64,000 nt of DNA from Candidatus Latescibacterota bacterium (GTDB lineage Bacteria > Latescibacterota > UBA2968 > GCA-2709665), in NCBI GenBank assembly GCA_965226795.1, contig CBDDDZ010000002.1, forward strand, positions 512,001-576,000, read 5' to 3'. The notes under the pieces were generated by a model, which was not told the DNA's origin, ran no database searches, and saw only the letters and a list, made by a program, of their open reading frames with translations. This document shows, one piece after another, positions 1 to 64,000 of the stretch. The position numbers were made by a program, and so were the translations under genes. Numbering within the stretch: the stretch's first letter is position 1; each line of letters begins with the position of its first letter.

Positions 1-507
1 CTGGTGCGGGCGCTGAACCTTCAGAACCGCGGGATCGGGAGGCCGATGAAGGTGGGCAAGGAGGGAATCGTGGGCGCGATGGCGGCGCTGGAGTACCGGA
101 TGCGACTGGACGTGGCTGGCTGGGAGGCGGAACAGAACCGGAAGATGAAGCGGGTGATGGCGCGCCTCGACGGCATAGACGGCATCGGTCTCGGTGTGGA
201 TCCGGATCCCAACGGCAATCCGTTCAGTCGCGCTCGGGTCACTGTGGATGCGAAGAGAACGGGATTGAGCGCCGCCGTGATCAACCTCGCGATGATGGAG
301 GGTGATCCATCCATCCGGCTTCGCGCGCACCATACGGCTGAGGGATATTTCACCGTGGATGCGATGGAGATGACGGACGAAGAGGTGGGATTGACGTGCG
401 ATCGGCTGGTGGGGATGCTCAAGGCGGGGCCCGCCGAAAAAGCGCAGCTGATGGAAAGATTCGGCGACGAGGCCACGGTGGCCGCGCAATGGTCCTGGCT
501 GCGCTAA
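1..507 (+). CDS. SelA-like/DgaE-family PLP-dependent enzyme, C-terminal part (runs off window start)
   Basis: GIGRPMKVGKEGIVG segment resembles the PLP-lysine region of SelA-like/DgaE proteins. Confidence 0.7.
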   Translation: MVRALNLQNRGIGRPMKVGKEGIVGAMAALEYRMRLDVAGWEAEQNRKMKRVMARLDGIDGIGLGVDPDPNGNPFSRARVTVDAKRTGLSAAVINLAMMEGDPSIRLRAHHTAEGYFTVDAMEMTDEEVGLTCDRLVGMLKAGPAEKAQLMERFGDEATVAAQWSWLR

Positions 508-509
508 CT

Positions 510-1760
510 TCAAGAGCTCGCATTGAGGGGGCCGTCGCCGAACATTCGGGCTATGTCATTTCGGATGTCCCGTTCGGTCAGGGGCCAGCCGGCGTGCATC
601 AACGCTTCGTACCTCCGGACGAATACCGGCGCAATGGCTTTGATGGAATGGGTCCATTTGTAGAGCAGCTGGTCCAGGACACGGGCGTCGGAATGTTGAG
701 GCACGAAGCCGGTTCCGAGCATTTCAAGGCGTTCGGCCGTGATTTCCCGGATAATGCTGGGGTTGTTCAAAAACCACCAGCAGCCGAAGGGGAGAATATT
801 GGGGAATTTTCGGGCGGCCACGCAGAGTTCGTGCTGGTTCTCGCGAGAAAGCAGGGTGACGAGGAAGTTCACGTCGGGCCATTCGCGCGCGATGTTCTCC
901 AGAACGGTAACGTCCCATTTTCCCGAACCGTCGCCCCCGTCCTGCAACAGGGGGTTGACTCCCCGTCTGACGCCGACCATCAGGGCCGCGGGAATCCCTC
1001 GCTCCCGGGCGCTGGGATAGACCGCCGCGCGCAGCAGGGTCGCAACGGGGGAATCGGACGGATAGGCGAAGTCAGGCGGGAGGGAGATGGCCAGGTAACG
1101 GGCATCCATTCGCGCGATCCAATCGTCGAGATAACGGCGAAGTTCGGCGATCGTCCGGGCGGATAGACCCGTTTCCACATCGTAACCCAGCGCCCTTAAT
1201 TTCACGACAGGCGTGGGCCAGTCTGCCAGGGCGCTGTCCAGCCGGAGGGCGGCTTCAAAACGGGGGTCGCGCTCGAATCCGGTCTCCCAAACGGGACCCT
1301 CCAGGTCGTCCAGGGGATCGTTGGTCATAAAGACGCGCGCGACACCGGACTTCCTGAAGATAAGGTCGACGTAGTCTTCCGGGTCTGTCCGGGAGAAGAA
1401 GGCGCGGAATTCGGCCAGGCTGTCCGCCCTGGGGTTCAGACCCAGCCCCGACATAACGGTAACCACGCCCTGTTGGGCTTCCGATAGCGGACTGCCGTCG
1501 CCTGCGAAGAGGGTGCGCCAGACGACGTCGGCCTGGCGCGGTTTCGGCAAGGCGTTGAACTGTGCGACGGTGATTTCAGGGGGAAGCTGACGGCAGGCTT
1601 CGGCTTTCAGGTAGTGGTAGGTAAGGAGTTCGTCGGGGCCCATCAGACAGAGCGGACCCATTTGAGTTGGATAAAGGTGGGTATGGATGTCGACAATCGA
1701 TTGATTCTCGAAAGCGCTGGCGACCCCGTCGCTCACGGAGAAGCCGGTAGGGGATGACAT
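510..1760 (-). CDS. uxaC: Glucuronate (uronate) isomerase, amidohydrolase superfamily
   Basis: DIHTH metal motif, ELLTYHYL, MTNDP, GCWWFLNNP, PQHSDARVLDQL-YKW motifs; ATG at 1760. Confidence 0.8.
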   Translation of the reverse strand: MSSPTGFSVSDGVASAFENQSIVDIHTHLYPTQMGPLCLMGPDELLTYHYLKAEACRQLPPEITVAQFNALPKPRQADVVWRTLFAGDGSPLSEAQQGVVTVMSGLGLNPRADSLAEFRAFFSRTDPEDYVDLIFRKSGVARVFMTNDPLDDLEGPVWETGFERDPRFEAALRLDSALADWPTPVVKLRALGYDVETGLSARTIAELRRYLDDWIARMDARYLAISLPPDFAYPSDSPVATLLRAAVYPSARERGIPAALMVGVRRGVNPLLQDGGDGSGKWDVTVLENIAREWPDVNFLVTLLSRENQHELCVAARKFPNILPFGCWWFLNNPSIIREITAERLEMLGTGFVPQHSDARVLDQLLYKWTHSIKAIAPVFVRRYEALMHAGWPLTERDIRNDIARMFGDGPLNASS

Positions 1761-1851
1761 GACATTTCCTCTTATGCAGAGCCGCACCCGGTTGGAGGGA
1801 GAACGCGGGCAGTTCGCGGAGCGGGTTGACGAAGGAAACCGCCACCGGCTT

Positions 1852-2820
1852 TCAAGCCTGCTGGATGAGGTAACCCCTTTCCTTATCTACCACGTTCAGA
1901 AGGGGTTCTTCAGAAAGATAGCGTCGCAGGTTTTCCTTAAAGACCCGAAGGACGTTTTCGCGGCCCTCGGGGGAGTATCCGCCGGAGTGGGGAGCGAACA
2001 CGACGTTGGGCATGTCCCACAGCGGGCTGGCGTCAGGGAGCGGTTCTTCCTCGAAGACGTCCAGGCCGGCGCCGGCGATACGTTTCTCCTGGAGGGCCCG
2101 GATCAGGTCGGCTTCGTTGACGATGGGTCCGCGCGCGATATTGACCAGAAAGGCCGTTTCTTTCATCCGGCTGAAGCAGGACCTGTCGATGAGTCCCAGT
2201 GTGTTTTCGGTCTGCGGGAGCGCCACCACAACGTAGTCCGCGTCGGCAAGGGCGTTGAGCATCTCATCCGGTCTGTAAAGGCGTCGCACATCGGAAGGCG
2301 GCGTTTCGACCTGGGCGTCCACGGCCGTCACGGTGAGTCCGAGGGCGTGGAGCCGGGTGGCGACACTGCGTCCGATGGAGCCCAGCCCCAGCACGCAGGC
2401 GGCCTTGCCGGCGATCTGCGTGACCTTATCTCTATGCTGGTTCCAGGTGCGGTCTTTCCGGTCGCGTTCGAAGTACAAGAGACCGCGGGCGTGAACTAAC
2501 ATGAACGCGAGCGCGGATTCGGCCATGGCGGCGTCGAAGGCGCCGGCGGTGTTGGTGATGACCACGCCGCTCTCGATCATTTCCGGGTAGAGCATGGTCT
2601 CGAATCCCACGCCGATACTCTGTACCCATCGAAGTCTTCCGGCTTTGAGAAAGGGGCCTCGCGGCAGGCGGCCGAAGACGACTTCGGCATCCGTAATTTC
2701 TCGCAATAAATCACCGTGTGAATGCGCGGCGACCGCCTCCACGCGCGGTGAGACGGATTCCAGCTGTTCCCGCCATTCTGTCCAGGGTCCGGCCATGATG
2801 ACAACTTTCACCGTGTCCAT
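1852..2820 (-). CDS. D-2-hydroxyacid dehydrogenase
   Basis: GLGSIG NAD motif, NIARG, GAGLDVFEEEPLP, APHSGG. Confidence 0.92.
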   Translation of the reverse strand: MDTVKVVIMAGPWTEWREQLESVSPRVEAVAAHSHGDLLREITDAEVVFGRLPRGPFLKAGRLRWVQSIGVGFETMLYPEMIESGVVITNTAGAFDAAMAESALAFMLVHARGLLYFERDRKDRTWNQHRDKVTQIAGKAACVLGLGSIGRSVATRLHALGLTVTAVDAQVETPPSDVRRLYRPDEMLNALADADYVVVALPQTENTLGLIDRSCFSRMKETAFLVNIARGPIVNEADLIRALQEKRIAGAGLDVFEEEPLPDASPLWDMPNVVFAPHSGGYSPEGRENVLRVFKENLRRYLSEEPLLNVVDKERGYLIQQA

Positions 2821-3325
2821 TGCAGTCCTTTTTCGAAGAGCGAAATTATCAGAAACATGGCGAACGGCGCCAGCCCGCTCAGCCGCGAGTTAGAGCGCGG
2901 CCCGGCCCCGCCGGCAAAGACTATAGCGTAAGCGTGATGGGTAGTAGTATATTCCTTTCGGCGGCGCAAGTCAAGAATCGGAAAACGTCAGAGCGCCTGG
3001 GCCAGGGTCTACTTGTCAAATATTTTTTCGAAAAACGCCGGAAATCCGTTTCGAGCCGTTGCCGTGCGTGGGACATGCGGGGCGCTCGCGCCGATCGGAG
3101 TCTATAGCCGCGGCCATGAATTAGACAAAAACGGGATATTTTTTCGATAGCTTGTTGCCAATTGCTACGATTTTACTATATTGGTATAGGGACTGTCGCA
3201 ATTTAGATAACCCGGCGTATTGTCCCCCGAGGGACCTCATTCCCGATTTGTCGCCGGCAAGCCCTCCCCAGATTCGAATTCCGCCCGTAAGGAATCCTGT
3301 CACAATAGAATAGGAGATACTGCCT

Positions 3326-3394
3326 ATGGTGACGAAGGAGGAGTTGGTTGTACAGCCTTCTGTCGCGAGACAATTCGGTTTGTGTAGTCTGTGA
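3326..3394 (+). CDS. Possible 22-aa leader/small peptide (MVTKEELVVQPSVARQFGLCSL)
   Basis: AGGAG at 3312-3316 followed by ATG 3326 and TGA 3392-3394, inside the long leader of the TonB gene. Confidence 0.25.
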   Translation: MVTKEELVVQPSVARQFGLCSL

Positions 3395-3550
3395 ATCCGG
3401 GTCTTTTGCTCAACGCAAGATGATTCTGTACGGGTCTTCGTGAACTGACTATGTCATTAATGAAATAGGTGCTACCGGCCGCTATCAGGGCTGAGACGAT
3501 TGAATCAGAAGCCCGTTTTCCGAAACCCGAAACATTAAGGAATTCCTGCA

Positions 3551-6163
3551 ATGACGTTCCGTTCCAAGATTAAGATGACGAAGGGCGTTTTAGGATCCGT
3601 TGCGCTTGCAGTCGCCCTCCTTCATTCCATGGCAGGTGTCTCGGTATCTCAGGAAGCCGAGGCTACCACCAACGCCGATTCCATGGAAATCATACTCGAT
3701 GAAATTATAGAACTTGAGGAGCTTGTCGTGATCGGCTCACGGAGGCCGCGCTCGGTGGCGAAATCCGTCGTGCCTATCGATGTGTTCACCGCTGAGGATT
3801 TCATCAAGCAGGGCGGCTCGGATCTAACCGATCTGATGCGAAACGTCATCCCCTCATACAACGTCAACACCCAACCGATCAGCGACGCGGGATCGGTTGT
3901 CCGGCCCCCGAACCTTCGGGGCCTGGCGCCCGACCACGCGTTGTTACTCGTCAACGGCAAGCGCCGCCACCGTGCCGCCGTGATTCACTGGCTGGGCAAC
4001 GGCGTCTCCGATGGCGCTCAGGGGCCCGACCTGACGGCCATCCCGGCAATCGCTCTCAAGCGGGTGGAGGTCCTCCGAGACGGCGCTTCGGCCCAATATG
4101 GATCTGATGCCATTGCGGGTGTGTTGGACTTCCGCCTGAAAGACAACTACAAGGGAATGGCCGCGAACATCAAGGTGGGCAGTTTCCAGGATGGGAAGGG
4201 TAAGTTCCTTGGCGACGGCGAGAATTTCACGGCCGCCTTCAATGTTGGCGTGGGCAATGAGAAGACGTGGGCAAACCTCAGCCTGGAATACGGCAACACG
4301 GGCGAAACCATTCGCTCGCTGCAGCGGACCGACGCCATAAATCTGATCTCGGCGGGCAATTTAGAAGTGGCCGATCCCGCCCAGATCTGGGGGCAGCCCT
4401 TCATTCGCGACGACCTGAAATTTTTCGCCAACTACGGCGCCAACCTCGGTGAGAGCACCGATTTCTACGGTCACGCGAATTATGCCAATAAGGAAACGGA
4501 AGGCGGGTTCTATTTCCGGAATCCCCATACGCGCAGCGGCGTCTTCAAGGGGCCGTTGCTCGATCTGGATGGAGATGGCGAACCCGAGACGGAATCTCTC
4601 CTGGTTGGCGATCTGGACGGCGTCGGACAGGGCGGCGAATGCCCCGATGTACCCATCAACAATCACGTTCCGGATCAGAATGCGTGGCTGCAGGTTCGGG
4701 ATAACCCCAATTGCTTCTCCTTCCTGAAGATGTTCCCCGGCGGCTTCACGCCCCGATTCGGCGCATTTACAACGGATGAATCCGTCCTGCTCGGCGTGAA
4801 GGGCAAGGGTATCGGGCAACAGGATCTGGCATCGTGGGACCTGAGCATGTCCTACGGCCGTCACGAGGCGGATTACTTCATCTTCAACACGGTGAACGCA
4901 TCGATGGGGCCCGCCACGCCCACGTATTTCGATCCGGGCACCTACATTCAATCGGACGTCAACCTGGACTTCGGCGTGACGTACCCCGTGAACGCCGAGG
5001 TCTTCCTCGCTGCCGGTCTTGAATATCGTAAAGAGACATTCGAGATCGTTGAGGGGCAGATCGAGTCCTACATTATCGGCCAGCCGCTGGCCAGCCAGGG
5101 ATTTCAACCGGCGACGAACGGGTTTTCGGGGTTCAGTAAAGTGGCCGCCGGCAGATGGGGTCGATCCAACACGGCCGTGTACGCGGAGGGCGATGTCCAG
5201 CCCACCGACAACTGGTCGCTTGCCCTTGCCCTGCGCTACGAGAATTTCGAAGACTTCGGCGCCACCTCCAACTATAAGGTCGCCACCAACTTCGGCGTTA
5301 CCGATGACTTGAGGCTGCGCGGCAGTTACAGCACCGGATTCAGGGCGCCCACCCCGGGCCAGCAAAACGCCTTCAACATCACCACGGAGTTCGACTTCGA
5401 GAAGAACGACCTGGTGAACAACGGAACGGTTCCCTCCACCAGCCGCGCGGCTGCGTTGAAGGGGGCCAGGCCTCTGGATTCCGAGACGTCCAAGAACATC
5501 TCGCTGGGTGTCGTTGTGGGTTTGGGCAAAGCAAGTATCACGGTCGACTATTTCAACATCAAGGTAAACGACCGTCTGACGGTCTCGCAGGACTTTTCGC
5601 TTTCCGATACGGAGCGGGAACAGCTCATCAAGGAGGGTATCACCAGCGCGGCGGGCCTGCAGGAATTCCGCTTCTTCACCAACGACTTCGATTCCCGAAC
5701 CCAGGGGGTGGACGTGGTGTTCTCGGTGCCCGTGGGTTTGGGCAAGATGAATGTCGCCTACAACTACACGGGTACGAAGGTTACGGACTTCAACCCGGAA
5801 ATTCTGAACGATGACCGGATCAAGGAACTGGAGGAGAACCTTCCCAAGCAACGCGGGAATCTGACCCTTACCCAGACGCTCACGAGTCGCTGGGACGTGC
5901 TGGGCCGCGTCAGCTACTTCGGCGAGTGGTACGATTCCGAAGACGATCAGCTCTATAGTGGCAAGGTTCTGCTCGACCTTGAAACCAGCGTCTCGTTCGA
6001 CGACTACAGGTCGACCATTGCGATCGGGGCGCAGAACATCCTCAATACCTATCCCGACGAACACAAGTTGGCCCGGGAAAGGACAGGCAACAAGTACAGC
6101 CAGTTCAGCCCGTTCGGTTTCGGCGGCGCGTTCTGGTACGCGAAATACAGCTTCAACTATTAG
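3551..6163 (+). CDS. TonB-dependent outer membrane receptor
   Basis: Signal-like N-terminus, EELVVIGSR TonB box, plug (NLRGL, LVNGKR, RVEVLRDGASAQYGSDAIAGV), STGFRAPT, aromatic C-terminus. Confidence 0.95.
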   Translation: MTFRSKIKMTKGVLGSVALAVALLHSMAGVSVSQEAEATTNADSMEIILDEIIELEELVVIGSRRPRSVAKSVVPIDVFTAEDFIKQGGSDLTDLMRNVIPSYNVNTQPISDAGSVVRPPNLRGLAPDHALLLVNGKRRHRAAVIHWLGNGVSDGAQGPDLTAIPAIALKRVEVLRDGASAQYGSDAIAGVLDFRLKDNYKGMAANIKVGSFQDGKGKFLGDGENFTAAFNVGVGNEKTWANLSLEYGNTGETIRSLQRTDAINLISAGNLEVADPAQIWGQPFIRDDLKFFANYGANLGESTDFYGHANYANKETEGGFYFRNPHTRSGVFKGPLLDLDGDGEPETESLLVGDLDGVGQGGECPDVPINNHVPDQNAWLQVRDNPNCFSFLKMFPGGFTPRFGAFTTDESVLLGVKGKGIGQQDLASWDLSMSYGRHEADYFIFNTVNASMGPATPTYFDPGTYIQSDVNLDFGVTYPVNAEVFLAAGLEYRKETFEIVEGQIESYIIGQPLASQGFQPATNGFSGFSKVAAGRWGRSNTAVYAEGDVQPTDNWSLALALRYENFEDFGATSNYKVATNFGVTDDLRLRGSYSTGFRAPTPGQQNAFNITTEFDFEKNDLVNNGTVPSTSRAAALKGARPLDSETSKNISLGVVVGLGKASITVDYFNIKVNDRLTVSQDFSLSDTEREQLIKEGITSAAGLQEFRFFTNDFDSRTQGVDVVFSVPVGLGKMNVAYNYTGTKVTDFNPEILNDDRIKELEENLPKQRGNLTLTQTLTSRWDVLGRVSYFGEWYDSEDDQLYSGKVLLDLETSVSFDDYRSTIAIGAQNILNTYPDEHKLARERTGNKYSQFSPFGFGGAFWYAKYSFNY

Positions 6164-6232
6164 GTCGTCGTTGGCGAACCGGAACAACGCGGGCGGGACC
6201 GCCGCGTCGGTTCACTTCGAACATAACACAAG

Positions 6233-6272
6233 AAAACGCAACGGCAGGATGTGCTGCCGTTGCGTTTTTTTT
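6233..6272 (+). terminator. Intrinsic terminator, probably bidirectional
   Basis: AAAACGCAACGGCAG-loop-CTGCCGTTGCGTTTTTTTT between convergent genes. Confidence 0.85.
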
Positions 6273-6304
6273 GGCGCGTTTCGGCGGGATGGCGTGGAAC
6301 CTTG

Positions 6305-7114
6305 TCAGCTTAGGAGGGTCGAATCCGTTCCGTTGGCGGTGTAGACGACCGGGCAGTAGTCCGGCCTATGGATGAACTGGGCGAGGGTGCCTTCCGGTTG
6401 GGAGACGGGGCAGGACTTTTCCGTACGCATATGGATGGCAAAGCTCCGCCGCGGCGCGCCGGAGCGGTTGGGGCGGCTGCCGTGGAACGTAAGACAATGG
6501 TGGAACGAGACCCCGCCGGGCGGCAGGATGGCTTCCACCTCCCGCCACGATGCGCCGGGGGGAAGCGTGATTTGCTCGCGCTGGATCTCGATGTCGTCGA
6601 AGTAAAAATCGCCTTGGTTGAGCAGACCCCACTTGTGGGAGCCCTTCACGAAGACCATGGGGCCAGTGTCAGGTCCCACGTCGGAAACGGCGACCCAAGC
6701 GGTGAACAGATCGCTGCCCTCCTTCCAGGCTTTCCAGTACTGCCGGTCCTGGTGCCAGCCGACGCTCACGCCGGATCCCGAATCCGTTCTCGCGGGGGGC
6801 TTGGAAAGGAGTTGGACCCACCAGACCTGGACCTTTTTTGCACCGGTGACTTCCGCGGCAAGCCTGCCGAGGGCGGGATGGCTGACCAGCTCCATAATGG
6901 CGCTATTGGCAAGCTGGGGCATTTCGACTTTGGCCAGCTTATTGGGGTCGTCGCCGGGGTTCCAGTACGAGGACTGTGGGGGAATGCCGGTTTCGTACTG
7001 GCCCGCCAGCACATCGTCCATTCCCTTCATCGCGCGACGGACGAGGTCTTCGGGAATTACGGGCCGGTAGTGGATGACGTAGCCGTCCCTCTGGAAATCT
7101 GTGTAACGTGACAT
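6305..7114 (-). CDS. Phytanoyl-CoA dioxygenase (PhyH) family Fe(II)/2OG oxygenase
   Basis: WHQD, TAWVA, GSHKWG and HGS-PNRS...RR motifs; GGAG upstream of ATG 7114. Confidence 0.9.
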   Translation of the reverse strand: MSRYTDFQRDGYVIHYRPVIPEDLVRRAMKGMDDVLAGQYETGIPPQSSYWNPGDDPNKLAKVEMPQLANSAIMELVSHPALGRLAAEVTGAKKVQVWWVQLLSKPPARTDSGSGVSVGWHQDRQYWKAWKEGSDLFTAWVAVSDVGPDTGPMVFVKGSHKWGLLNQGDFYFDDIEIQREQITLPPGASWREVEAILPPGGVSFHHCLTFHGSRPNRSGAPRRSFAIHMRTEKSCPVSQPEGTLAQFIHRPDYCPVVYTANGTDSTLLS

Positions 7115-7142
7115 GGGATGCTCCTTGAGGCCCTCCGTCCGT

Positions 7143-8792
7143 TCACCAGGCCACGGCATAGCCGTCCCGGCGCGGGTCGGAGCCGCCGATGAGCGTGTTG
7201 GTTTCCGGGAGAATGCGGATAGCCTGGGCGTTGCCGGGGCCGTCCCAGTCGCCCAGGACGCGGAGGTCGTGGCCCCGCCGGGCGAGGCCCTCGCGGACGT
7301 TATCGGAAAACCTGCCTTCGAGCTGCAGGACATCTTCGCAGGTATGCGGGACGGTGGACTCCATCGGGTTCTGCAAGCTGCGCCACCGGGGCGCCTCCAC
7401 GGCCTCCTGCGGGGTCATGCCGAAATCCAGAATATGCGTGATGAGCTGGAGATTGGTCTGCACCTGGGTGTCCGCCCCGGGCGTGCCGCAGACGAGGACG
7501 GGTTTGTTGTTTCGCGTTACGATGACGGGATTCATGGTGTGTCGTACCCGTTTCCCGGGTCTGAGGCAGTTGGGGTGGTTCTCCTCCAGATGCCAGTACG
7601 TCATCCGGTTGTTGAGAAGGATGCCCGTGTTACCCGCGACAAGGCCGGAGCCGAAACCGGATTGGATGGATTGCAGCACGCAGACGGCGTTTCCCCACCG
7701 GTCGGCCGTGCAGAAGCAGGTGGTGTCTTCATGGGATTCGGGCCGCCCGGCGGGAACGTCGATCGCCACGCGGTCAGGATCGATGCGCCGTGCCTGCTGT
7801 TCCGCGTAGGCTTTGGAGAGGAGGCCCTCGAGCGGGATATCCAGCCAGTCGGGATCGGCGACAAAGACTTCCCTGTCCGAGAACGCGAGCTTTTTGGCCT
7901 CCACCATCAGATGGATGCACTCGGCCGTGTTGCAGCCGAGGGACTGGAGATCGAAACGCTCGACGATATTGAGTTCCTGGAGCAGAATGTGGCCGCTGGA
8001 ATTCGGCGGCATCTCATACACGGTGTGCCCGCGGTAGTTGGTGTGGATGGGCTCGGCCCAGTGGGCGTGGTGGTTCGCCAGGTCGTCCATGGTGAGCAGG
8101 CCGCGGTGGGACCGGCTGAATGCAACAATGGCCTCTGCGATGGCGCCTTCGTAAAGAGCCGCCCGGCCTTCGGCACCGATCCGGCGAAGCGTGGCGCCCA
8201 GGTCGTTCTGGCGAAGGACGTCGCCGGGGGCGAAGGTCTGGCCGTCCTTTGTAAACACGTCGCGGGTGAAGGGTTCCGCGGCAAAGCCCGCGGTCCCACC
8301 GGCAAGGCTGCCGGACAATTTGTGGCTGACGGGAAATCCGTTTTCGCAAAGTGAAATAGCGGGATCGAAGACCCGTTCGAGATCGAGAATGCCGTGCCGC
8401 TCGTGGGCGATGAGCCAGCCGTCCACCAGGCCGGGGACGGAGACGCTCAGTATGCCCTTCATGGGAATACCGCCGCGTCTCAAATAGATTTCCCTGGTGG
8501 CCGCAAGCGGGGCGGCGCCGGTGGCGTTGACGGCCGAGACGCCGCCGGTATCCGCCCGGTAGATGAGCAGAAAACCGTCGCCTCCCACCCCCGACGCGGC
8601 GGGTTCGACCACGCCCAGCGCGGCGGCCGTGGCAACCGCGGCGTCGATAGCGTTGCCACCGGCCATAAGTGTGCTGATGCCGGCCTGGGAGGCCAGAGGA
8701 TGGCCGGAGGCGACGAGGCCGTTCTTACCCATCACCGATGGGCGAAAGGCGTGGTGGCCGATACCGTGTGGCGATTGCATGGCATACTCCAT
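7143..8792 (-). CDS. ggt: Gamma-glutamyltransferase
   Basis: GGNAIDAA, SGVGGDGF, EDTT nucleophile site, GILLNNRM, PGKRVRHTM, GGSDPRRDG. Confidence 0.93.
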   Translation of the reverse strand: MEYAMQSPHGIGHHAFRPSVMGKNGLVASGHPLASQAGISTLMAGGNAIDAAVATAAALGVVEPAASGVGGDGFLLIYRADTGGVSAVNATGAAPLAATREIYLRRGGIPMKGILSVSVPGLVDGWLIAHERHGILDLERVFDPAISLCENGFPVSHKLSGSLAGGTAGFAAEPFTRDVFTKDGQTFAPGDVLRQNDLGATLRRIGAEGRAALYEGAIAEAIVAFSRSHRGLLTMDDLANHHAHWAEPIHTNYRGHTVYEMPPNSSGHILLQELNIVERFDLQSLGCNTAECIHLMVEAKKLAFSDREVFVADPDWLDIPLEGLLSKAYAEQQARRIDPDRVAIDVPAGRPESHEDTTCFCTADRWGNAVCVLQSIQSGFGSGLVAGNTGILLNNRMTYWHLEENHPNCLRPGKRVRHTMNPVIVTRNNKPVLVCGTPGADTQVQTNLQLITHILDFGMTPQEAVEAPRWRSLQNPMESTVPHTCEDVLQLEGRFSDNVREGLARRGHDLRVLGDWDGPGNAQAIRILPETNTLIGGSDPRRDGYAVAW

Positions 8793-8875
8793 CGTTTAGA
8801 GGTCGATTACCGCCCCACGGCGGTGGGGGCCTTCGGTTGCGCTGCGCCGTACGGGCCTGGCGAAGCAATCGTGGA

Positions 8876-10159
8876 TCAGGCGCTGGAACGGAACATCCCG
8901 GAGTAGGGTGCCGGATCGAGGAACACGCCGCCGCTGCGCCGGTAGTAGTCTTCGTCCAGGACAAATGCGCCCGACCTGGGCGTGAGCCACGGCGCGCCGG
9001 GGATGGGGTACTCCGCAAGCAGGTCGGCCCAGTTGCCGTAGTTTTCCGGGCCGTTGGATTCGATAAGCCCGCCCTTGATGCCGGGGAACGCCGGCAGGCG
9101 GGCGGCGATGTTTTTGTTCCACTCCACCAGGAGGGGAATGCATCCGTTGTCGGCCACGAAACACGGCACGCCCGCCTCCGCCGCGGCGCGGACCATCCGG
9201 AACGCAAGCGAGAGGGTCTTGCCCGCGGGCTTGATGGCGATGGCACCGTACCCCTGGTCGGTCCGCGTGCGCACGTCTTCGACTGTCTGTACGCTCTCGT
9301 CCGCCGCGAAACGGGCCGGCAGGTCGCCCACGTCGATCTCATCGGGATCCTGAAAGGGCTCTTCGATGAGAACGACGTGCTCGTGAATGCCGGTTTTCCG
9401 AGTGTGGTCCAGCAGGCGGGCCATGGTTTCTCTCTTAGCGTATCGTGCGTTCGCGTCGAGATAGTAGAGAACGTTCCCGGAATCCGTCATCGGCGATTCG
9501 TAGCCCCGTGCAACACCATGGATGCCGTTGAGCCACGCGATGTCCTTTCGGACCATGTCCGCCTCCGCGCCCGGTTGGCCGATCTTGATCTTCAGGATGT
9601 AGACGCCGGTATCCAGGATGCCTTTCAGTTCGTCCATCGGCATCGTGTACCCGACAGCGGGGGCCAGGCCGAGGTGGGTCTGGCGGTTTGCGAGATACGG
9701 ACGGTACGGATCCGGGATGAGATCGTCGAACGTGGTGATCCCGTTACGCTTCGCATGGAGTATCCACGCGGCGTTGTCAAGGGCGACCAGGGCGATGAGC
9801 GTAAACGTGAGTCGCAACCCGGGGTTGCCGGTGACGGTCTTGCCGTAGTCGTGCACCAGCGGGACGAGTTCCGACAACAGGGCGGGCGGGTCCCCGAATT
9901 CGTGGTTCACCGCCTGTTTAAGCGCGAATTCCAGAAGCGCGGACATGAGGATATTGCCGCCGACCTCGGTATGATTCGAAAACACGTCCGGGTCGGACCA
10001 GAGCACGGCCGTGCCGCCCACGCCCACGGCCTCGGTACCGTCTTCGTCTCGAAGGCGCACAATCAGGTTCCACTTTTCGTGGAATGCGGCGCCCTTGAAC
10101 GCGAAGGGCCTGGCGAAGGGTTGTCGCTGGAGTTCCAGATCTGCGTGGACGATTCGCAT
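8876..10159 (-). CDS. Enolase-superfamily (mandelate racemase/epimerase-like) enzyme
   Basis: LKIKIG, YLDAN, IEEPF, AADES, AIKP metal and catalytic motifs. Confidence 0.8.
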   Translation of the reverse strand: MRIVHADLELQRQPFARPFAFKGAAFHEKWNLIVRLRDEDGTEAVGVGGTAVLWSDPDVFSNHTEVGGNILMSALLEFALKQAVNHEFGDPPALLSELVPLVHDYGKTVTGNPGLRLTFTLIALVALDNAAWILHAKRNGITTFDDLIPDPYRPYLANRQTHLGLAPAVGYTMPMDELKGILDTGVYILKIKIGQPGAEADMVRKDIAWLNGIHGVARGYESPMTDSGNVLYYLDANARYAKRETMARLLDHTRKTGIHEHVVLIEEPFQDPDEIDVGDLPARFAADESVQTVEDVRTRTDQGYGAIAIKPAGKTLSLAFRMVRAAAEAGVPCFVADNGCIPLLVEWNKNIAARLPAFPGIKGGLIESNGPENYGNWADLLAEYPIPGAPWLTPRSGAFVLDEDYYRRSGGVFLDPAPYSGMFRSSA

Positions 10160-10166
10160 TCGCGCC

Positions 10167-11177
10167 TTACTCCCAGCGGGTGAGGTCCAGCAGGACGCCG
10201 AGATAGGCGTCTTTTTCTTGCAGGAGGCCCCGGTATGCCGTGGCGGCCCGGGAGGCCGGCAGGACGTGGGTGAGCAGGGGGGCGACCTTCAGGCGCTCGC
10301 GGGCGATAAAGTCCAGCATGAGTTCGTCGGGGTCCGGGTCGCCGAATTGCGACGCGTCGACCTGCCTGGAGCCGTGCGCGCCGATTACGGACACGCCGGT
10401 GCGGTGAAGATCGAAATAGAGGTCGATTTCGGCGCTGCCGCGCGGGCTGCCCAGAAGGATGACCTGTCCCATCTGGGCGGCGGCCCTGATGGCCTGTGGG
10501 GCGACCTCCGGGTTGCCTGTGGCTTCAACCACGACCTGACAGCCCGCCCCGTTCGTAAGCGAGCTGATACGATCCACCAGGTCCTCCGCTACCGGGTTGA
10601 CGCCGGCGTCGATGCCGCAGGCCTTCGAGATGGCGAGCCGCTCCGGAACCGAATCTATGCCAATGACCCGGCGGGCGCCTGACAGATTCATCAACTGCGC
10701 CGCCAGGTTGCCGACGAGGCCCTGACCGAACACGGCAACGGTATGTCCGAGGCGGACGCTTGAAAGGCGTACGGCCGTTAATGCAATCTGTGCGAGTACC
10801 GCGAACGGAGCATGTTCAATCGCCAGGTTTTCAGGTAGCTTCAGCGGGGCCCGGCGCGAAGAGACGAGGGAATGGGAGGCGTGCTTTCCCCTCACGTAAA
10901 CCAGGTCGCCTTCCTGGACGGTTTCGACCTCGCGGCCGGCAAGCAGCACACGGCCCACGGAGGCGTAACCGGGGTAGAAGGGATATTTAGCGTAGCCGAA
11001 GTCCCGCAGCGGGAAACCCACGTGTGTCTGCGTGAACATCGCCAGTTCGGTACCGGGGCTGATGAGGCCGTAGAGGTTTTCGACCAGGACTTCGCCGGGT
11101 CCCGGGGTGTCCCGGACCTCGACGTCGACGGTTTCGACTTTCATTTTTTCCGAGAAAACGAGCTGTCTGGCCTTCAT
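10167..11177 (-). CDS. Medium-chain (Zn-binding ADH family) dehydrogenase
   Basis: ISPGTE, PGYASVG, GQGLVG, EATG motifs. Confidence 0.85.
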   Translation of the reverse strand: MKARQLVFSEKMKVETVDVEVRDTPGPGEVLVENLYGLISPGTELAMFTQTHVGFPLRDFGYAKYPFYPGYASVGRVLLAGREVETVQEGDLVYVRGKHASHSLVSSRRAPLKLPENLAIEHAPFAVLAQIALTAVRLSSVRLGHTVAVFGQGLVGNLAAQLMNLSGARRVIGIDSVPERLAISKACGIDAGVNPVAEDLVDRISSLTNGAGCQVVVEATGNPEVAPQAIRAAAQMGQVILLGSPRGSAEIDLYFDLHRTGVSVIGAHGSRQVDASQFGDPDPDELMLDFIARERLKVAPLLTHVLPASRAATAYRGLLQEKDAYLGVLLDLTRWE

Positions 11178-11309
11178 GGTGTATCCTTCTCGCTGGATGC
11201 CGGCGCAACCTGCCCTCCGCGCCTCCATTGGGGTTTTCGATGGCGGATATGACCGGCTACGGGTCCGTGGACCCCGTTCCGCCACCCGGTTGAAATCCGA
11301 TTCCGTCCG

Positions 11310-12662
11310 TCAATGTCCCAATCCGATACCAGTCAGACCGGATGTATCCACGGAGCCGTCCGTTATATTGAAAACCGAGGGGTAGCGATCCGCCCATATG
11401 CCGTTGGCATCGGGGCAGTATTGTCGCGCGTTACCCTCGATGGCCGTCACCGTGGGCACGCGCGCGGCCAGGCCTGCGGAGTGCAGAAACGAGGCGCCGG
11501 GGCAGGTGAGGTCCTGCACGCATAGAAACATGCCGTATTTTTGTGCGGCGGCGCCCATCAACAGGGCCTGTGACTGACCCTTGCAGGTCTTGAGCGCTAC
11601 GCCGGAATACCCGAGGTCGCGGGCCAGCATCAGGCTCTCGAAATCCTCGAGGGATTCGTCGATCACCACGGGCCGGATTCCGGCGGCTTCGTGCATCTTA
11701 TTCTCCGGGTTGGCGCGGAGGTCGCGGGCCGTGGGCTGCTCGATATAGGCCACGCGTTCGAAGGCGCCGACACTCTTTTCACCTATTTGGGCGAGAAAAT
11801 CCAGGAGGTAGCCCACGTCACGGCATTTCTCGTTGAAATCGAGGGAGTAGGCCCAGTCCGAGACGCCGCGTTCGGCCTGTGTCCGGGCGGTAACGGCGTC
11901 GATATCGCAGACGCGGTCCACGTCCCAGGCCAGGTCGTCGCCATTGAGTTTGATTTTCAGGTGAGTCAGGCCGTCCGCGCGGATCCATTCGGGAAGGGTC
12001 TCGGGAAGGCCGTCGCCCAGGCGCTGCTCGATGTGCGCGTCGGTGAGTGGATCGAGGGCGCCGACGAGGTGGTAGATCGGCATCCGCGGCTTGGGGTTCC
12101 GCAGGGTGTACCGGTCCGGATATTCGCCGCTGAAGTCCTCGTTGAGATATCGGGCCAGGTCGTGGTTCATCCATTCGGCGGAGAGACCGTCGTAGGCGTT
12201 GATCCGGTTGACCTTGCCGTAGGCGTCGTGCAGCGCGGCGTCGATCGGGCTGGCGGTAACCAGGGTACAGAGTCTGGGAATGGGCTCCGTCAGGTTCAAT
12301 TCCGCGCCTGTTTCCACGGCGAGGTCGAGAAACCGGGATTCCAGATCCGCCACGATGTCGATGGGATGGCCGCTATCCCTGTGGGTGCGGGTGTAATCGA
12401 CCATACGTTCGCCGAGCCGGACCATCGCCTGCATCGAGTCCTCGAATCCGACGGTCTGAGAGGGAAAGGACCAGGCATTGCCCAGGGGCATGGATCCGAA
12501 ACCGGACGCCCGGGCGCCCGCTCCGTTTTCGACTTCGATGGAAACGTTCATCAGCTTGCAGTGCGTTGTTACCACGCCCCCGAATTTGAGCGGGGTACGG
12601 TAGGGGTAGGCCTCAAAGTCGAGTTCGACGTTGCGGATACGGATATCAGAGGATTTTGGCAT
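11310..12662 (-). CDS. Mandelate racemase/muconate lactonizing enzyme family protein
   Basis: HLKIKL, LDFNE, IEQP, IDES, ALKTCKG motifs. Confidence 0.85.
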   Translation of the reverse strand: MPKSSDIRIRNVELDFEAYPYRTPLKFGGVVTTHCKLMNVSIEVENGAGARASGFGSMPLGNAWSFPSQTVGFEDSMQAMVRLGERMVDYTRTHRDSGHPIDIVADLESRFLDLAVETGAELNLTEPIPRLCTLVTASPIDAALHDAYGKVNRINAYDGLSAEWMNHDLARYLNEDFSGEYPDRYTLRNPKPRMPIYHLVGALDPLTDAHIEQRLGDGLPETLPEWIRADGLTHLKIKLNGDDLAWDVDRVCDIDAVTARTQAERGVSDWAYSLDFNEKCRDVGYLLDFLAQIGEKSVGAFERVAYIEQPTARDLRANPENKMHEAAGIRPVVIDESLEDFESLMLARDLGYSGVALKTCKGQSQALLMGAAAQKYGMFLCVQDLTCPGASFLHSAGLAARVPTVTAIEGNARQYCPDANGIWADRYPSVFNITDGSVDTSGLTGIGLGH

Positions 12663-12721
12663 AGTCGCTCCGTTGATCGGCACGCGGTGAAGTTGCCGTG
12701 CGATTGCAGCTTTGTGAGTCC

Positions 12722-15408
12722 CTATCCTCCCAGGTGACGTTGCACGCCCGCCTTGAGGGCCGCATCGATGCGCGTGACGCTCTCCTCCAGGTGGGCACGG
12801 GTCTGGCGGTTCAGCCCGGTATCGGAAAGGACGTTCCGGATGGCGGTTGTCAGGGACACGAGGTCGGCGCGTGCCAGCGAGGAGGCGTCGGACGGTGCGT
12901 CGCTGGGTGGTTTCACGACCAGGGCGACGACGTGGTCAAGGTGCATGCGCTGAAGGTTTCGCCGGAAGCTGTTGATGTTGCCGCCGGATTCCAGTTCCGC
13001 CCAGATGGCCTCCCGGAGGCCGTCGAAGAGTTCCGGCATCCCGAATGCGTCGCCGCCTGCCCAGAATTCCATGTCCTGCAGCCTGCCCAGCAGCAGCGGA
13101 TGATACAGCGCGCTCAGGGGGCCGCGCTGGATGCCCAGAATCCGGCTGTGGATCGGATAGTCGAGACGTTGCATGCGCCAGACCGCGCCCGTGAAGCCCC
13201 AGAGGCGTTCGGGGGCGAGTTTCCGCATCAGTTCGGGGGAAAAGTGAAGGCGTCCGGACCGAAGATGTGCGCTTTGAGAAAGTCGAACGCCTCCCGTTGT
13301 CTGGCCGCCTGGACCGGTTCGAACGGAAGCCGGTTGCCGGGGTCGCCCACGTGGTCGCGCCGGTGATAGATACCGCCGATGTACTTCGTGATATTGCGTC
13401 CGGCGAGTAAGTACTCCGTCAGGCCCTGTCCGAACACCCTCCGCAGTTTCTGGTACCGCCTTCCCGGAACCTCGAACGCGCCCTCCATTTTTCGCCAGAG
13501 TTCTTTCGCAAGGGCGATACGATTCCCGTGGAAAGCCAGTGGATCGGCGCCCAGGTCCCAACGATTGACCGTTGGATCGATGCCGCGGGGCGCCCCGAAG
13601 GCGTCTTCATCCGTGCCGTAGGCGACCCTGGGGTCGGCGACTTTGGCGGCGATTTTGTCCAATTCCGCCCGTTCCGCTTCGGGGCTTTCGGCGTCGATGG
13701 GCTTGTACGCGTATTCGATCGCCCATTTGTCGTAGGGACCCAGTGTCGTGGGAAAGTAGTGCCCCTGCTTTTCTCCCTCAGGCGCGATATTGGGGGGCAG
13801 GTAGTCCATTACCGAACTGGACAGGTCCTTTACGGCCTCTTTGTCCTGGAGGCGGTCCGTGGGGTGGAGGGTGCTGGCCTTGAAGTTGTGGCGCAGACCC
13901 AGGGTGTGCCCCATTTCGTGGGCGGCGATCATGGTCAGATAGTCGTTGATGAATTTCTGGCCGCCCTTCCCGGCAAGGTCGATTTCTCCCCGGACGGCCA
14001 GCAGGTTACCCGAAAAGGCGGCCTGGTGCGCAACGCCTTCCGCGTAGTCGCAGAATCCCCGCCAATAGTCCCTCGTTTGATCCTGCACCGGCACAGGGCC
14101 GCCGGCGTCGGATACGGGGTCCACGAATTCCTCGTATTCGCGGAACATCGACCGTGGAAAATCGGCGCTGAAACGGATGCTCGCGTTGAAGAGTTCACCT
14201 GTGAGCGGGTTGGCGCGCGAGGGCCCCTGGGCATAGATCCTGCGCGGATTCACGAACCAGCGGACCATGTTGTAGCGCGCGTCCGCGGCATCCCAATCCG
14301 CGTCGTGCGGCTGCTGCCTGACCACGACGGCTTCCTTGAAGCCGATGCGTTCGAAGGCCTCATTCCACATCAGGAGGCCCTTCTTCAAGGCTTCCCTGTA
14401 TTTCACGGGGATCGTCCTTTCCAACCAGAAGACGATCGGCTGTCTGGGTTTCGACAGTTTTGCCCGGGGATTCTCCTTCTGCAGGTCCCAACGTTCCACG
14501 TACCGGGTGTACGGAGTCTCCTTCTGAACCGTGTTGTAATCCTGGTATATGGTATGGAAGTGGCCGATCCGGTCGTCTCCCAGCCTGGGTCGATAGCTCG
14601 TCCGGGGCAACGTCGAAAGGCTGTAATGGTAAACGTGCTGAAAACTGCGTGGGTCGGGGAAGGTGTAAGCCTCGAATTCGGGGTTGGCCGTGTTGAAGTG
14701 AAGGACGACTTCGATTTCCGTGTTCAGCGGGAAGGATTTCACCTTTCCGAAGTAGCTGTTCTTGCCATCGAACTTGTACTTTACCTTGCGGTCTTTGAAC
14801 GCGGCCGCAACCATGGTGAGGTCCTTGAGGAAAAAACCGCCCGCGTCCACGAGGATGCTCTTCCTTTCCGGATGGGCCTCGCTCTCCACGATTTTCGCGA
14901 CGCTCAGGATGGAATTGGTGACGCTTCGACGGACCGCATCGGCGATCGGGGCGTCCTCGTCCGCCCGGAAGTAGACGTTTTTGTGCAGGAACTGCACGTT
15001 TTTTCCGATGCGTTTGAGGATAAAGGGAAAGCCGTAGTTCATAAAGCTGGGGATCAGGGCGGTGGCGTCGAAGAAATAACCGTCGGCCGCCTCGCGGGTG
15101 ACGGCGCACAGATAGAGTCTGTCGAACTGCCTGGGCTTGATTTCCAGATAGACCTTGGCTTCGTCGTCCTTTCGGTACACGGTAAAAAGACCCTTGACCA
15201 CGTCAAAGTCCTTCGTGACTTCCTCGAAGGTTTTTTTCTTTTTCTTCTTTTCTTTTTCTGCGCTCGAGTCCGCCGCGGCCTCTTTGGCGTCCACTTTCGC
15301 TGTGTCGGGCGCTGTTGTGTCGGGCCTGGCCTCCTCGGCCCTTGCGGACGCGGCCAATACGGTCGCGAAGAAGAGGTATGATATCACGAAAGTGAACCGA
15401 CGCATCAT
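12722..15408 (-). pseudogene. Secreted Zn-dependent metalloprotease (DUF5117/DUF4953-type), frameshifted near 13235-13243
   Basis: HEMGHTLGLRHN and SSVMDY (metzincin); frame 13228-15408 stops at FTFPPN*, and the C-terminus continues in the 12722 frame (SPELMRKLAPERLW...). May be a sequencing error. Confidence 0.8.
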
Positions 15409-15549
15409 TTCCTCCGGGCGGGTTTATGTGGATCCTCGTCTCCAAAAAGCGGAGCGATTGTGCGGCAGCAATCGGGTTGGACGTGTAAGCGCTTTCCAAT
15501 GTTTCCTCAACGTGGAAGGCGCGTTGCCGGAAACCGCCGTGCGCGTGCG

Positions 15550-16023
15550 TCACCCGCTCCGGGCCGACCAGAGTCTCAGCAGAACCCGCACGCCAAGGCC
15601 TGTTATGCACCCCGCGGCGGCGGCCGCGAAGACGACCCATCCGCCCTCCAACAATACCAGCAATACGGCGCTGATGCCGAGCGACAGACCCCAGAAGAGC
15701 CCCGCACCGAGGCTCCAGTCCAGCAGCACCGATACAAAGCCCACGCCCATGGCCGCCGGTATGGCCGCGACAAACCCGACGATCACACCGTCGAACGGGC
15801 CCCAATAGACGCCGGCCCCGGCGCCCAACCCCAGCACCATCCCAATGCCTGTGCTGATGTCGCTGCCCAGACCCACGATCAAACCCAGCGCCAGCCCCCA
15901 TCCCAACCCCAGCCCCATGGCGTGAAGCCAGCCGGACTGCCCGACCATGAAATGCGAATACGGTCCCATCAGGACAAATGCCACGCCGAAAACGAATGCC
16001 CCGTGGATGACTCGCCGCAACAC
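15550..16023 (-). CDS. Gly-rich multi-pass membrane protein
   Basis: 157-aa hydrophobic ORF with repeated GLG/GIG motifs. Confidence 0.7.
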   Translation of the reverse strand: MLRRVIHGAFVFGVAFVLMGPYSHFMVGQSGWLHAMGLGLGWGLALGLIVGLGSDISTGIGMVLGLGAGAGVYWGPFDGVIVGFVAAIPAAMGVGFVSVLLDWSLGAGLFWGLSLGISAVLLVLLEGGWVVFAAAAAGCITGLGVRVLLRLWSARSG

Positions 16024-16264
16024 CGCTGCTCCTATTCCATTTCCTATCGGTTCAATCCCGCCGACCCACGGAACAATTCGACATGGTGCGGCATGATCCC
16101 GTTGATTGCCGTGTGATTCGGCTGAAGACGGAGACTCCCGGATCCTACTAATGGATATACGGTGATGGTGGAATCGTACGGCAGGAAATGCGGCCGGTCA
16201 TCCCGAGATGTCGGATGCGACCGGACTGTGAATGAGGTGGTTTTTTGGTTACTGAAATAAACTT

Positions 16265-16335
16265 ACATGGATGGACAGGATAAACAGGATTAAGAACCGG
16301 GAGACTTTAATCTTGATCATCCTGTCTATCCATGT
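16265..16335. repeat. Dispersed imperfect palindromic element, family A
   Basis: ACATGGATGGACAGGATAAACAGGAT...ATCTTGATCATCCTGTCTATCCATGT; related copies at 17886, 19829, 46804. Confidence 0.8.
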
Positions 16336-16382
16336 TTCTAACCTGCAAGTTGCATATCATGTGTTTCTCGAAATGTCGCGGT

Positions 16383-17669
16383 TCAACCGGCCCGCAGGAC
16401 CTTATCGATGGCGGCGCGAACGATTTTTTCCGACTGCCCGGACACGAAGGCGTCCACCGGCTCGTAGCCACCCTCGGCAAAGGATGTCTCCATAGTGATG
16501 TAACCGGTGCCCAAATCTCCGTATCCCGCCACGGCGACAAAGGCGTCCGGGCGGCTCGCATGCGCGTGGAGCTGGTATTCGATAAAGATCTCGCCCGGTA
16601 AATTCACCACCGCCACCCGGTCGTTGAGATGGATGCAGGTGACGGGAATGGGCCGCTCGCAGCGTCGCAGATACGTCACCATGAGGGCGGCTTTGCTGTG
16701 TCCTTTGGCCCCGGGGGCCGACGACGCTATTTCCGCCAGCAGGTCTTCCTCGACCAGATCCTCCCTCGGCGGCAGCCGAACCGGCTCGACCGTCCAGCGA
16801 ACGCGCTCCAACGGCTGCCGCGTACTGTCTTGCTCCGCTTCCACCATGGCCGTGCGGATGCGCCCGGTGAACAATTCACGGTTGTCTGCCACGCCGTCGT
16901 TGTACTTGCCCGCGGTGACGTTGCCCCCGCAACCGGTGAAGTATATGTGCGGCACCCCGCTTTCTTCCGTGCGGCGGTTGCGCGCCAGGCCGACGAATTC
17001 GGGCGTCACCAGCCCGGTGCCATCCCTACTGGTGGGATGGACGGCATAGTAGTGCAACAGGGCCAGGGCCGTGTCTCCCTGGTAAAAGCCGATCGTCTTG
17101 AGCATGGGGTCGATAACCCCCTCGGGAGCCGCCCTCACCTCCGGATCGGGGGTCTTGGTCCAGCGCACGGCGGCCACCTTGCCGTCCGGCCCCATCACCC
17201 GCCGATTGGAGGCAATCCGGTCGACTCTGGCCTGCCCCACCGAAAGATGCGTGCAGGGCTGCAGCCTGGCTATGGCTTCGCCGGCTGCTTGCGCCGCCTG
17301 CGCCCGTACCCTTTCGGCCCAGTCGCCAGCCATAATGACGTCGGGATGGCCGTGGGCGTCGAGAATGTCCTGTGCATCGCGGTCGGGCCAGGGGGTATCG
17401 TGGGCATGGGTGCAGTGTACGGCCACCCGATCGGCCTCGGTTCCCACGGCCACGGCAATTTCTTCGCGCCAGCGGTCGTAGTCGCCGTTGCTCAATTCGG
17501 CCCAGTCCAGGGTGCACAGGACCATGGGCGATTGATCGTCCGGCGCTAAAATCAAGCCCAGAGCAGCCAGCGGGTCCAGGATGCCTTTGGCCGGAGGATA
17601 CCACCCCGCACAGAGCGGATGGCCCAGCGGCGGCGTCACGTCGGATTGGAAGGTGGCGAGTTGGATCAT
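16383..17669 (-). CDS. Neutral/alkaline ceramidase-like metallohydrolase (uncharacterised)
   Basis: DVTPPLGHP, HCTHAHDTP, YAVHPTS, GCGGN, LPGE motifs; GGAG before ATG 17669. Confidence 0.7.
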   Translation of the reverse strand: MIQLATFQSDVTPPLGHPLCAGWYPPAKGILDPLAALGLILAPDDQSPMVLCTLDWAELSNGDYDRWREEIAVAVGTEADRVAVHCTHAHDTPWPDRDAQDILDAHGHPDVIMAGDWAERVRAQAAQAAGEAIARLQPCTHLSVGQARVDRIASNRRVMGPDGKVAAVRWTKTPDPEVRAAPEGVIDPMLKTIGFYQGDTALALLHYYAVHPTSRDGTGLVTPEFVGLARNRRTEESGVPHIYFTGCGGNVTAGKYNDGVADNRELFTGRIRTAMVEAEQDSTRQPLERVRWTVEPVRLPPREDLVEEDLLAEIASSAPGAKGHSKAALMVTYLRRCERPIPVTCIHLNDRVAVVNLPGEIFIEYQLHAHASRPDAFVAVAGYGDLGTGYITMETSFAEGGYEPVDAFVSGQSEKIVRAAIDKVLRAG

Positions 17670-17849
17670 GGCTTCTCCATTATAAGCTGGCACCGGCACA
17701 CCGTGTATGCCTGACAACTCAGATGCGCCTTGCTGACACGGCAAGTCTTGCCTGGCTGACGCAACACGGGGGCCCGGAATTAAAAAAAATAGTGGGCTGA
17801 TGCCAAAGTATAGCGGGAAATACACCCTGTCAACCCGAAACATCAGATC

Positions 17850-18170
17850 GTGATTGAGGTGATTTCGCGAAAACCGAAGAAACTCACATGGATAGACCTG
17901 TCTGCGTGCGTCCCACACGCACAGGCAGGCAGGATGGGCAGGATAAGACTGTGATTCGCGTGATTATCGTGATTAACTATGATTAAACCGCATAAAGAGA
18001 CTGTAATTGATGTGATTTCGGGATAGACCTGGAGGGATTGATGGCGATAAGATGAGATGAGATGTACATCGCTCGGCTGAATCCACGGATGGGCGCCTGC
18101 ACCCTGAGCCTGTCGAGAGACGGTATCATCGCTCCCCTCCCCGTGCCGGGGAGGGGCCGGGGGAGGGGTC
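17850..18170. repeat. Mosaic of several REP-like elements at the left island edge
   Basis: Family A half-element with nested hairpin (17886-17944), GTGATT short repeats, CCCTGAGCCTGTCGA (18102), CCCCTCCCC-GTGCC-GGGGAGGGG hairpin (~18134-18156). Confidence 0.6.
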
Positions 18171-18374
18171 GCCATCCCCGGCGCGGCAGGCAGGCCGTAA
18201 AGTCCACGCCCTACCCTTGGCCCTTTATCATCAACACGAATCCCTAAACAAGCAGCATGAACAAACATGTATCCATTTTGCGTAGAAGTCACACTGTAAG
18301 ACTCTAAAACCCGTCAATCCTGGTCATCGAGTAGAACGATGTTCCGCGCTGGCAATGGCCTTGCTATCCGTGCC

Positions 18375-18403
18375 TTGACACCGGACGATGAAAATACTAT
18401 ACT
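18375..18403 (+). promoter_or_regulatory. Sigma70-type promoter
   Basis: TTGACA-N17-TATACT. Confidence 0.7.
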
Positions 18404-18406
18404 TAT

Positions 18407-18619
18407 GTGCAGTATGCCGCATACAATGGCGAGATTATCGAAGATTATCCGGGCGATGAGCCCTACCCAAGTTGCCTGATATGTGGAAAGAATGCAGATG
18501 GAGAGCCCATCCATAGTGTATGGGCTTACAATGAGAAGAATCAAAGATCAATACTGACTACCGTTTATCGCCCGAATCCGACACGTTGGATCAATTGGCG
18601 AACGATGAGGACCCTTTGA
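18407..18619 (+). pseudogene. DUF4258-family putative toxin, apparently N-terminally truncated
   Basis: GEIIEDYP-D-PYPSCLI-G...PIHSVWAY...TVYRP-P-RW; the usual N-terminal HA-containing segment is not seen. Confidence 0.7.
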
Positions 18620-18876
18620 TGGCGTCCTTTGACAGATGTCCGGTGTGTGGCGGCCCGATTGTTGAGAGAGAAGTCGAGAAGGGATTGCGAGGAGGCGTTG
18701 TAAGGGAGACCGTAAGAATGCGGACCGACGTGTGCCTGAAATGTGGGGAACGTCTTTACACGCCGGACGCGGCACAACGGCTCAAGAATACAGGATCAGG
18801 ACTTGACGCCAGGGAACGGCAGACGCCCAGATCACGCCGTTTAGGGCCAAGCTGGATTACGAGGGATGGTTTCTAG
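18619..18876 (+). CDS. YgiT-type (MqsA-like) zinc-finger protein
   Basis: CPVCGG...CLKCGERLYTP; TGATG coupling to DUF4258. Confidence 0.8.
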   Translation: MASFDRCPVCGGPIVEREVEKGLRGGVVRETVRMRTDVCLKCGERLYTPDAAQRLKNTGSGLDARERQTPRSRRLGPSWITRDGF

Positions 18877-18899
18877 GTTTTCTGGAAAAGCGTTACGAG

Positions 18900-19760
18900 A
18901 TGGCCCGGAATAACGGCACATGCCCAGTGCTCAGGGTCACGAGCGGTGCGGAGTCCTGGAATTTACCGGCACGATCGGAGAAGAAACTCGAAGAGAAGGT
19001 CTTTCGTGACTTATCGCCAATGCATGCCGTAATGCCCCTCACTTTTGTTGCTTCCTTCAAGGCGCTCGATATGATCTTCGAGTCGATATTTGAAGAGAAT
19101 TGCAAGCTGGGTAAAATCCGAAAGATCCCCTGTCATTCCGAGGGGAAGGTGGAGTTGTTTGAAAATGAATACAATCTCCAATTACCGACGTTTTTCGTAA
19201 GCCATGCCCATCTTTTCGCCTCTGCGAGGTCGCTTTATTGCGAACTGCTGCCGTACCGGGACGAAGTCGTACACAGAAATAGCTTTTGTGTGTCCGGAGA
19301 TATAATGACGCTTTCAAATGTCAGGACGGGCGCCACCCTCGCGCTGACCAGCAACCAGATTGACTGTTTGGTGCGTTTCGTCCGCGCGCTTGTCCGTGCG
19401 CTGGCGGGGGAGATTGTTGTCGACGATCACAAGGACAGGACAATTCAGTACTATCTTAGCATACTGGCGCCTTTAGTCGGTTCGGATTCATTGATGCAAC
19501 GGACGCCGCAATTTGTGCATGTGGAACTCACCGCGCCCAGACAAGGCCCCGCCTTCCCGGCGGATCTGAAGTTTGTGCGGGATGTGCTATCCCATAAATT
19601 CGAAGATCAGGAAATCTTCTTTGACCTTAATGTAATCGCCGTCGATGGCGCCAAGATCGTTGTAAGGTGGCACTTTGCGCCGGACGAAGTACCGGACGTG
19701 GATATATTGACCTTTTACGAGGAATCTCACAAGACACACCGCGAGGAAATCGTCGGCTAA
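18900..19760 (+). CDS. Hypothetical protein with possible HEPN-like R-x4-H motif
   Basis: 286-aa ORF; YRDEVVH in a helical context. Confidence 0.5.
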   Translation: MARNNGTCPVLRVTSGAESWNLPARSEKKLEEKVFRDLSPMHAVMPLTFVASFKALDMIFESIFEENCKLGKIRKIPCHSEGKVELFENEYNLQLPTFFVSHAHLFASARSLYCELLPYRDEVVHRNSFCVSGDIMTLSNVRTGATLALTSNQIDCLVRFVRALVRALAGEIVVDDHKDRTIQYYLSILAPLVGSDSLMQRTPQFVHVELTAPRQGPAFPADLKFVRDVLSHKFEDQEIFFDLNVIAVDGAKIVVRWHFAPDEVPDVDILTFYEESHKTHREEIVG

Positions 19761-19828
19761 ATCTTACCCACTAAAACAGTGTGGTCGGGATGCGATTCGG
19801 GTGAATTTGGGATTGCAGAAAACCATTC

Positions 19829-19898
19829 ACATGGATGGACAGGATACACAGGATACAAACCACGACTCTTCAATCCTGTTCATCCTGCGCATCCATGT
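19829..19898. repeat. Dispersed palindromic element, family A
   Basis: ACATGGATGGACAGGATACACAGGAT...ATCCTGTTCATCCTGCGCATCCATGT. Confidence 0.8.
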
Positions 19899-19925
19899 TT
19901 TCTGTCGGCCGTGAGGGGAGTTTCG

Positions 19926-20711
19926 ATGTCCCGGAAGAGCGCCATCGAGTGGACCAACGGCACCTGGAACCCGGTTACCGGATGTACGAAGGTCAGCGCC
20001 GGCTGCGATCATTGTTATGCGGAACGCCTATCCGAGCGCTTTCGCGGCGTCGAGGGGCATCCTTTCGAGACCGGCTTTGATCTGACGCTTCGGCCCGCGC
20101 GCCTGGAACAACCCCTGCACTGGCGTCGGCCACAGCTCATCTTCGTCAATTCGATGAGCGATCTGTTCCACAAGGATATTCCCACGGAGTACATCCATCG
20201 CGTATTTGAAACCATGGAACGTGCCGACTGGCACATCTACCAAGTGCTCACCAAGCGCAGTTCCCTGATGCGCCGCTTCGTTCAGGATCGCTATCCCGGC
20301 GGGGCGGCACCCTCCCATATCTGGCTGGGGGTTTCCATCGAAAACGACGCGGCGTTGACGCGTCTTCGCCACCTCAAAGAGACGAACGCGTCCGTCCGCT
20401 TTGTGTCGTTCGAGCCTCTGCTCGGCCCGATGGGGACGGTCAATCTGGAAGATATTCACTGGGTCATCGCGGGAGGGGAAAGCGGACCGGGAGCCCGGGA
20501 GATTAAGCCAGAGTGGGTGCGCGAATTTCGGGATCAGTGTGAGACCCAGCGCGTTGCCTTTTTCTTCAAACAATGGGGCGGTCGAACACCTAAAGCGGGC
20601 GGCAATACGCTGGATGGACGCCAGTGGATGGAGTATCCGAAGATCGGGCAAGGTCAGTTGCCTCATTCGCCCTTAAGGGCGGCAGGGGCGCCCGCTCGCG
20701 ACGAAATTTGA
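19926..20711 (+). CDS. DUF5131 / phage Gp37-Gp68 family three-Cys protein, copy 1
   Basis: [66 protein letters not shown] RBS. Confidence 0.93.
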   Translation: [261 protein letters not shown]

Positions 20712-20731
20712 GAATTTCCCAATAGACAAAA

Positions 20732-23700
20732 ATGGACAGATCTAGAGGCGTTCGCGTAATGGTTAAGAACCTCGACAAATTAGCAGAAAAAATCGATGCA
20801 GCATTCGACCTTCGAGATTTGGAGGAACTGCGTCAATGCACCGAACAATGTGAGAAGATGCTGAGGTCGGTACACGACTTTGACCAACCTCTGGTCTACT
20901 ACTTTCAGGCAAATGCATATTCTGCTATCCGTAAGATAAAGTCAACTGACGAGAACTATCTTTGGAATTGGATTCAATCAGAGTATACCAAAGAAATTCT
21001 AGCCCTTAGACAGTCCATAAGACATCAAAACTTCCGCCGTCTTGATGCAATTAGGCGTTGTCAAATCTTAACAAACCTTGGCAATTCGTTGAATGCAGTT
21101 GGGCGTCCGATTGAAGCCATTGAGATGTGGGACGAAGCGCTGAAAATAACACCGATTTTCGCGATGGCACGTGGTAGCCGTGGGAAGGGATTGTTGTACT
21201 ACAGCGGCGCACTTTATGATGTCGGACACCGAGGTATCTTTCTGATGCAAGCAAAAAAGGATTATCTCAAGGCCATATCACCCCAAAGTCTATGGGATAG
21301 CGTATATCCGAACGAGGTCCATGAAGAATTTCAACAGCAGGCAAACGAGATTGAAGAGTACCTTCAACGGCACTTTGATGAGAGTAAGTTCGAGCCATAC
21401 AATTGGCCGTTAGGTACAACCGAGAATGAGCAGCGATACAGGAAATGGCGTCTGGAACACCGATTGTTCCTGAATCCCCTAAACGATCTAAAGGCGTGGC
21501 CCATCGCTGCCCATGACATATTTCATCTTCCGGATCATGTCTATCGAATTGACGAGAGACCTCGATTCGTACAGCTTTACGATTCATTAAAACAAGAATA
21601 CGTCGCGGCGTGCCTCCTGCTTTATGAAGGAATTCAGGCCAAGAGCGAGCACTACGCCGACAGGGGCAACTTGGTTTTCGATCACTGCGACGGATCCATT
21701 GGAGGGGCAAGAATTGAGTCGCCTAAAACAGCGAGAATATCGTGGTGCCGGGCAGCGACCTGCGGCGATCAACGTAGAGGGAGGCCACCAGGTTGGTCTG
21801 GGTGTTGTCAATCTGCACAAGGATTATGCGGGGATCATCAGGGGTGTAGCGAGGTAGTTCTTGATCCGAACCAGGTTGATCCATAGGCCACGACACCAGG
21901 CCCACCGTTGGTGTGGCATCAGTCCGCGATAGCGCGTCTTGCCATTTTGGGTGTAATAGCTCAACTGGAAATGCTGGCCTCGACATTGTTGCGTCTGTTT
22001 CTAATATGGGCAGGGAGTGCTTCGATCTGTTTGCGATTGAGGTAACTGTCGATGTGTTGTTCTTTAAAATCGTGGTTTGCCATCGATGATGATTTTGTAT
22101 TTTCCCGTTTGTATTCTTGGGCAAGCTGAACCTCTCCGGTTTGTTGATCAATGACCTTGACACCGTCTGCTGTGCGTTCATAACTGAAACGCCCTGGGGT
22201 TCCTTGCAGGCCACTGTAATAGAATTGCTTGTCCTGTTCTTTTGCGTAGGCGTTGGATTGATCATTATAGGCCCCATCCATTGACACTTCCAAGACGTCA
22301 CCCACCACGCGTTGTGTCTGCTCAATGGCAGGTTGGACAAACGCGTTGTCGGGACTCGTCGCCGGTTTGACGTCAACATCCGTGATCAAATTGCAGGCCA
22401 TTCATCGCAGGTCTCGGTGAGGTTGACATTAAATTCTCGCCTTTCCTGCGAAAGGCCGCATCGTCATCATGGGCAGACTGCAACGAGGATGAACAGATTT
22501 TGACCGTATATTGGTCCTCAAAAACACGCACGATCAGACCATATCGATCGCTGTCTTTCTCGGTATACATCTTGTAGCCTGCAATAACCGCCCCAATTCC
22601 TGTAGCTTCTCGCCTTTTTCAGTAGTGAGACGGTAGACAATTGGGGCTTCCCTTGGATCAGATCCTCCAAAACCTGCTGATCCGTTGCCGATAATCGTCC
22701 CTTCTCATCCTTGTCCAATGACCTCCAGAACCCTTGTAAGCAACAAACCACCAACTGCAACCGACAACACAAGGCAATGTTGGCGCCGACTGTCCATTCG
22801 GATTTGTTGACCCAATACACCAAAGGCCTTGGCCTGCGTCTTTGAAGCTGAAAAGGTCTCTCCTACCAGATCGCGATTCAGTTGATACGCATACAAAGCC
22901 TGCTTGAACAGATAATACGTGGACTCGACAGGCGTAAGATTCACCAACCCCAATGCCCCCATCACCTGAACCGACATTGCTCAAAAAGTTGGGCATCGCT
23001 CCACCCAAAGCCCTCCTTCAAGATCATCATCGACACCAGATGCCGGAATTGGGACGGCCTATGTCAGGGTCAAACACCACACGAAAAATATCCTCATCGA
23101 CCTTTGACGTGATGTGCTCGTAGAACAGATTATTCCAGGCGGCCGGATCATTTAGCCGATCCAGCTTCGGACCTTTGAAATGCGACTCGAATAAACAGAT
23201 CCGGCTGACTTGAAGGGGCACTCCTTCTAAACATATGTCCCTCGCTTCTTTGTGATCAAACATCAATCTGAAACATTGCAACCTGTTGACACCTCGAATT
23301 TAGTACTTTTCCCTGGTTAAGTAAACACGACTTTTCGGAGTGGGCTCAGAATTGAAAAACAAAAGATGGCTTTCCGAAGTGCATATTCAATCTTGGATAA
23401 AGTGGCGATGTTTTTGAACGAGTACTACAATCTTGGCAAGGATAGTAGAAGGCTCAATTTTCGCACTGTTTGGCATGATGGAAGGAAAATCAGTAGTCGG
23501 ATTCCTCAAAAAAACTGGCGTTTGAGGGGTCTCTACGCGCTATCAATTGATCTCTTCGATAACGAATTCAAGGAGACGGCATTGCCGCATTCAGAACTCA
23601 TAAACGATGTGAGAAACGCTGCGGAACATCGTTTTCTCCAGGTGTACGAGGATGGAACAGTCCTTGATTCAGATCACATTACTAGTCGAGTGACATATAG

Positions 23701-23845
23701 TGAACTCTACCGTATGGCATTGCGAATGCTCAAGATCGCCCGCGCCGCACTTATCTACCTGTCGCTGTCCATGTACCATCAAGAAAATTTAGTATCACCT
23801 TCGACAAATTCCGAAATTACTGTTCAAGGGATGCCGAAGAGATAA
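20732..23845 (+). pseudogene. TPR + LA2681-type HEPN protein interrupted by an IS
   Basis: N-half has TPR (TNLGNSLNAVGRPIEAI) and LFLNPLNDL, LKQEY; C-half has AFRSAYSILDKVA and RNAAEHR; removing 21716-23353 restores GGARIEKQKMAF in frame. Confidence 0.85.
21716..23347 (-). mobile_element. Decayed IS (IS5/IS1182-like DDE transposase remnants), 1632 bp
   Basis: Flanked by direct repeat AGAATT(GA) at 21710 and 23348; GAG...CTC ends; fragments FYEHITSKVDEDIF..GRPN, QIRMDS, QSAHDDDAAFRRK, NLITDV, DGAY, RNNVEA lie in different frames. Confidence 0.85.
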
Positions 23846-24117
23846 AGATAATTGCGGACAGGTTAAAGAAGACATTTTGCTGTTTTTTTCGTTTTGCCTG
23901 TCACTATCTAAACGCTCCGGTAATCGCCAACCCACCTTTGCCAGTTGACATGCCTTCCTAGAGAGTGTCGACCCGTTGTTGTCGGGGATGCAGGACAGGG
24001 TCATTTGGGCCTTAACGTCAAGCGGAATTGAATTCTGGCTACTCTTAAATGAGCAATGGTCTTACGATTTTGCACGAGGCGTGAATGACAATCATAAATC
24101 AATAAAGGAATGTTCAG

Positions 24118-24879
24118 ATGGCCGACAAGTCTGCGATTGAATGGACCGACGCAACGTGGAATCCAGTTACCGGCTGCACCAAGGTCACACGTGGCTGCGA
24201 CAACTGTTATGCCGAGCGAATTGCCGAACGGTTTCGCGGCGTAAGGGGCCATCCGTTTGAAAATGGCTTTGAACTCACGCTCCGACCAGAGCGGCTTTCC
24301 CAACCGCTTTCATGGAAACGCCCTAGAAGAGTGTTTGTGAATTCAATGAGTGACTTGTTTCACAATAAGATTCCAACAGAGTTTATAGATCGTGTCTTCG
24401 ATACGATGGAGGATGCCGACCGTCACATTTTTCAGGTCCTAACAAAACGAAGCTCGCTTATGCAGAATTATCTGCAGGGAAGATATGGGCACGGGGCAGC
24501 ACCGCGACACATCTGGTGCGGAGTGTCCGTTGAAGACCACACCGCAACCGCCAGAATCCGGCATCTTCAAAAGGCTCCGGTGCCGATTCGTTTCCTGTCA
24601 ATAGAACCACTTCTGGGTCCTGTGGGAGAAATCGACCTGGAAGGGATATCCTGGGTAATTGTAGGCGGCGAAAGCGGTCCAAACGCTCGGCCCATGAAAG
24701 AATGTTGGGTAATCGAAGTCAAGGAACTCTGCAAACGCAATGGGGTAGATTTCTTCTTCAAGCAATGGGGCGGACTGACCTCAAAATCGGGTGGACGACG
24801 CCTCAAAGGGATCGAGTACAACGCCATGCCTGTATACTCTACAGCGGAGAAAAACTGTGAATTTCAACTGGCACCCTGA
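24118..24879 (+). CDS. DUF5131 / phage Gp37-Gp68 family three-Cys protein, copy 2
   Basis: Same motifs as copy 1 (CTKVTRGCDNC, NSMSDLFH, GGESG, FFFKQWGG). Confidence 0.93.
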   Translation: MADKSAIEWTDATWNPVTGCTKVTRGCDNCYAERIAERFRGVRGHPFENGFELTLRPERLSQPLSWKRPRRVFVNSMSDLFHNKIPTEFIDRVFDTMEDADRHIFQVLTKRSSLMQNYLQGRYGHGAAPRHIWCGVSVEDHTATARIRHLQKAPVPIRFLSIEPLLGPVGEIDLEGISWVIVGGESGPNARPMKECWVIEVKELCKRNGVDFFFKQWGGLTSKSGGRRLKGIEYNAMPVYSTAEKNCEFQLAP

Positions 24880-26137
24880 AGAACCTCCACCTTCTATTGA
24901 CAAACACAGCAAAGCCAAACTCGATGTATTACGTAGCTACCTTCGCGCCTATTTCGATACGCTGAATGTCAACCCCAGTCGTGAAGAATTCAAAATCGAT
25001 CTCGTTGATGGCTTTGCTGGGGGAGGCACGTTTCGGGACGGCGAAAAAACCGTCTCAGGTACACCTCTGATTATGCTTGAAGAGTGCAGAGCGGCAATGG
25101 ATAGGTTGAACGAAAATCGCACCAAGCCCCTGCGTTTCGATTCCAAATGTTACTTTATAGATAAAGAAGCCGCCCACACGGATCATCTTCGAAGGGTCCT
25201 ACGTGAGCGAGAGTACGTCTTGGATGATGACAGAATCGTTGTCCGTAACAGCCTATTTGAAGAGGAAGTCGAAAACATCCTGACGGCAATTAAGTACCGC
25301 CAGCCTATCGCCGGTCGCGCGATTTTTCTTCTCGATCAGACCGGATTCTCGCAAGTAGAACTCGGGCTTGTAGCCAGGATTCTGCGCGAATTGCCAAGAG
25401 TGGAGGTCATTTTGACATTTGCAGCGGATGCCCTCGCCAACCATCTTGCTCTCACACCCGAAATGATTAAGATGGTCGCTCCGCTTGAATTGACCGAATC
25501 ACAGATACATGACTTGATTCAACTCAAGAATGGCAACGTAGGAAGAGCACTCGTTCAAAGGACGTTGCGTGAGCATATTCGCTTTGTGACGGGCGCGACA
25601 TACGATACACCCTTTTTCATACGCCCAAGACAGTCACGACGGGCTTTATGGTTCCTCCATCTGTCAAAACATCCAACAGCGCGCGACGTCATGATTCAAG
25701 TTCATTGGGAGATTCAGAATACTTTTGAACACTATGGTTCCGGCGATTTCGGTATGCTGGGTTGGGACACATTGAGGGATCCTGGAGCAATTCCGCTCTT
25801 TAGCTTTTCTGAAATGGACCAAGATAAAATGCGCACGCAGCTTCTGGACACCATGCCGCGGGAACTCTTCAGTTTGGCATCCGAAGAACCTGTCACGATT
25901 GACGCGATGCGGCACAGGTTCGCAAACAGAACGGCTGCCCGTTATTCGGATCTCGATTCAATCGTACTGCAGCTTTTTCGCGAAGGCGAGATTGAGATTC
26001 TGGGTGCCAACGATAGAATCCGCTCAACTTCGCTGTTAAACCTTAGAACTGTTGACCGGATCCAGATGCCTAAGCAGACGCGAATCTATTTCGAGGATTC
26101 ACGCAGAGGTTCGAATCAGGGATCACACAAGATTTGA
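24857..26137 (+). CDS. tcmP: Three-Cys-motif partner protein (SAM-methyltransferase-like)
   Basis: HSKAKLDVLRSYL, VDGFAGGG SAM motif, FLLDQTG; GTG 24857 with GGAG; overlaps DUF5131. Confidence 0.85.
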   Translation: MNFNWHPEEPPPSIDKHSKAKLDVLRSYLRAYFDTLNVNPSREEFKIDLVDGFAGGGTFRDGEKTVSGTPLIMLEECRAAMDRLNENRTKPLRFDSKCYFIDKEAAHTDHLRRVLREREYVLDDDRIVVRNSLFEEEVENILTAIKYRQPIAGRAIFLLDQTGFSQVELGLVARILRELPRVEVILTFAADALANHLALTPEMIKMVAPLELTESQIHDLIQLKNGNVGRALVQRTLREHIRFVTGATYDTPFFIRPRQSRRALWFLHLSKHPTARDVMIQVHWEIQNTFEHYGSGDFGMLGWDTLRDPGAIPLFSFSEMDQDKMRTQLLDTMPRELFSLASEEPVTIDAMRHRFANRTAARYSDLDSIVLQLFREGEIEILGANDRIRSTSLLNLRTVDRIQMPKQTRIYFEDSRRGSNQGSHKI

Positions 26138-26209
26138 CAGTTTCCCGCTGTGCGACAGCCGGTGCAAGCATGAAAAACAACGAATCGACGACGATGGGGA
26201 GAACAAAAT

Positions 26210-26395
26210 ATGTTAGACATTGATGCACTGCTGCAGAAAAACCCGGACGTAAGGAAGGTTTTCGAGAAAAACCAGGCTTTGCTTTCGAAATGTCCACCGG
26301 CAAAGAAAGCGAAGTACCGACTTGGAGATCCGTTCGGGGCTAGACGTCCGGTTGACGATACGCCCGTCAGCCAACCCCGGCCAAAGGCGAGATAG
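26210..26395 (+). CDS. Small basic hypothetical protein (61 aa)
   Basis: GGGGAG RBS before ATG; followed by a terminator-like hairpin. Confidence 0.55.
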   Translation: MLDIDALLQKNPDVRKVFEKNQALLSKCPPAKKAKYRLGDPFGARRPVDDTPVSQPRPKAR

Positions 26396-26424
26396 GTCGT
26401 AGCCTGATATTCCTTCGACGAACG

Positions 26425-26463
26425 AAAAAAAGAAGCCGTGGCTGTTGTCGCCTCGGCTTCTTT
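26425..26463. terminator. Probable bidirectional terminator
   Basis: AAAGAAGCCG...CGGCTTCTTT inverted repeat with A-run, between convergent units. Confidence 0.55.
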
Positions 26464-26798
26464 GTTGGAAATCTCACCGTCTCGATGCGGGAAATTTGCT
26501 TCTGGAGTCGTTCGGAACGGGTTGTGCGATACCTTGAGGTGATAATTCGTTTTCTGATGTGGCCGATCACTGTGATTCAGTAACTATTCGCGCACTTCCT
26601 GTATCTGGATCAGGCCAACAGTACCGGACGGCTCGTCTCGTTCAAGCCCCTGCCTAGCTAAATGCGGCCCTCGCTTGTGGAGCCCATGAAGCAGCCGGAG
26701 AGGCCGAATTTGCATCAATCTGGTGCCCCGTCTAACACGGTCGACGAATGCGAACCAATCCACGATATCCAATATTTCCACTATAGATCAAGGATGTG

Positions 26799-26999
26799 CT
26801 AAGCTTCTAGTGCTTCCCGAATCGCCTTTTCCATACTTGGGCGAACTTTGTCCATGCTCCTACGGGCGGAGTCCTCAGCCATCTGCAGGATTTCCGCAAG
26901 CTCTTCGCCCTTAGGTTCGGGCGGAGTCGCTATATCAGGCGTCGGATGTTTCTCCTTGTGCACCCGCGCCGTTTTCAACTGGCGTGATGTCCGAGCCAT
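26799..26999 (-). CDS. Small hypothetical protein (66 aa) overlapping the 3' end of the Ntn gene
   Basis: AGGAGG-AAAAGAT-ATG: consensus RBS at canonical spacing. Confidence 0.6.
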   Translation of the reverse strand: MARTSRQLKTARVHKEKHPTPDIATPPEPKGEELAEILQMAEDSARRSMDKVRPSMEKAIREALEA

Positions 27000-28344
27000 A
27001 TCTTTTCCTCCTGAATGAAGTTCTATCGAAATAAGATGGATTTAACTCAGGCGAGAAATAGTGTTTGCGCTTAATCCAAATCAACCCATCGCCCTTCGTA
27101 ATTAACGCAACGTCGGTTGGACCACCAACTGTTTCTTCATCGCTCGATACGCGTCTCTTGAGCGCAGTCAGACTTACAAGTGATTCAGCCATTTCCGCAA
27201 GTTGTTCCTTAGGAAGCATAGCCACCACATTCATAATGGGCTGCGAAAAAAACCGCGCTCCAAACCCTTCGACGCTGTCCATAAAGGAATCGGCTACCTG
27301 AGTGTGATATTGATCCAAGACGTCACGCAGTTTCTCTGTTTCAATATTCGAGTGTTTGCTGAGTGATCGCATCAAGTCGTCAGTGTATTGCTCCAAGTGA
27401 GACACTACAGATCGGTGAAGATAGGGGAGGTAACCAGGTGCTATTCCCTCCATGAATTGATAAACCATATCGATCTGTGCGAATGGCACGATCGCTGACT
27501 GATTGTCTGGGTTGAGAGTCACTTCATGTTTGTCTGGATGAATCTTTAATCTGTTTTGTACCATCCCTTCAACATGTGCTCGCGAAATAGCAGGGAAGAA
27601 ATCCTGCTCGCCGAAACCGGAGACGACAACACCGGAAGTGAAGCCAGAAGGCGGGTGGCGTGTAACCTCATCAAAGAACCCGCATATCGCCTTAACTGCG
27701 ATATAATTGAGTTTTTGCTGGAGCCCTCGCCGAAGATGTAACTGATCAAACACCGACGCGCGTGCGCTTCGAAGGTGCCCACGTAGTGATTTGCGCACGG
27801 ACCTTTCGAACTCCCGGGGCGCACCTTCAATTGCAGGGGCACTCTTGGCTCTTGAGTGATACTCGTCAACGACTTCCTCGGTCAGTTCATGTTCCATCTG
27901 TGCGAATTTTTCAATTTCAAATCGTCCGCTTTCTTCGACAGCTTTAGCGATCGTTTTGTCGATCCTTTGCTGTATTTCCTGTCGAATCTCAGAGAAGATC
28001 TGCTGGGATAAGCGTACGGCATAGTCCAACTGCTGTTGGTCGCTTATTCGGTCACCTATGTGATGTTCCAAGAATCTGCAGAAATCGTTGGCGTACTCGT
28101 GGAGTTTCGCGAAGGTCTTTCTTCCGAGAATACACCGATACTCTTTCACTATTGTTTCCCATGGGATCGACATGAAACTGGCGTTGCCATACACGAGAAT
28201 TCCAACTGGTGCGACCTCGGAGAGAGCGAAGAGTTTATTTGCTGACGAGAAAATCTTCTGATTGCCGCCTGGATATGCTGTAATTGCGCTATCCGCTGCC
28301 AATGCGACAGCTTGTAGATTGAGGATGGCTATTTCGGCAGTCAT
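26935..28344 (-). CDS. Proteasome-beta/HslV-like Ntn-hydrolase with large helical insertion
   Basis: M-T start (Thr1), ALAADSA, ANKLF, C-terminal ETVGGPTDVALITK. Confidence 0.7.
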   Translation of the reverse strand: MTAEIAILNLQAVALAADSAITAYPGGNQKIFSSANKLFALSEVAPVGILVYGNASFMSIPWETIVKEYRCILGRKTFAKLHEYANDFCRFLEHHIGDRISDQQQLDYAVRLSQQIFSEIRQEIQQRIDKTIAKAVEESGRFEIEKFAQMEHELTEEVVDEYHSRAKSAPAIEGAPREFERSVRKSLRGHLRSARASVFDQLHLRRGLQQKLNYIAVKAICGFFDEVTRHPPSGFTSGVVVSGFGEQDFFPAISRAHVEGMVQNRLKIHPDKHEVTLNPDNQSAIVPFAQIDMVYQFMEGIAPGYLPYLHRSVVSHLEQYTDDLMRSLSKHSNIETEKLRDVLDQYHTQVADSFMDSVEGFGARFFSQPIMNVVAMLPKEQLAEMAESLVSLTALKRRVSSDEETVGGPTDVALITKGDGLIWIKRKHYFSPELNPSYFDRTSFRRKRYGSDITPVENGAGAQGETSDA

Positions 28345-28571
28345 AATCTATAGAGCCTTAGTTGTTACCCGAGTTCCGGATTCATAGCAATTGGTGTAGA
28401 TGACCCCGAAAGCAGTCAAGTATTCCTTAAATGCTATAGTGCCACGGTAGCTTTAGGTACCCGAATATAATTTCACGATAACAGACAGAAAAGTCAAATC
28501 TACCCACGTCGCAAACGGCTCGATGCCAGCGCGAACGCGAAAAAGACATTTGCCTTACTGCGGCCAAAATT

Positions 28572-28659
28572 AGACAGCATCAATATCCGTGGATCCCGCC
28601 CCTTCCGTAAAGTGAGGTGCCGCAACAGGCGACAGCGTGCGTTTTGGAATTGCGCGTTC
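28572..28659 (-). pseudogene. Relic of the RM gene's extreme 3' end
   Basis: Translates ERAIPKRTLSPVAAPHFTEGA..ILMLS vs intact ERKVLGRTLKPEEVAYFAEVARRIAGILMLT; DNA aligns by eye to ~31370-31461. Confidence 0.7.
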
Positions 28660-28682
28660 GACCGCAAAACCCTATCCCCAAA

Positions 28683-28877
28683 TTACTGGGACGGCTGATT
28701 CTCCGACTCAGGGTAAATGCGGCGAGCAGAATAACGAACGTACTTGCGACCGGAAGCCTCTTGTCTAGCTCGAATATATTTGAATATCGCTTTCACGTCG
28801 TAGCCAAACCGAGCCGCGTGTTCCTCCCGGACGGCCCGCACTTCGGTGATAAGCGGGTCAACCTGAAGTGTCGTCAT
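28683..28877 (-). CDS. Small protein resembling PIN-toxin partner (antitoxin-like), orphan
   Basis: DPLITEVRAVREEHAARFGYDVKAIF pattern; GGAG RBS. Confidence 0.65.
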   Translation of the reverse strand: MTTLQVDPLITEVRAVREEHAARFGYDVKAIFKYIRARQEASGRKYVRYSARRIYPESENQPSQ

Positions 28878-28880
28878 GTA

Positions 28881-28981
28881 TTCGAGTACTCCATTGCCAC
28901 CGAGTTTGCCGTCTCAAATGGCGACGGGGACGATGCTTCACAGGGCATTTTGGTTACAAAGATGTCAAACGGCACACTGCC
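28881..28981 (-). pseudogene. Relic of the RM gene's 3' region
   Basis: GSVPFDIF / VPVAI*DGKLGGNGVL vs intact GEATFDIY / IPAAIWNYKVGGYQVL. Confidence 0.65.
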
Positions 28982-29162
28982 TCGTTGGATCGCGTTCGGC
29001 TGCCAGTTATTGGTCGCCGCCGCAAACCAATCGCGGCATTCGCTTGCATTGTATAAAGAAGATGGCGCGAAGATCCATCAGCTTTTTCGGAATCGATGCC
29101 ATGGCACCAAGATCTTCTACGCCTTTATCCGCCACCATCAGCGTTTGACCAAAACTCGACCC

Positions 29163-30017
29163 TTAGTCGATTGACGCGTATAGGTCATCCGCAATTTCGT
29201 CCGTGGTCTTCAAGGACGTATTGAGAGCGACTATGTCAGCCAACATAGGACTGAATTGGGCTACCTCATCCTTTGAAATTTCGTGCCAAACCGGCAAGAT
29301 CCGTGCAGCGCCTTCGCCTTCGAGTGACAAAAGGCCATTAAGCTCTCTTTGAGGCCACTCCTTGTTGAAAAAGTGTCTTGACAATACAACAACTCCGAAG
29401 CGTGAATTCGCCAGCCCTCGATCAATCTCTCTACGCAAGCTGTCCCCAACCTTCAGAGTTAATTCGTCGTACCATACCCTTGCTCCTCTGGCTTGAAGCG
29501 CGTCTGCCAATCCGCGAACAAATGTATCCTTGTCTTCACCAGCGTGCGAGATAAAGAAGTCGTAGCTGACTTGCTGTGCTTCCGTGGAGGCGGTAGGGAT
29601 ACCCGACGTGTCGGCACGGTGCCGGATCTCACTCGAGATCTTTCTTTCGTTATCCTCGGGCTCGTGAATCAGCTGTTTTTGTGCGCCTGAAATTCTCTTG
29701 CGCTCTTTTTCGTCTTCGCGGGCCTGACGCTCCTGGTTAGAACTCAGGTTTTTGGACTTGGCAGCGATCTTGCCTGAGATTTCGGCACGTTTCTTCTGGA
29801 CGGTCGCGAGTTCCGCGGTTGAGCGCTCAATCTTCTTCAACTCATTCTGGAGGGCCGAGGCGCTATTTGCGCGAGACGCCGCTTGGTTTGCACGATTGAT
29901 CCCCGCATGAATATCGGCTTCTTTCTTGGTCTCCTTTGCCTCAGCCTTTCGGAGATCGGCGATTTCCTTGATTAACCGATTGATCTGGTTTGTGTAGTTC
30001 AATTCCGATTCCCCCAT
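29163..30017 (-). CDS. Coiled-coil + TIR domain protein (predicted NADase)
   Basis: YDFFISHA-EDK, VWYDE, GDSLRREIDRGL, WPQRE with catalytic Glu, ILPVWH; charged helical N-terminus. Confidence 0.92.
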   Translation of the reverse strand: MGESELNYTNQINRLIKEIADLRKAEAKETKKEADIHAGINRANQAASRANSASALQNELKKIERSTAELATVQKKRAEISGKIAAKSKNLSSNQERQAREDEKERKRISGAQKQLIHEPEDNERKISSEIRHRADTSGIPTASTEAQQVSYDFFISHAGEDKDTFVRGLADALQARGARVWYDELTLKVGDSLRREIDRGLANSRFGVVVLSRHFFNKEWPQRELNGLLSLEGEGAARILPVWHEISKDEVAQFSPMLADIVALNTSLKTTDEIADDLYASID

Positions 30018-30073
30018 ATAAATCGTTAAAAATGTGTTCCTTATCGTATACGGAATTCGCAACGGGCCGCCTG

Positions 30074-30372
30074 AGTTCCTCGAATTCGCCTCGCTATATT
30101 TGCAAAGCACAGCACTTCCGGGAGTGGCAGTGCCCCGCCCGATGTCGCGCTCACGGTAGAACAGCCGTATCGTTAGGAACTGATAGCCGCCGGGTTAGTA
30201 GGCCCAAATCTCGCCGGCGATGTTGCGCAATAAGGATCCTTAGTTCAGTTAAACGTCCTGCGACTGGGCGCCCAACTCGGGTATCGCCGCTCCCACTGTG
30301 GTGGGCTTGTCCTCAGTAAAGGCGCCTTTACACCGATCATTGACATGCCGGGACAACATCGCATTGCCCAAA
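30074..30372 (-). pseudogene. Relic of the last ~100 codons of the RM gene
   Basis: VGAAIPELGAQSQDV*LN*GSLLRNIAGEIWAY*PGGYQFLTIRLFYRERDIG / PEVLCFANIARRIRG vs intact LGVAMSILGEATFDIYLNDKAFWRNIPAAIWNYKVGGYQVLKKWLSYRERKVLG / EEVAYFAEVARRIAG. Confidence 0.85.
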
Positions 30373-30432
30373 CGATTGCGTTGGAATTCAGGTACTGATC
30401 GCAAGCATCGGCATCAGGTCTTTGTGGAAGGC

Positions 30433-31344
30433 TCAAGATCCACATTCTGACACCGTCGGACGCAATTTGGAAGGTTTTATCACCTCAAATATGTAATCGG
30501 CCAAGAAGATCGTATTCAAGCTGTTTTGCTGTGAAGAGTAGACAACCAAGCCGTGTATGGCCGCATGGCGATTTGGGACCGGGTTATTCTTGAGGCTTTC
30601 AAGGTGCTCTTCGCACTTGACATCTGTAAACAATCCGAAGATTAAGTCGTCACTCTCGGACACAGGTTCTTCTCCACGCTCGATTCTTTTCTTTTCTCGG
30701 ACGGCTTTTGTCAAATGTGCGAATATGGTAAGATCGTAGAGACCTCGATGAATAAATGCATCAATGGATTTGTCGTCATCGGTCAGCCTTTTGATAAACT
30801 TCCTGTATCCAATAGGTCCGATTCTGTTACCGAATAGTTCCTTGCGAAACACTCGTTCGATTTCTGGAAATAGGACACGGCATACGCACCGGTAAAGTCC
30901 GGCCTCGTGAGCATCGAGTGCTTCGCGAAGGGTCGCTTTCGCCTCTCTATCAACCCTGTAATGTGATATTCGGGCTTCTATTTTGGCACGGACATTCTGC
31001 CAGTTGCTCGTGTAGTAGTCATCGAGTTTGTTTCGGATCAATTCAGCGTCGTCGCCATATTCCGCGATATTATCGAATGGCGTTGTGTAGTGTGGCAACC
31101 AACCGGCCCTTCCAATAACCTCGCAACTAAGATTCCACTTCTGGAATTCGACAATTACGTTTGCTATCTGAGAAGCATGACTTTTCAGAAAATGACACCA
31201 CGCTCGCAATAGCGGCTCGATCTGGCGGCTCATTTCTTTAAGGATGCCGGAGGTAACCAACCACTTTTTGAACCCGTCTGCAAACCCATCGGAGTCAAGA
31301 AATGCTCGAACTTCCTCGGGACTATTGAATTTTCCCCCGTACAT
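30433..31344 (-). CDS. HEPN-like protein directly downstream of the RM gene
   Basis: NRHAAIHG (R-x4-H), EALDAHEAGLY...FPEIER; GAGGAG RBS inside the RM 3' end, 5 bp gap. Confidence 0.7.
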   Translation of the reverse strand: MYGGKFNSPEEVRAFLDSDGFADGFKKWLVTSGILKEMSRQIEPLLRAWCHFLKSHASQIANVIVEFQKWNLSCEVIGRAGWLPHYTTPFDNIAEYGDDAELIRNKLDDYYTSNWQNVRAKIEARISHYRVDREAKATLREALDAHEAGLYRCVCRVLFPEIERVFRKELFGNRIGPIGYRKFIKRLTDDDKSIDAFIHRGLYDLTIFAHLTKAVREKKRIERGEEPVSESDDLIFGLFTDVKCEEHLESLKNNPVPNRHAAIHGLVVYSSQQNSLNTIFLADYIFEVIKPSKLRPTVSECGS

Positions 31345-31349
31345 CAGAA

Positions 31350-34300
31350 TTACTCCTCGCTTCTTCCCGTCAACATAAGTATCCCCGCGATCCTCCTCGC
31401 CACCTCCGCAAAGTACGCCACCTCCTCGGGCTTGAGCGTCCGTCCGAGCACCTTCCGTTCGCGATAGGATAGCCATTTCTTGAGCACCTGGTAACCGCCG
31501 ACTTTGTAGTTCCAGATTGCGGCTGGGATGTTGCGCCAGAAAGCTTTGTCGTTCAGGTAAATGTCAAATGTGGCTTCGCCCAGTATAGACATCGCTACCC
31601 CAAGGTCTCTCCTTTCCTCCGCCGTGTACTTTCGTTGTTTGACGCGGCCCTTGCCCGGCATCACGGGCTTGTCCGAGCCATAGCGCCCCCGACCCCACCC
31701 GGCGGTAACCGCGAAGTCTTGGTCCGACAAATTACGATTATCGACAGTAGAAGGTTCGGCAATAGCCGCGAATTCTCGTTGCAGTGTGCCCTCGGTCACA
31801 CCTGGAACGGCCTTACTGGTGTCGAGTAGCCGTGCCAATTCGCGGCCCCTCGTCGCAGATGCTTTGAGGGACTCCCCCTCTGTGCCTTCAGTCTTGCCAT
31901 CGGGCCACCCCGGAAGAGGAACGCGAGGCCATTCCATCCTCAACGCGCCAGCATTGGCCTCCCGGTAAGCGGGATCGTGAAGAGTGGCAAGGACATGATG
32001 AAACAGGTCCTCCACATTAAGACTAAGGCATCGGAGATAGTTCGCGGCTTCAATGGTTAAGTTCCACGCGGGCTGCTTGGTATTGGTTTCGTTTTCATCA
32101 TAGCGAAGGTAGGCGGGAATGCAAGTCGCGCCACGGTCCATTAGATCCAGACAGCCGAGTTGGGAGATCACCTGAGGTGGCGACCAATCACGACGAGGCT
32201 TGTGTTGTGTGACCAACCACATATTGTTCACGAACACATGTGGCATGTAGTCGGGTACAGGTCGCCCAAGCAGTCCGTGCTTTGCTTCCCAGTAGAGCCA
32301 GCGATGGTCGAACGGCCGGTAGGCATGGGAAACAAAGCGGGTTTCGATTGGGCCGCCGCGTTCGAGCAAAGCGTCGCGTACCGAGCGGGCGTCAGGAACC
32401 ACGAAACCAGAAGAACTCTTCATTGCTGCGGGATAATCTTGTACGATTTGTTCGTGGCTCAAAGCCACGTCGAAATAATCGGCGACCCTTGCCTTTAGCC
32501 TTGCAAGATCGAAGTCAATTAGAAACGAGTCGCGCTTGGTCTGAACGCCCGGAAACGATACCGGGAAGAGATCGGTCAATGCCGGCCATTCAAACCATTC
32601 CTTACTCACGGCCAATGGAAAAAACGGCAGGCCAAGCGGCAAGACAGGCTTAATATTGTGGTAAAGCGTATAAGGTTCTGCCTCCGCCGTCTCATTCAGA
32701 TCTGCGGGCTTGGCTTTTCCCCAAAGATGGCGAAATCCGACTGACTCTGCAGGGGCGTGGTCCGATTTGCGCACGAGTGTCGTAATCGCAGTTCCTACCT
32801 GTATACCGACAGGATCACCATCGGATGAGAAGATGCTTGGATCTGGCGCACCTTGTGGTGTGACTTTGCCGGTCTTGTACTTGTCGCCATTCAAGCAGTC
32901 AATGCGGATCCCGTCGAATTCCGCCAGATAGCGCTCTCGCATTCCTGTGAAAGACAAGCCGTCCAGCCAGGAATAGTTGGAGATGAAACAGACGACGCCT
33001 TGGCCTGTCTTGGCAATGCGGCGTTCCGCCATCCGGAAGAAGCGGACGTAGAGATCGTTCAAGCCCTGGCCTTCAGGCCGGCGCACTCGCTTTGTATTGC
33101 GATAGGCTTGCGACAACTCCCGCTCCTCGTCGACTGCCATGCCAGCGAAACCGTTATAAGGCGGATTGCCCAGTATCACCAGGATCGGCGTGTCCTGCTT
33201 TACCCGGCCGGCGTGGTCCCTTTCCTTTTTCAGTTGAGGAAAAGCATCCATTTGCGAGCCATCGCCCGTGTTCTCCCAGTCGGTCAGCGCATTGGTGAGA
33301 AAGATGGCGGGGCGCTCGATTCCATCATCCGGCAGGGCCGCGTCAAGATCTCTCAAAGCGAGGTCCACAAGAAGATGGGCGACGACGAAGGGCGCAGGCA
33401 TGATCTCGAAGCCGAACACCCGCTTTGTCGCTGCGTGTCTTATTTTTTCGCCGGTGAGAGCGCCGAGGCCTTGTCCTTTCAGATTGGCGGCGATGCGGCG
33501 AAGAACCTCGGCGAGATACGCCCCCGTGCCGCAGCACGGGTCCAGCACGTAGACGTTTTCCGCGGCAAGCCCACCTGCGATCCCGAGGTCGTCCTTGAGT
33601 GACTTATCCACGCGGGCTACCATGTAGCGCACCACTTCAGACGGGGTATACCAGACACCCAACTCCTTGCGCAGTTCTGGGTCGAAGGCTTCCAGGAACG
33701 GCTCGTAGAAATAGGTTACGGCTTCCCCCTCCTGAAAGCGCGCAAAAAAGGCGTCGTGGTTTACCCGGTCGAGCGCAGCTGTTGTCGATGCCAGCACTTC
33801 CTTCAAATCAAGCGTTTCCAGGTACTCGGAAAGTCGGTGAAACAACTCCCGAAGTACCGGCGCTCGTAGTTGCCGCACCGCCTCGAGCCAGGCGAACTTG
33901 TCTGTTCGCTTCTGCGCCCGTGCCCACAGCACCCAGGCAGAAAAAACGCCGTAGAACAACGTCTGCACCATTGTCGAATGAAAGAAGCGCGTTCCTCGCT
34001 CGTCTTCAAAGTGGACACCGAGCGACTCTTCCAGTGCAGATCTTACCGCATCGAGCGAAGAGGTATCCCCGGCGGCTTCGACACGGGCGAGGCCGTCGCG
34101 GGCGTACGACGCAAGTAGCCACGCAAGGTCCTTCGGTTCGGTGATCTCCGCCTGGTGAGACAATGCGCGGCAAAGATATTCGCCTAATCCTGCGCCGACC
34201 TCGTTTGCGAAGGCGCGTGGCTTGTCCAACTTGTGCCAAAACTCTTCTTCGGTGTTGGCGAGACGATAGCGCTCGAGCAACGTCTCTCCACCCGTCGCGT

Positions 34301-34706
34301 CCGGGCCGACGAGAGCGAACTCTCGCAAATTGGTGGTCAGCACGAGGCTGTACCGGTTCAGATAGCGCACGACTTGGCCCCGAACCTGCGATGCGCCCAT
34401 ATTTTCGGCAGGGGTTTTAACTTCCACTACGCCCCGTTCCGGCGTTTGTCCCTGGCGTGGACGACCCTTCTGGACCTGCTTCGCCTCGTAAAGGCCAAAA
34501 TCGGGATGTCCCGCACCCTGGTCTGCCAACTCGCTTACACAGAACACCTTTGGCTTCAGCGACGCGCCGACGGCGTTCAGGAGATTCGCCAGCGGACCAT
34601 AGCTCGAGCGCTCTCCAGTCCCGCCGCCTGTCGCACGGATTCGCCCCAAATCGTTGAAGTAATTCTCAACCGCTGTAACGAGTCGTGATGTCGTTCCCTT
34701 GTTCAT
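31350..34706 (-). CDS. Type IIG/ISP-like restriction-modification fusion (N6-adenine MTase with C-terminal specificity domain, no helicase)
   Basis: N-terminal PD-x-EVK nuclease-like motif (HPDFG...VEVK), YEPFL-AFD-ELRKELGVWYTP, DPCCGTG, GNPPY, YRPFD-RW, GGYQVLKKWLSYR. Confidence 0.9.
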   Translation of the reverse strand: MNKGTTSRLVTAVENYFNDLGRIRATGGGTGERSSYGPLANLLNAVGASLKPKVFCVSELADQGAGHPDFGLYEAKQVQKGRPRQGQTPERGVVEVKTPAENMGASQVRGQVVRYLNRYSLVLTTNLREFALVGPDATGGETLLERYRLANTEEEFWHKLDKPRAFANEVGAGLGEYLCRALSHQAEITEPKDLAWLLASYARDGLARVEAAGDTSSLDAVRSALEESLGVHFEDERGTRFFHSTMVQTLFYGVFSAWVLWARAQKRTDKFAWLEAVRQLRAPVLRELFHRLSEYLETLDLKEVLASTTAALDRVNHDAFFARFQEGEAVTYFYEPFLEAFDPELRKELGVWYTPSEVVRYMVARVDKSLKDDLGIAGGLAAENVYVLDPCCGTGAYLAEVLRRIAANLKGQGLGALTGEKIRHAATKRVFGFEIMPAPFVVAHLLVDLALRDLDAALPDDGIERPAIFLTNALTDWENTGDGSQMDAFPQLKKERDHAGRVKQDTPILVILGNPPYNGFAGMAVDEERELSQAYRNTKRVRRPEGQGLNDLYVRFFRMAERRIAKTGQGVVCFISNYSWLDGLSFTGMRERYLAEFDGIRIDCLNGDKYKTGKVTPQGAPDPSIFSSDGDPVGIQVGTAITTLVRKSDHAPAESVGFRHLWGKAKPADLNETAEAEPYTLYHNIKPVLPLGLPFFPLAVSKEWFEWPALTDLFPVSFPGVQTKRDSFLIDFDLARLKARVADYFDVALSHEQIVQDYPAAMKSSSGFVVPDARSVRDALLERGGPIETRFVSHAYRPFDHRWLYWEAKHGLLGRPVPDYMPHVFVNNMWLVTQHKPRRDWSPPQVISQLGCLDLMDRGATCIPAYLRYDENETNTKQPAWNLTIEAANYLRCLSLNVEDLFHHVLATLHDPAYREANAGALRMEWPRVPLPGWPDGKTEGTEGESLKASATRGRELARLLDTSKAVPGVTEGTLQREFAAIAEPSTVDNRNLSDQDFAVTAGWGRGRYGSDKPVMPGKGRVKQRKYTAEERRDLGVAMSILGEATFDIYLNDKAFWRNIPAAIWNYKVGGYQVLKKWLSYRERKVLGRTLKPEEVAYFAEVARRIAGILMLTGRSEE

Positions 34707-34804
34707 GATTCGTTATTGCCTCTTTGATGGCTCCGGTTGTAGCTTGTCATCGGAGGCGCAATGCTTCAAGGAGCCCGTATTTCTGGTCGTTTTGACCGTC
34801 TGAA

Positions 34805-37800
34805 TCACGTCATGCCACGTTCTGCAGCGAGTTCCTTCATTTGTTGCTTGAGTTCACAGGAAAGGTCGGCTTTAAGGAGTTTGTCGACGAGTTCCTTGCC
34901 ATTCGACCACGCGCGAGTACGTGATTTGATTCGGCCCAAATGAATCAATAGCTTCGCAACCGCCTCAGGATGACGATTCCACAGATCGCCCTTTTCAATC
35001 ATATACACTATCCGGTTACTATCGGCACTTGGATCGGTAAACTCCGCCAGCTGCATCTGAACGGCCAAATTTACCGCCTCCGGAAACACCCCTTTCAAAT
35101 CAGGCAACCAGCAAAACATAATTCCCATTTCACCGTCACCAAGTCGTTCGGGTACACCTTGAAGGCGATTCTCCCAATAAGCCTTGAGCCAACGATTCCA
35201 CCATTCCTGTTGCTGGGAACCAGTCATGTCTTCTAAATGACTCTTGATAGATAACGCGAAGTATCTCCGAGCATTTTCGTTACAATGCGTAAAGAACGTA
35301 GGAATCCAAATGTCAAGGGGATCGTCGGAATAATACGCCAGCATAGTGAGATAGCGTCCAATAAACTGTTTTCGTTCTTCACTCGATGCGTCACAGACAA
35401 TGTGTGGAACAGCGTCAAGGAATGCGTCTCCCATCAGTTCAGCCACGGGCGGGCTGAGAGGTCCATACAGAAAGCCTCCCCAAAGTGCTTGATAGTCGTC
35501 ACCATCGGCATGTTTTGTAAGCAAAGGAATCAAATGTGCCTCTGTCCAATCTCGATCGACACGTAGTAGAAAGGAAAGATACCGCGCGAGGACTGATCTA
35601 CCCAATCTACCGGCAAGTGTCTTATCCTCGACGATATCTGCTAGTGCGTCACGATAGTCAGAGCTTAGGCCATCGGACGCCCCGGCTTGCTGTTTTCGCC
35701 AGCAATTTAGGCTATTCAGCCAGAAACCGGCGAGAAGACCGGCAGTGCTGTCAATCGCTGCTGTAAGCCAGGATCCGATTTCTCTTCGCGCATCGTCGCG
35801 GTCACTGTAGCGCCATAGGTTAGCGGCAATCTGGTTAACTTGTGTAAGCGGTATGTGGGTATGTTGGGTCTTGTCATTCGTCACCAACTTGTAGAGGAAT
35901 TCAGCGATAGGACGTGCACAGTTTCTTTGTAATTCGATCCTTTCCAATTGCTGAATGACTTGACGAATTTGATTCTGGTCGAGTTCTGTCTCCGACCACA
36001 ACCGCATTAGAGTGTTCCATAAATCGGTATCCCAGTTCCGTCCACCGGCCAATGCTTCCGCCAGATCGATTCCCCAGTGGAATTCCGTCTTCGCCGCCTC
36101 CGAGACGGCCATGTTAAGCCCGAGACGGTCTGGTTCATGAATTCCTGTATCCTGGAATGACACTAGTTTTTCGGCCCATTCCTCAGCGGGTTTTGAAAGG
36201 AGTTCGTCTACGGTCCAGGGGCTCTGGTGGCCTCCCGGGACAGAACTCATCCAGTGAGTGAGATCAGGACGGTCGCTCGGTTTAAGTTCAGGATACCTTC
36301 TCAGCACATCGTCCAGAGCTTCTCTGGTGAAGGGACATTCGTGTGCCGCGGTATAGAGCCAATGGAACCATTGGAAATGATAATCGGCTGTACGGCGCTC
36401 GGTCACGTCATCTTCTTCTGCTGGCAGACGATGGGCTTGAATTTTCTCGATAACGGCTTTACGGCGGCCCCCATCGATATAGCAGTAAATTTTCTTCAGA
36501 ACCACGAACAGTTCATGATGCGCAAAAAAGTCGTTCAGATCCATCCTGGAAAGCAGCCAGTCGATTTTTTTGTTCGGATTTAGGTCCTTGCGAAAGGATA
36601 ATGTATGCACTGACATACGGCGCAAAAGCGGTGACTCCTCCCTTGCAAGTCTATCACACCATTGCGCGGCCGCTTCCTTGCAATTCGATGCGAGCCATTC
36701 CAGACAGTCCCGCGCAGAATCGATCAACACATCAACGGTCTCCAGATACTCGTCCTGTTCGTGTGGTTCGATGGCGCTTCGGGTATAACTGACCGGATTC
36801 CAATCTCGGGTGGCCTCCTGCCATGCGCTGAGTGTGCGGTGCTGTGCAGTCAGATGCCCGATAACGGATGCAAGTAGCGGCTCCGCTACACGATCGAGAT
36901 TTGGCTTCAATCCTTCAATCCACAGTTTGTTGATCGTGAAGTGCTCGCTCACAAAGCCCAATTCCACATCAATACGGGGACTCTGTTCTTCCTCATCGGA
37001 ATCGGGCCACGAAAACCCCCGCTTGACCACAACGCGGTTTGCTGCCATCGCATCGAAGACATCGACGACACGGTCAAAAAGCTTGCGATTAACGCAATAT
37101 TTGCCTAACCACAACAACGGATGTTCCTTTTCCAATCCTGCGGGAGCAGTAGCAAGTAGAAGGGAAACCCAGCGGGACAAGGTATCTGAATCACATGGCG
37201 TATCATTCTTCAACGCGATGGATCGACACAGTGCGTCCCAGAATATCGGATGTGGCTGCACATTCCGCCGTCCGATCAACAGAAAAAGCTCATCTGGATG
37301 ACTGTATGCAAATCTCTCGGCTAGCCAGCGTCCCAATAGCCCATCACGCTCACTTAGCTCGGTGGTTCCAAACATGCCGGCGAGAATATGGTGCTTGTCT
37401 AGCCAATGGACCCATTCAACTGAAACGGCGGCAGCCGTAAAGAAGCGTGTCTTCACTGGATCCTTGAGCGCGTCCTTAATGAGATCTATTTCTTCTTCAT
37501 CGAGTGGAGGCGGATTCGTGGCGATTTCCGTAATCTCTCGCTTCCAGTCGAGGATGCTGCGCCTCGTATTCTTCGCAAGACCGTTAACACCCCTATAGAG
37601 AGCGCCGTGGTCATTATCGGACGATTTCACATAGGTGATTGGCTCAATCCCGAGATACTGCCAACGACTGTCGTCAGTTTCGTGGGTGACCGCGAAACGA
37701 CTCTCCGTTTCGTCTACCGGCAAAGCACGTGACAGATAGTTCATGATCGTATCGTTGTGCCTGTAGCCCACGAAGAGCACCGTATAGGATCGAAATACAT

Positions 37801-38360
37801 CCACAAGAAATCGCCGTGCCCAACCCTCGGTCAGATACGCGCGACCGAAGTCTGCGTCCGTGAGAACCATGTCTTTTGGTCGACTGAGCATCCCGTGCAC
37901 ATGGACGATCCCCGTGAAGTGTCCACCTGGAGGCAGGGCAGGAGATGTAAAGACGTCAGGCCGCGATACGAACAAACACTTTTCCGCTTGCTCGAATAGC
38001 GTATCGAAATTCGTTGTGACGATGCGAGGCGCCATGGATTCCGGATACAGCTTCAGCAGATCTCGGTGCAGGTCAGCGGGTTTCGGGATTTTTCCACAGC
38101 AGTTTTTTTTCAACTCTTCTGCCGCGATCTTATGTACGTCCACACCTTATGTGTTTGAGCCTGCCGAGAAAACGGTCCTCGGGTTCGTTTTCTTTCAACT
38201 CTTCCCCAGTGCCTTGCGCAATCGCCATTGCCAACTTCGTGAAGCTCGGAAGACTCGCAGGTTTTCCCATTGAAACTCCCGCACCGGCGAAAACGACAAG
38301 CTTGTCGTCACGCAATGCGTTTAATATTGGCCGCGGGAAATCTAAGCCGCCTATTTTCAT
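34805..38360 (-). pseudogene. SIR2 + DUF4020-type (Dsr1-like) defence NADase with one extra base at ~38147-38150
   Basis: VFAGAGVS in the 76-aa ORF; TTNFD, HVHG, DFGRAYLTEGWARRF, LFVGY in the 1112-aa ORF; removing one base gives 1184 aa. Confidence 0.85.
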
Positions 38361-38418
38361 AGCTTACTTGTCCGACAAAATCGTGAAACATGGATGGGTG
38401 CCGTTTGCGCAAGGCCGC

Positions 38419-38983
38419 TCAATCCGGCCCTTCGCCGACGGTGTTCTTTTCCCAGATTTCCCCGAGCGCGTATTCCTCCACCTATGTGTCGAGTTCTTCG
38501 GCGTGGGGCCTCTCGAACTCCGTGGCTTCTTTGTTTCGTTCCACGACCACGATATCGCCCGGCTCGAAGCTGTCGACAAATGCGCTGGACTGCGTGCTGA
38601 CGAGCACCTGCGCATGCCGGCTTACGGAACGAAACAACGAGGCAATCACATCAACCGCGCACGGGTCCAATCCTAGTTCCGGTTCATCCACCACAATCAG
38701 AGACGGCAGTTTCTCAGCAGGCTGTAACAGAAGCGAAATCAGGCAGATGGCTCGCAAAGTGCCGTCCGAAAGCTGATGAGGACCGAAAACGAGGTCGGAC
38801 TCCCGATGCCGCCAATTGAGAATGACGTCCCTTGTATCGGCGGGCTCCAGATCGAAGTCATCGAAAAACGGCGCCACCTGCCGGATGGTGGTCACAATCC
38901 GCCGGTAGTCGGTTTCACTATTGGACTTGAGCGCGTAAAGCATGGCTGCGAGGTTGCCCGCGTCGGGCTTGAGCCAGCGGTTG
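38419..38983 (-). pseudogene. 3' half duplicate of the AAA_21 ATPase gene
   Basis: Near-identical DNA to 40241-40805; TGG>TAG nonsense at 38482-38484; lacks Walker A half. Confidence 0.9.
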
Positions 38984-39074
38984 CTCCGCCGGTCGCACGT
39001 ATTCGTCGAAGGTCAGTGAAATAGCTCTCAACTGCAGTCGTCAATCGGGTCGCTGGGTTGGTCGTGATACGCAT
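38978..39074 (-). pseudogene. 5' stub of a second RM gene paralog
   Basis: TRLTTAVESYFTDLRRIRATGG vs SRLVTAVENYFNDLGRIRATGG at the start of 31350-34706. Confidence 0.85.
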
Positions 39075-39137
39075 CTTTCAAGGCTCCGGGTGTCTGCGAC
39101 ACTTGAACTTTGCCCCTAATTCCTATATGTTTCGGAT

Positions 39138-39629
39138 ATGGCCGGCATGAAACCTGTCACCTGCCGGCGAAAGTTTCCCTTGCCGACGCAGACCGCCGAC
39201 ATGCAAATGAAACCCTGCCAGATCCTGAACCAGCGAATCGCGAGCATACTCGAACCTCGCCCGGAGGTTCTTGAGGCTTATCTATTCGGCTCTCGCGCGC
39301 ACGGCCGGGCACAGTCCCACAGCGACATCGACGTCGCCGTTTACATCGATGAAACTGTCGTTGAAAAGAGCACATTCGGGTATCGGGCACAACTCATCAC
39401 AGAGATCATGGCCGGCCTCCACAGCAACGACATCGATCTCCTGATTCTCAACCAAGCCCCTCCAACTCTGTACTACCATGTGCTGCGCGACGGCATACGT
39501 GTCTTGTCCCGTGATTTGGCGGCGACAACGACGCGGGAAGGCCGTGCGGTTTCCCGATACTGCGACTTTGTTCCCCAGCTTGCAAAAATGGATGCGGTGT
39601 GGCGTTTTCGCTTCGGTGGTGAACGGTGA
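39138..39629 (+). CDS. mntA: Minimal nucleotidyltransferase antitoxin (start may be 39201)
   Basis: YLFGS-x10-DID motif; IDLLILN-APP. Confidence 0.88.
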   Translation: MAGMKPVTCRRKFPLPTQTADMQMKPCQILNQRIASILEPRPEVLEAYLFGSRAHGRAQSHSDIDVAVYIDETVVEKSTFGYRAQLITEIMAGLHSNDIDLLILNQAPPTLYYHVLRDGIRVLSRDLAATTTREGRAVSRYCDFVPQLAKMDAVWRFRFGGER

Positions 39630-40063
39630 CTCCCGGACTACCGAATCCCTCTGTCGTGCGGCGGCACCTCACCGCATTGAGTTTCGCGGTTGGCAACTTG
39701 CGTCGGCATTCGGATACGACGGCCGCTCAGCTCCGCGACAATTCCGATCTTCGCTGGTTAGTCGAACGCGGCCTTCATCTCTGTGCCCAGAACGCGCTCG
39801 ACGTAGCAACCCATCTGGCATTATCCGCCGGCCTTGATGCGCCGGATTACGCAACCGCCATTGACCGACTTGCAGAGATGAACGTGTTACCCGATGATTT
39901 CGCAGCGCACTTTCGGGCTGTGGCGGGTTTCCGCAACGTGCTCGTCCACGGCTACCTTGACGTCGACCTCGATCTGATCGGGCAACTCCTCGTCCGGCAA
40001 CTAGATGACTTCGAGACGTTTGCTCGCCACGTCGAACGATGGCTTGCCAGACTTGTCGATTGA
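39626..40063 (+). CDS. hepT: HEPN (DUF86) RNase toxin
   Basis: GFRNVLVHGY (R-x4-H-x-Y); GTGA overlap with MNT. Confidence 0.9.
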   Translation: MTPGLPNPSVVRRHLTALSFAVGNLRRHSDTTAAQLRDNSDLRWLVERGLHLCAQNALDVATHLALSAGLDAPDYATAIDRLAEMNVLPDDFAAHFRAVAGFRNVLVHGYLDVDLDLIGQLLVRQLDDFETFARHVERWLARLVD

Positions 40064-40240
40064 GGAACAGCGCATTGAGATGTGTCGGCCGGAGCAGTGC
40101 TTTGACTGTCAACCAGGCGGATCTTCGATTGTCAATCCGGTCGGTCTCAGCTCTCAGAGGCAGCGCGCCTTGCAATAAAAGTCGAGTGTTCAGCCACTTC
40201 TTGAGATACTCTGTTTGATCTTCCGCCAGGTGTCGAACCC

Positions 40241-41341
40241 TCAATCCGTCCCTTCGCCGACGGCGTTCTTTTCCCAGATTTCTCCGAGCGCGTATTCCTC
40301 CACCCATGAGTCGAGCGCTTCGGCCTGGGGCCTCTCGAACTCCGTGGCTTCCTTATTTCGTTCCACGACCACGATATCGCCCGGCTCGAAGCTGTCAACG
40401 AATGCGCTGGACTGCGTGCTGACGAGCACCTGCGCATGCTGGCTTACGGAACGAAACAACGAGGCAATCACATCCACCGCACAGGGGTCCAGTCCGAGTT
40501 CCGGTTCATCCACCACAATCAGAGACGGCAGTTTCTCAGTAGGCTGTAACAGAAGCGAAATCAGACAGATAGATCGCAACGTACCGTCCGAAAGCTGATG
40601 AGGACCGAAAATGAGATCGGACTCGCGATGCCGCCAATTGAGAATGACGTCCCGTGAATCGGCGAGCTCCAGATCGAAGTCATCGAAGAACGGCGCCACC
40701 TGCCGGATGGTGGTCACAATACGCCGGTAGACGGTTTCACTACTGGACTTGAGCGCGTAGAGTATGGCTGCGAGGTTGCCCGCGTCGGGCTTAATCCATC
40801 GGTTGTCTCCGATGTAACCATATTGCCGGACTCTCGAAGTCGGCGATGTATCGTGGAAATGATAGACGCGACAACGATTCAGCAAAACCCTCAGCGTTTT
40901 CGCCGTGGGCTCTCCTGTTTCTGCCACTTCTCCAATTTTCGTTTCCAGATGGCCAACTCCCAGTTGTACCGTTTTCGGGTTGGGATACCCTTGTTGGTGG
41001 AACGCAAGTGTTTCTTCAGCAAAAATCAGAGAATCGCCGGCGGCGTGGAAGAGTCTCATATTGTAGGTGTCCGTTCCGTTCTCCACCTCAAACACCATTC
41101 TCGCTTCCAGTTGAGGCGTCACTCTGGGGCCGAAGTGCAGGTTTCCCGTGGCCCGACCGGTCGACCCGATGTGTTGCTGGAGGCGTCCGCCCATCAATTC
41201 ATTCACCAGCTTGAAGAAGGCAATGAGATTGCTCTTGCCGACTCCGTTTGCGCCGATGAGGACGTTGAGCGGTCTGAGTTCCAATTTCATCTCTTTGATG
41301 GACCGAAAACCCTTAATCTCGACATTCTTCAGCGTTGTCAT
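40241..41341 (-). CDS. AAA_21/ABC-type ATPase
   Basis: GFRSI, GANGVGKS Walker A, YHFHD, LSDGT, VVDEPELGL, VSTQS. Confidence 0.92.
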   Translation of the reverse strand: MTTLKNVEIKGFRSIKEMKLELRPLNVLIGANGVGKSNLIAFFKLVNELMGGRLQQHIGSTGRATGNLHFGPRVTPQLEARMVFEVENGTDTYNMRLFHAAGDSLIFAEETLAFHQQGYPNPKTVQLGVGHLETKIGEVAETGEPTAKTLRVLLNRCRVYHFHDTSPTSRVRQYGYIGDNRWIKPDAGNLAAILYALKSSSETVYRRIVTTIRQVAPFFDDFDLELADSRDVILNWRHRESDLIFGPHQLSDGTLRSICLISLLLQPTEKLPSLIVVDEPELGLDPCAVDVIASLFRSVSQHAQVLVSTQSSAFVDSFEPGDIVVVERNKEATEFERPQAEALDSWVEEYALGEIWEKNAVGEGTD

Positions 41342-41463
41342 GGTGTTTACCCCAAATATGACACATTAAAGATCGTACATTGCAAATTCGCCAACAGCAA
41401 ATGATTCTACTCGCCAACGGCTTCCAGTCCCTGGATGTACGGTCATCGTCGGATTCTCCACCC

Positions 41464-44400
41464 TCAAAACACGTACCTCATCCCGATCTGCATTTCGCGC
41501 GGATCGCCGAGGCCGGACTGGACGGTGCCGTCGAAATTGAACAGCAGGCCCGCGGTGGAGGGGTCGCGGTAGTTGTCCGTGTTGAGCAGGTTGAAGATCT
41601 CGACAATGGCCTCCAGCGTGCCGTTGCCCATCGGAATGGGGCGCGTGAGGCGAACGTCCCATGAGAAGAATCCGTGATCCTTGCGCAGGGTGTTGCGCTG
41701 GACGATGGCGCCGTCTGCGCAGATCCGGTCGGACGTGGGCCCCCAGGGATTGGTCGTGGGCCGGGTAGACGCCCGGTTGTTGCCGCCGCAGGCGGCGGAG
41801 GTCGGCTGCGGCGAATAGAAGCTCAGGCGATTGTTCATCAAAACGTCGCCGGGCAATGCCGCCACCGCCCAGGCGTTGAAGCGATGGCGCTGGTCGCGAT
41901 CCGAAGAGCCCCATTCCCGATCCAGCCGGGTCGGATCGACGTACCGGTAGGTGAATGGGTCGCGTTCGTTGTCGTCGTCGGACCTGTCCCAGGACAATGT
42001 ATAGTTGATCTGGAACTGCAGGTCGTCATGCACGACACGCCGCAACCCGAAGCTGACGCCATGGTAGCGGGATCGGGCGGTGTTCTCGGTCACGGTCAGG
42101 TTGCCGACGCCGTTGTCGCCGTCCGGACCCAGGCCGGTTGACCATGGTAAACCGAACACCGCGTCGTTACGGTTGACGAAACGCGTGAGATTGTCGGTGC
42201 GGGAGTAGGTGTAATCGAAGGAGCCCACAAGCCCCGACGCCTGCAACTCGTGCTCGATACCCGCGTTGAGGCTGAGGGTTCGCGGGTTCTTGAAGTTCTT
42301 ATCGAAGACATGGATGTTGGGGCGATAGGGGTCCCCCTTGGGCGAGGGCAGCAGTTCGCCGTACGTCGGAGGCGGACCCAGGACCGGCGTCAACTCGCTG
42401 GACCGGAAAAGAGATTGCCCGCGCGAGCCGTTTGTCGAGCGGGCGCTGGCCAGGTTCAACCCGGGTATGCGGGCGTAGTAAATCCCGGCGCTGGCGCGCA
42501 AGAGGGTCTTGTTGTCACCGTGCGCGTCGTAGGCCAGGCCGATCCGCGGCTGGAACATATCCAGGTCGGAGGGGATTCTGCCGTTGGACGGGAAGCTGTG
42601 GGCGCCCACGTCGTTGGTCACGGTCTTGCCGATGAAATCGGCGAAGAAGACCCTGGAAGGATCGGTGATGGGGTCGGGCTGAATCTGCGACTCCCAGCGC
42701 AAACCGTAGTTGACCGTCAGTCTGTTGGAGGCCTGCCAGCTGTCCTGAACGAACAGGGCCAATTCGTGCTGCGGGATGTTCTGGGTGCCCGCTTCCTCCA
42801 CGGACAACCCGCCCGCGCCGGCCTGCTCCATGTAGAACATGACCGGTCCCGTGATTTGCGCGCCTTCGGCGCATACGCCCTCGGTGCTGAAACTTCCGTC
42901 GGAACATTCGACGTAGCGGTTGCCCTTTTCCACGAAGTTGAGGAACCCGTCCACCGAGTCGAAGATGTACCGTCCGTTGGCGAAACCGATAAAGGTCTGC
43001 GCGGATTCGACGCGGTTCCACTCGACGCCGGCCTTGAACAGGTGGCCGCCCCTGGCCAGGGAGATATTGTTGAGCAACTGGACGCGGGTGTCGTAGTATT
43101 CCACCGGTATGAAGAACGGCATGCCGAAGCGATAGCCGTGCATGTAATCCATGCCGGTGTCCGGGAAGGGGCGCCCGGTATCGGGGTTGACCGGACCCTT
43201 GTAGGGGCGTGGCCGATCCTCGCGGGAGACCTGGAATCGGAATTCATTGATGGTGTTGGGGGATAGAAGCGATACCAGGCTGCCGTTGAAGGCGTGCGAC
43301 CAGTCTCTTTCTATCGCATTGGCGCTGCGCGCCCAGGAGTCCACGTCGAAGGTGCCGTTTTCCTGTTCCGACCATGTGTAATTGTACTTGAAGGTGGCGG
43401 AATGGTCCTTCGAGAGGTGAAGATCCACTTTGGCCAGAAAGGCACGGGCGTCGTTGGTGCGGTCGATGGGGCCGTAGTCTTCCCGCAACGCCCCGTTGAA
43501 CCCGGTGTCCATAAAGCGCCGCAAGCGGGCGTCAATCCGCTCGATGTCGCTTTGCCGGGTGTCTCTTAACACCTGCTGGTCGTACGCCGCGAAGAAGAAC
43601 GCCTTGTCCCGGATCAGCGGGCCACCGAGCGTGAACCCGAACTGCCCCTGCCTGAAGCGGGGTCTGCGTTCGGCGCCGTTGTGCCTCGCGATTTCGGAGA
43701 GCGCGTCGTGCTTGCCGAAAAAATGCGCCGATCCGCTCAGTCTGTTGGTGCCCGACTTGGTGATGACGTTGACGAAGCCGCCGCTGGAGCGCCCGAATTC
43801 CGCATTGGCGCCCTGGGGAACCACAACGATTTCCGCAACGGCGTCCAGATTGAAGGTGAAGGCCGGGCGCTGACCCCCGCGTTGTTCGCCGAAGAACGGG
43901 TTGTTGAAATCGGCGCCGTCTACCGAGATATTGTTGTGGATGCCGCGTTGTCCGGCAATGGTCAATTCGTCTCCGTCCGGCCCCTGGACGATGCTCACGC
44001 CGGGGGTCAAGAGCGTGAGGTTCAGAAAATTGCGCCCATTGTTCGGCAGATTCTGTACCGCCTCCTCAGGCAGGCGGGTGGCCGTCTCGGTCCGGGTGAC
44101 GTCGACGGCGGGCCTTCTGGCCACAACGACGAACTCCTCCATTTCAATAATCATCTTGATGGTCAGTTCGACCGTCTCGCCAACCCGAACCTGCACCCCG
44201 GTCTGACGGGCATCGGCCCATCCCTCCGCCCGAACCGTCACGTCGTAGAAACCGAGAGGCAACAGGGTCGCGGTGAACAGACCCAGTTCGGACGACGCAA
44301 GGATTCTCCGGTAATTGGTACCTGCCTCCCTGAGGATAACGGTGGCGTCTCCAATGGGATTGTTGAACTGATCGCACACGAATCCGCGGATCACACCCGT

Positions 44401-44475
44401 GGTCGCCTGGGATTGGGCGCCCGCCGGGCGGTACATCAGGGCGATTGACAGCAGGAGGAGGAACAGCGTGCGCAT
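41464..44475 (-). CDS. TonB-dependent receptor with carboxypeptidase-regulatory-like N-domain (Oar-like)
   Basis: Signal peptide MRTLFLLLL, LP-NGRNFL-L-LLTPGV, AEFGRSSGG-VNVITKSGTN, QPRIG-AYD, C-terminal RYVF. Confidence 0.93.
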   Translation of the reverse strand: MRTLFLLLLSIALMYRPAGAQSQATTGVIRGFVCDQFNNPIGDATVILREAGTNYRRILASSELGLFTATLLPLGFYDVTVRAEGWADARQTGVQVRVGETVELTIKMIIEMEEFVVVARRPAVDVTRTETATRLPEEAVQNLPNNGRNFLNLTLLTPGVSIVQGPDGDELTIAGQRGIHNNISVDGADFNNPFFGEQRGGQRPAFTFNLDAVAEIVVVPQGANAEFGRSSGGFVNVITKSGTNRLSGSAHFFGKHDALSEIARHNGAERRPRFRQGQFGFTLGGPLIRDKAFFFAAYDQQVLRDTRQSDIERIDARLRRFMDTGFNGALREDYGPIDRTNDARAFLAKVDLHLSKDHSATFKYNYTWSEQENGTFDVDSWARSANAIERDWSHAFNGSLVSLLSPNTINEFRFQVSREDRPRPYKGPVNPDTGRPFPDTGMDYMHGYRFGMPFFIPVEYYDTRVQLLNNISLARGGHLFKAGVEWNRVESAQTFIGFANGRYIFDSVDGFLNFVEKGNRYVECSDGSFSTEGVCAEGAQITGPVMFYMEQAGAGGLSVEEAGTQNIPQHELALFVQDSWQASNRLTVNYGLRWESQIQPDPITDPSRVFFADFIGKTVTNDVGAHSFPSNGRIPSDLDMFQPRIGLAYDAHGDNKTLLRASAGIYYARIPGLNLASARSTNGSRGQSLFRSSELTPVLGPPPTYGELLPSPKGDPYRPNIHVFDKNFKNPRTLSLNAGIEHELQASGLVGSFDYTYSRTDNLTRFVNRNDAVFGLPWSTGLGPDGDNGVGNLTVTENTARSRYHGVSFGLRRVVHDDLQFQINYTLSWDRSDDDNERDPFTYRYVDPTRLDREWGSSDRDQRHRFNAWAVAALPGDVLMNNRLSFYSPQPTSAACGGNNRASTRPTTNPWGPTSDRICADGAIVQRNTLRKDHGFFSWDVRLTRPIPMGNGTLEAIVEIFNLLNTDNYRDPSTAGLLFNFDGTVQSGLGDPREMQIGMRYVF

Positions 44476-44977
44476 CGGGGATTGGATATGGCGGCAGGTC
44501 ATGGCGTTTGCTGGCGTAGCGGATGTAGCTTCAGCTGAAGAATAACTTCCTTTGTGAATACCATTTGTCAACGGCGATGTGCCGGATCGCTCCCATTCGG
44601 GCCGAGGAAGGGTAGAACCATAGGGTTGGGCGGGTACTCCGCAGGGCTGGGACGCATCGCGACAACCGGAATGGATCCTTACCAGCGGGCGCCGTTCGGC
44701 ACCGACTGCACGTCCCGTCACCTAATAAAAAAAGCGACCTATAGTCGCCCGTGATTGCACTGCTCCGCCTAGTGTCCCGTCCCAGAAATATGTCACCATT
44801 CTTCCGCCTGTCTGCGTGCAGGGCTTCCGCACAGGCAGGCCGATTCATCCCGTCTGGCGGCGTTGCCTTCCCTCGCCGACCTTGCCCAGGTCGCCTCGCT
44901 CAGGCGCCTTGCCAGCCGGGCGACTCGACGCCCGAATTTCGGCAATCTATTTCCGGGACAGAACACCCGTCCCGCGC

Positions 44978-45490
44978 CTATGCTGCCGAGCCAGGCCGGC
45001 GCAACTCGACCCGCCCGCGTTCGAGCAGGATGACCACCCTGGCCACCGAACACTGCATCCGCTCGGCGATCGCCGCGATTGTTTCGCCCTCGTCCCGATA
45101 GAGGCGTACGACCTCTGCCTGGTCGATTCCGGGTACGTACCCTTTGTTTCCCTTCAACCCCGCGTGTTTGGTGACCTGTACATCTCCGGTAACCCCCACC
45201 TGGCAGGCCAGGCGCAGATTCCCTTTCAGCAGCAGAAAGCGCAGATTCTCCCTGGCGCCCCTTCCGGTGAGGCCGTCCTGCGGGACAACTTCGACCGTGC
45301 AGGTTCCGCACAACCCGTTGCCTTCGCAATTCACGAACCGGGAGATCCCGTTATAGAGACCGATATCGTTTTCAATGGCCAGTTGCCGGAGGTTGGTATG
45401 CGGTTTGCACTCGACCGTTTTGTCCCAGTTCGTGAACGTAACCTTGCAAACCTTTTTGCGCTCTGGCAGGCTGCCAATAAAAGTGGACAT
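44978..45490 (-). CDS. 2Fe-2S ferredoxin with C-terminal HTH-like extension
   Basis: CEGNGLCGTC...RLACQ; tail VVRLYRDEGETIAAIAERMQCSVARV. Confidence 0.8.
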   Translation of the reverse strand: MSTFIGSLPERKKVCKVTFTNWDKTVECKPHTNLRQLAIENDIGLYNGISRFVNCEGNGLCGTCTVEVVPQDGLTGRGARENLRFLLLKGNLRLACQVGVTGDVQVTKHAGLKGNKGYVPGIDQAEVVRLYRDEGETIAAIAERMQCSVARVVILLERGRVELRRPGSAA

Positions 45491-45905
45491 GAAAACCTCG
45501 AAAATCAGCGGTCAGCAAACGGCCCGAAAAAAGCAAGACGCTAGACGTGAGAAGACAACCCCTCGCCCCGCTGATGTCGTGCCCGTATTTGCTTTCCCCC
45601 TGTCGAATCTCCTTTAGCTTCTCGCTAACATGGGTCCGGAGGCGGGGGGGCATGAACGCAGAGTTACCGACCCGTCTCCCTTCATACCTCTGACTTCTTG
45701 CCGACTACAAGGTATCGATTTTCGGCCCGGAAAACAAGCGGAAAACGGCTCTGACGCGATACAAAAAAAGACGGTTTTAAATCGGTGCGCGAGACGGCTA
45801 ACTTTGGTATATTGCAATAGGAATGAGCGCCAACCCCATCCGGGCAGATCGCTGCGGAACGAAGCAGGGCAGACAGGCGCCATACCGATTGACGAAAGCG
45901 AATAT

Positions 45906-46790
45906 ATGGCGAATCCATCCGCCGAGGCGGCCGTACGGCGGGCCGTGACCTCGCACTCCAGGCTCTTCGAAAACAACCGGTACGTCTATCCGGTGCTCTC
46001 GCGGCGCTCCGGAGGCATCTCCGTTGGCATCAATCTGAACCCGGACAAAATCTGCAACTTCGACTGCATCTACTGCCAGGTGGATCGCACGGTCGCGCCA
46101 GTGCTGCGCGACGTGGACGAGGACCGGCTGATCGACGAACTCAACGGCCTGCTTGGAGACACGATTGGAGGCCGCCTATTTCAGCACCCGGCCTTCCGGG
46201 AGATCCCCGATCGGCTCAAGCGGATCAACGACATCGCTTTTTCCGGCGACGGCGAGCCCACAACCTATCCCCGGTTCAGGGAGATCGTCGAAAAAACCGC
46301 GGCTGTAAAGCGGACGTTCGACCTGTCCGAGGTGAAAATCACCGCCATCACCAACTGCACCCGGTTCCACGTCCCGGCGGTTCTGGATGCCTTTGACGTC
46401 ATGCACAGGAACAACGGGGAGATCTGGGCAAAGCTGGAGGCTGGCACCGCCGAATATTACCACCTGGTGGAACGCACCCGCATCTCATTCGAACGGATCG
46501 TGGACAATCTGAAACTCGCCGCACGAAGATGGCCCCTGGTCATCCAGAGTCTGTTCATGCGGGTTCACGGACAGCCCCCTCCTCCGGAAGAAATCCTCGC
46601 CTTCTGCAATATCCTCTCCGACGTCATCGACGAGGGCGGAAGCCTCAAAAATGTCCAGATCTACACGGTCGCCCGGGATCCCGCCGAATCGTACGTGACC
46701 GCCCTGAGCGACGCCGAAGTCGATCTCATCACCCGAACCACCCGCGAAATCCTGCCCGGCATCCCCGTCGAATCCTACTACGGCGCCTGA
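45906..46790 (+). CDS. Radical SAM protein
   Basis: YPVLSRRSGG-S-GINL, CNFDCIYC, AFSGDGEPT. Confidence 0.9.
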   Translation: MANPSAEAAVRRAVTSHSRLFENNRYVYPVLSRRSGGISVGINLNPDKICNFDCIYCQVDRTVAPVLRDVDEDRLIDELNGLLGDTIGGRLFQHPAFREIPDRLKRINDIAFSGDGEPTTYPRFREIVEKTAAVKRTFDLSEVKITAITNCTRFHVPAVLDAFDVMHRNNGEIWAKLEAGTAEYYHLVERTRISFERIVDNLKLAARRWPLVIQSLFMRVHGQPPPPEEILAFCNILSDVIDEGGSLKNVQIYTVARDPAESYVTALSDAEVDLITRTTREILPGIPVESYYGA

Positions 46791-46803
46791 ACCACATCAA
46801 TTT

Positions 46804-46845
46804 ACATGGATGAACAGGATTGAAGCGGCGTGGTTTCAATCCTGT
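46804..46845. repeat. Short family A element / hairpin after the radical SAM stop
   Basis: ACATGGATGAACAGGATTGAA...TTCAATCCTGT. Confidence 0.65.
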
Positions 46846-47051
46846 CTAACCTTATTTCCCGCCTTGCCGCACTTATATTAACTCCCTGGAATCAGCCCGA
46901 ATACAAACGTGCGACCCACAGCTCGCACTTGACCTGGTGCCATATCCCGCGCGATACCTGCCATTCCCTCTGCGTGTGGGACAGGTTAAATGCGAAATCT
47001 GTCTTGATTTATTTGATTTTCATTGTATCTACCAAATAATGGAGGAACGAT

Positions 47052-47294
47052 ATGGAAACCCGTGTGCAGAAATGGGGCAATAGTTTAGCCCTGCGCATTC
47101 CCAAGCCACTCGCTGATCAGATTGGACTTGAACCTAATTCACCGGTCGAATTATCGCTGCGCGGTAAGGAGTTGGTCATTGAACCTGTGAGCCCTTCCGA
47201 CTTGAATTTGGACGACCTTTTAGCCCAGGTGACCGAACACAACTTACACGGTGAAGTGGATCCTGGACCTCCGATAGGCGGTGAAGTCTGGTGA
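47052..47294 (+). CDS. mazE: AbrB/MazE antitoxin
   Basis: VQKWGNSLALRIPK...LDDLLAQVT..NLHGEVD-G-P-G-EVW; GGAGG RBS. Confidence 0.93.
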   Translation: METRVQKWGNSLALRIPKPLADQIGLEPNSPVELSLRGKELVIEPVSPSDLNLDDLLAQVTEHNLHGEVDPGPPIGGEVW

Positions 47295-47345
47295 GGCCGA
47301 ACGAGTACGTACCACAGCGCGTCGATGCGGTCGGGCACAAACAAA
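47291..47345 (+). pseudogene. Remnant of the mazF 5' end
   Basis: GTGA overlap, then YVPQRVDAV-GHKQ, resembling MazF YVP-RGD-V...GHEQ with internal and 3' deletions. Confidence 0.65.
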
Positions 47346-47381
47346 CCCTCTCAATATCAGGGCTTGAATCCAATATACAGC

Positions 47382-47419
47382 TTGACACTCTTTCCTCAAT
47401 TGCACATATTAAGTGTGCA
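47382..47419 (+). promoter_or_regulatory. TA promoter with palindromic operator
   Basis: TTGACA-N17-CATATT; TGCACA-N7-TGTGCA inverted repeat overlaps the -10. Confidence 0.7.
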
Positions 47420-47434
47420 CTTCAAGGAGGAAAT

Positions 47435-47680
47435 ATGAAAGCAACCATTCTCGATTTACGTAGACGCATGAAAGACGTATTGCTCGCGCTCGACCGAAAC
47501 GAATCGGTCACCATCTATTATCGAGGCAAGGAAAAGGCAATCCTGTCACCCAGCCGTCAGAAGACGGAAATATCGGTAACAGACCATTCAGCTTTCGGGA
47601 TGTGGCGAGACAGGAAAGATATGGCAGACGTGGACAATTACGTCCGCAATCTGAGAAAAGGCCGGCTGGATGATCTTTGA
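47435..47680 (+). CDS. Phd/YefM-like antitoxin
   Basis: AAGGAGG RBS; TILDLRRRMKDVL-ALDRNESVTI--RGKEKAIL; AFGMW-DR; overlaps PIN gene. Confidence 0.85.
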   Translation: MKATILDLRRRMKDVLLALDRNESVTIYYRGKEKAILSPSRQKTEISVTDHSAFGMWRDRKDMADVDNYVRNLRKGRLDDL

Positions 47681-48047
47681 TACCGATGTTTTGATCTGGG
47701 TATTCAGGGGCCATGAAGGGGCTGCGCAATTTGTAGAAAGGCAAGATGACCGCCAGATATCGGTTGTAACGTATGCGGAACTGATCCAGGGTGCGAGAAG
47801 TCGGCAGGAATTAAGGGAAATCAAGTATTTCCTCAAAGATCACGCCTTTCAGACCTTGCCACTGACTGAAAATATCGGTCACAGAGCATCCGTATACATG
47901 GAGGAATATACGCTCAAGACGGCACTGTCACTGGCGGATGCCTTGATTGCGGCAACCGCCGTTGAACATCATCTGACACTTTGCACCGCCAATCGAAAAC
48001 ACTACCGCGCAATCAGTGAACTCGACTTGAAAACCTTCCGGCCATGA
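47670..48047 (+). CDS. vapC: PIN-domain toxin
   Basis: IFDTDVLI, ISVVT-AEL--G, LADALIAATA, TAN-KHY. Confidence 0.93.
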   Translation: MIFDTDVLIWVFRGHEGAAQFVERQDDRQISVVTYAELIQGARSRQELREIKYFLKDHAFQTLPLTENIGHRASVYMEEYTLKTALSLADALIAATAVEHHLTLCTANRKHYRAISELDLKTFRP

Positions 48048-48492
48048 TCGTTCAAGGCCGTTGAATCCCGGCAAACGGATCGCAAATCCACATGCACAAC
48101 GAAACCCAACGGACTCCATCAAACCGTTGGGCTTTTCCTATCACGGCGTCAAATCTGAAGACCCACCAACTATCGTTTGTCCCGCCAGCATGAACAGCCA
48201 ATGCGAGACTATCTACGTTCCGACGAATTTCTTTCCTTTTGCGAAATATAAACTGATATCCTGAATGAGGGCGGAAGACGCTTTGAAACGCCTGTGGCTC
48301 TTGGGAATGGGCTCAAACAACCCCAACATCAATTACGAGCAGAATAGAACAATGATAAAGATGAAATCTTGGGGACATTTGGTCTTAGCCTGACCAATTC
48401 ATGAATTGTCACGGCTAGCTGCCTTAGTCGCCAATCAATCAACTCAACCTCCGCCTAATGGCTTGTCGAGCCGTTGAGGAAACGGGCGTGAA

Positions 48493-48865
48493 GGTGGGGC
48501 AGACATTCCTGTCTGCCGTTCTCAATGTCCGTCTCCCGGAACGCAGACAGAAGAAGGGCTTGCGCCGCCTTTATAGCGTAGGGGCGACCGGCCGGTCGCC
48601 CCCTTCACGCATTCAGGCTTTTGAGGGATCTTCCCACTCGGTGTCAGTCCACGGTTCGGGGTGTCCCTTGAGCCAAAGCTTACGCGCTGCCTTAAAGGCG
48701 CGGCGTTTGTCCCGAGGGATCTCGTCAGCGAGGCGAAACGTGATCCAATAGATAGCGCCGTCCTTCTTCCAGTGCGGGAGACGGCGGCGAGTCGTGGCGT
48801 GCCGGACACAGGATTCTGAGGTTTCGGTTTGATTTATGTGAGCAGACAGGAATGTCTGCTCCACC
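48493..48865. repeat. REP cluster: inverted pair of GTGG-REPs plus a GTAG-REP
   Basis: GGTGGGGCAGACATTCCTGTCTGCC (48493-48517), its near reverse complement (48840-48865), GTAGGGGCGACCGGCCGGTCGCCCC (48578-48602). Confidence 0.85.
48613..48810 (-). pseudogene. Truncated REP-associated tyrosine (Y1/RAYT) transposase
   Basis: RRRLPHWKKDGAIYWITFRLAD N-terminal motif; the HUH region is absent. Confidence 0.75.
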
Positions 48866-49143
48866 TTTTCAAGCTTTGGTTCGAGGTATCGCTTGAGCGC
48901 GTGAACCATCTGAGACAAATCGCCTGTATTTGCTTCCACTTTCCGAAGCAGCAAGGTGTCACTGTCCCCTGTCTGGGTGCAGGTGACGCACAGTCAGGCT
49001 GGTCAGGACGCCCTCGTCGAAGGCGCCTTCCATATTCTTGCCGCATCGACTCGCAAGAGAGACCCTGTCATAATTATTTTGAATATCCACCGTAGTTTGA
49101 TCCCAATTCATTGTTATAACATTATTTGCGTCACCACAATACA

Positions 49144-49509
49144 ATGACTTGGGTAAGGGAACTCCTTGTTTATGAATTATCCAGGTTAGCAGTCGTTTAT
49201 GTGTTGCTCTACGTCGCGCAGTTTTGGGTTGTAATGTCTCAGGTGTCCAGATGGACCGGTAAGATCTGGCTGGCCCTGATCATATCGTTAGCTATTGTAT
49301 TTCTACGGATTCCGATCCGTATTCTTCCATTTGATGTTCCGTGGTTTTTGGCTGTGAATTGGTATTTCGAGGGCACAATATGGATCGGACAATGGGGATT
49401 ATGGACCTGGGGTTACCTATTTACTTGGATCATAATTGGGTTAATCGAAAACATCTACGGCGGATCTCCTTTGAAAGATGGCTCTGGAGATTCCAAGCCT
49501 ACAGGATGA
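49144..49509 (+). CDS. Small AT-rich membrane protein
   Basis: Three Trp-rich hydrophobic segments. Confidence 0.55.
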   Translation: MTWVRELLVYELSRLAVVYVLLYVAQFWVVMSQVSRWTGKIWLALIISLAIVFLRIPIRILPFDVPWFLAVNWYFEGTIWIGQWGLWTWGYLFTWIIIGLIENIYGGSPLKDGSGDSKPTG

Positions 49510-49531
49510 ACCCAATTTTACATATTCTCTT

Positions 49532-49789
49532 ATGAAAGTGCCTCTTCACAAACTCGGCCGACGCGTGAAAGACGTATTGCTCGCGCTTGACCGGAACGAA
49601 TCCGTCACCATTCTCAATCGAGGCAAGGAGAAATCCATCCTGTCTCCCAGCCGGCAGCGAACAGATAAATCCGAAACGGACCATACAGCTTTCGGGATGT
49701 GGCGAGACAGGAAAGATATGGCGGACGTCGACGTTTACGTCCGGAATCTGAGAGACGGACGTCTGGATCGCAGTCTGAACACCGGATAG
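49532..49789 (+). CDS. Orphan paralog of the 47435 antitoxin (possibly degenerate)
   Basis: High DNA and protein similarity to 47435-47680; no PIN gene follows. Confidence 0.7.
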   Translation: MKVPLHKLGRRVKDVLLALDRNESVTILNRGKEKSILSPSRQRTDKSETDHTAFGMWRDRKDMADVDVYVRNLRDGRLDRSLNTG

Positions 49790-50110
49790 TCGATCGCGAA
49801 TCCCCAGGGACCCGGCGATTGCCCGTTCTTTTCGCCAATCGGGACGAAAATCGGCATACACAATAAAGAAGCCCAACGTTCGCTTTTGAGCCGTTGGGCT
49901 TTTACAATCAGAGCGTCGAATCTGTAAAACCTGCCAACTGCCTTATCCGAACGCATTTCGCCAATAGTGCGGCTGGACGTCCCGCAGTTTTCTGGCTTGC
50001 CATTTGTGGGGATTGCCGGGCACTGGAACGGCGACTTCGACGTCGAGTCCCCAAAGCGCGAGCATTTCGACAAGCTTGCTTCGACAAGCCGTTTCGACAG
50101 GCACCCCGAT

Positions 50111-50893
50111 CTACGGCCAGACCTCGGGGAAGTGTTCCCCTTCCATCAACGCCCCGTCCGGGACCTCCACGAACGGCTTCATGACGTGTTGTCCGGCGGC
50201 CACGTACCGCGTCTCCTGGGTCATGTAATGGATGGCGATGGCGCGGCGCGGGCGGTTGCTCGTGTTGGCGTGCGACCCGTGCCAGGTCAGCGCGTGATGG
50301 TAGTGCACCTCGCCCTTCCTTACCGGACACCGCACGATTTCCACTCGGCGTCCGGTCCACTCCCGGGGCATGCCCTCGTAATTCTTGACCGACCGTATGA
50401 AGTCGATCTGGTTCCCCCATCCGTGGGATCCCGGGACCATACTCATGCATCCGTTCGCCTCGTCCACGTCGTCCAGCGCCACCCACGCGCTCACCTCCGT
50501 CATCGGTTCGATAATCGGCCACAGGGGCGCATCCTGGTGCCACATGGTGACCCCGCCCCGCTCCGCGGGCTTGTACTGGATCTGATCGTGCCATACCCGC
50601 AACCGATTCGCTCGTGTCAGTTGCGCCACCTCCTCCACAACCTTGCGCATGCCCATCAGTTCCCGAAACGGGTCGCTAGCGGCCCAGATATTGACAATTT
50701 GCCAGACCGGCGTATCCGGATCCGGGTTCAGATTCCGCAGGTGGACCGGCTGCGGCACGTCCGGTCGGCCCCGTTCCGCAATCACCCGGTCCAGCTCAAG
50801 CCGCAGCGTTTCCACCTGCGCGACGTCCAGGAGGCGCCCGGCGTTCAGGAAACCCCGACTGTGAAATTCGGTGATCTGTGCGTCGGTCAACAT
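50111..50893 (-). CDS. PhyH family dioxygenase
   Basis: WHQD, SAWVALDD, PGSH, WHGS--N-S-RPRRA. Confidence 0.9.
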   Translation of the reverse strand: MLTDAQITEFHSRGFLNAGRLLDVAQVETLRLELDRVIAERGRPDVPQPVHLRNLNPDPDTPVWQIVNIWAASDPFRELMGMRKVVEEVAQLTRANRLRVWHDQIQYKPAERGGVTMWHQDAPLWPIIEPMTEVSAWVALDDVDEANGCMSMVPGSHGWGNQIDFIRSVKNYEGMPREWTGRRVEIVRCPVRKGEVHYHHALTWHGSHANTSNRPRRAIAIHYMTQETRYVAAGQHVMKPFVEVPDGALMEGEHFPEVWP

Positions 50894-50936
50894 CGTTCTG
50901 TGCCCCTTCAGAATTCGGAAATAGTGTGGTTCCCGT

Positions 50937-51749
50937 TTACGCCGGACCGGCAAGGATCGGATGCAGCGGGTGTTCCCACGGCCCGCCCGCCGTCATCTCG
51001 TCTCCGGCCCCGGCCGCTTCCTTTCCGCCTGTAAACCGGACGTAGTCGGGTATGTAGATCACTGCGAACGCCCGGCGCGGCCGATCGGTCAGGTTGGGGC
51101 CCGCGTGATGAAAATTGCAGCCGTGATGAAAGGTCACCCCACCGCCGGCCATTTCCATCGCGATGGGTTCCGCCACCTCGTGGCCCTTTTTCGCCATCTT
51201 ATCCACGATGCTTTCACCCGCCACCCCCAGCGCGATCGGCTCCTGCGGGCCCAGCTTGTGCGAGCCCGGCACGAAGTGAAGACAGCCGTTCTCGGCCGTC
51301 ACGTCGTCCACCGCCACCCAGGCCGAGAGCGCCCCGTCCGGTTCCATGGGCCAGTATGGCATATCCTGATGCCAGTTGGTCGCGCGGCTGCCGGCCCCGC
51401 CTGGCTTGACCATGGCGTGATCGTGATAGATCCGCACGTTGCGGCAGCCCGAAAGTCGCCGCGCGGTTTCGGCCAGGGCGTGGCTGAACGAATATGCTTT
51501 CACGTCCGGGAAATCCGTCCAGAGGTTCACCATCTGGTTGAAGACCTTTTCGTACGCGTCGGATGTCCGGCCGCCGCCGGGTGCGCCGACAATCCGTTCC
51601 CTGTTGGCCGCGATGGCCCGGTCGATGGCCTCCCTCAGCGCTTCCACCTCTTCTCCGGAAAAAAACTCGGGATACCTTATAAAGCCGTTTTCCCGGTAAA
51701 ATGCCACGTCTTCCGGCGTCGCCGGGCTTTGTTTTGCCTCCACCGACAT
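50937..51749 (-). CDS. PhyH family dioxygenase
   Basis: WHQD, NGCL-FVPGSH, H-AGPN-T-RPRRA; GGAGG RBS. Confidence 0.9.
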   Translation of the reverse strand: MSVEAKQSPATPEDVAFYRENGFIRYPEFFSGEEVEALREAIDRAIAANRERIVGAPGGGRTSDAYEKVFNQMVNLWTDFPDVKAYSFSHALAETARRLSGCRNVRIYHDHAMVKPGGAGSRATNWHQDMPYWPMEPDGALSAWVAVDDVTAENGCLHFVPGSHKLGPQEPIALGVAGESIVDKMAKKGHEVAEPIAMEMAGGGVTFHHGCNFHHAGPNLTDRPRRAFAVIYIPDYVRFTGGKEAAGAGDEMTAGGPWEHPLHPILAGPA

Positions 51750-51798
51750 TCCTGTCCTCCGAATGGCAAACCAACCGCGTTCATCCCCGAACCGGCAT

Positions 51799-51863
51799 AA
51801 AAAAACCGCCGGTACTCAATGCATAAAAATACCTAAATTCAGCATCGGTACCAACGGTTTTTT
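51799..51863 (-). terminator. Long-stem terminator after the pspA operon
   Basis: CCGTTGGTAC-CGATGC...GCATTG-A-GTACCGGCGG-T7 on the minus strand (G-U pairs favour this strand). Confidence 0.65.
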
Positions 51864-51906
51864 CCAATGTCGGAGGCGAGATTGGAAGGATGCTCCGCCG
51901 GTTTTT

Positions 51907-52095
51907 TCAATAGGCGATTCGATGTTTGTCGCGCGTCAACAGCCGGTACCCCACGTAGATCAACAACAGCGGTACGGCGAACTTGATCACGAACCAGACG
52001 AGCCCAAGCGCGATTCCGATGAGTCCGCCCAGCATAATCATCGCCGCGAGTCCGCCGGCAGCCAACAGGCAGAGCCCCAGGAATTTCATCAACAT
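51907..52095 (-). CDS. Small membrane protein, PspA partner
   Basis: GGAGG RBS, hydrophobic 62 aa, 15 bp after pspA. Confidence 0.75.
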   Translation of the reverse strand: MLMKFLGLCLLAAGGLAAMIMLGGLIGIALGLVWFVIKFAVPLLLIYVGYRLLTRDKHRIAY

Positions 52096-52110
52096 CGTTC
52101 CCTCCGTAGT

Positions 52111-52803
52111 TTATTGTCCATCCCGTTCCGATTTCGCATCGGCCAGCTTCTGTTTCATCTCTCGCAATTGCGAGTCAACCCGTTCCTTCCGCGCCATTTT
52201 CTCCAGGCGTTCGTCCGCTTCCGAGGTGTTGCCGGCGATTTCCTCGTAAATCTCGGCCGCGGCCTCCTCGTGGTCGACCCGCTGGCATAACGCGTCGAAC
52301 CGCTCGAACGCCTCTTCGCGAATCCGGGCGGGGGAACCTGTCGCTGAAACGCAACCTCCCGCCGAGCGGCTTCTGGCGATAAGGGTTCTCTGCCGCGCCC
52401 GCGCCTCCTGAAACCGGTCCTTCAGGCGCGCGCATTGCCGCTCGAGTTGTTCGGCCACCTTCCCGGCTTCGGCCAGCACCTTTTCAAGCCCCTCGGCTTC
52501 CGCTTCTACCTCGGCCTTCCGCACCAGCGCCAGGCGGGCGAGGTCGTCGTCGCCCTCCGAAACGGAACGCTCGGCCGTCCGGTCCCAGGCTTCCGTATCC
52601 GCCCGCCGTGCCTTCACCCTGCGTTCGAGCAGCCGCCGGCCGGCCATGGCGTCGGCCACCGCGGCAACGGCATCGTTCACGGCGTTCTCCATCTCCGTCA
52701 TCATCAGGCGCGACATCTTGTCCGGATCCTCTATCCGGTTCAGCAGATCGTCCACGTCCGCCCGAATGATATTGGCAATCCGCGACAATGTCCCCGCGGC
52801 CAT
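52111..52803 (-). CDS. pspA: PspA/IM30 family protein
   Basis: LSRIANIIRA----LL--IEDP-KM, G-DDLAR-AL--K, coiled coil. Confidence 0.9.
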   Translation of the reverse strand: MAAGTLSRIANIIRADVDDLLNRIEDPDKMSRLMMTEMENAVNDAVAAVADAMAGRRLLERRVKARRADTEAWDRTAERSVSEGDDDLARLALVRKAEVEAEAEGLEKVLAEAGKVAEQLERQCARLKDRFQEARARQRTLIARSRSAGGCVSATGSPARIREEAFERFDALCQRVDHEEAAAEIYEEIAGNTSEADERLEKMARKERVDSQLREMKQKLADAKSERDGQ

Positions 52804-52876
52804 GTCGGTCTCCTTTCACTAGTGGGTGGGATATTTCCTCCCGCGGATGTTCATATACCATCCTGCCCAAAATGTA

Positions 52877-52892
52877 TACAAATGCCGTGCCA
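52877..52892 (-). promoter_or_regulatory. Sigma54 (-24/-12) promoter for pspA
   Basis: TGGCAC-GGCAT-TTGTA with an AT-rich tract upstream. Confidence 0.75.
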
Positions 52893-53186
52893 GAAAATGT
52901 ATTTGGAATTAAGTAGTTGTTTAATAATATTTTAAAGACAGAGATTAAAAAAGGGCCGCACGGGATGTTGGCGTGACGCGCCAACCCGGGCGGCCGAATT
53001 CACCTTATAGAGGCAATTTGAGGTCGTGCCTGTTATTACGGGGAGTACCTTATAGTTTACATCATATGCCTCTGCAATATGTGCGAAAAACGTCAGCCAT
53101 TTGCCGCTGACTGCTGCTTTACCCCGCCGGGCGGGCCTCTTCCTTCTCCCGTCTCGCGCCTTTGGTGGTCTACTTACGTCGCCCGA

Positions 53187-54302
53187 TCAGGATGCCGCGC
53201 GGGCTCCGGCCAGTGACCTGGCCCCGTGCGAGGGTTTGCCACCGGAACGGCGCGCCTGGATCAGTTCGGAGACCACGCTTATGGCGATCTCCTCCGGGGA
53301 ATCCGCGCCAATGTCCAGTCCGATAGGCGCGTGCACCTCTTCAAGGCGCTCCCTGCTTATTCCCTTCGCCTCCATTTCCTTCCACATCAACGCAATCTTG
53401 CGCCTGCTGCCGATCATACCGATATAGGCGGCGTCCGTCCATACCGCCTGTTCCACCACCGGCTTATCGTGCTGGTGTCCCCGGGTTACCGCCACAATAT
53501 AGGACAGGTCGTCGATCTCCAGATGTTCGAACGCCGTCTCCATCTCCAGCGTGAGCGTCTCGTCGGCCATGGGAAACCGCTCTTTGTTGGCAAACATGGG
53601 GCGATCGTCGATGACGACGATTCGAAAGCCAACGGTTGCCGCGATCCGGGCGATGGCGAACGAAACGTGACCGCCGCCAAACAGATAGAGCGTCGGCTCC
53701 GGGCAGATCGACTCCATGAAAACCTTCAGCGGGCTTCCTGACTCGCCCACGTCCAGCGATACCACCTCCAGCAGATCCTCCTGAATCGTCTCCATTTCGG
53801 CCACTTCGCTCAGGATCGCAGCGTCGGCCTCCGCGCAGCCCAGGGACCCCACGGTCGTCCCGTTTGCCCGCACCAGCAGCTTGTCACTCCATTTCGCGGG
53901 ATCTCCTCCGGACACGAGGGTGGCCAACACCGCCGATTCCCGTGCCCTGTGGACCTCCGCCACGTTTTCGAGCACGTTTTCGGACCGGCCCCTGTACAGC
54001 GGCTCCGTGAAAATTTCCACGTTTCCACCGCAGTTCAATCCGTTTTCGCCCGCATGTTTTTCGGTCAGAATGAAATGCTGAAGCGTAGGTACACCCGTTT
54101 CCATCACCTCCCGGGCTTCGGCCCACACATCCGCCTCGAGGCAGCCGCCACCCACCGTACCCACAATCTGGCCATCGGGACGCACCAGCATCTTTGCCTT
54201 CTTGCTCATCGGCAAGGACCCCTTACTGGAGACGATTGTCGACATCGCCGCATTCTGTCCCGAAGAAATCAAATCCAGGGCTTCTGAGAACACGTCTTTC
54301 AT
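53187..54302 (-). CDS. xdhC: XdhC/CoxI molybdoenzyme maturation factor
   Basis: GTVGGGCLE, CGG, LFGGGHV, VTRGHQHD, YIGMIGSRRK, APIGLDIGA-SPEEIA. Confidence 0.92.
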   Translation of the reverse strand: MKDVFSEALDLISSGQNAAMSTIVSSKGSLPMSKKAKMLVRPDGQIVGTVGGGCLEADVWAEAREVMETGVPTLQHFILTEKHAGENGLNCGGNVEIFTEPLYRGRSENVLENVAEVHRARESAVLATLVSGGDPAKWSDKLLVRANGTTVGSLGCAEADAAILSEVAEMETIQEDLLEVVSLDVGESGSPLKVFMESICPEPTLYLFGGGHVSFAIARIAATVGFRIVVIDDRPMFANKERFPMADETLTLEMETAFEHLEIDDLSYIVAVTRGHQHDKPVVEQAVWTDAAYIGMIGSRRKIALMWKEMEAKGISRERLEEVHAPIGLDIGADSPEEIAISVVSELIQARRSGGKPSHGARSLAGARAAS

Positions 54303-54366
54303 CAGGACCACCCCCTTCAGTTCCGTATGCCGGATTGGGATTCCGTGTTTTCGAACGCTCGCGGTC

Positions 54367-55491
54367 TCATCTCCAGACCGAACGCAACGTTTTCGCCAGT
54401 TGCACGAGACTCTCGAGGTTGTGTGCAGCCATGAAATGATCCAGGTAGGGCAACGCCGTTTTCATGCCCAGACAAAGCGGCTGGTACCCGGGGCTGCCCA
54501 GCAGAGGGTTCAGCCACATCAGTTTATGTACGCGTCTGCGCAAACGCACCATTTCGCGCCGCATGAGTTCCGCGTCTCCACGGTCCCATCCGTCGCTTAC
54601 GATAATCATCACCGTCTTGGCCTTCAGCATCTCCCTGGCAAAGCGATCGTTGAACTCCCTCAGGCAGCCGCCGATATCCGTTCCTCCGGCCCAATCATGC
54701 ACGGTTTCCGCCACTTCCCGGAGCGATTCCTCCACGCTCTTGTTCTTGAGCAGCCTGGAGATCGGGGTCATCCGCGTGGAGAACACCCCTACCTCCACGT
54801 CGCGAATTTCCCGTTTCAGCGCGTAGATGAACTGAATCAGGAACTGGCTGTAGCAGTCCATCGACCCGCTCACGTCGCACAGCAGCATCAGCTTCGTTTT
54901 CTTGATCCGGCGCCGGCGCCTGGCCAGGGCCACGCCGTCGCGCCCGTAGAGCGCGTTCCGCCGCCAGGTCCTTCGGAAGTCGATCTCCGCGCCCCGCTTC
55001 TGCGGCTCCCTCCGCCGGCTGCGCCTGTTGGCGATGATGTCCACGATCTGCGCGATAACCTGCCGGGCCTTCTCAATTTCCTTGTCGCTCATCGCGGCCA
55101 GGTCCTTGCGCATCAACACTTCCTCGGGGCTGTACCCCACTTCGTCCGAATCCCCCTCGGCGTTCCCGTCTTCCTCCTCCTCTGTCACCGTATCGACCGG
55201 CTCGTCGAGTTGATCCGACACTTCGAGGTTCTGATCGTCGGCGTCATCTTCGGCAGCCTCCATTTCCATGGTCCGAACCGGGGAGTTCCAGAATGCATAA
55301 AATACCCGGTCGAACGTTTCCAGGTCGTCGAACCGGGAAACCAGCGTGGCGCGCGCCGCCGCGTAGAAATCTCCGCGTCTGCCGATATCGATGAACTCGA
55401 AACTCTGGCAGAAGTCAATCAGATTACCGGAATTCACATCCACGCCGGCCACGTGCAGCGCCCGTGAAAAGGCCACCACCCGGCTCATCAT
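54367..55491 (-). CDS. CoxE-like VWA domain protein (start uncertain, up to 55566)
   Basis: DVSGSM MIDAS, GGTDIG, SDGWDRG, WLNPL. Confidence 0.9.
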   Translation of the reverse strand: MMSRVVAFSRALHVAGVDVNSGNLIDFCQSFEFIDIGRRGDFYAAARATLVSRFDDLETFDRVFYAFWNSPVRTMEMEAAEDDADDQNLEVSDQLDEPVDTVTEEEEDGNAEGDSDEVGYSPEEVLMRKDLAAMSDKEIEKARQVIAQIVDIIANRRSRRREPQKRGAEIDFRRTWRRNALYGRDGVALARRRRRIKKTKLMLLCDVSGSMDCYSQFLIQFIYALKREIRDVEVGVFSTRMTPISRLLKNKSVEESLREVAETVHDWAGGTDIGGCLREFNDRFAREMLKAKTVMIIVSDGWDRGDAELMRREMVRLRRRVHKLMWLNPLLGSPGYQPLCLGMKTALPYLDHFMAAHNLESLVQLAKTLRSVWR

Positions 55492-55562
55492 GCTCCTGTC
55501 TTCGACCCTTCCTCTATTCATGCGGTCCAACCCGTGGGAACGTCGTTTGGTCTGTCTTGTCG

Positions 55563-56477
55563 TCAATTCTTCAGTCGCAACGCCCGATCCTTCAACGCCC
55601 TTGCCTTTTCGATGATCTGGGGCAGGCCATCCTCCTGGAGTTTTTCGATATCCTCCTTGTACTTCAACACGCAGCCCAGCGTGGCGTTCACGGTTTCGGA
55701 ATCGAGTTCATCAATTTCCAAATGCATCAATGCCAGCGCCCAATCGATGGTTTCCGCGATGCCCGGCCGCTTGTAGAAATCGCGTGTTCGCATCAATTGC
55801 ATGAACCCGCACACCTGCTGAGCCAGCCCCGCCTGAATGCGGGGAACCCGAGACGCGACAATTTCCATTTCTTTCTTGAACGTGGGATAGTCGATCCACA
55901 GGTAAAGGCAACGCCGTTTTAGCGCATCGTGCAACTCGCGCGTTCGGTTGGAGGTGAGCACGACAAACGGCACCTTCTGCGCTGAAATCGTGCCGATCTC
56001 GGGGATGGTAATCTGGAAATCCGACAGCACTTCCAGGAGAAAGGCCTCAAATTCCTCGTCGGATCGGTCCACCTCGTCGATCAACAACACCGGCGCGTTG
56101 ATTCCGTTGCCTTGAATAGCCCGCAGAAGCGGTCGTTTAAGCAGGAAATCCTCGCTGAAAATATTGCGGCCGATCTCCTGTTTTTCTATTCCCCTGGCCT
56201 CTTCCAGGCGCATCTCCAGCATCTGCCTTGGATAATTCCACTCGTACAGAGCCGTATTGGCATCCAGCCCTTCGTAACACTGCAACCGGATCAGATCCGT
56301 TTCCAGGATCTGCGCCATTACCTTGGCGACTTCCGTCTTGCCTACGCCCGGCTCGCCCTCAAGAAATATCGGTTTACCCAGCGCCACGGCCAGGTAGATC
56401 GTTGTGGCCAGCGTCCGATCCGCGATATACCCCTCACGACCAAACCGCGCCTCGACTTCTTCTATAGACTTTAACAT
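55563..56477 (-). CDS. MoxR/CoxD-type AAA+ ATPase
   Basis: GEPGVGKT, RLQCYEG, LIDEVDR, TSNRTRELHDALKRRC. Confidence 0.93.
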   Translation of the reverse strand: MLKSIEEVEARFGREGYIADRTLATTIYLAVALGKPIFLEGEPGVGKTEVAKVMAQILETDLIRLQCYEGLDANTALYEWNYPRQMLEMRLEEARGIEKQEIGRNIFSEDFLLKRPLLRAIQGNGINAPVLLIDEVDRSDEEFEAFLLEVLSDFQITIPEIGTISAQKVPFVVLTSNRTRELHDALKRRCLYLWIDYPTFKKEMEIVASRVPRIQAGLAQQVCGFMQLMRTRDFYKRPGIAETIDWALALMHLEIDELDSETVNATLGCVLKYKEDIEKLQEDGLPQIIEKARALKDRALRLKN

Positions 56478-56498
56478 CCGACCCGTATCTCCCCTTTC

Positions 56499-57050
56499 TC
56501 AGCCCAGGGACCGACTCCTGGAACGCTCGGGGCGCGCATATTTCTCAATCCACGCGCTAAGCGCCTCAACCGTACTGCGAAATGCAACTTCGGACCAGGG
56601 AATCCGGCCTGGAGAATATGTCCGTACCTCCAGCGTCTCGAAGTTCCCCTTCAGTTCACCTCCGACCACCGCGCCCGTGTACACAACCAGGACCGTTGGT
56701 ACGTTCGGATAAGAATAGACGCCCAGCAAATCTTCAATTTCGACATCCAGCCCCACCTCTTCCCTGGCTTCGCGGGCAGCCGCGGCTTCCACCTGTTCGC
56801 CCCGGTCGACGTATCCGCCCGGAAAGACCCACTTTCCCATCCCGGGTTCGATGCCCCGCTTCAGGAGCACCACCTCGTCATCCAGTGTAACGATCACGCC
56901 GGCGGCCACTTTCGGATCCAGGTAGACCACGAACTCACACGCCGGGCAAACGGGGCGGTTATGGCCTTCGATCCGTTTCAGTACCAGCGCCGCGCTGCAT
57001 CGCTCGCAGAAGCGGGCGCCGTCGACTTGATGCGCGGTATGATCGCTCAC
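56499..57050 (-). CDS. NUDIX hydrolase with N-terminal zinc ribbon
   Basis: FCERC...CPAC; PGGYVDRGE----AAAREAREEVG Nudix box; start approximate. Confidence 0.88.
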   Translation of the reverse strand: MSDHTAHQVDGARFCERCSAALVLKRIEGHNRPVCPACEFVVYLDPKVAAGVIVTLDDEVVLLKRGIEPGMGKWVFPGGYVDRGEQVEAAAAREAREEVGLDVEIEDLLGVYSYPNVPTVLVVYTGAVVGGELKGNFETLEVRTYSPGRIPWSEVAFRSTVEALSAWIEKYARPERSRSRSLG

Positions 57051-57270
57051 CACCGAGAAGAAACCCTCCCGAAAAATGGTCCCATAGCGTCTAAATATAC
57101 GGGTTTGGAACCGCAGAACAAGCCCTTTTTCGCGACCATGCGGGCACGGACCATCCACAAAAAACCGCAGCCTATCGGCAGGCATGCAGTCGTAAATCCG
57201 GACGTTGCGGACAATCATGGATATCGTCGGGAAACGAAGGCTTTCGGATCCAGGACTCTCGTATATCCCG

Positions 57271-57948
57271 TCATTCCTCGCCGATATTCTCCTTCTGGTG
57301 GCGCACAATCCGACCCTGTACCAGGTATACCACGTTCTCGGCGATATTGGACGCGTGGTCGCCCATGCGCTCCAGGTGCCGCGAGACCAGAATCAGGTGA
57401 ATCGCGCGATCGATGGCGTCCGTCTCCACCCGATAATGCAGGTACGTGAGCAACTCCCTGAAAATCTGATCCCTTAAACCATCCACCACGTCGTCCCGGC
57501 GGCGCACGTCGTTGGCCAGGTCCACGTTCCGATTAACGAAAGCGTCCAGCGCGTCCTTGACCATGCCCCGGGCAAGTTCCGCCATCCGTGGGATATCGAT
57601 AAGCGGCTTCAGAAGCGACGCCCGGTTCAAGACAAGCGCCCGCTCCGCGATATTCACTGCCTGATCGTTGATCCGTTCCAGGTCGTAGTTGATCTTCACC
57701 ACGGTCGCGATAAAGCGAAGATCTCCCGCCACCGGCTGGCGTACCGCCAGCAGCTTCAGGCATTCTTCCTCGATCGACACCTCCCACTCATCGATCGCCT
57801 TACCGCCGGAAATCACGGTTCCCGGTAGATCGTTGTCACGGTCCACCAGTGACTTCACGGCGAGGGCGATGGACTCCTCCACGGCCCCACCCATCTTCAG
57901 CAATTCGCTCTTCAGATGCTCCAGCCGTTGATCCAATGTACGTTCCAT
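57271..57948 (-). CDS. phoU: Phosphate signalling complex protein
   Basis: QPVAGDLR, DLERIND-A-NIA, LERMGDHA-NIAE. Confidence 0.96.
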   Translation of the reverse strand: MERTLDQRLEHLKSELLKMGGAVEESIALAVKSLVDRDNDLPGTVISGGKAIDEWEVSIEEECLKLLAVRQPVAGDLRFIATVVKINYDLERINDQAVNIAERALVLNRASLLKPLIDIPRMAELARGMVKDALDAFVNRNVDLANDVRRRDDVVDGLRDQIFRELLTYLHYRVETDAIDRAIHLILVSRHLERMGDHASNIAENVVYLVQGRIVRHQKENIGEE

Positions 57949-58001
57949 AATGTTTATCCCGTTCGATTAAATCCTCGCACATCTGCCGTGCGCCGTTCCG
58001 G

Positions 58002-58781
58002 CTATCCAAATCTTCCCGTCACGTAGTCCTCGGTCTGCTTCAACCTCGGGTTAGTGAACATCTCCTCGGTCCGTGAATGCTCCACCAGCTTTCCCAGATA
58101 AAAGAAGGCCGTCCAGTCCGAAATACGGGAAGCCTGCTGGAGATTGTGCGTGACTATCGCAATGGTATAACGAGTTTTCAGTTCTTCGATCGTCTCCTCG
58201 ATGTGCCCCGTTGCAATCGGATCCAGCGCGGAACAGGGTTCATCCATCAGAATCACGGAAGGCTCGACCGCAATCGCCCGCGCGATGCAGAGCCGCTGCT
58301 GCTGGCCACCGGAGAGTCCCAGCGCGGACGCATCCAGGCGATCCTTGACCTCGTCCCAGAGCGCAGCCGCGTGAAGGCTTCGCTCCACGGTCTCGTCCAG
58401 AATGGATCGCCGGTTTTCGCCGGCAATGCGCAACCCGTACACCACGTTTTCGTAGATCGATTTGGGAAAGGGATTCGACTTCTGAAACACCATCCCCACA
58501 AGGCGCCGGAGTGAAATAACGTCGTACCCGTGGGCGTGAATATCCTCTCCCTCGATGCGCACCCTGCCCTCAATTCTTACCGTGTCGATCAGATCGTTCA
58601 AACGGTTCATACATCGTAACAGCGTCGACTTCCCGCAGCCCGACGGCCCGATAAATGCGGTGACGTTGTGTCGAGGTACGTTGAGACTGATATCGTACAG
58701 GGCCTGGGTGTCGCCGTAATACAGGCTCAACGCTTCAACTTCCACTACGGGGCGTTCCAGCGTCGCGGCTTCCGCGCCCAT
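58002..58781 (-). CDS. pstB: Phosphate ABC transporter ATPase
   Basis: [38 protein letters not shown]. Confidence 0.97.
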
Positions 58782-58865
58782 CTCGTTTGACTCCTCAGAG
58801 GTAATTCCGCTCAAGGACTATTGGATTGTCGTATGCCAGCGTTCTTGTCAACGGCCGAATAGTCG

Positions 58866-60470
58866 CTAGAAGCCTGTTTTCTGGAAACGCTTCCGCAACC
58901 GGGAACGGACCTGGATCGCCGTCAGGTTCAGTGCGAGCACGATGAATATCAGCAACAGGGTTGTGGTATACACCATTGGACGGGCCGCCTCCACGTTGGG
59001 AGACTGAAAGCCCACGTCGTATATGTGAAACCCCAGGTGCATGAACTTGCGTTCAAGGTGAAAAAACGGCCAGGCGCCGTCCACGGGCAGCGTGGGCGCA
59101 AGTTTAACCACACCGGTAATCATCAACGGCGCCACCTCGCCCGCGCCTCTGGCCACCACCAGCACAATCCCCGTGAGAATCCCGGGGAGCGCCGCGGGCA
59201 GAATGATCCGCCAGATGGTCTGGAACTGGGTGGCACCCAGCGCAAGCGACCCTTCCCGCACCTCCCCTGGTACAGAGGCCAGCGCTTCCTCCGACGCCAC
59301 GACCATTACCGGCACCGTCAACAACGCCAGCGTCAACGACGCCCAGAGAATGCCGCCGGTGCCAAACGTGGGCGCCGGCAACGCCTCGGGGAAAAAGAGA
59401 AGGTCCAGGCTGCCGCCCACACCGTAGACGAAGAATCCCAATCCGAACATCCCGAAGACGATCGAGGGCACCCCGGCGAGATTGTTCACCGCGATCCGGA
59501 TCGCCCGCACAAGCGGACCCTGCCTGGCATATTCACGCAGATACAGCGCCGCCAGAATCCCGAATGGCACCGCCGCCAGACTCATCAGAATGACCATCAT
59601 GACCGTACCGAAGATCGCCGGAAACACGCCGCCTTCGGTGTTGGATTCGCGGGGTTCCGCAGACAGGAACTCCCAGACCCGATCCAGGTAGACGCCCGTC
59701 TTTTCGAAGACGCTCAGCTGGTTCGGCCGATACGCGCGCACCACGTCGGCCACCGAGAGCCGCCGCACCTCCCCGCCGATCAGATGGACCTCGAGTTGCG
59801 GTACTTCGCTCTCTACCCTGAGGCGGTTCAGTTCGGCGGCCAGAGATTCATAACGTGTCCAATATCGGCGGCTTGTCTCGTCCAGTCGCGAAATGTCCGC
59901 CTGCTGTGCATCAGCCGCCAGTTCAAGCTTTCGTTTTTCCAGGCGAAGCTGCTCGATTCTCCGGTTCAGATCAGAAATGGCGTTGTGCTCAATATCGCGG
60001 ACTTTCTCCAGGACCGCGCCGGTTCGCCGAATTTGGCTTTGAAACGCGGTCCAGCCGGCCGGACCGCCTCCGGCCACTTTGTCTTCACCTTCGAACACGC
60101 CCCGCAAGAAACCGTACAGATGTCCCCATTCCCTCCGCTCAAACACCACCGCGCTGTCCGGCAAAGTTCGATCCAGAATCCGTGACTCGTCAATCCATTG
60201 GAAGTCGGCCCCGTAAGCGTCCCGGTTCGCCACTTTCACTTGAACCCGGTATTCCCCTTGCCGGTTCGGAATCTCCTGCCGATTCCAGACCTGACCCATC
60301 GCAACCCCGTCACCATGGAGACGAAACTCGGTCAGGTCGGCGGGCCAGAAAAAGCCCAGGCCGTTGTAGATCACCAGGCCGATCAACCCTACGATCATCA
60401 GGACGCAGAAAGCGAGCGCGCCGCCTGTGAGCCAGATATACGCCTGGCCTGACTTCCAGAACCCGTTCAT
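58866..60470 (-). CDS. pstA: Phosphate ABC permease (long form)
   Basis: PRESNTEGGVFPAIFGT, NLAGVPSIVFG, RGAGEVAP. Confidence 0.95.
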   Translation of the reverse strand: MNGFWKSGQAYIWLTGGALAFCVLMIVGLIGLVIYNGLGFFWPADLTEFRLHGDGVAMGQVWNRQEIPNRQGEYRVQVKVANRDAYGADFQWIDESRILDRTLPDSAVVFERREWGHLYGFLRGVFEGEDKVAGGGPAGWTAFQSQIRRTGAVLEKVRDIEHNAISDLNRRIEQLRLEKRKLELAADAQQADISRLDETSRRYWTRYESLAAELNRLRVESEVPQLEVHLIGGEVRRLSVADVVRAYRPNQLSVFEKTGVYLDRVWEFLSAEPRESNTEGGVFPAIFGTVMMVILMSLAAVPFGILAALYLREYARQGPLVRAIRIAVNNLAGVPSIVFGMFGLGFFVYGVGGSLDLLFFPEALPAPTFGTGGILWASLTLALLTVPVMVVASEEALASVPGEVREGSLALGATQFQTIWRIILPAALPGILTGIVLVVARGAGEVAPLMITGVVKLAPTLPVDGAWPFFHLERKFMHLGFHIYDVGFQSPNVEAARPMVYTTTLLLIFIVLALNLTAIQVRSRLRKRFQKTGF

Positions 60471-60587
60471 TCGATTGGCTCCAGACGTACGATGCGGGCA
60501 ATTGAGGCGCTAAAACCAGAATCCATCGTGTCGTCTCCGTTGTATTCCTTGTCTCGGGACTCGAGACAACCAGCGTGACGAAACGTG

Positions 60588-60795
60588 GTCATTGAGCTTG
60601 TCGAAATGCCCGCGTTTCGGTACCCTTCGACTGGCTCAGTGTCCGGCACAGGGGGCACCGACCCTTGTCGTTCGACAGCCCTTCGCCGACCCTTCGACAA
60701 GCTCAGGGAGCGGCTCAGGGTGCCGGCCCAATGTCGTTAGTTGCGGGCCTTGCTTGCGTTGCCTGTGCTGGGTGCGTTGAGCCTGTCGAAACGCG
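60588..60795. repeat. Cluster of TTCGACA(A/G)GCTCA-type REP elements (family B) inside the pst operon
   Basis: CATTGAGCTTGTCGAAATG, CCCTTCGACTGGCTCAG, CCCTTCGACAAGCTCAGGG, GCGTTGAGCCTGTCGAAACGC in mixed orientations. Confidence 0.8.
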
Positions 60796-60875
60796 CCCGT
60801 CGACCTTCCGGCCGATTTTCGGCGATATTTTCCGGGACAAAACATCAGGGATCACCAGCCTGAATGCGTCGGGAT

Positions 60876-63128
60876 TTATATTTGGCTGTACCGCTCCCGA
60901 AGCCGCTGCCGTACGATTTCCGCCAGGGTGTTGACGATGAACGTCACTCCTGCAAGTAGCAGACCGGTCAGAAAGAGGACCCGGTAGAGCGTTCCTTCGT
61001 GCGGCGCCTCGGGGATTTCCACGGCAATATTGGCCGACAGGGTGCGCATCCCGTTGAAGATGCTCCAGTCCATAATGGGCGTATTTCCGGTGGCCATCAG
61101 GACAATCATCGTTTCGCCGACCGCCCGTCCGAATCCAATCATTGTCGCCGAAAAAATGCCCGGGCTGGCGGTGGGGAGCACCACGCGAACGGCCGTCTGC
61201 CACGGGGTGGCGCCCAGCGCCAGGGATCCGGCCCTCAGGTGTGACGGTACGCTTGTGAGCGCGTCGTCGCAAATCGTATAGATGATCGGGATCACCGCAA
61301 AACCCATTGCGAAACCCACAACCAGGCAATTCCTCTGGTCGTAGCGGGTGCCGGCGGCATCCGCCAGCCAGCGCTGAAAATTACCGCCCCAGAATGCGCC
61401 TTCCAGCAACGGCCCGAGCGCCAGCGCCAACCAGATACCCAGAAGGGTCACCGCCACGTAGAACGCCTCCGGTCCCGGCAACCGGTTCTTCACGCACCCG
61501 GGCAGACGGGACCAGACCCAGGACGCCGCGATAACCGTCAGGGCCACCGTTGGCAGCAGCAGCAAGACGCCTACCACCTGGCGTTCCAGCAACGGCGCCA
61601 GCCATAGACCGCCCAGAAAGCCTAGAATCACGCTTGGCAGCGATGCCATCAACTCCACCATCGGTTTCACCACATTTCGCACGCGCGGGTGAGCGAACTC
61701 GGACGTATAGATGGCGGCGAGAACCGCCAGCGGAAGAGCGAAAAACATTGCATAAAACGTCCCTTTCGCGGTGCCATACGCTAGAGGAATGATGCTCATC
61801 TTGGGCTCGAATTCGTCGGTTCCGCCGGTGGACTGCCAGACGAACTCAGGTTCGGTGTATCCCTCGTACCACACTTTTCCAAACAGCGTTTTCAGTGTCA
61901 CTTCAGGATGCGGATTGGATAGCGCATAGTGGTTCAAACGACCGTCGGCGTGAAGGCTCAGGAACCCGTCTGCTTTGGGCGCGAACGTCAGATCGGTCAC
62001 CTCCGATCCATCCGCCAGTTCGAAAAACGTCTGGCCGGACGTCATGTGGTGCAACATCAGGTGTCCACCGACGCTGCCGGTCAAAAACTGTTTGTCACGC
62101 GCGGACGGGGCAATCGCGTTCACCGCCGTGCGATGTGGCCGAAAATCGTGGATTTTTTGAAACGTCCCGCGGATATTGCCGCGTGGTCCGCGCACGGGGA
62201 ACCACGTACTTACGTGTCCACGGGCGTCACCCACGACCACCGATACGTCGCCAAGCAGAAACGCAAGGGCTGTAATCGCGTGGTCCGAAGCACGAAAGCG
62301 CTGAACGAGTGATGGAGGTGTCTTGAGGTTGGATATATTCCAGAAATACACCTCTCCACGGTCCGTCCCCGCCAGAAGTTGACGACTGTTCCCTTGAACC
62401 ACCACGGCCGTTGGCCTGCCGTCAACCGCATCGGTCAATTCGTAAACGAATGATTCCTGCTTACCCCCGCCCGGCAGCCCCCTCTTTTTCTGTCTGCCCG
62501 CCACCAGTAGCCGGCCGGACGCCGTGATCCCCGCCGCAGTGGAGCGCCGCACCCCGTCCGCACCATATGAGACCTGAGCGATGGGTTCGCCTCTCCGGTC
62601 CAGCGCTATGTTATCCAGAACCTGAAACTCGGGTGTGACCCTGCGCTTACCATCCGGATAATCCACCCGATAATTCACCTTCGCCAGAGCAATGCGGCCA
62701 TCCGACATTCCCAGACCCAGGTGCCCGTCCGTAAGCGAAGGATGGACCGATACGACGTGCCGGCCCCGAAATTCGTCGCCACGTTCCCGGCGAATCGTTT
62801 CTCCATTGATCAATCGGATAAAATCGATTCCTTCCGGTCGCACGACGTATCCGACATCGCGGTACGGATCGGTGCCCGCCGCAAGCGCCCGCTGGCCGTC
62901 GCTACCCTGCAGCGTGTGGCTATTTACAATCGTCGCCGGCGCCGGAGACAGGAACAGGGGAAAGGATTCACGAAGCACAAAAGCCAGAATGCCCAGTACC
63001 ACCAGGATCACCCCCACACCGCCCACGGCGATCACCCAACGGCCCAGACGGTCCATAGTGCGTGCCGTGGGCGTGATGCCGGGAAGCGACCGGGGTTTTC
63101 CTGGATCGGTATTCTTCGGTTGCGCCAT
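60876..63128 (-). CDS. pstC: Phosphate ABC permease with WD40-like periplasmic domain
   Basis: KVWYEGY-EP-FVWQS, KP-VELMA-LPSVILGF, GRAVGETMIVLMATGN. Confidence 0.93.
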   Translation of the reverse strand: MAQPKNTDPGKPRSLPGITPTARTMDRLGRWVIAVGGVGVILVVLGILAFVLRESFPLFLSPAPATIVNSHTLQGSDGQRALAAGTDPYRDVGYVVRPEGIDFIRLINGETIRRERGDEFRGRHVVSVHPSLTDGHLGLGMSDGRIALAKVNYRVDYPDGKRRVTPEFQVLDNIALDRRGEPIAQVSYGADGVRRSTAAGITASGRLLVAGRQKKRGLPGGGKQESFVYELTDAVDGRPTAVVVQGNSRQLLAGTDRGEVYFWNISNLKTPPSLVQRFRASDHAITALAFLLGDVSVVVGDARGHVSTWFPVRGPRGNIRGTFQKIHDFRPHRTAVNAIAPSARDKQFLTGSVGGHLMLHHMTSGQTFFELADGSEVTDLTFAPKADGFLSLHADGRLNHYALSNPHPEVTLKTLFGKVWYEGYTEPEFVWQSTGGTDEFEPKMSIIPLAYGTAKGTFYAMFFALPLAVLAAIYTSEFAHPRVRNVVKPMVELMASLPSVILGFLGGLWLAPLLERQVVGVLLLLPTVALTVIAASWVWSRLPGCVKNRLPGPEAFYVAVTLLGIWLALALGPLLEGAFWGGNFQRWLADAAGTRYDQRNCLVVGFAMGFAVIPIIYTICDDALTSVPSHLRAGSLALGATPWQTAVRVVLPTASPGIFSATMIGFGRAVGETMIVLMATGNTPIMDWSIFNGMRTLSANIAVEIPEAPHEGTLYRVLFLTGLLLAGVTFIVNTLAEIVRQRLRERYSQI

Positions 63129-63181
63129 AGCCAAACCTTGCAGTTTCTCCCGCCGGACCGGGGAAGGGGTTCTCCTGCAGA

Positions 63182-64000
63182 CTAAATTCCCGCTGCTGCC
63201 AGCTTCGCCAGTTCTTCTTCAACGACTTCGTAGGGCACAGGCATATATCCATCCTTGATGACGATTTCCTGACCCTTTTTCGAGAAAATATACTTGCAGA
63301 ATTCGCGCACCATCGGGTCAAGGGGCTTACCCGGGGTTTTGTTGATGTAGATGAACAAAAAACGGCCCAGCGGATAGGAGCCGTCAAGTACATTATCCAT
63401 GCTGGCGTCTCTGAACCCTTCCTCCGGATTCTCCGCAAGCGGCACCACCCGCACGTCAGACGTCTTATATCCGATTCCACTGTATCCGATTCCGTATCGG
63501 TCTTCCGCCACACCCTGTACAACCGAAGCCGACCCCGGCTGTTCCTTCACTTCATCTTTGAAATCGCCCTTGAACAGCGCGTTTTTCTTGAAAAAGCCAT
63601 AGGTTCCTGAGGCCGAGTTTCGACCGTACAGACTGATTAACGCCGTTGCCGCCCCGCCCGTCCATCCCACCTGGCTCCACCGGACGATATTTTCAGGAAA
63701 TTCACCACGGCGGGTTTTGGAAAAAATCGCATCCACCTGTTCCAGCGTCAAGCCTCTTACAGGATTGTCTTTATTCACGAAAACCGCCAGCGCATCGAGA
63801 GCCGTTCTCAGCGGCGTGGGCGGGTACCCGAACGCGTTCTCGAACTTGTCAACCTCCGTTGCCTTCATTGAACGGGACATCGGACCGAACCGGGCCGTGC
63901 CTTTGATCAGCGCCGGAGGCGCCGTGCTGGACCCCTTTCCTTCGATCTGCACGTTTACGTTCGGGTAGTATTTGCGAAAACCCTCCAGCCACAGCGCCAT
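63182..64000 (-). CDS. pstS: Phosphate-binding protein (5' end beyond window)
   Basis: GKGSSTA, PMSR, YGRNSASGTYGFF, IGYSGIGY, YPLGRFL. Confidence 0.95.
   Translation of the reverse strand: MALWLEGFRKYYPNVNVQIEGKGSSTAPPALIKGTARFGPMSRSMKATEVDKFENAFGYPPTPLRTALDALAVFVNKDNPVRGLTLEQVDAIFSKTRRGEFPENIVRWSQVGWTGGAATALISLYGRNSASGTYGFFKKNALFKGDFKDEVKEQPGSASVVQGVAEDRYGIGYSGIGYKTSDVRVVPLAENPEEGFRDASMDNVLDGSYPLGRFLFIYINKTPGKPLDPMVREFCKYIFSKKGQEIVIKDGYMPVPYEVVEEELAKLAAAGI

Follow-up and report, generated by a model that had tools for sequence, protein, structure and literature searches.

Decayed tails and heads of a restriction-modification gene, interleaved with unrelated cargo genes, around its intact copy in a Latescibacterota genome

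The 64,000-nucleotide stretch of Candidatus Latescibacterota DNA analysed here (hereafter the window) carries an intact restriction-modification (RM) gene, and three spacers downstream of it are decayed copies of its own 3′ end, each lying before a different gene (Table 1). A decayed copy of an RM start lies upstream, beyond a Sir2/Dsr1-like gene. A tRNA scan of the window found none, and promoter and terminator scans stayed at chance level.

Table 1. Features around the RM gene of the window, in order of position
Feature	Position	Strand	Remarks
Cargo 4, 469-aa protein	26935..28344	(-)	Atlas lead; own ~150-nt upstream region carried along
Tail relic 3	28569..28659	(-)	Last ~30 codons, probably from near 28697; weakest of the three
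Cargo 3, 64-aa protein gene	28683..28877	(-)	Partner of PIN-like gene
Tail relic 2	28884..28971	(-)	Cut at KKW codons, fused to start codon of 64-aa gene
Cargo 2, coiled-coil and TIR gene	29163..30017	(-)	Pfam TIR_2, PADLOC PDC-S66
Tail relic 1	30080..30325	(-)	Covers RM residues ~1025-1108; interrupted by stops and a 2-nt frameshift
Cargo 1, HEPN-like gene	30433..31344	(-)	R-x4-H motif in 4 homologues
RM gene	31350..34706	(-)	Intact, single-chain, 1118 aa; putative recombination anchor
Sir2/Dsr1-like gene, upstream cargo	34805..38360	(-)	Between head relic and RM gene
Second copy, 3′ half of HEC-01A-like ATPase gene	38418..38983	(-)	Fused to head relic
Head relic	38978..39074	(-)	First 32 codons of former RM allele, G013-type start; stranded upstream
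MNT-HepT toxin-antitoxin pair	39138-40063	(+)	Resident island part; Pfam/PADLOC scans
HEC-01A-like ATPase	40241-41341	(-)	Resident island part; Pfam/PADLOC scans

The RM protein is laid out as nuclease, connector, N6-adenine methyltransferase (MTase) and TRD, and is devoid of a helicase. It matches Pfam Type_ISP_C and N6_Mtase as well as PADLOC REase_MTase_IIG (E 1e-90), and its best PDB match is 7lo5 (1029 aa, E 1e-36), an entry which we take to be DrdV, in agreement with the 1029-aa length. Residues D69, E95, K97 and N514-P-P-Y are invariant among 56 homologues. Judged by its domains, the gene would encode a DrdV-like type IIG/IIL enzyme, with nuclease, NPPY N6-adenine MTase and C-terminal TRD in one chain, of which methylation of one strand and cleavage at a fixed distance would be expected. 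It had earlier been called type IIG/ISP-like; PADLOC and 7lo5 uphold the first half of this label, while the second half falls with the SF2 helicase-like ATPase that type ISP requires in the same chain, which is absent from the protein in Pfam and PADLOC scans. LlaGI and LlaBIII can be aligned to it at residues 330-652 only. DrdV itself, as presented in the accessible text of 10.1101/2021.01.06.425610, shares the order of nuclease, connector, MTase and TRD, but the window's protein is only distantly related to it, and that text mentions no relic arrays.

A hypervariable block spans residues 803-902 of the RM protein and contains the positions equivalent to D803 and K807, which contact bases in DrdV according to the same text. 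TRD allelic diversity, a feature of type IIG enzymes in the available portion of PMC2853133, is displayed by this family too, as 73 of 138 RM pairs with at least 93% identical MTase have TRD loops less than 60% identical. This pattern indicates that alleles do exchange block 803-902, by a path other than the relics. The RM gene is a patchwork, nucleotides 201-400 being 100% identical to G013 and G008 and the remainder 37-97%. The family is present in many phyla at 60-71% identity, and each of four metagenomes contains hundreds of its near-identical fragments. A plasmid search for relatives returned 10 records, all distant (<60%), and identified no vehicle.

Relic 1 was recovered by tblastn with the window's own tail (39% over 67 aa and a frameshifted piece, E 2.4e-8) and by a DNA profile built from 77 tails, the window's own gene being left out (104.5 bits, E 9e-30 genome-wide). 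Relics 2 and 3 were unsupported by single-query tblastn (E 6-8; not significant at E 7.7 for relic 2) and required profiles. The tail profile scores relic 2 at 17.9 bits (E 2e-5 in the window, 1.8e-3 genome-wide), the third-best match in 5.4 Mb, and for 65 of 68 independent RM genes the best match of a profile of relic 2 orthologues from four genomes falls in the final 260 nt. Relic 3 reaches 10.6 bits (E 3.5e-3 in the window, 0.3 genome-wide), two chance-level matches scoring higher, and its orthologue profile matches the tail in only 3 of 68 RM genes. In dinucleotide shuffling, each of the three relic spacers exceeded 1000 of 1000 shuffles; of two control spacers, one (2.8 bits) was equalled by a single shuffle in 1000, and the other was without a match. 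The original prediction that these spacers copy the C-terminal tail of the RM gene, on one strand and in the order given, is thus confirmed by tblastn and profile and survives the shuffled controls that it had proposed, relic 3 being weak.

At relic 2, the remaining tail and a PIN-like toxin gene would have been deleted. Relic 3 may represent a decayed form of the 64-aa-gene/tail junction found in loci L138, L139, L157 and L162. A reading of relics 2 and 3 as a single tail split by the 64-aa gene was set aside although they are collinear, as RM-PIN-64aa units and 64aa/tail joints occur separately elsewhere. An LKKWL-like spacer at 40064-40240 was rejected as a tail relic: a single gene of 68 is matched in the tail by the orthologue profile of this spacer, and the spacer can be aligned to the beginning of a DUF4276 partner gene. 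A public-run contig covers 27091-32015 with zero differences; it probably comes from the source sample and thus serves as an assembly check only.

The ribosome-binding site of the HEPN-like gene sits inside the last RM codons, and this gene is found directly behind an intact RM in G013, G002, L073 and L160 and behind a relic in G001. Its HEPN label stands on the conserved R-x4-H motif, presumably a HEPN signature, and gains nothing from Pfam, where the protein has no match; a single-sequence fold (pLDDT 40) was unusable. The TIR label is borne out by both Pfam and PADLOC, and the order HEPN, relic, TIR recurs in G002. A PIN-like gene, recognized by a weak match (E 0.005-0.01), lies directly behind the RM gene in 8 other loci, and the 64-aa gene is the orphaned partner, likely the antitoxin, of a lost gene of this kind. 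Cargo 4 probably has an Ntn-hydrolase (proteasome-like) fold; the N-terminal Thr motif, taken by us as an Ntn signature, and an Atlas lead below threshold (0.89) to Proteasome PF00227 speak for this earlier label, while Pfam and PDB searches gave no match for it. The Ntn gene occurs without RM context in G016, G011 and G110 and was not found directly behind an intact RM in 168 phylum genomes; for the TIR gene, neither 132 class genomes nor 32 metagenome loci yielded such an arrangement with the window query. The failure to see these two genes immediately after an intact RM counts against the model of capture proposed below. The captured genes are probably anti-phage, and may, as had been suggested, act as back-up effectors.

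Upstream, the left junction (38978-38983) is a 6-bp microhomology between the RM head and the ATPase gene. The ATPase 3′-half copy, 93% identical to 40240-40811, may be the left end of an incoming block. The resident part (39138..41341) is 96% identical to G013, and comparison of the window with this genome gives 96.4% and 97.9% identity outside 38978-28559 and 78-79% inside. The block replaced relative to G013 measures ~10.4 kb and includes the whole RM gene, so that the most recent event may have had its homologous arm next to relic 3 rather than in the RM gene. Other head/ATPase joints, elsewhere placed, share 4-10 bases as judged by eye, a mark that is also typical of plain deletions. The Sir2/Dsr1-like gene has a frameshift at 38149 that is absent from contigs of all four public runs.

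A survey of 109 related loci revealed a strict polarity of tails and heads. Tail relics lie downstream only (22 matches, in 16 of 108 flanks) and head relics upstream only (9 of 104 flanks), always on the strand of the RM gene, counts that overstate independence because the loci are related and have junctions in common by inheritance. The picture of a one-sided, downstream array had missed the heads, including that of the window. Reversed controls gave no head or tail matches at E<=1e-3, and opposite-strand RM copies were absent at E<=0.1 in the 109 loci. In the unselected first locus set, at E<=0.1, six middle gene tiles gave 4 matches in 3 loci and the last tile 14. Among 21 loci of a second RM subfamily, one same-strand upstream tail was found (L224, E 8e-7); "head" matches adjoining the gene in this subfamily are start-calling artefacts and were disregarded. 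A detectable tail relic is present in only about 10-15% of loci.

All tail relics begin at residue 952 or beyond, that is, after block 803-902, which contradicts the suggestion that they store or swap specificity: tails without the base-reading loop are no specificity reservoir. Their starts lie anywhere from ~60 to 490 nt upstream of the gene end, certain of them recurring near residues 996 and 1054-1056. In the window, relics do become shorter and more decayed away from the gene; across loci decay does not follow distance (rho -0.20, p 0.37, n 23), G001 and L083 showing the opposite. Related genomes otherwise behaved as anticipated, with variable downstream genes and further relics. The next genes, which lie on either strand, are unrelated and comprise HEPN-like, TIR, Schlafen, Mrr, ApeA, a PIN pair and pentapeptide.

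The origin of the relics was traced from their differences to intact genes. They are 69-94% identical to the gene of their own locus, fresh repeats being L080 (94%), L117 (92%) and L137 (89%). An excess of third-position differences to that gene occurs in 10 of 15 alignable relics, with shares of 53-78%, like the 47-64% of intact allele pairs. Relic 1 shows no significant excess (p 0.13), and neither relic 2 nor relic 3 is alignable for this test. Several relics are closest to the allele of another genome, among them the G008 relic and relic 1, which is nearer to the G015 allele (72%) than to the window's own gene (69%). Of 26 relics, 4 clearly stand before a gene that in other loci comes after an intact RM, and a far relic in G001 retains the start of the same HEPN gene. 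The third-position differences and these next genes together identify the relics as the 3′ ends of former alleles, displaced along with the gene that followed each of them, as had been proposed.

Junctions are also shared between loci. A single 64-aa-gene/tail joint, in which about 8 bases are shared, is found in L138, L139, L157 and L162, where the genes behind it differ. L054 and L162 are 100% identical in the MTase and the TRD loop and 92% in the tail. PIN remnants are cargo shortened at the 5′ end.

The array had been proposed to grow without an integrase, and the scans agree. The window's contig has no tyrosine integrase, all 4 of the genome lying on contig C5, and no integrase is present among the scanned ORFs of the window or between RM gene and relic. 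The genome contains comEC and dprA; both are also present in 10 of 14 control genomes, so that their presence is no proof of competence.

The best explanation, which we hold to be probable though by no means secure, is that the relics were left by homologous recombination in or beside the RM gene, coupled to illegitimate joining at the other end. Incoming DNA would find its homologous partner within or next to this widespread gene, and a few matching bases would serve to join its other end to the chromosome. A joint inside the tail of the old gene would shift tail and next gene downstream; cargo arriving upstream would leave the old RM head stranded there; and a joint in the next gene would truncate it and leave no relic. 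Once finished, a cargo-plus-tail unit would be homologous to its target on either side, and ordinary recombination could carry it from genome to genome, as could transfer in the form of a small circle. Relics that are long and near-identical would cause renewed loss of the cargo, and short, diverged ones would survive. The relics are then scars, and possible second homology arms, rather than silent specificity cassettes. The relics, their polarity, their descent from alleles, the microhomologies, the shared joints and the mosaic gene are observed; the routes of recombination and uptake and the defence value of the cargo are inferred. Microhomology joints at variable positions are seen, a mark that deletions leave as well, and the route would depend on RecA and on linear DNA being taken up. 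Contigs of four runs, in which rare forms are lost, caught no event under way, as no tail-to-relic joint occurs in them.

A rather unlikely alternative is that the intact tail recombines with a relic and so releases a circle of tail and cargo, which enters the RM tail of another cell by one crossover, as proposed for rhs in the accessible part of PMC2935791. This would explain why the 64-aa-gene/tail joint is shared before different genes, why relics are short and vary in length, and why tails are exchanged independently of the TRD, as between L054 and L162. However, a prior relic is needed, which leaves the first joint unexplained, as are the replaced 10.4-kb block with its microhomology at the left end and the 5′-truncated PIN remnants; nor was a tail-to-relic circle joint seen in contigs of four runs, which lose rare forms. 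The circle route can nevertheless serve as a second step of the recombination model. Tandem island variants with two RM genes, from which microhomology deletions removed most of the spare gene, appear improbable. Full-length tandems do exist (three copies in L119, two in L067), head-plus-tail mini-genes in G033, G035 and L140 show that internal deletions occur, and the ATPase 3′ half is duplicated; but heads downstream and tails upstream are then expected, and none of the 9 heads or 22 tails occupies such a position, L224 of the other subfamily being the one exception.

Local duplication of the gene end with each insertion, as a long target duplication followed by neutral decay, is already disfavoured and very improbable. 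The fresh relics L080, L117, L059, L058 and L084 are closest to their own locus, the L059 internal fragment is without a third-position excess, and RM-linked long target duplications are known (PMC2853133, accessible text); against this stand the allele-like third-position shares, the foreign affinities of relic 1 and the G008 relic, and the retention by relics of genes that follow intact RMs elsewhere. Equally little credit is due to a site-specific recombinase acting in trans on the RM tail as an integron- or island-like attachment site: the recurrent starts near residues 996 and 1054-1056 would suit it, but starts scattered over more than 400 nt define no fixed crossover site, and no integrase was found in the window, on the contig (tyrosine type) or among the scanned RM-relic ORFs. 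Both the linked integrase and the fixed crossover site of integrons and integrative elements are thus missing here.

Comparable displacement arrays are formed by orphan cdiA-CT/cdiI modules. The RM array resembles Rhs, CDI and T6SS arrays in that its 3′ fragments all lie on the strand of the intact gene, vary in length and precede a different gene each; its relics carry no variable functional tip, and the next genes are unrelated rather than cognate immunity genes. As far as the accessible text of PMC2935791 describes Rhs displacement, an intact gene is likewise followed by variable-length, same-strand, decayed 3′ fragments with lower-GC genes between them, but the Rhs fragments include the variable toxin tip and hardly differ from the upstream core, whereas RM relics hold the conserved end only and are 69-94% identical. 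Vibrio cholerae T6SS arrays, in the consulted part of PMC5361080, arise by sequential displacement through homology-facilitated illegitimate recombination, which was rare in experiments. They too have a conserved upstream anchor, new modules behind it, old genes or 3′ ends shifted back and no integrase; here, in contrast, the anchor is an RM gene common to many phyla, the cargo consists of unrelated defence-type or toxin-antitoxin genes instead of cognate immunity genes, and capture occurs on both sides, heads being left upstream. The mechanism itself is known from Rhs and T6SS arrays; the two-sided polarity and the sharing of cassettes across phyla are new here.

Within the accessible texts, a fixed slot, high turnover of defence genes and no integrase also characterize hotspots of horizontal transfer free of mobile elements, diversified through recombination in the core genes that flank them (PMC5635113), and the yjiA-yjiN interval of E. 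coli termed the ICR (PMC12707154); the RM anchor, unlike these, is an accessory gene inside the island, at many unrelated sites and in many phyla, and its insertions add rather than replace and leave datable scars. Insertion of RM systems with long target duplication, in the available part of PMC2853133, shares RM-linked direct repeats without a mobile element, but there 45-49-bp near-identical repeats flank the RM system, and here the RM gene's own end, from another allele, flanks cargo. Programmed inversions of type I hsdS, type II RM and BREX pglX likewise place partial 3′ RM copies beside an intact gene; those described in the accessible part of PMC9881135 have inverted repeats, a recombinase and silent TRD variants, and here the copies are direct, without TRD loop or linked recombinase. 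Inverted silent TRD copies, which together with an invertase mark an RM shufflon or inverton, were absent from the 109 loci. Tail or head relic arrays at RM genes are not described in the literature searched, which held few subscription papers and no supplements.

Near-identical RM copies in co-living phyla would imply that a gene beside one copy could be captured beside another. It is tentatively proposed, at less than even odds, that the RM family acts as a community-wide, integrase-free landing pad, from which cargo bracketed by RM and tail would move on both sides between families and phyla by host recombination alone; if true, this would be an integron-like engine of defence-island growth. 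How integrase-free defence islands grow is an open question, to which the RM scars bring an order of arrival and a concrete anchor. The two-sided polarity offers a simple diagnostic between anchored capture and tandem addition plus deletion. The slot behind the RM gene is also a source of candidate anti-phage genes, the 77 first ORFs found there, by crude calling, falling into 65 clusters.

The original prediction, made from the sequence alone, held that the spacers downstream of the restriction-modification (RM) gene carry copies of its 3' end (tail), and the tail-relic array is indeed a real feature of the window. Relic 1 was recovered with a single tail query (E 2.4e-8). With a DNA profile built from 77 tails, the window's own RM gene being left out, relics 1, 2 and 3 scored 104.5, 17.9 and 10.6 bits (E 1e-31, 2e-5 and 3.5e-3 in the window; 9e-30, 1.8e-3 and 0.3 genome-wide), and none of 1000 shuffles equalled any of the three. 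When 68 independent genes were compared, orthologous copies of relic 2 led to the RM tail in 65 of them and those of relic 3, the weakest, in 3, so the case for relic 3 leans also on its junction. A 4925-nt contig from a public run, probably of the source sample, spans the array with zero differences.

Features of the window and of related RM loci (L, locus; G, genome; head, 5' end of the RM gene)
Feature	Position	Strand	Remark
Dispersed repeat	46808-46852, 19829-19900, 16265-16337	both	45-75 nt, 81-87% identical, around island
HEC-01A-like ATPase		minus	defence island
MNT-HepT pair		opposite to rest of island genes	defence island
DUF4276 partner of ATPase, leftover	40064-40240		whole in L164, L140
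Head relic	38978-39074	minus	32 codons
Sir2/Dsr1-like gene	34805-38360	minus	split by frameshift at 38149
RM gene	31350-34706	minus	1118 aa; Type_ISP_C and N6_Mtase domains
HEPN-like gene	30433-31344	minus	first after RM gene
Relic 1	30080-30325	minus	tail
TIR gene	29163-30017	minus	second
Relic 2	28884-28971	minus	tail
64-aa gene	28683-28877	minus	third
Relic 3	28569-28659	minus	tail
469-aa gene, Ntn-like	26935-28344	minus	fourth
DUF5131 + GMT-wHTH pair	24118-26137		PADLOC PDC-M30; directly behind RM in L054, L127
TPR + LA2681-like HEPN gene	20732-23845		pieces 20732-21886 and 23366-23845; split by ~1.5 kb transposase-like debris (by eye; without Pfam match)
Second DUF5131 gene	19779-20711		69% identical to that of the pair
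Head-plus-tail mini-gene	L034 919-1701
Head-plus-tail mini-gene	L033 13637-14414
Head-plus-tail mini-gene	L140 about 9600-10070
285-aa ORF	L165 13825-14682	minus	opens with RM head relic
1.1-kb insertion	L046 1160-2267 (G012)		interrupts RM near residue 340
Tandem RM genes, full-length	L119 6275-17305		three
Tandem RM genes	L067 6651-13315 (full-length)		two

Of 17 relics compared with the RM gene of their own locus, 15 could be aligned, and 10 of these showed a significant third-codon-position excess (53-78%); the third-position share is 47-64% between intact RM alleles and 44% (p 0.13) for relic 1 against its own gene. The best allele match of relic 1 lies in G015, and that of the G008 relic in G006. 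DNA behind a relic was compared with DNA behind 102 intact RM gene ends elsewhere; of 26 cases, 4 matched clearly and 2 weakly, and behind the far relic of G001 lies the beginning of the HEPN-like gene that trails the intact RM gene in the window. The codon-position excess, the foreign best alleles and the matching downstream DNA together show that the relics are old RM gene ends with their old neighbours.

The RM family was found at 60-71% identity across many phyla among the best 80 of 503 loci, in Latescibacterota, Chloroflexota, Alpha- and Gammaproteobacteria, Acidobacteriota, Nitrospirales, Cyanobacteria and others; one record title names a sponge, and most hosts are, from bin names, presumably sponge symbionts. 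When eight tile profiles of the RM gene were run against the flanks (85 upstream, 88 downstream; E≤0.1), the last tile gave 14 matches in 9 loci, all downstream, the first tile 5 matches, all upstream, both on the same strand throughout, and the six middle tiles together 4 matches in 3 loci. The set was enlarged to 109 loci by adding every full tail match from a class-wide search, excluding duplicates (L124, L145, L151, L155, L158, L167, L173) and loci lacking a complete RM gene (G011, G016, G019, G024, G033, G035, L076, L114, L126, L140-L144, L146, L147, L149, L150, L172). At E≤1e-3, 22 tail-relic matches fell in 16 of the 108 downstream flanks and 9 head-relic matches in 9 of the 104 upstream flanks, with no tail upstream and no head downstream, counts that differ from independent events as kin have junctions in common; the reversed-sequence control gave no head or tail match at this threshold. 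G001, L083, L084 and L137 each carry an array of two to four relics. The expected growth of decay with distance did not appear, relic score against distance giving rho -0.20 (p 0.37) across loci. Among 21 loci of a second RM subfamily (~30% identical), two carry tail relics downstream, and a single tail lying upstream breaks the polarity. Solo tails with no whole RM gene within 20 kb occur in L141, L142, L143, L144, L146 and L147, that of L144 in the chromosomal slot of the intact RM genes of L139 and L164.

One-step replacement, by one homologous arm and one microhomology joint, would force this polarity, stranding heads upstream and tails downstream, whereas tandem addition with random deletion would not force it. 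Under one-step replacement, a finished cargo-plus-tail joint would have both ends homologous to any recipient RM gene, and one joint could therefore stand before many different genes and tails could be exchanged separately from the TRD, the part holding the specificity loop. RecA dependence, a route of uptake and a survival bias for short relics would be expected, and the cargo would presumably function in defence. An array without integrase, as originally proposed, is in agreement with the lack of a tyrosine integrase on the contig, and of any integrase between RM gene and relic among the ORFs scanned (80/144 called plus 5 added; 33/144 in a second set), and with the variable relic starts between loci. 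Near-identical RM fragments number in the hundreds in every one of four metagenomes (585-1042 records), and summed depth, which is not copy number, is ~1700-2200 over the MTase, whereas the host contig reaches 3.5 in run X1. Since the ribosome-binding site of the HEPN-like gene sits in the last codons of the RM gene, tails may, speculatively, be kept also as translation signals. In the mini-genes, whose middle is deleted, RM residues 1-135 (or a shorter head) are joined to 996-1115 (or 968 on); in L165 a captured gene may owe a new N-terminus to a stranded RM start. A split like that of the L046 RM gene is seen in the Sir2 gene of G001.

The window RM protein has no helicase domain and its closest solved structure is 7lo5, which we take to be DrdV, a type IIL enzyme; it is therefore DrdV-like IIG/IIL, and the label of a true type ISP enzyme was dropped. 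Its hypervariable block spans residues 803-902 (mean pairwise identity 42-44%), in which D854 and R858 align with the base-contacting D803 and K807 of DrdV. This block lies before every tail-relic start (residue 952 or beyond), which rules out the relics as a specificity store and their predicted role in swapping specificity. The block itself is exchanged between alleles, as 73 of 138 pairs with MTase at least 93% identical have loops <60% identical. The tandem genes of L119, 94-100% identical to residue 800 and 40-56% in the loop, would be stacked specificities.

At least seven genomes of the genus share the island, its content being reshuffled among them. G013 is 96.4% identical to the window over 41393-38978 and 97.9% over 28559-25800, as against 78-79% in between; its RM start coincides exactly with the window's head relic, which is joined via six shared bases (38978-38983) with a duplicate of the 3' half of the ATPase gene. 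Owing to this identity drop, the head relic and the joint, it appears that a ~10.4-kb block replaced a G013-like interior, or that both genomes were replaced in turn, the direction being not fully polarised. Head/ATPase joints lie at other positions in G001/G010 and G008. The usual order elsewhere is RM, PIN-like gene, 64-aa gene (L051, L055, L060, L063, L064, G019, L138, L157); in the window, relic 2 enters the start codon of the 64-aa gene at the KKW codons, and this joint is read as a probable deletion of the PIN-like toxin gene. Four loci (L138, L139, L157 and L162) have a tail relic directly behind the 64-aa gene, with the same joint in each, and different genes thereafter. In L157 an internal deletion has left a piece matching relic 3, which by eye is in register with the window, G013 and G002; pairwise BLAST was not significant. 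In L171 the same pair stands upstream, between head relic and RM gene. Over nucleotides 201-400 the window RM gene matches G013 and G008 at 100% identity, which demonstrates that species have exchanged it recently. Neither the TIR nor the Ntn gene was found directly behind an intact RM gene in the genomes searched. The Ntn-like gene of G013 (L209/L213) is 97-99% identical to the window's and frameshifted near residue 210.

In operation the array resembles the sequential-displacement arrays at Vibrio T6SS loci (PMC5361080) and rhs displacement (PMC2935791), but is devoid of their defining variable tip with cognate immunity gene. Identity with an integron, or with the RM inverton (PMC9881135) and RM long target duplication (PMC2853133), was rejected. 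Of the original reading, displaced RM ends with old neighbours and no integrase are retained, and specificity swapping and distance-dependent decay are given up. No report of relic arrays at RM genes was found in the main texts of the literature searched. The array offers a concrete case for integrase-free hotspots (PMC5635113, PMC12707154), and the locus adds upstream heads, a codon-position test and a traced cassette.

The defence island, adjoined by a TonB-receptor gene, has a GC content of 46-55% vs 58% for the genome. The frameshift in its Sir2/Dsr1-like gene is missing in contigs of all four runs compared and probably reflects misassembly of an A run.
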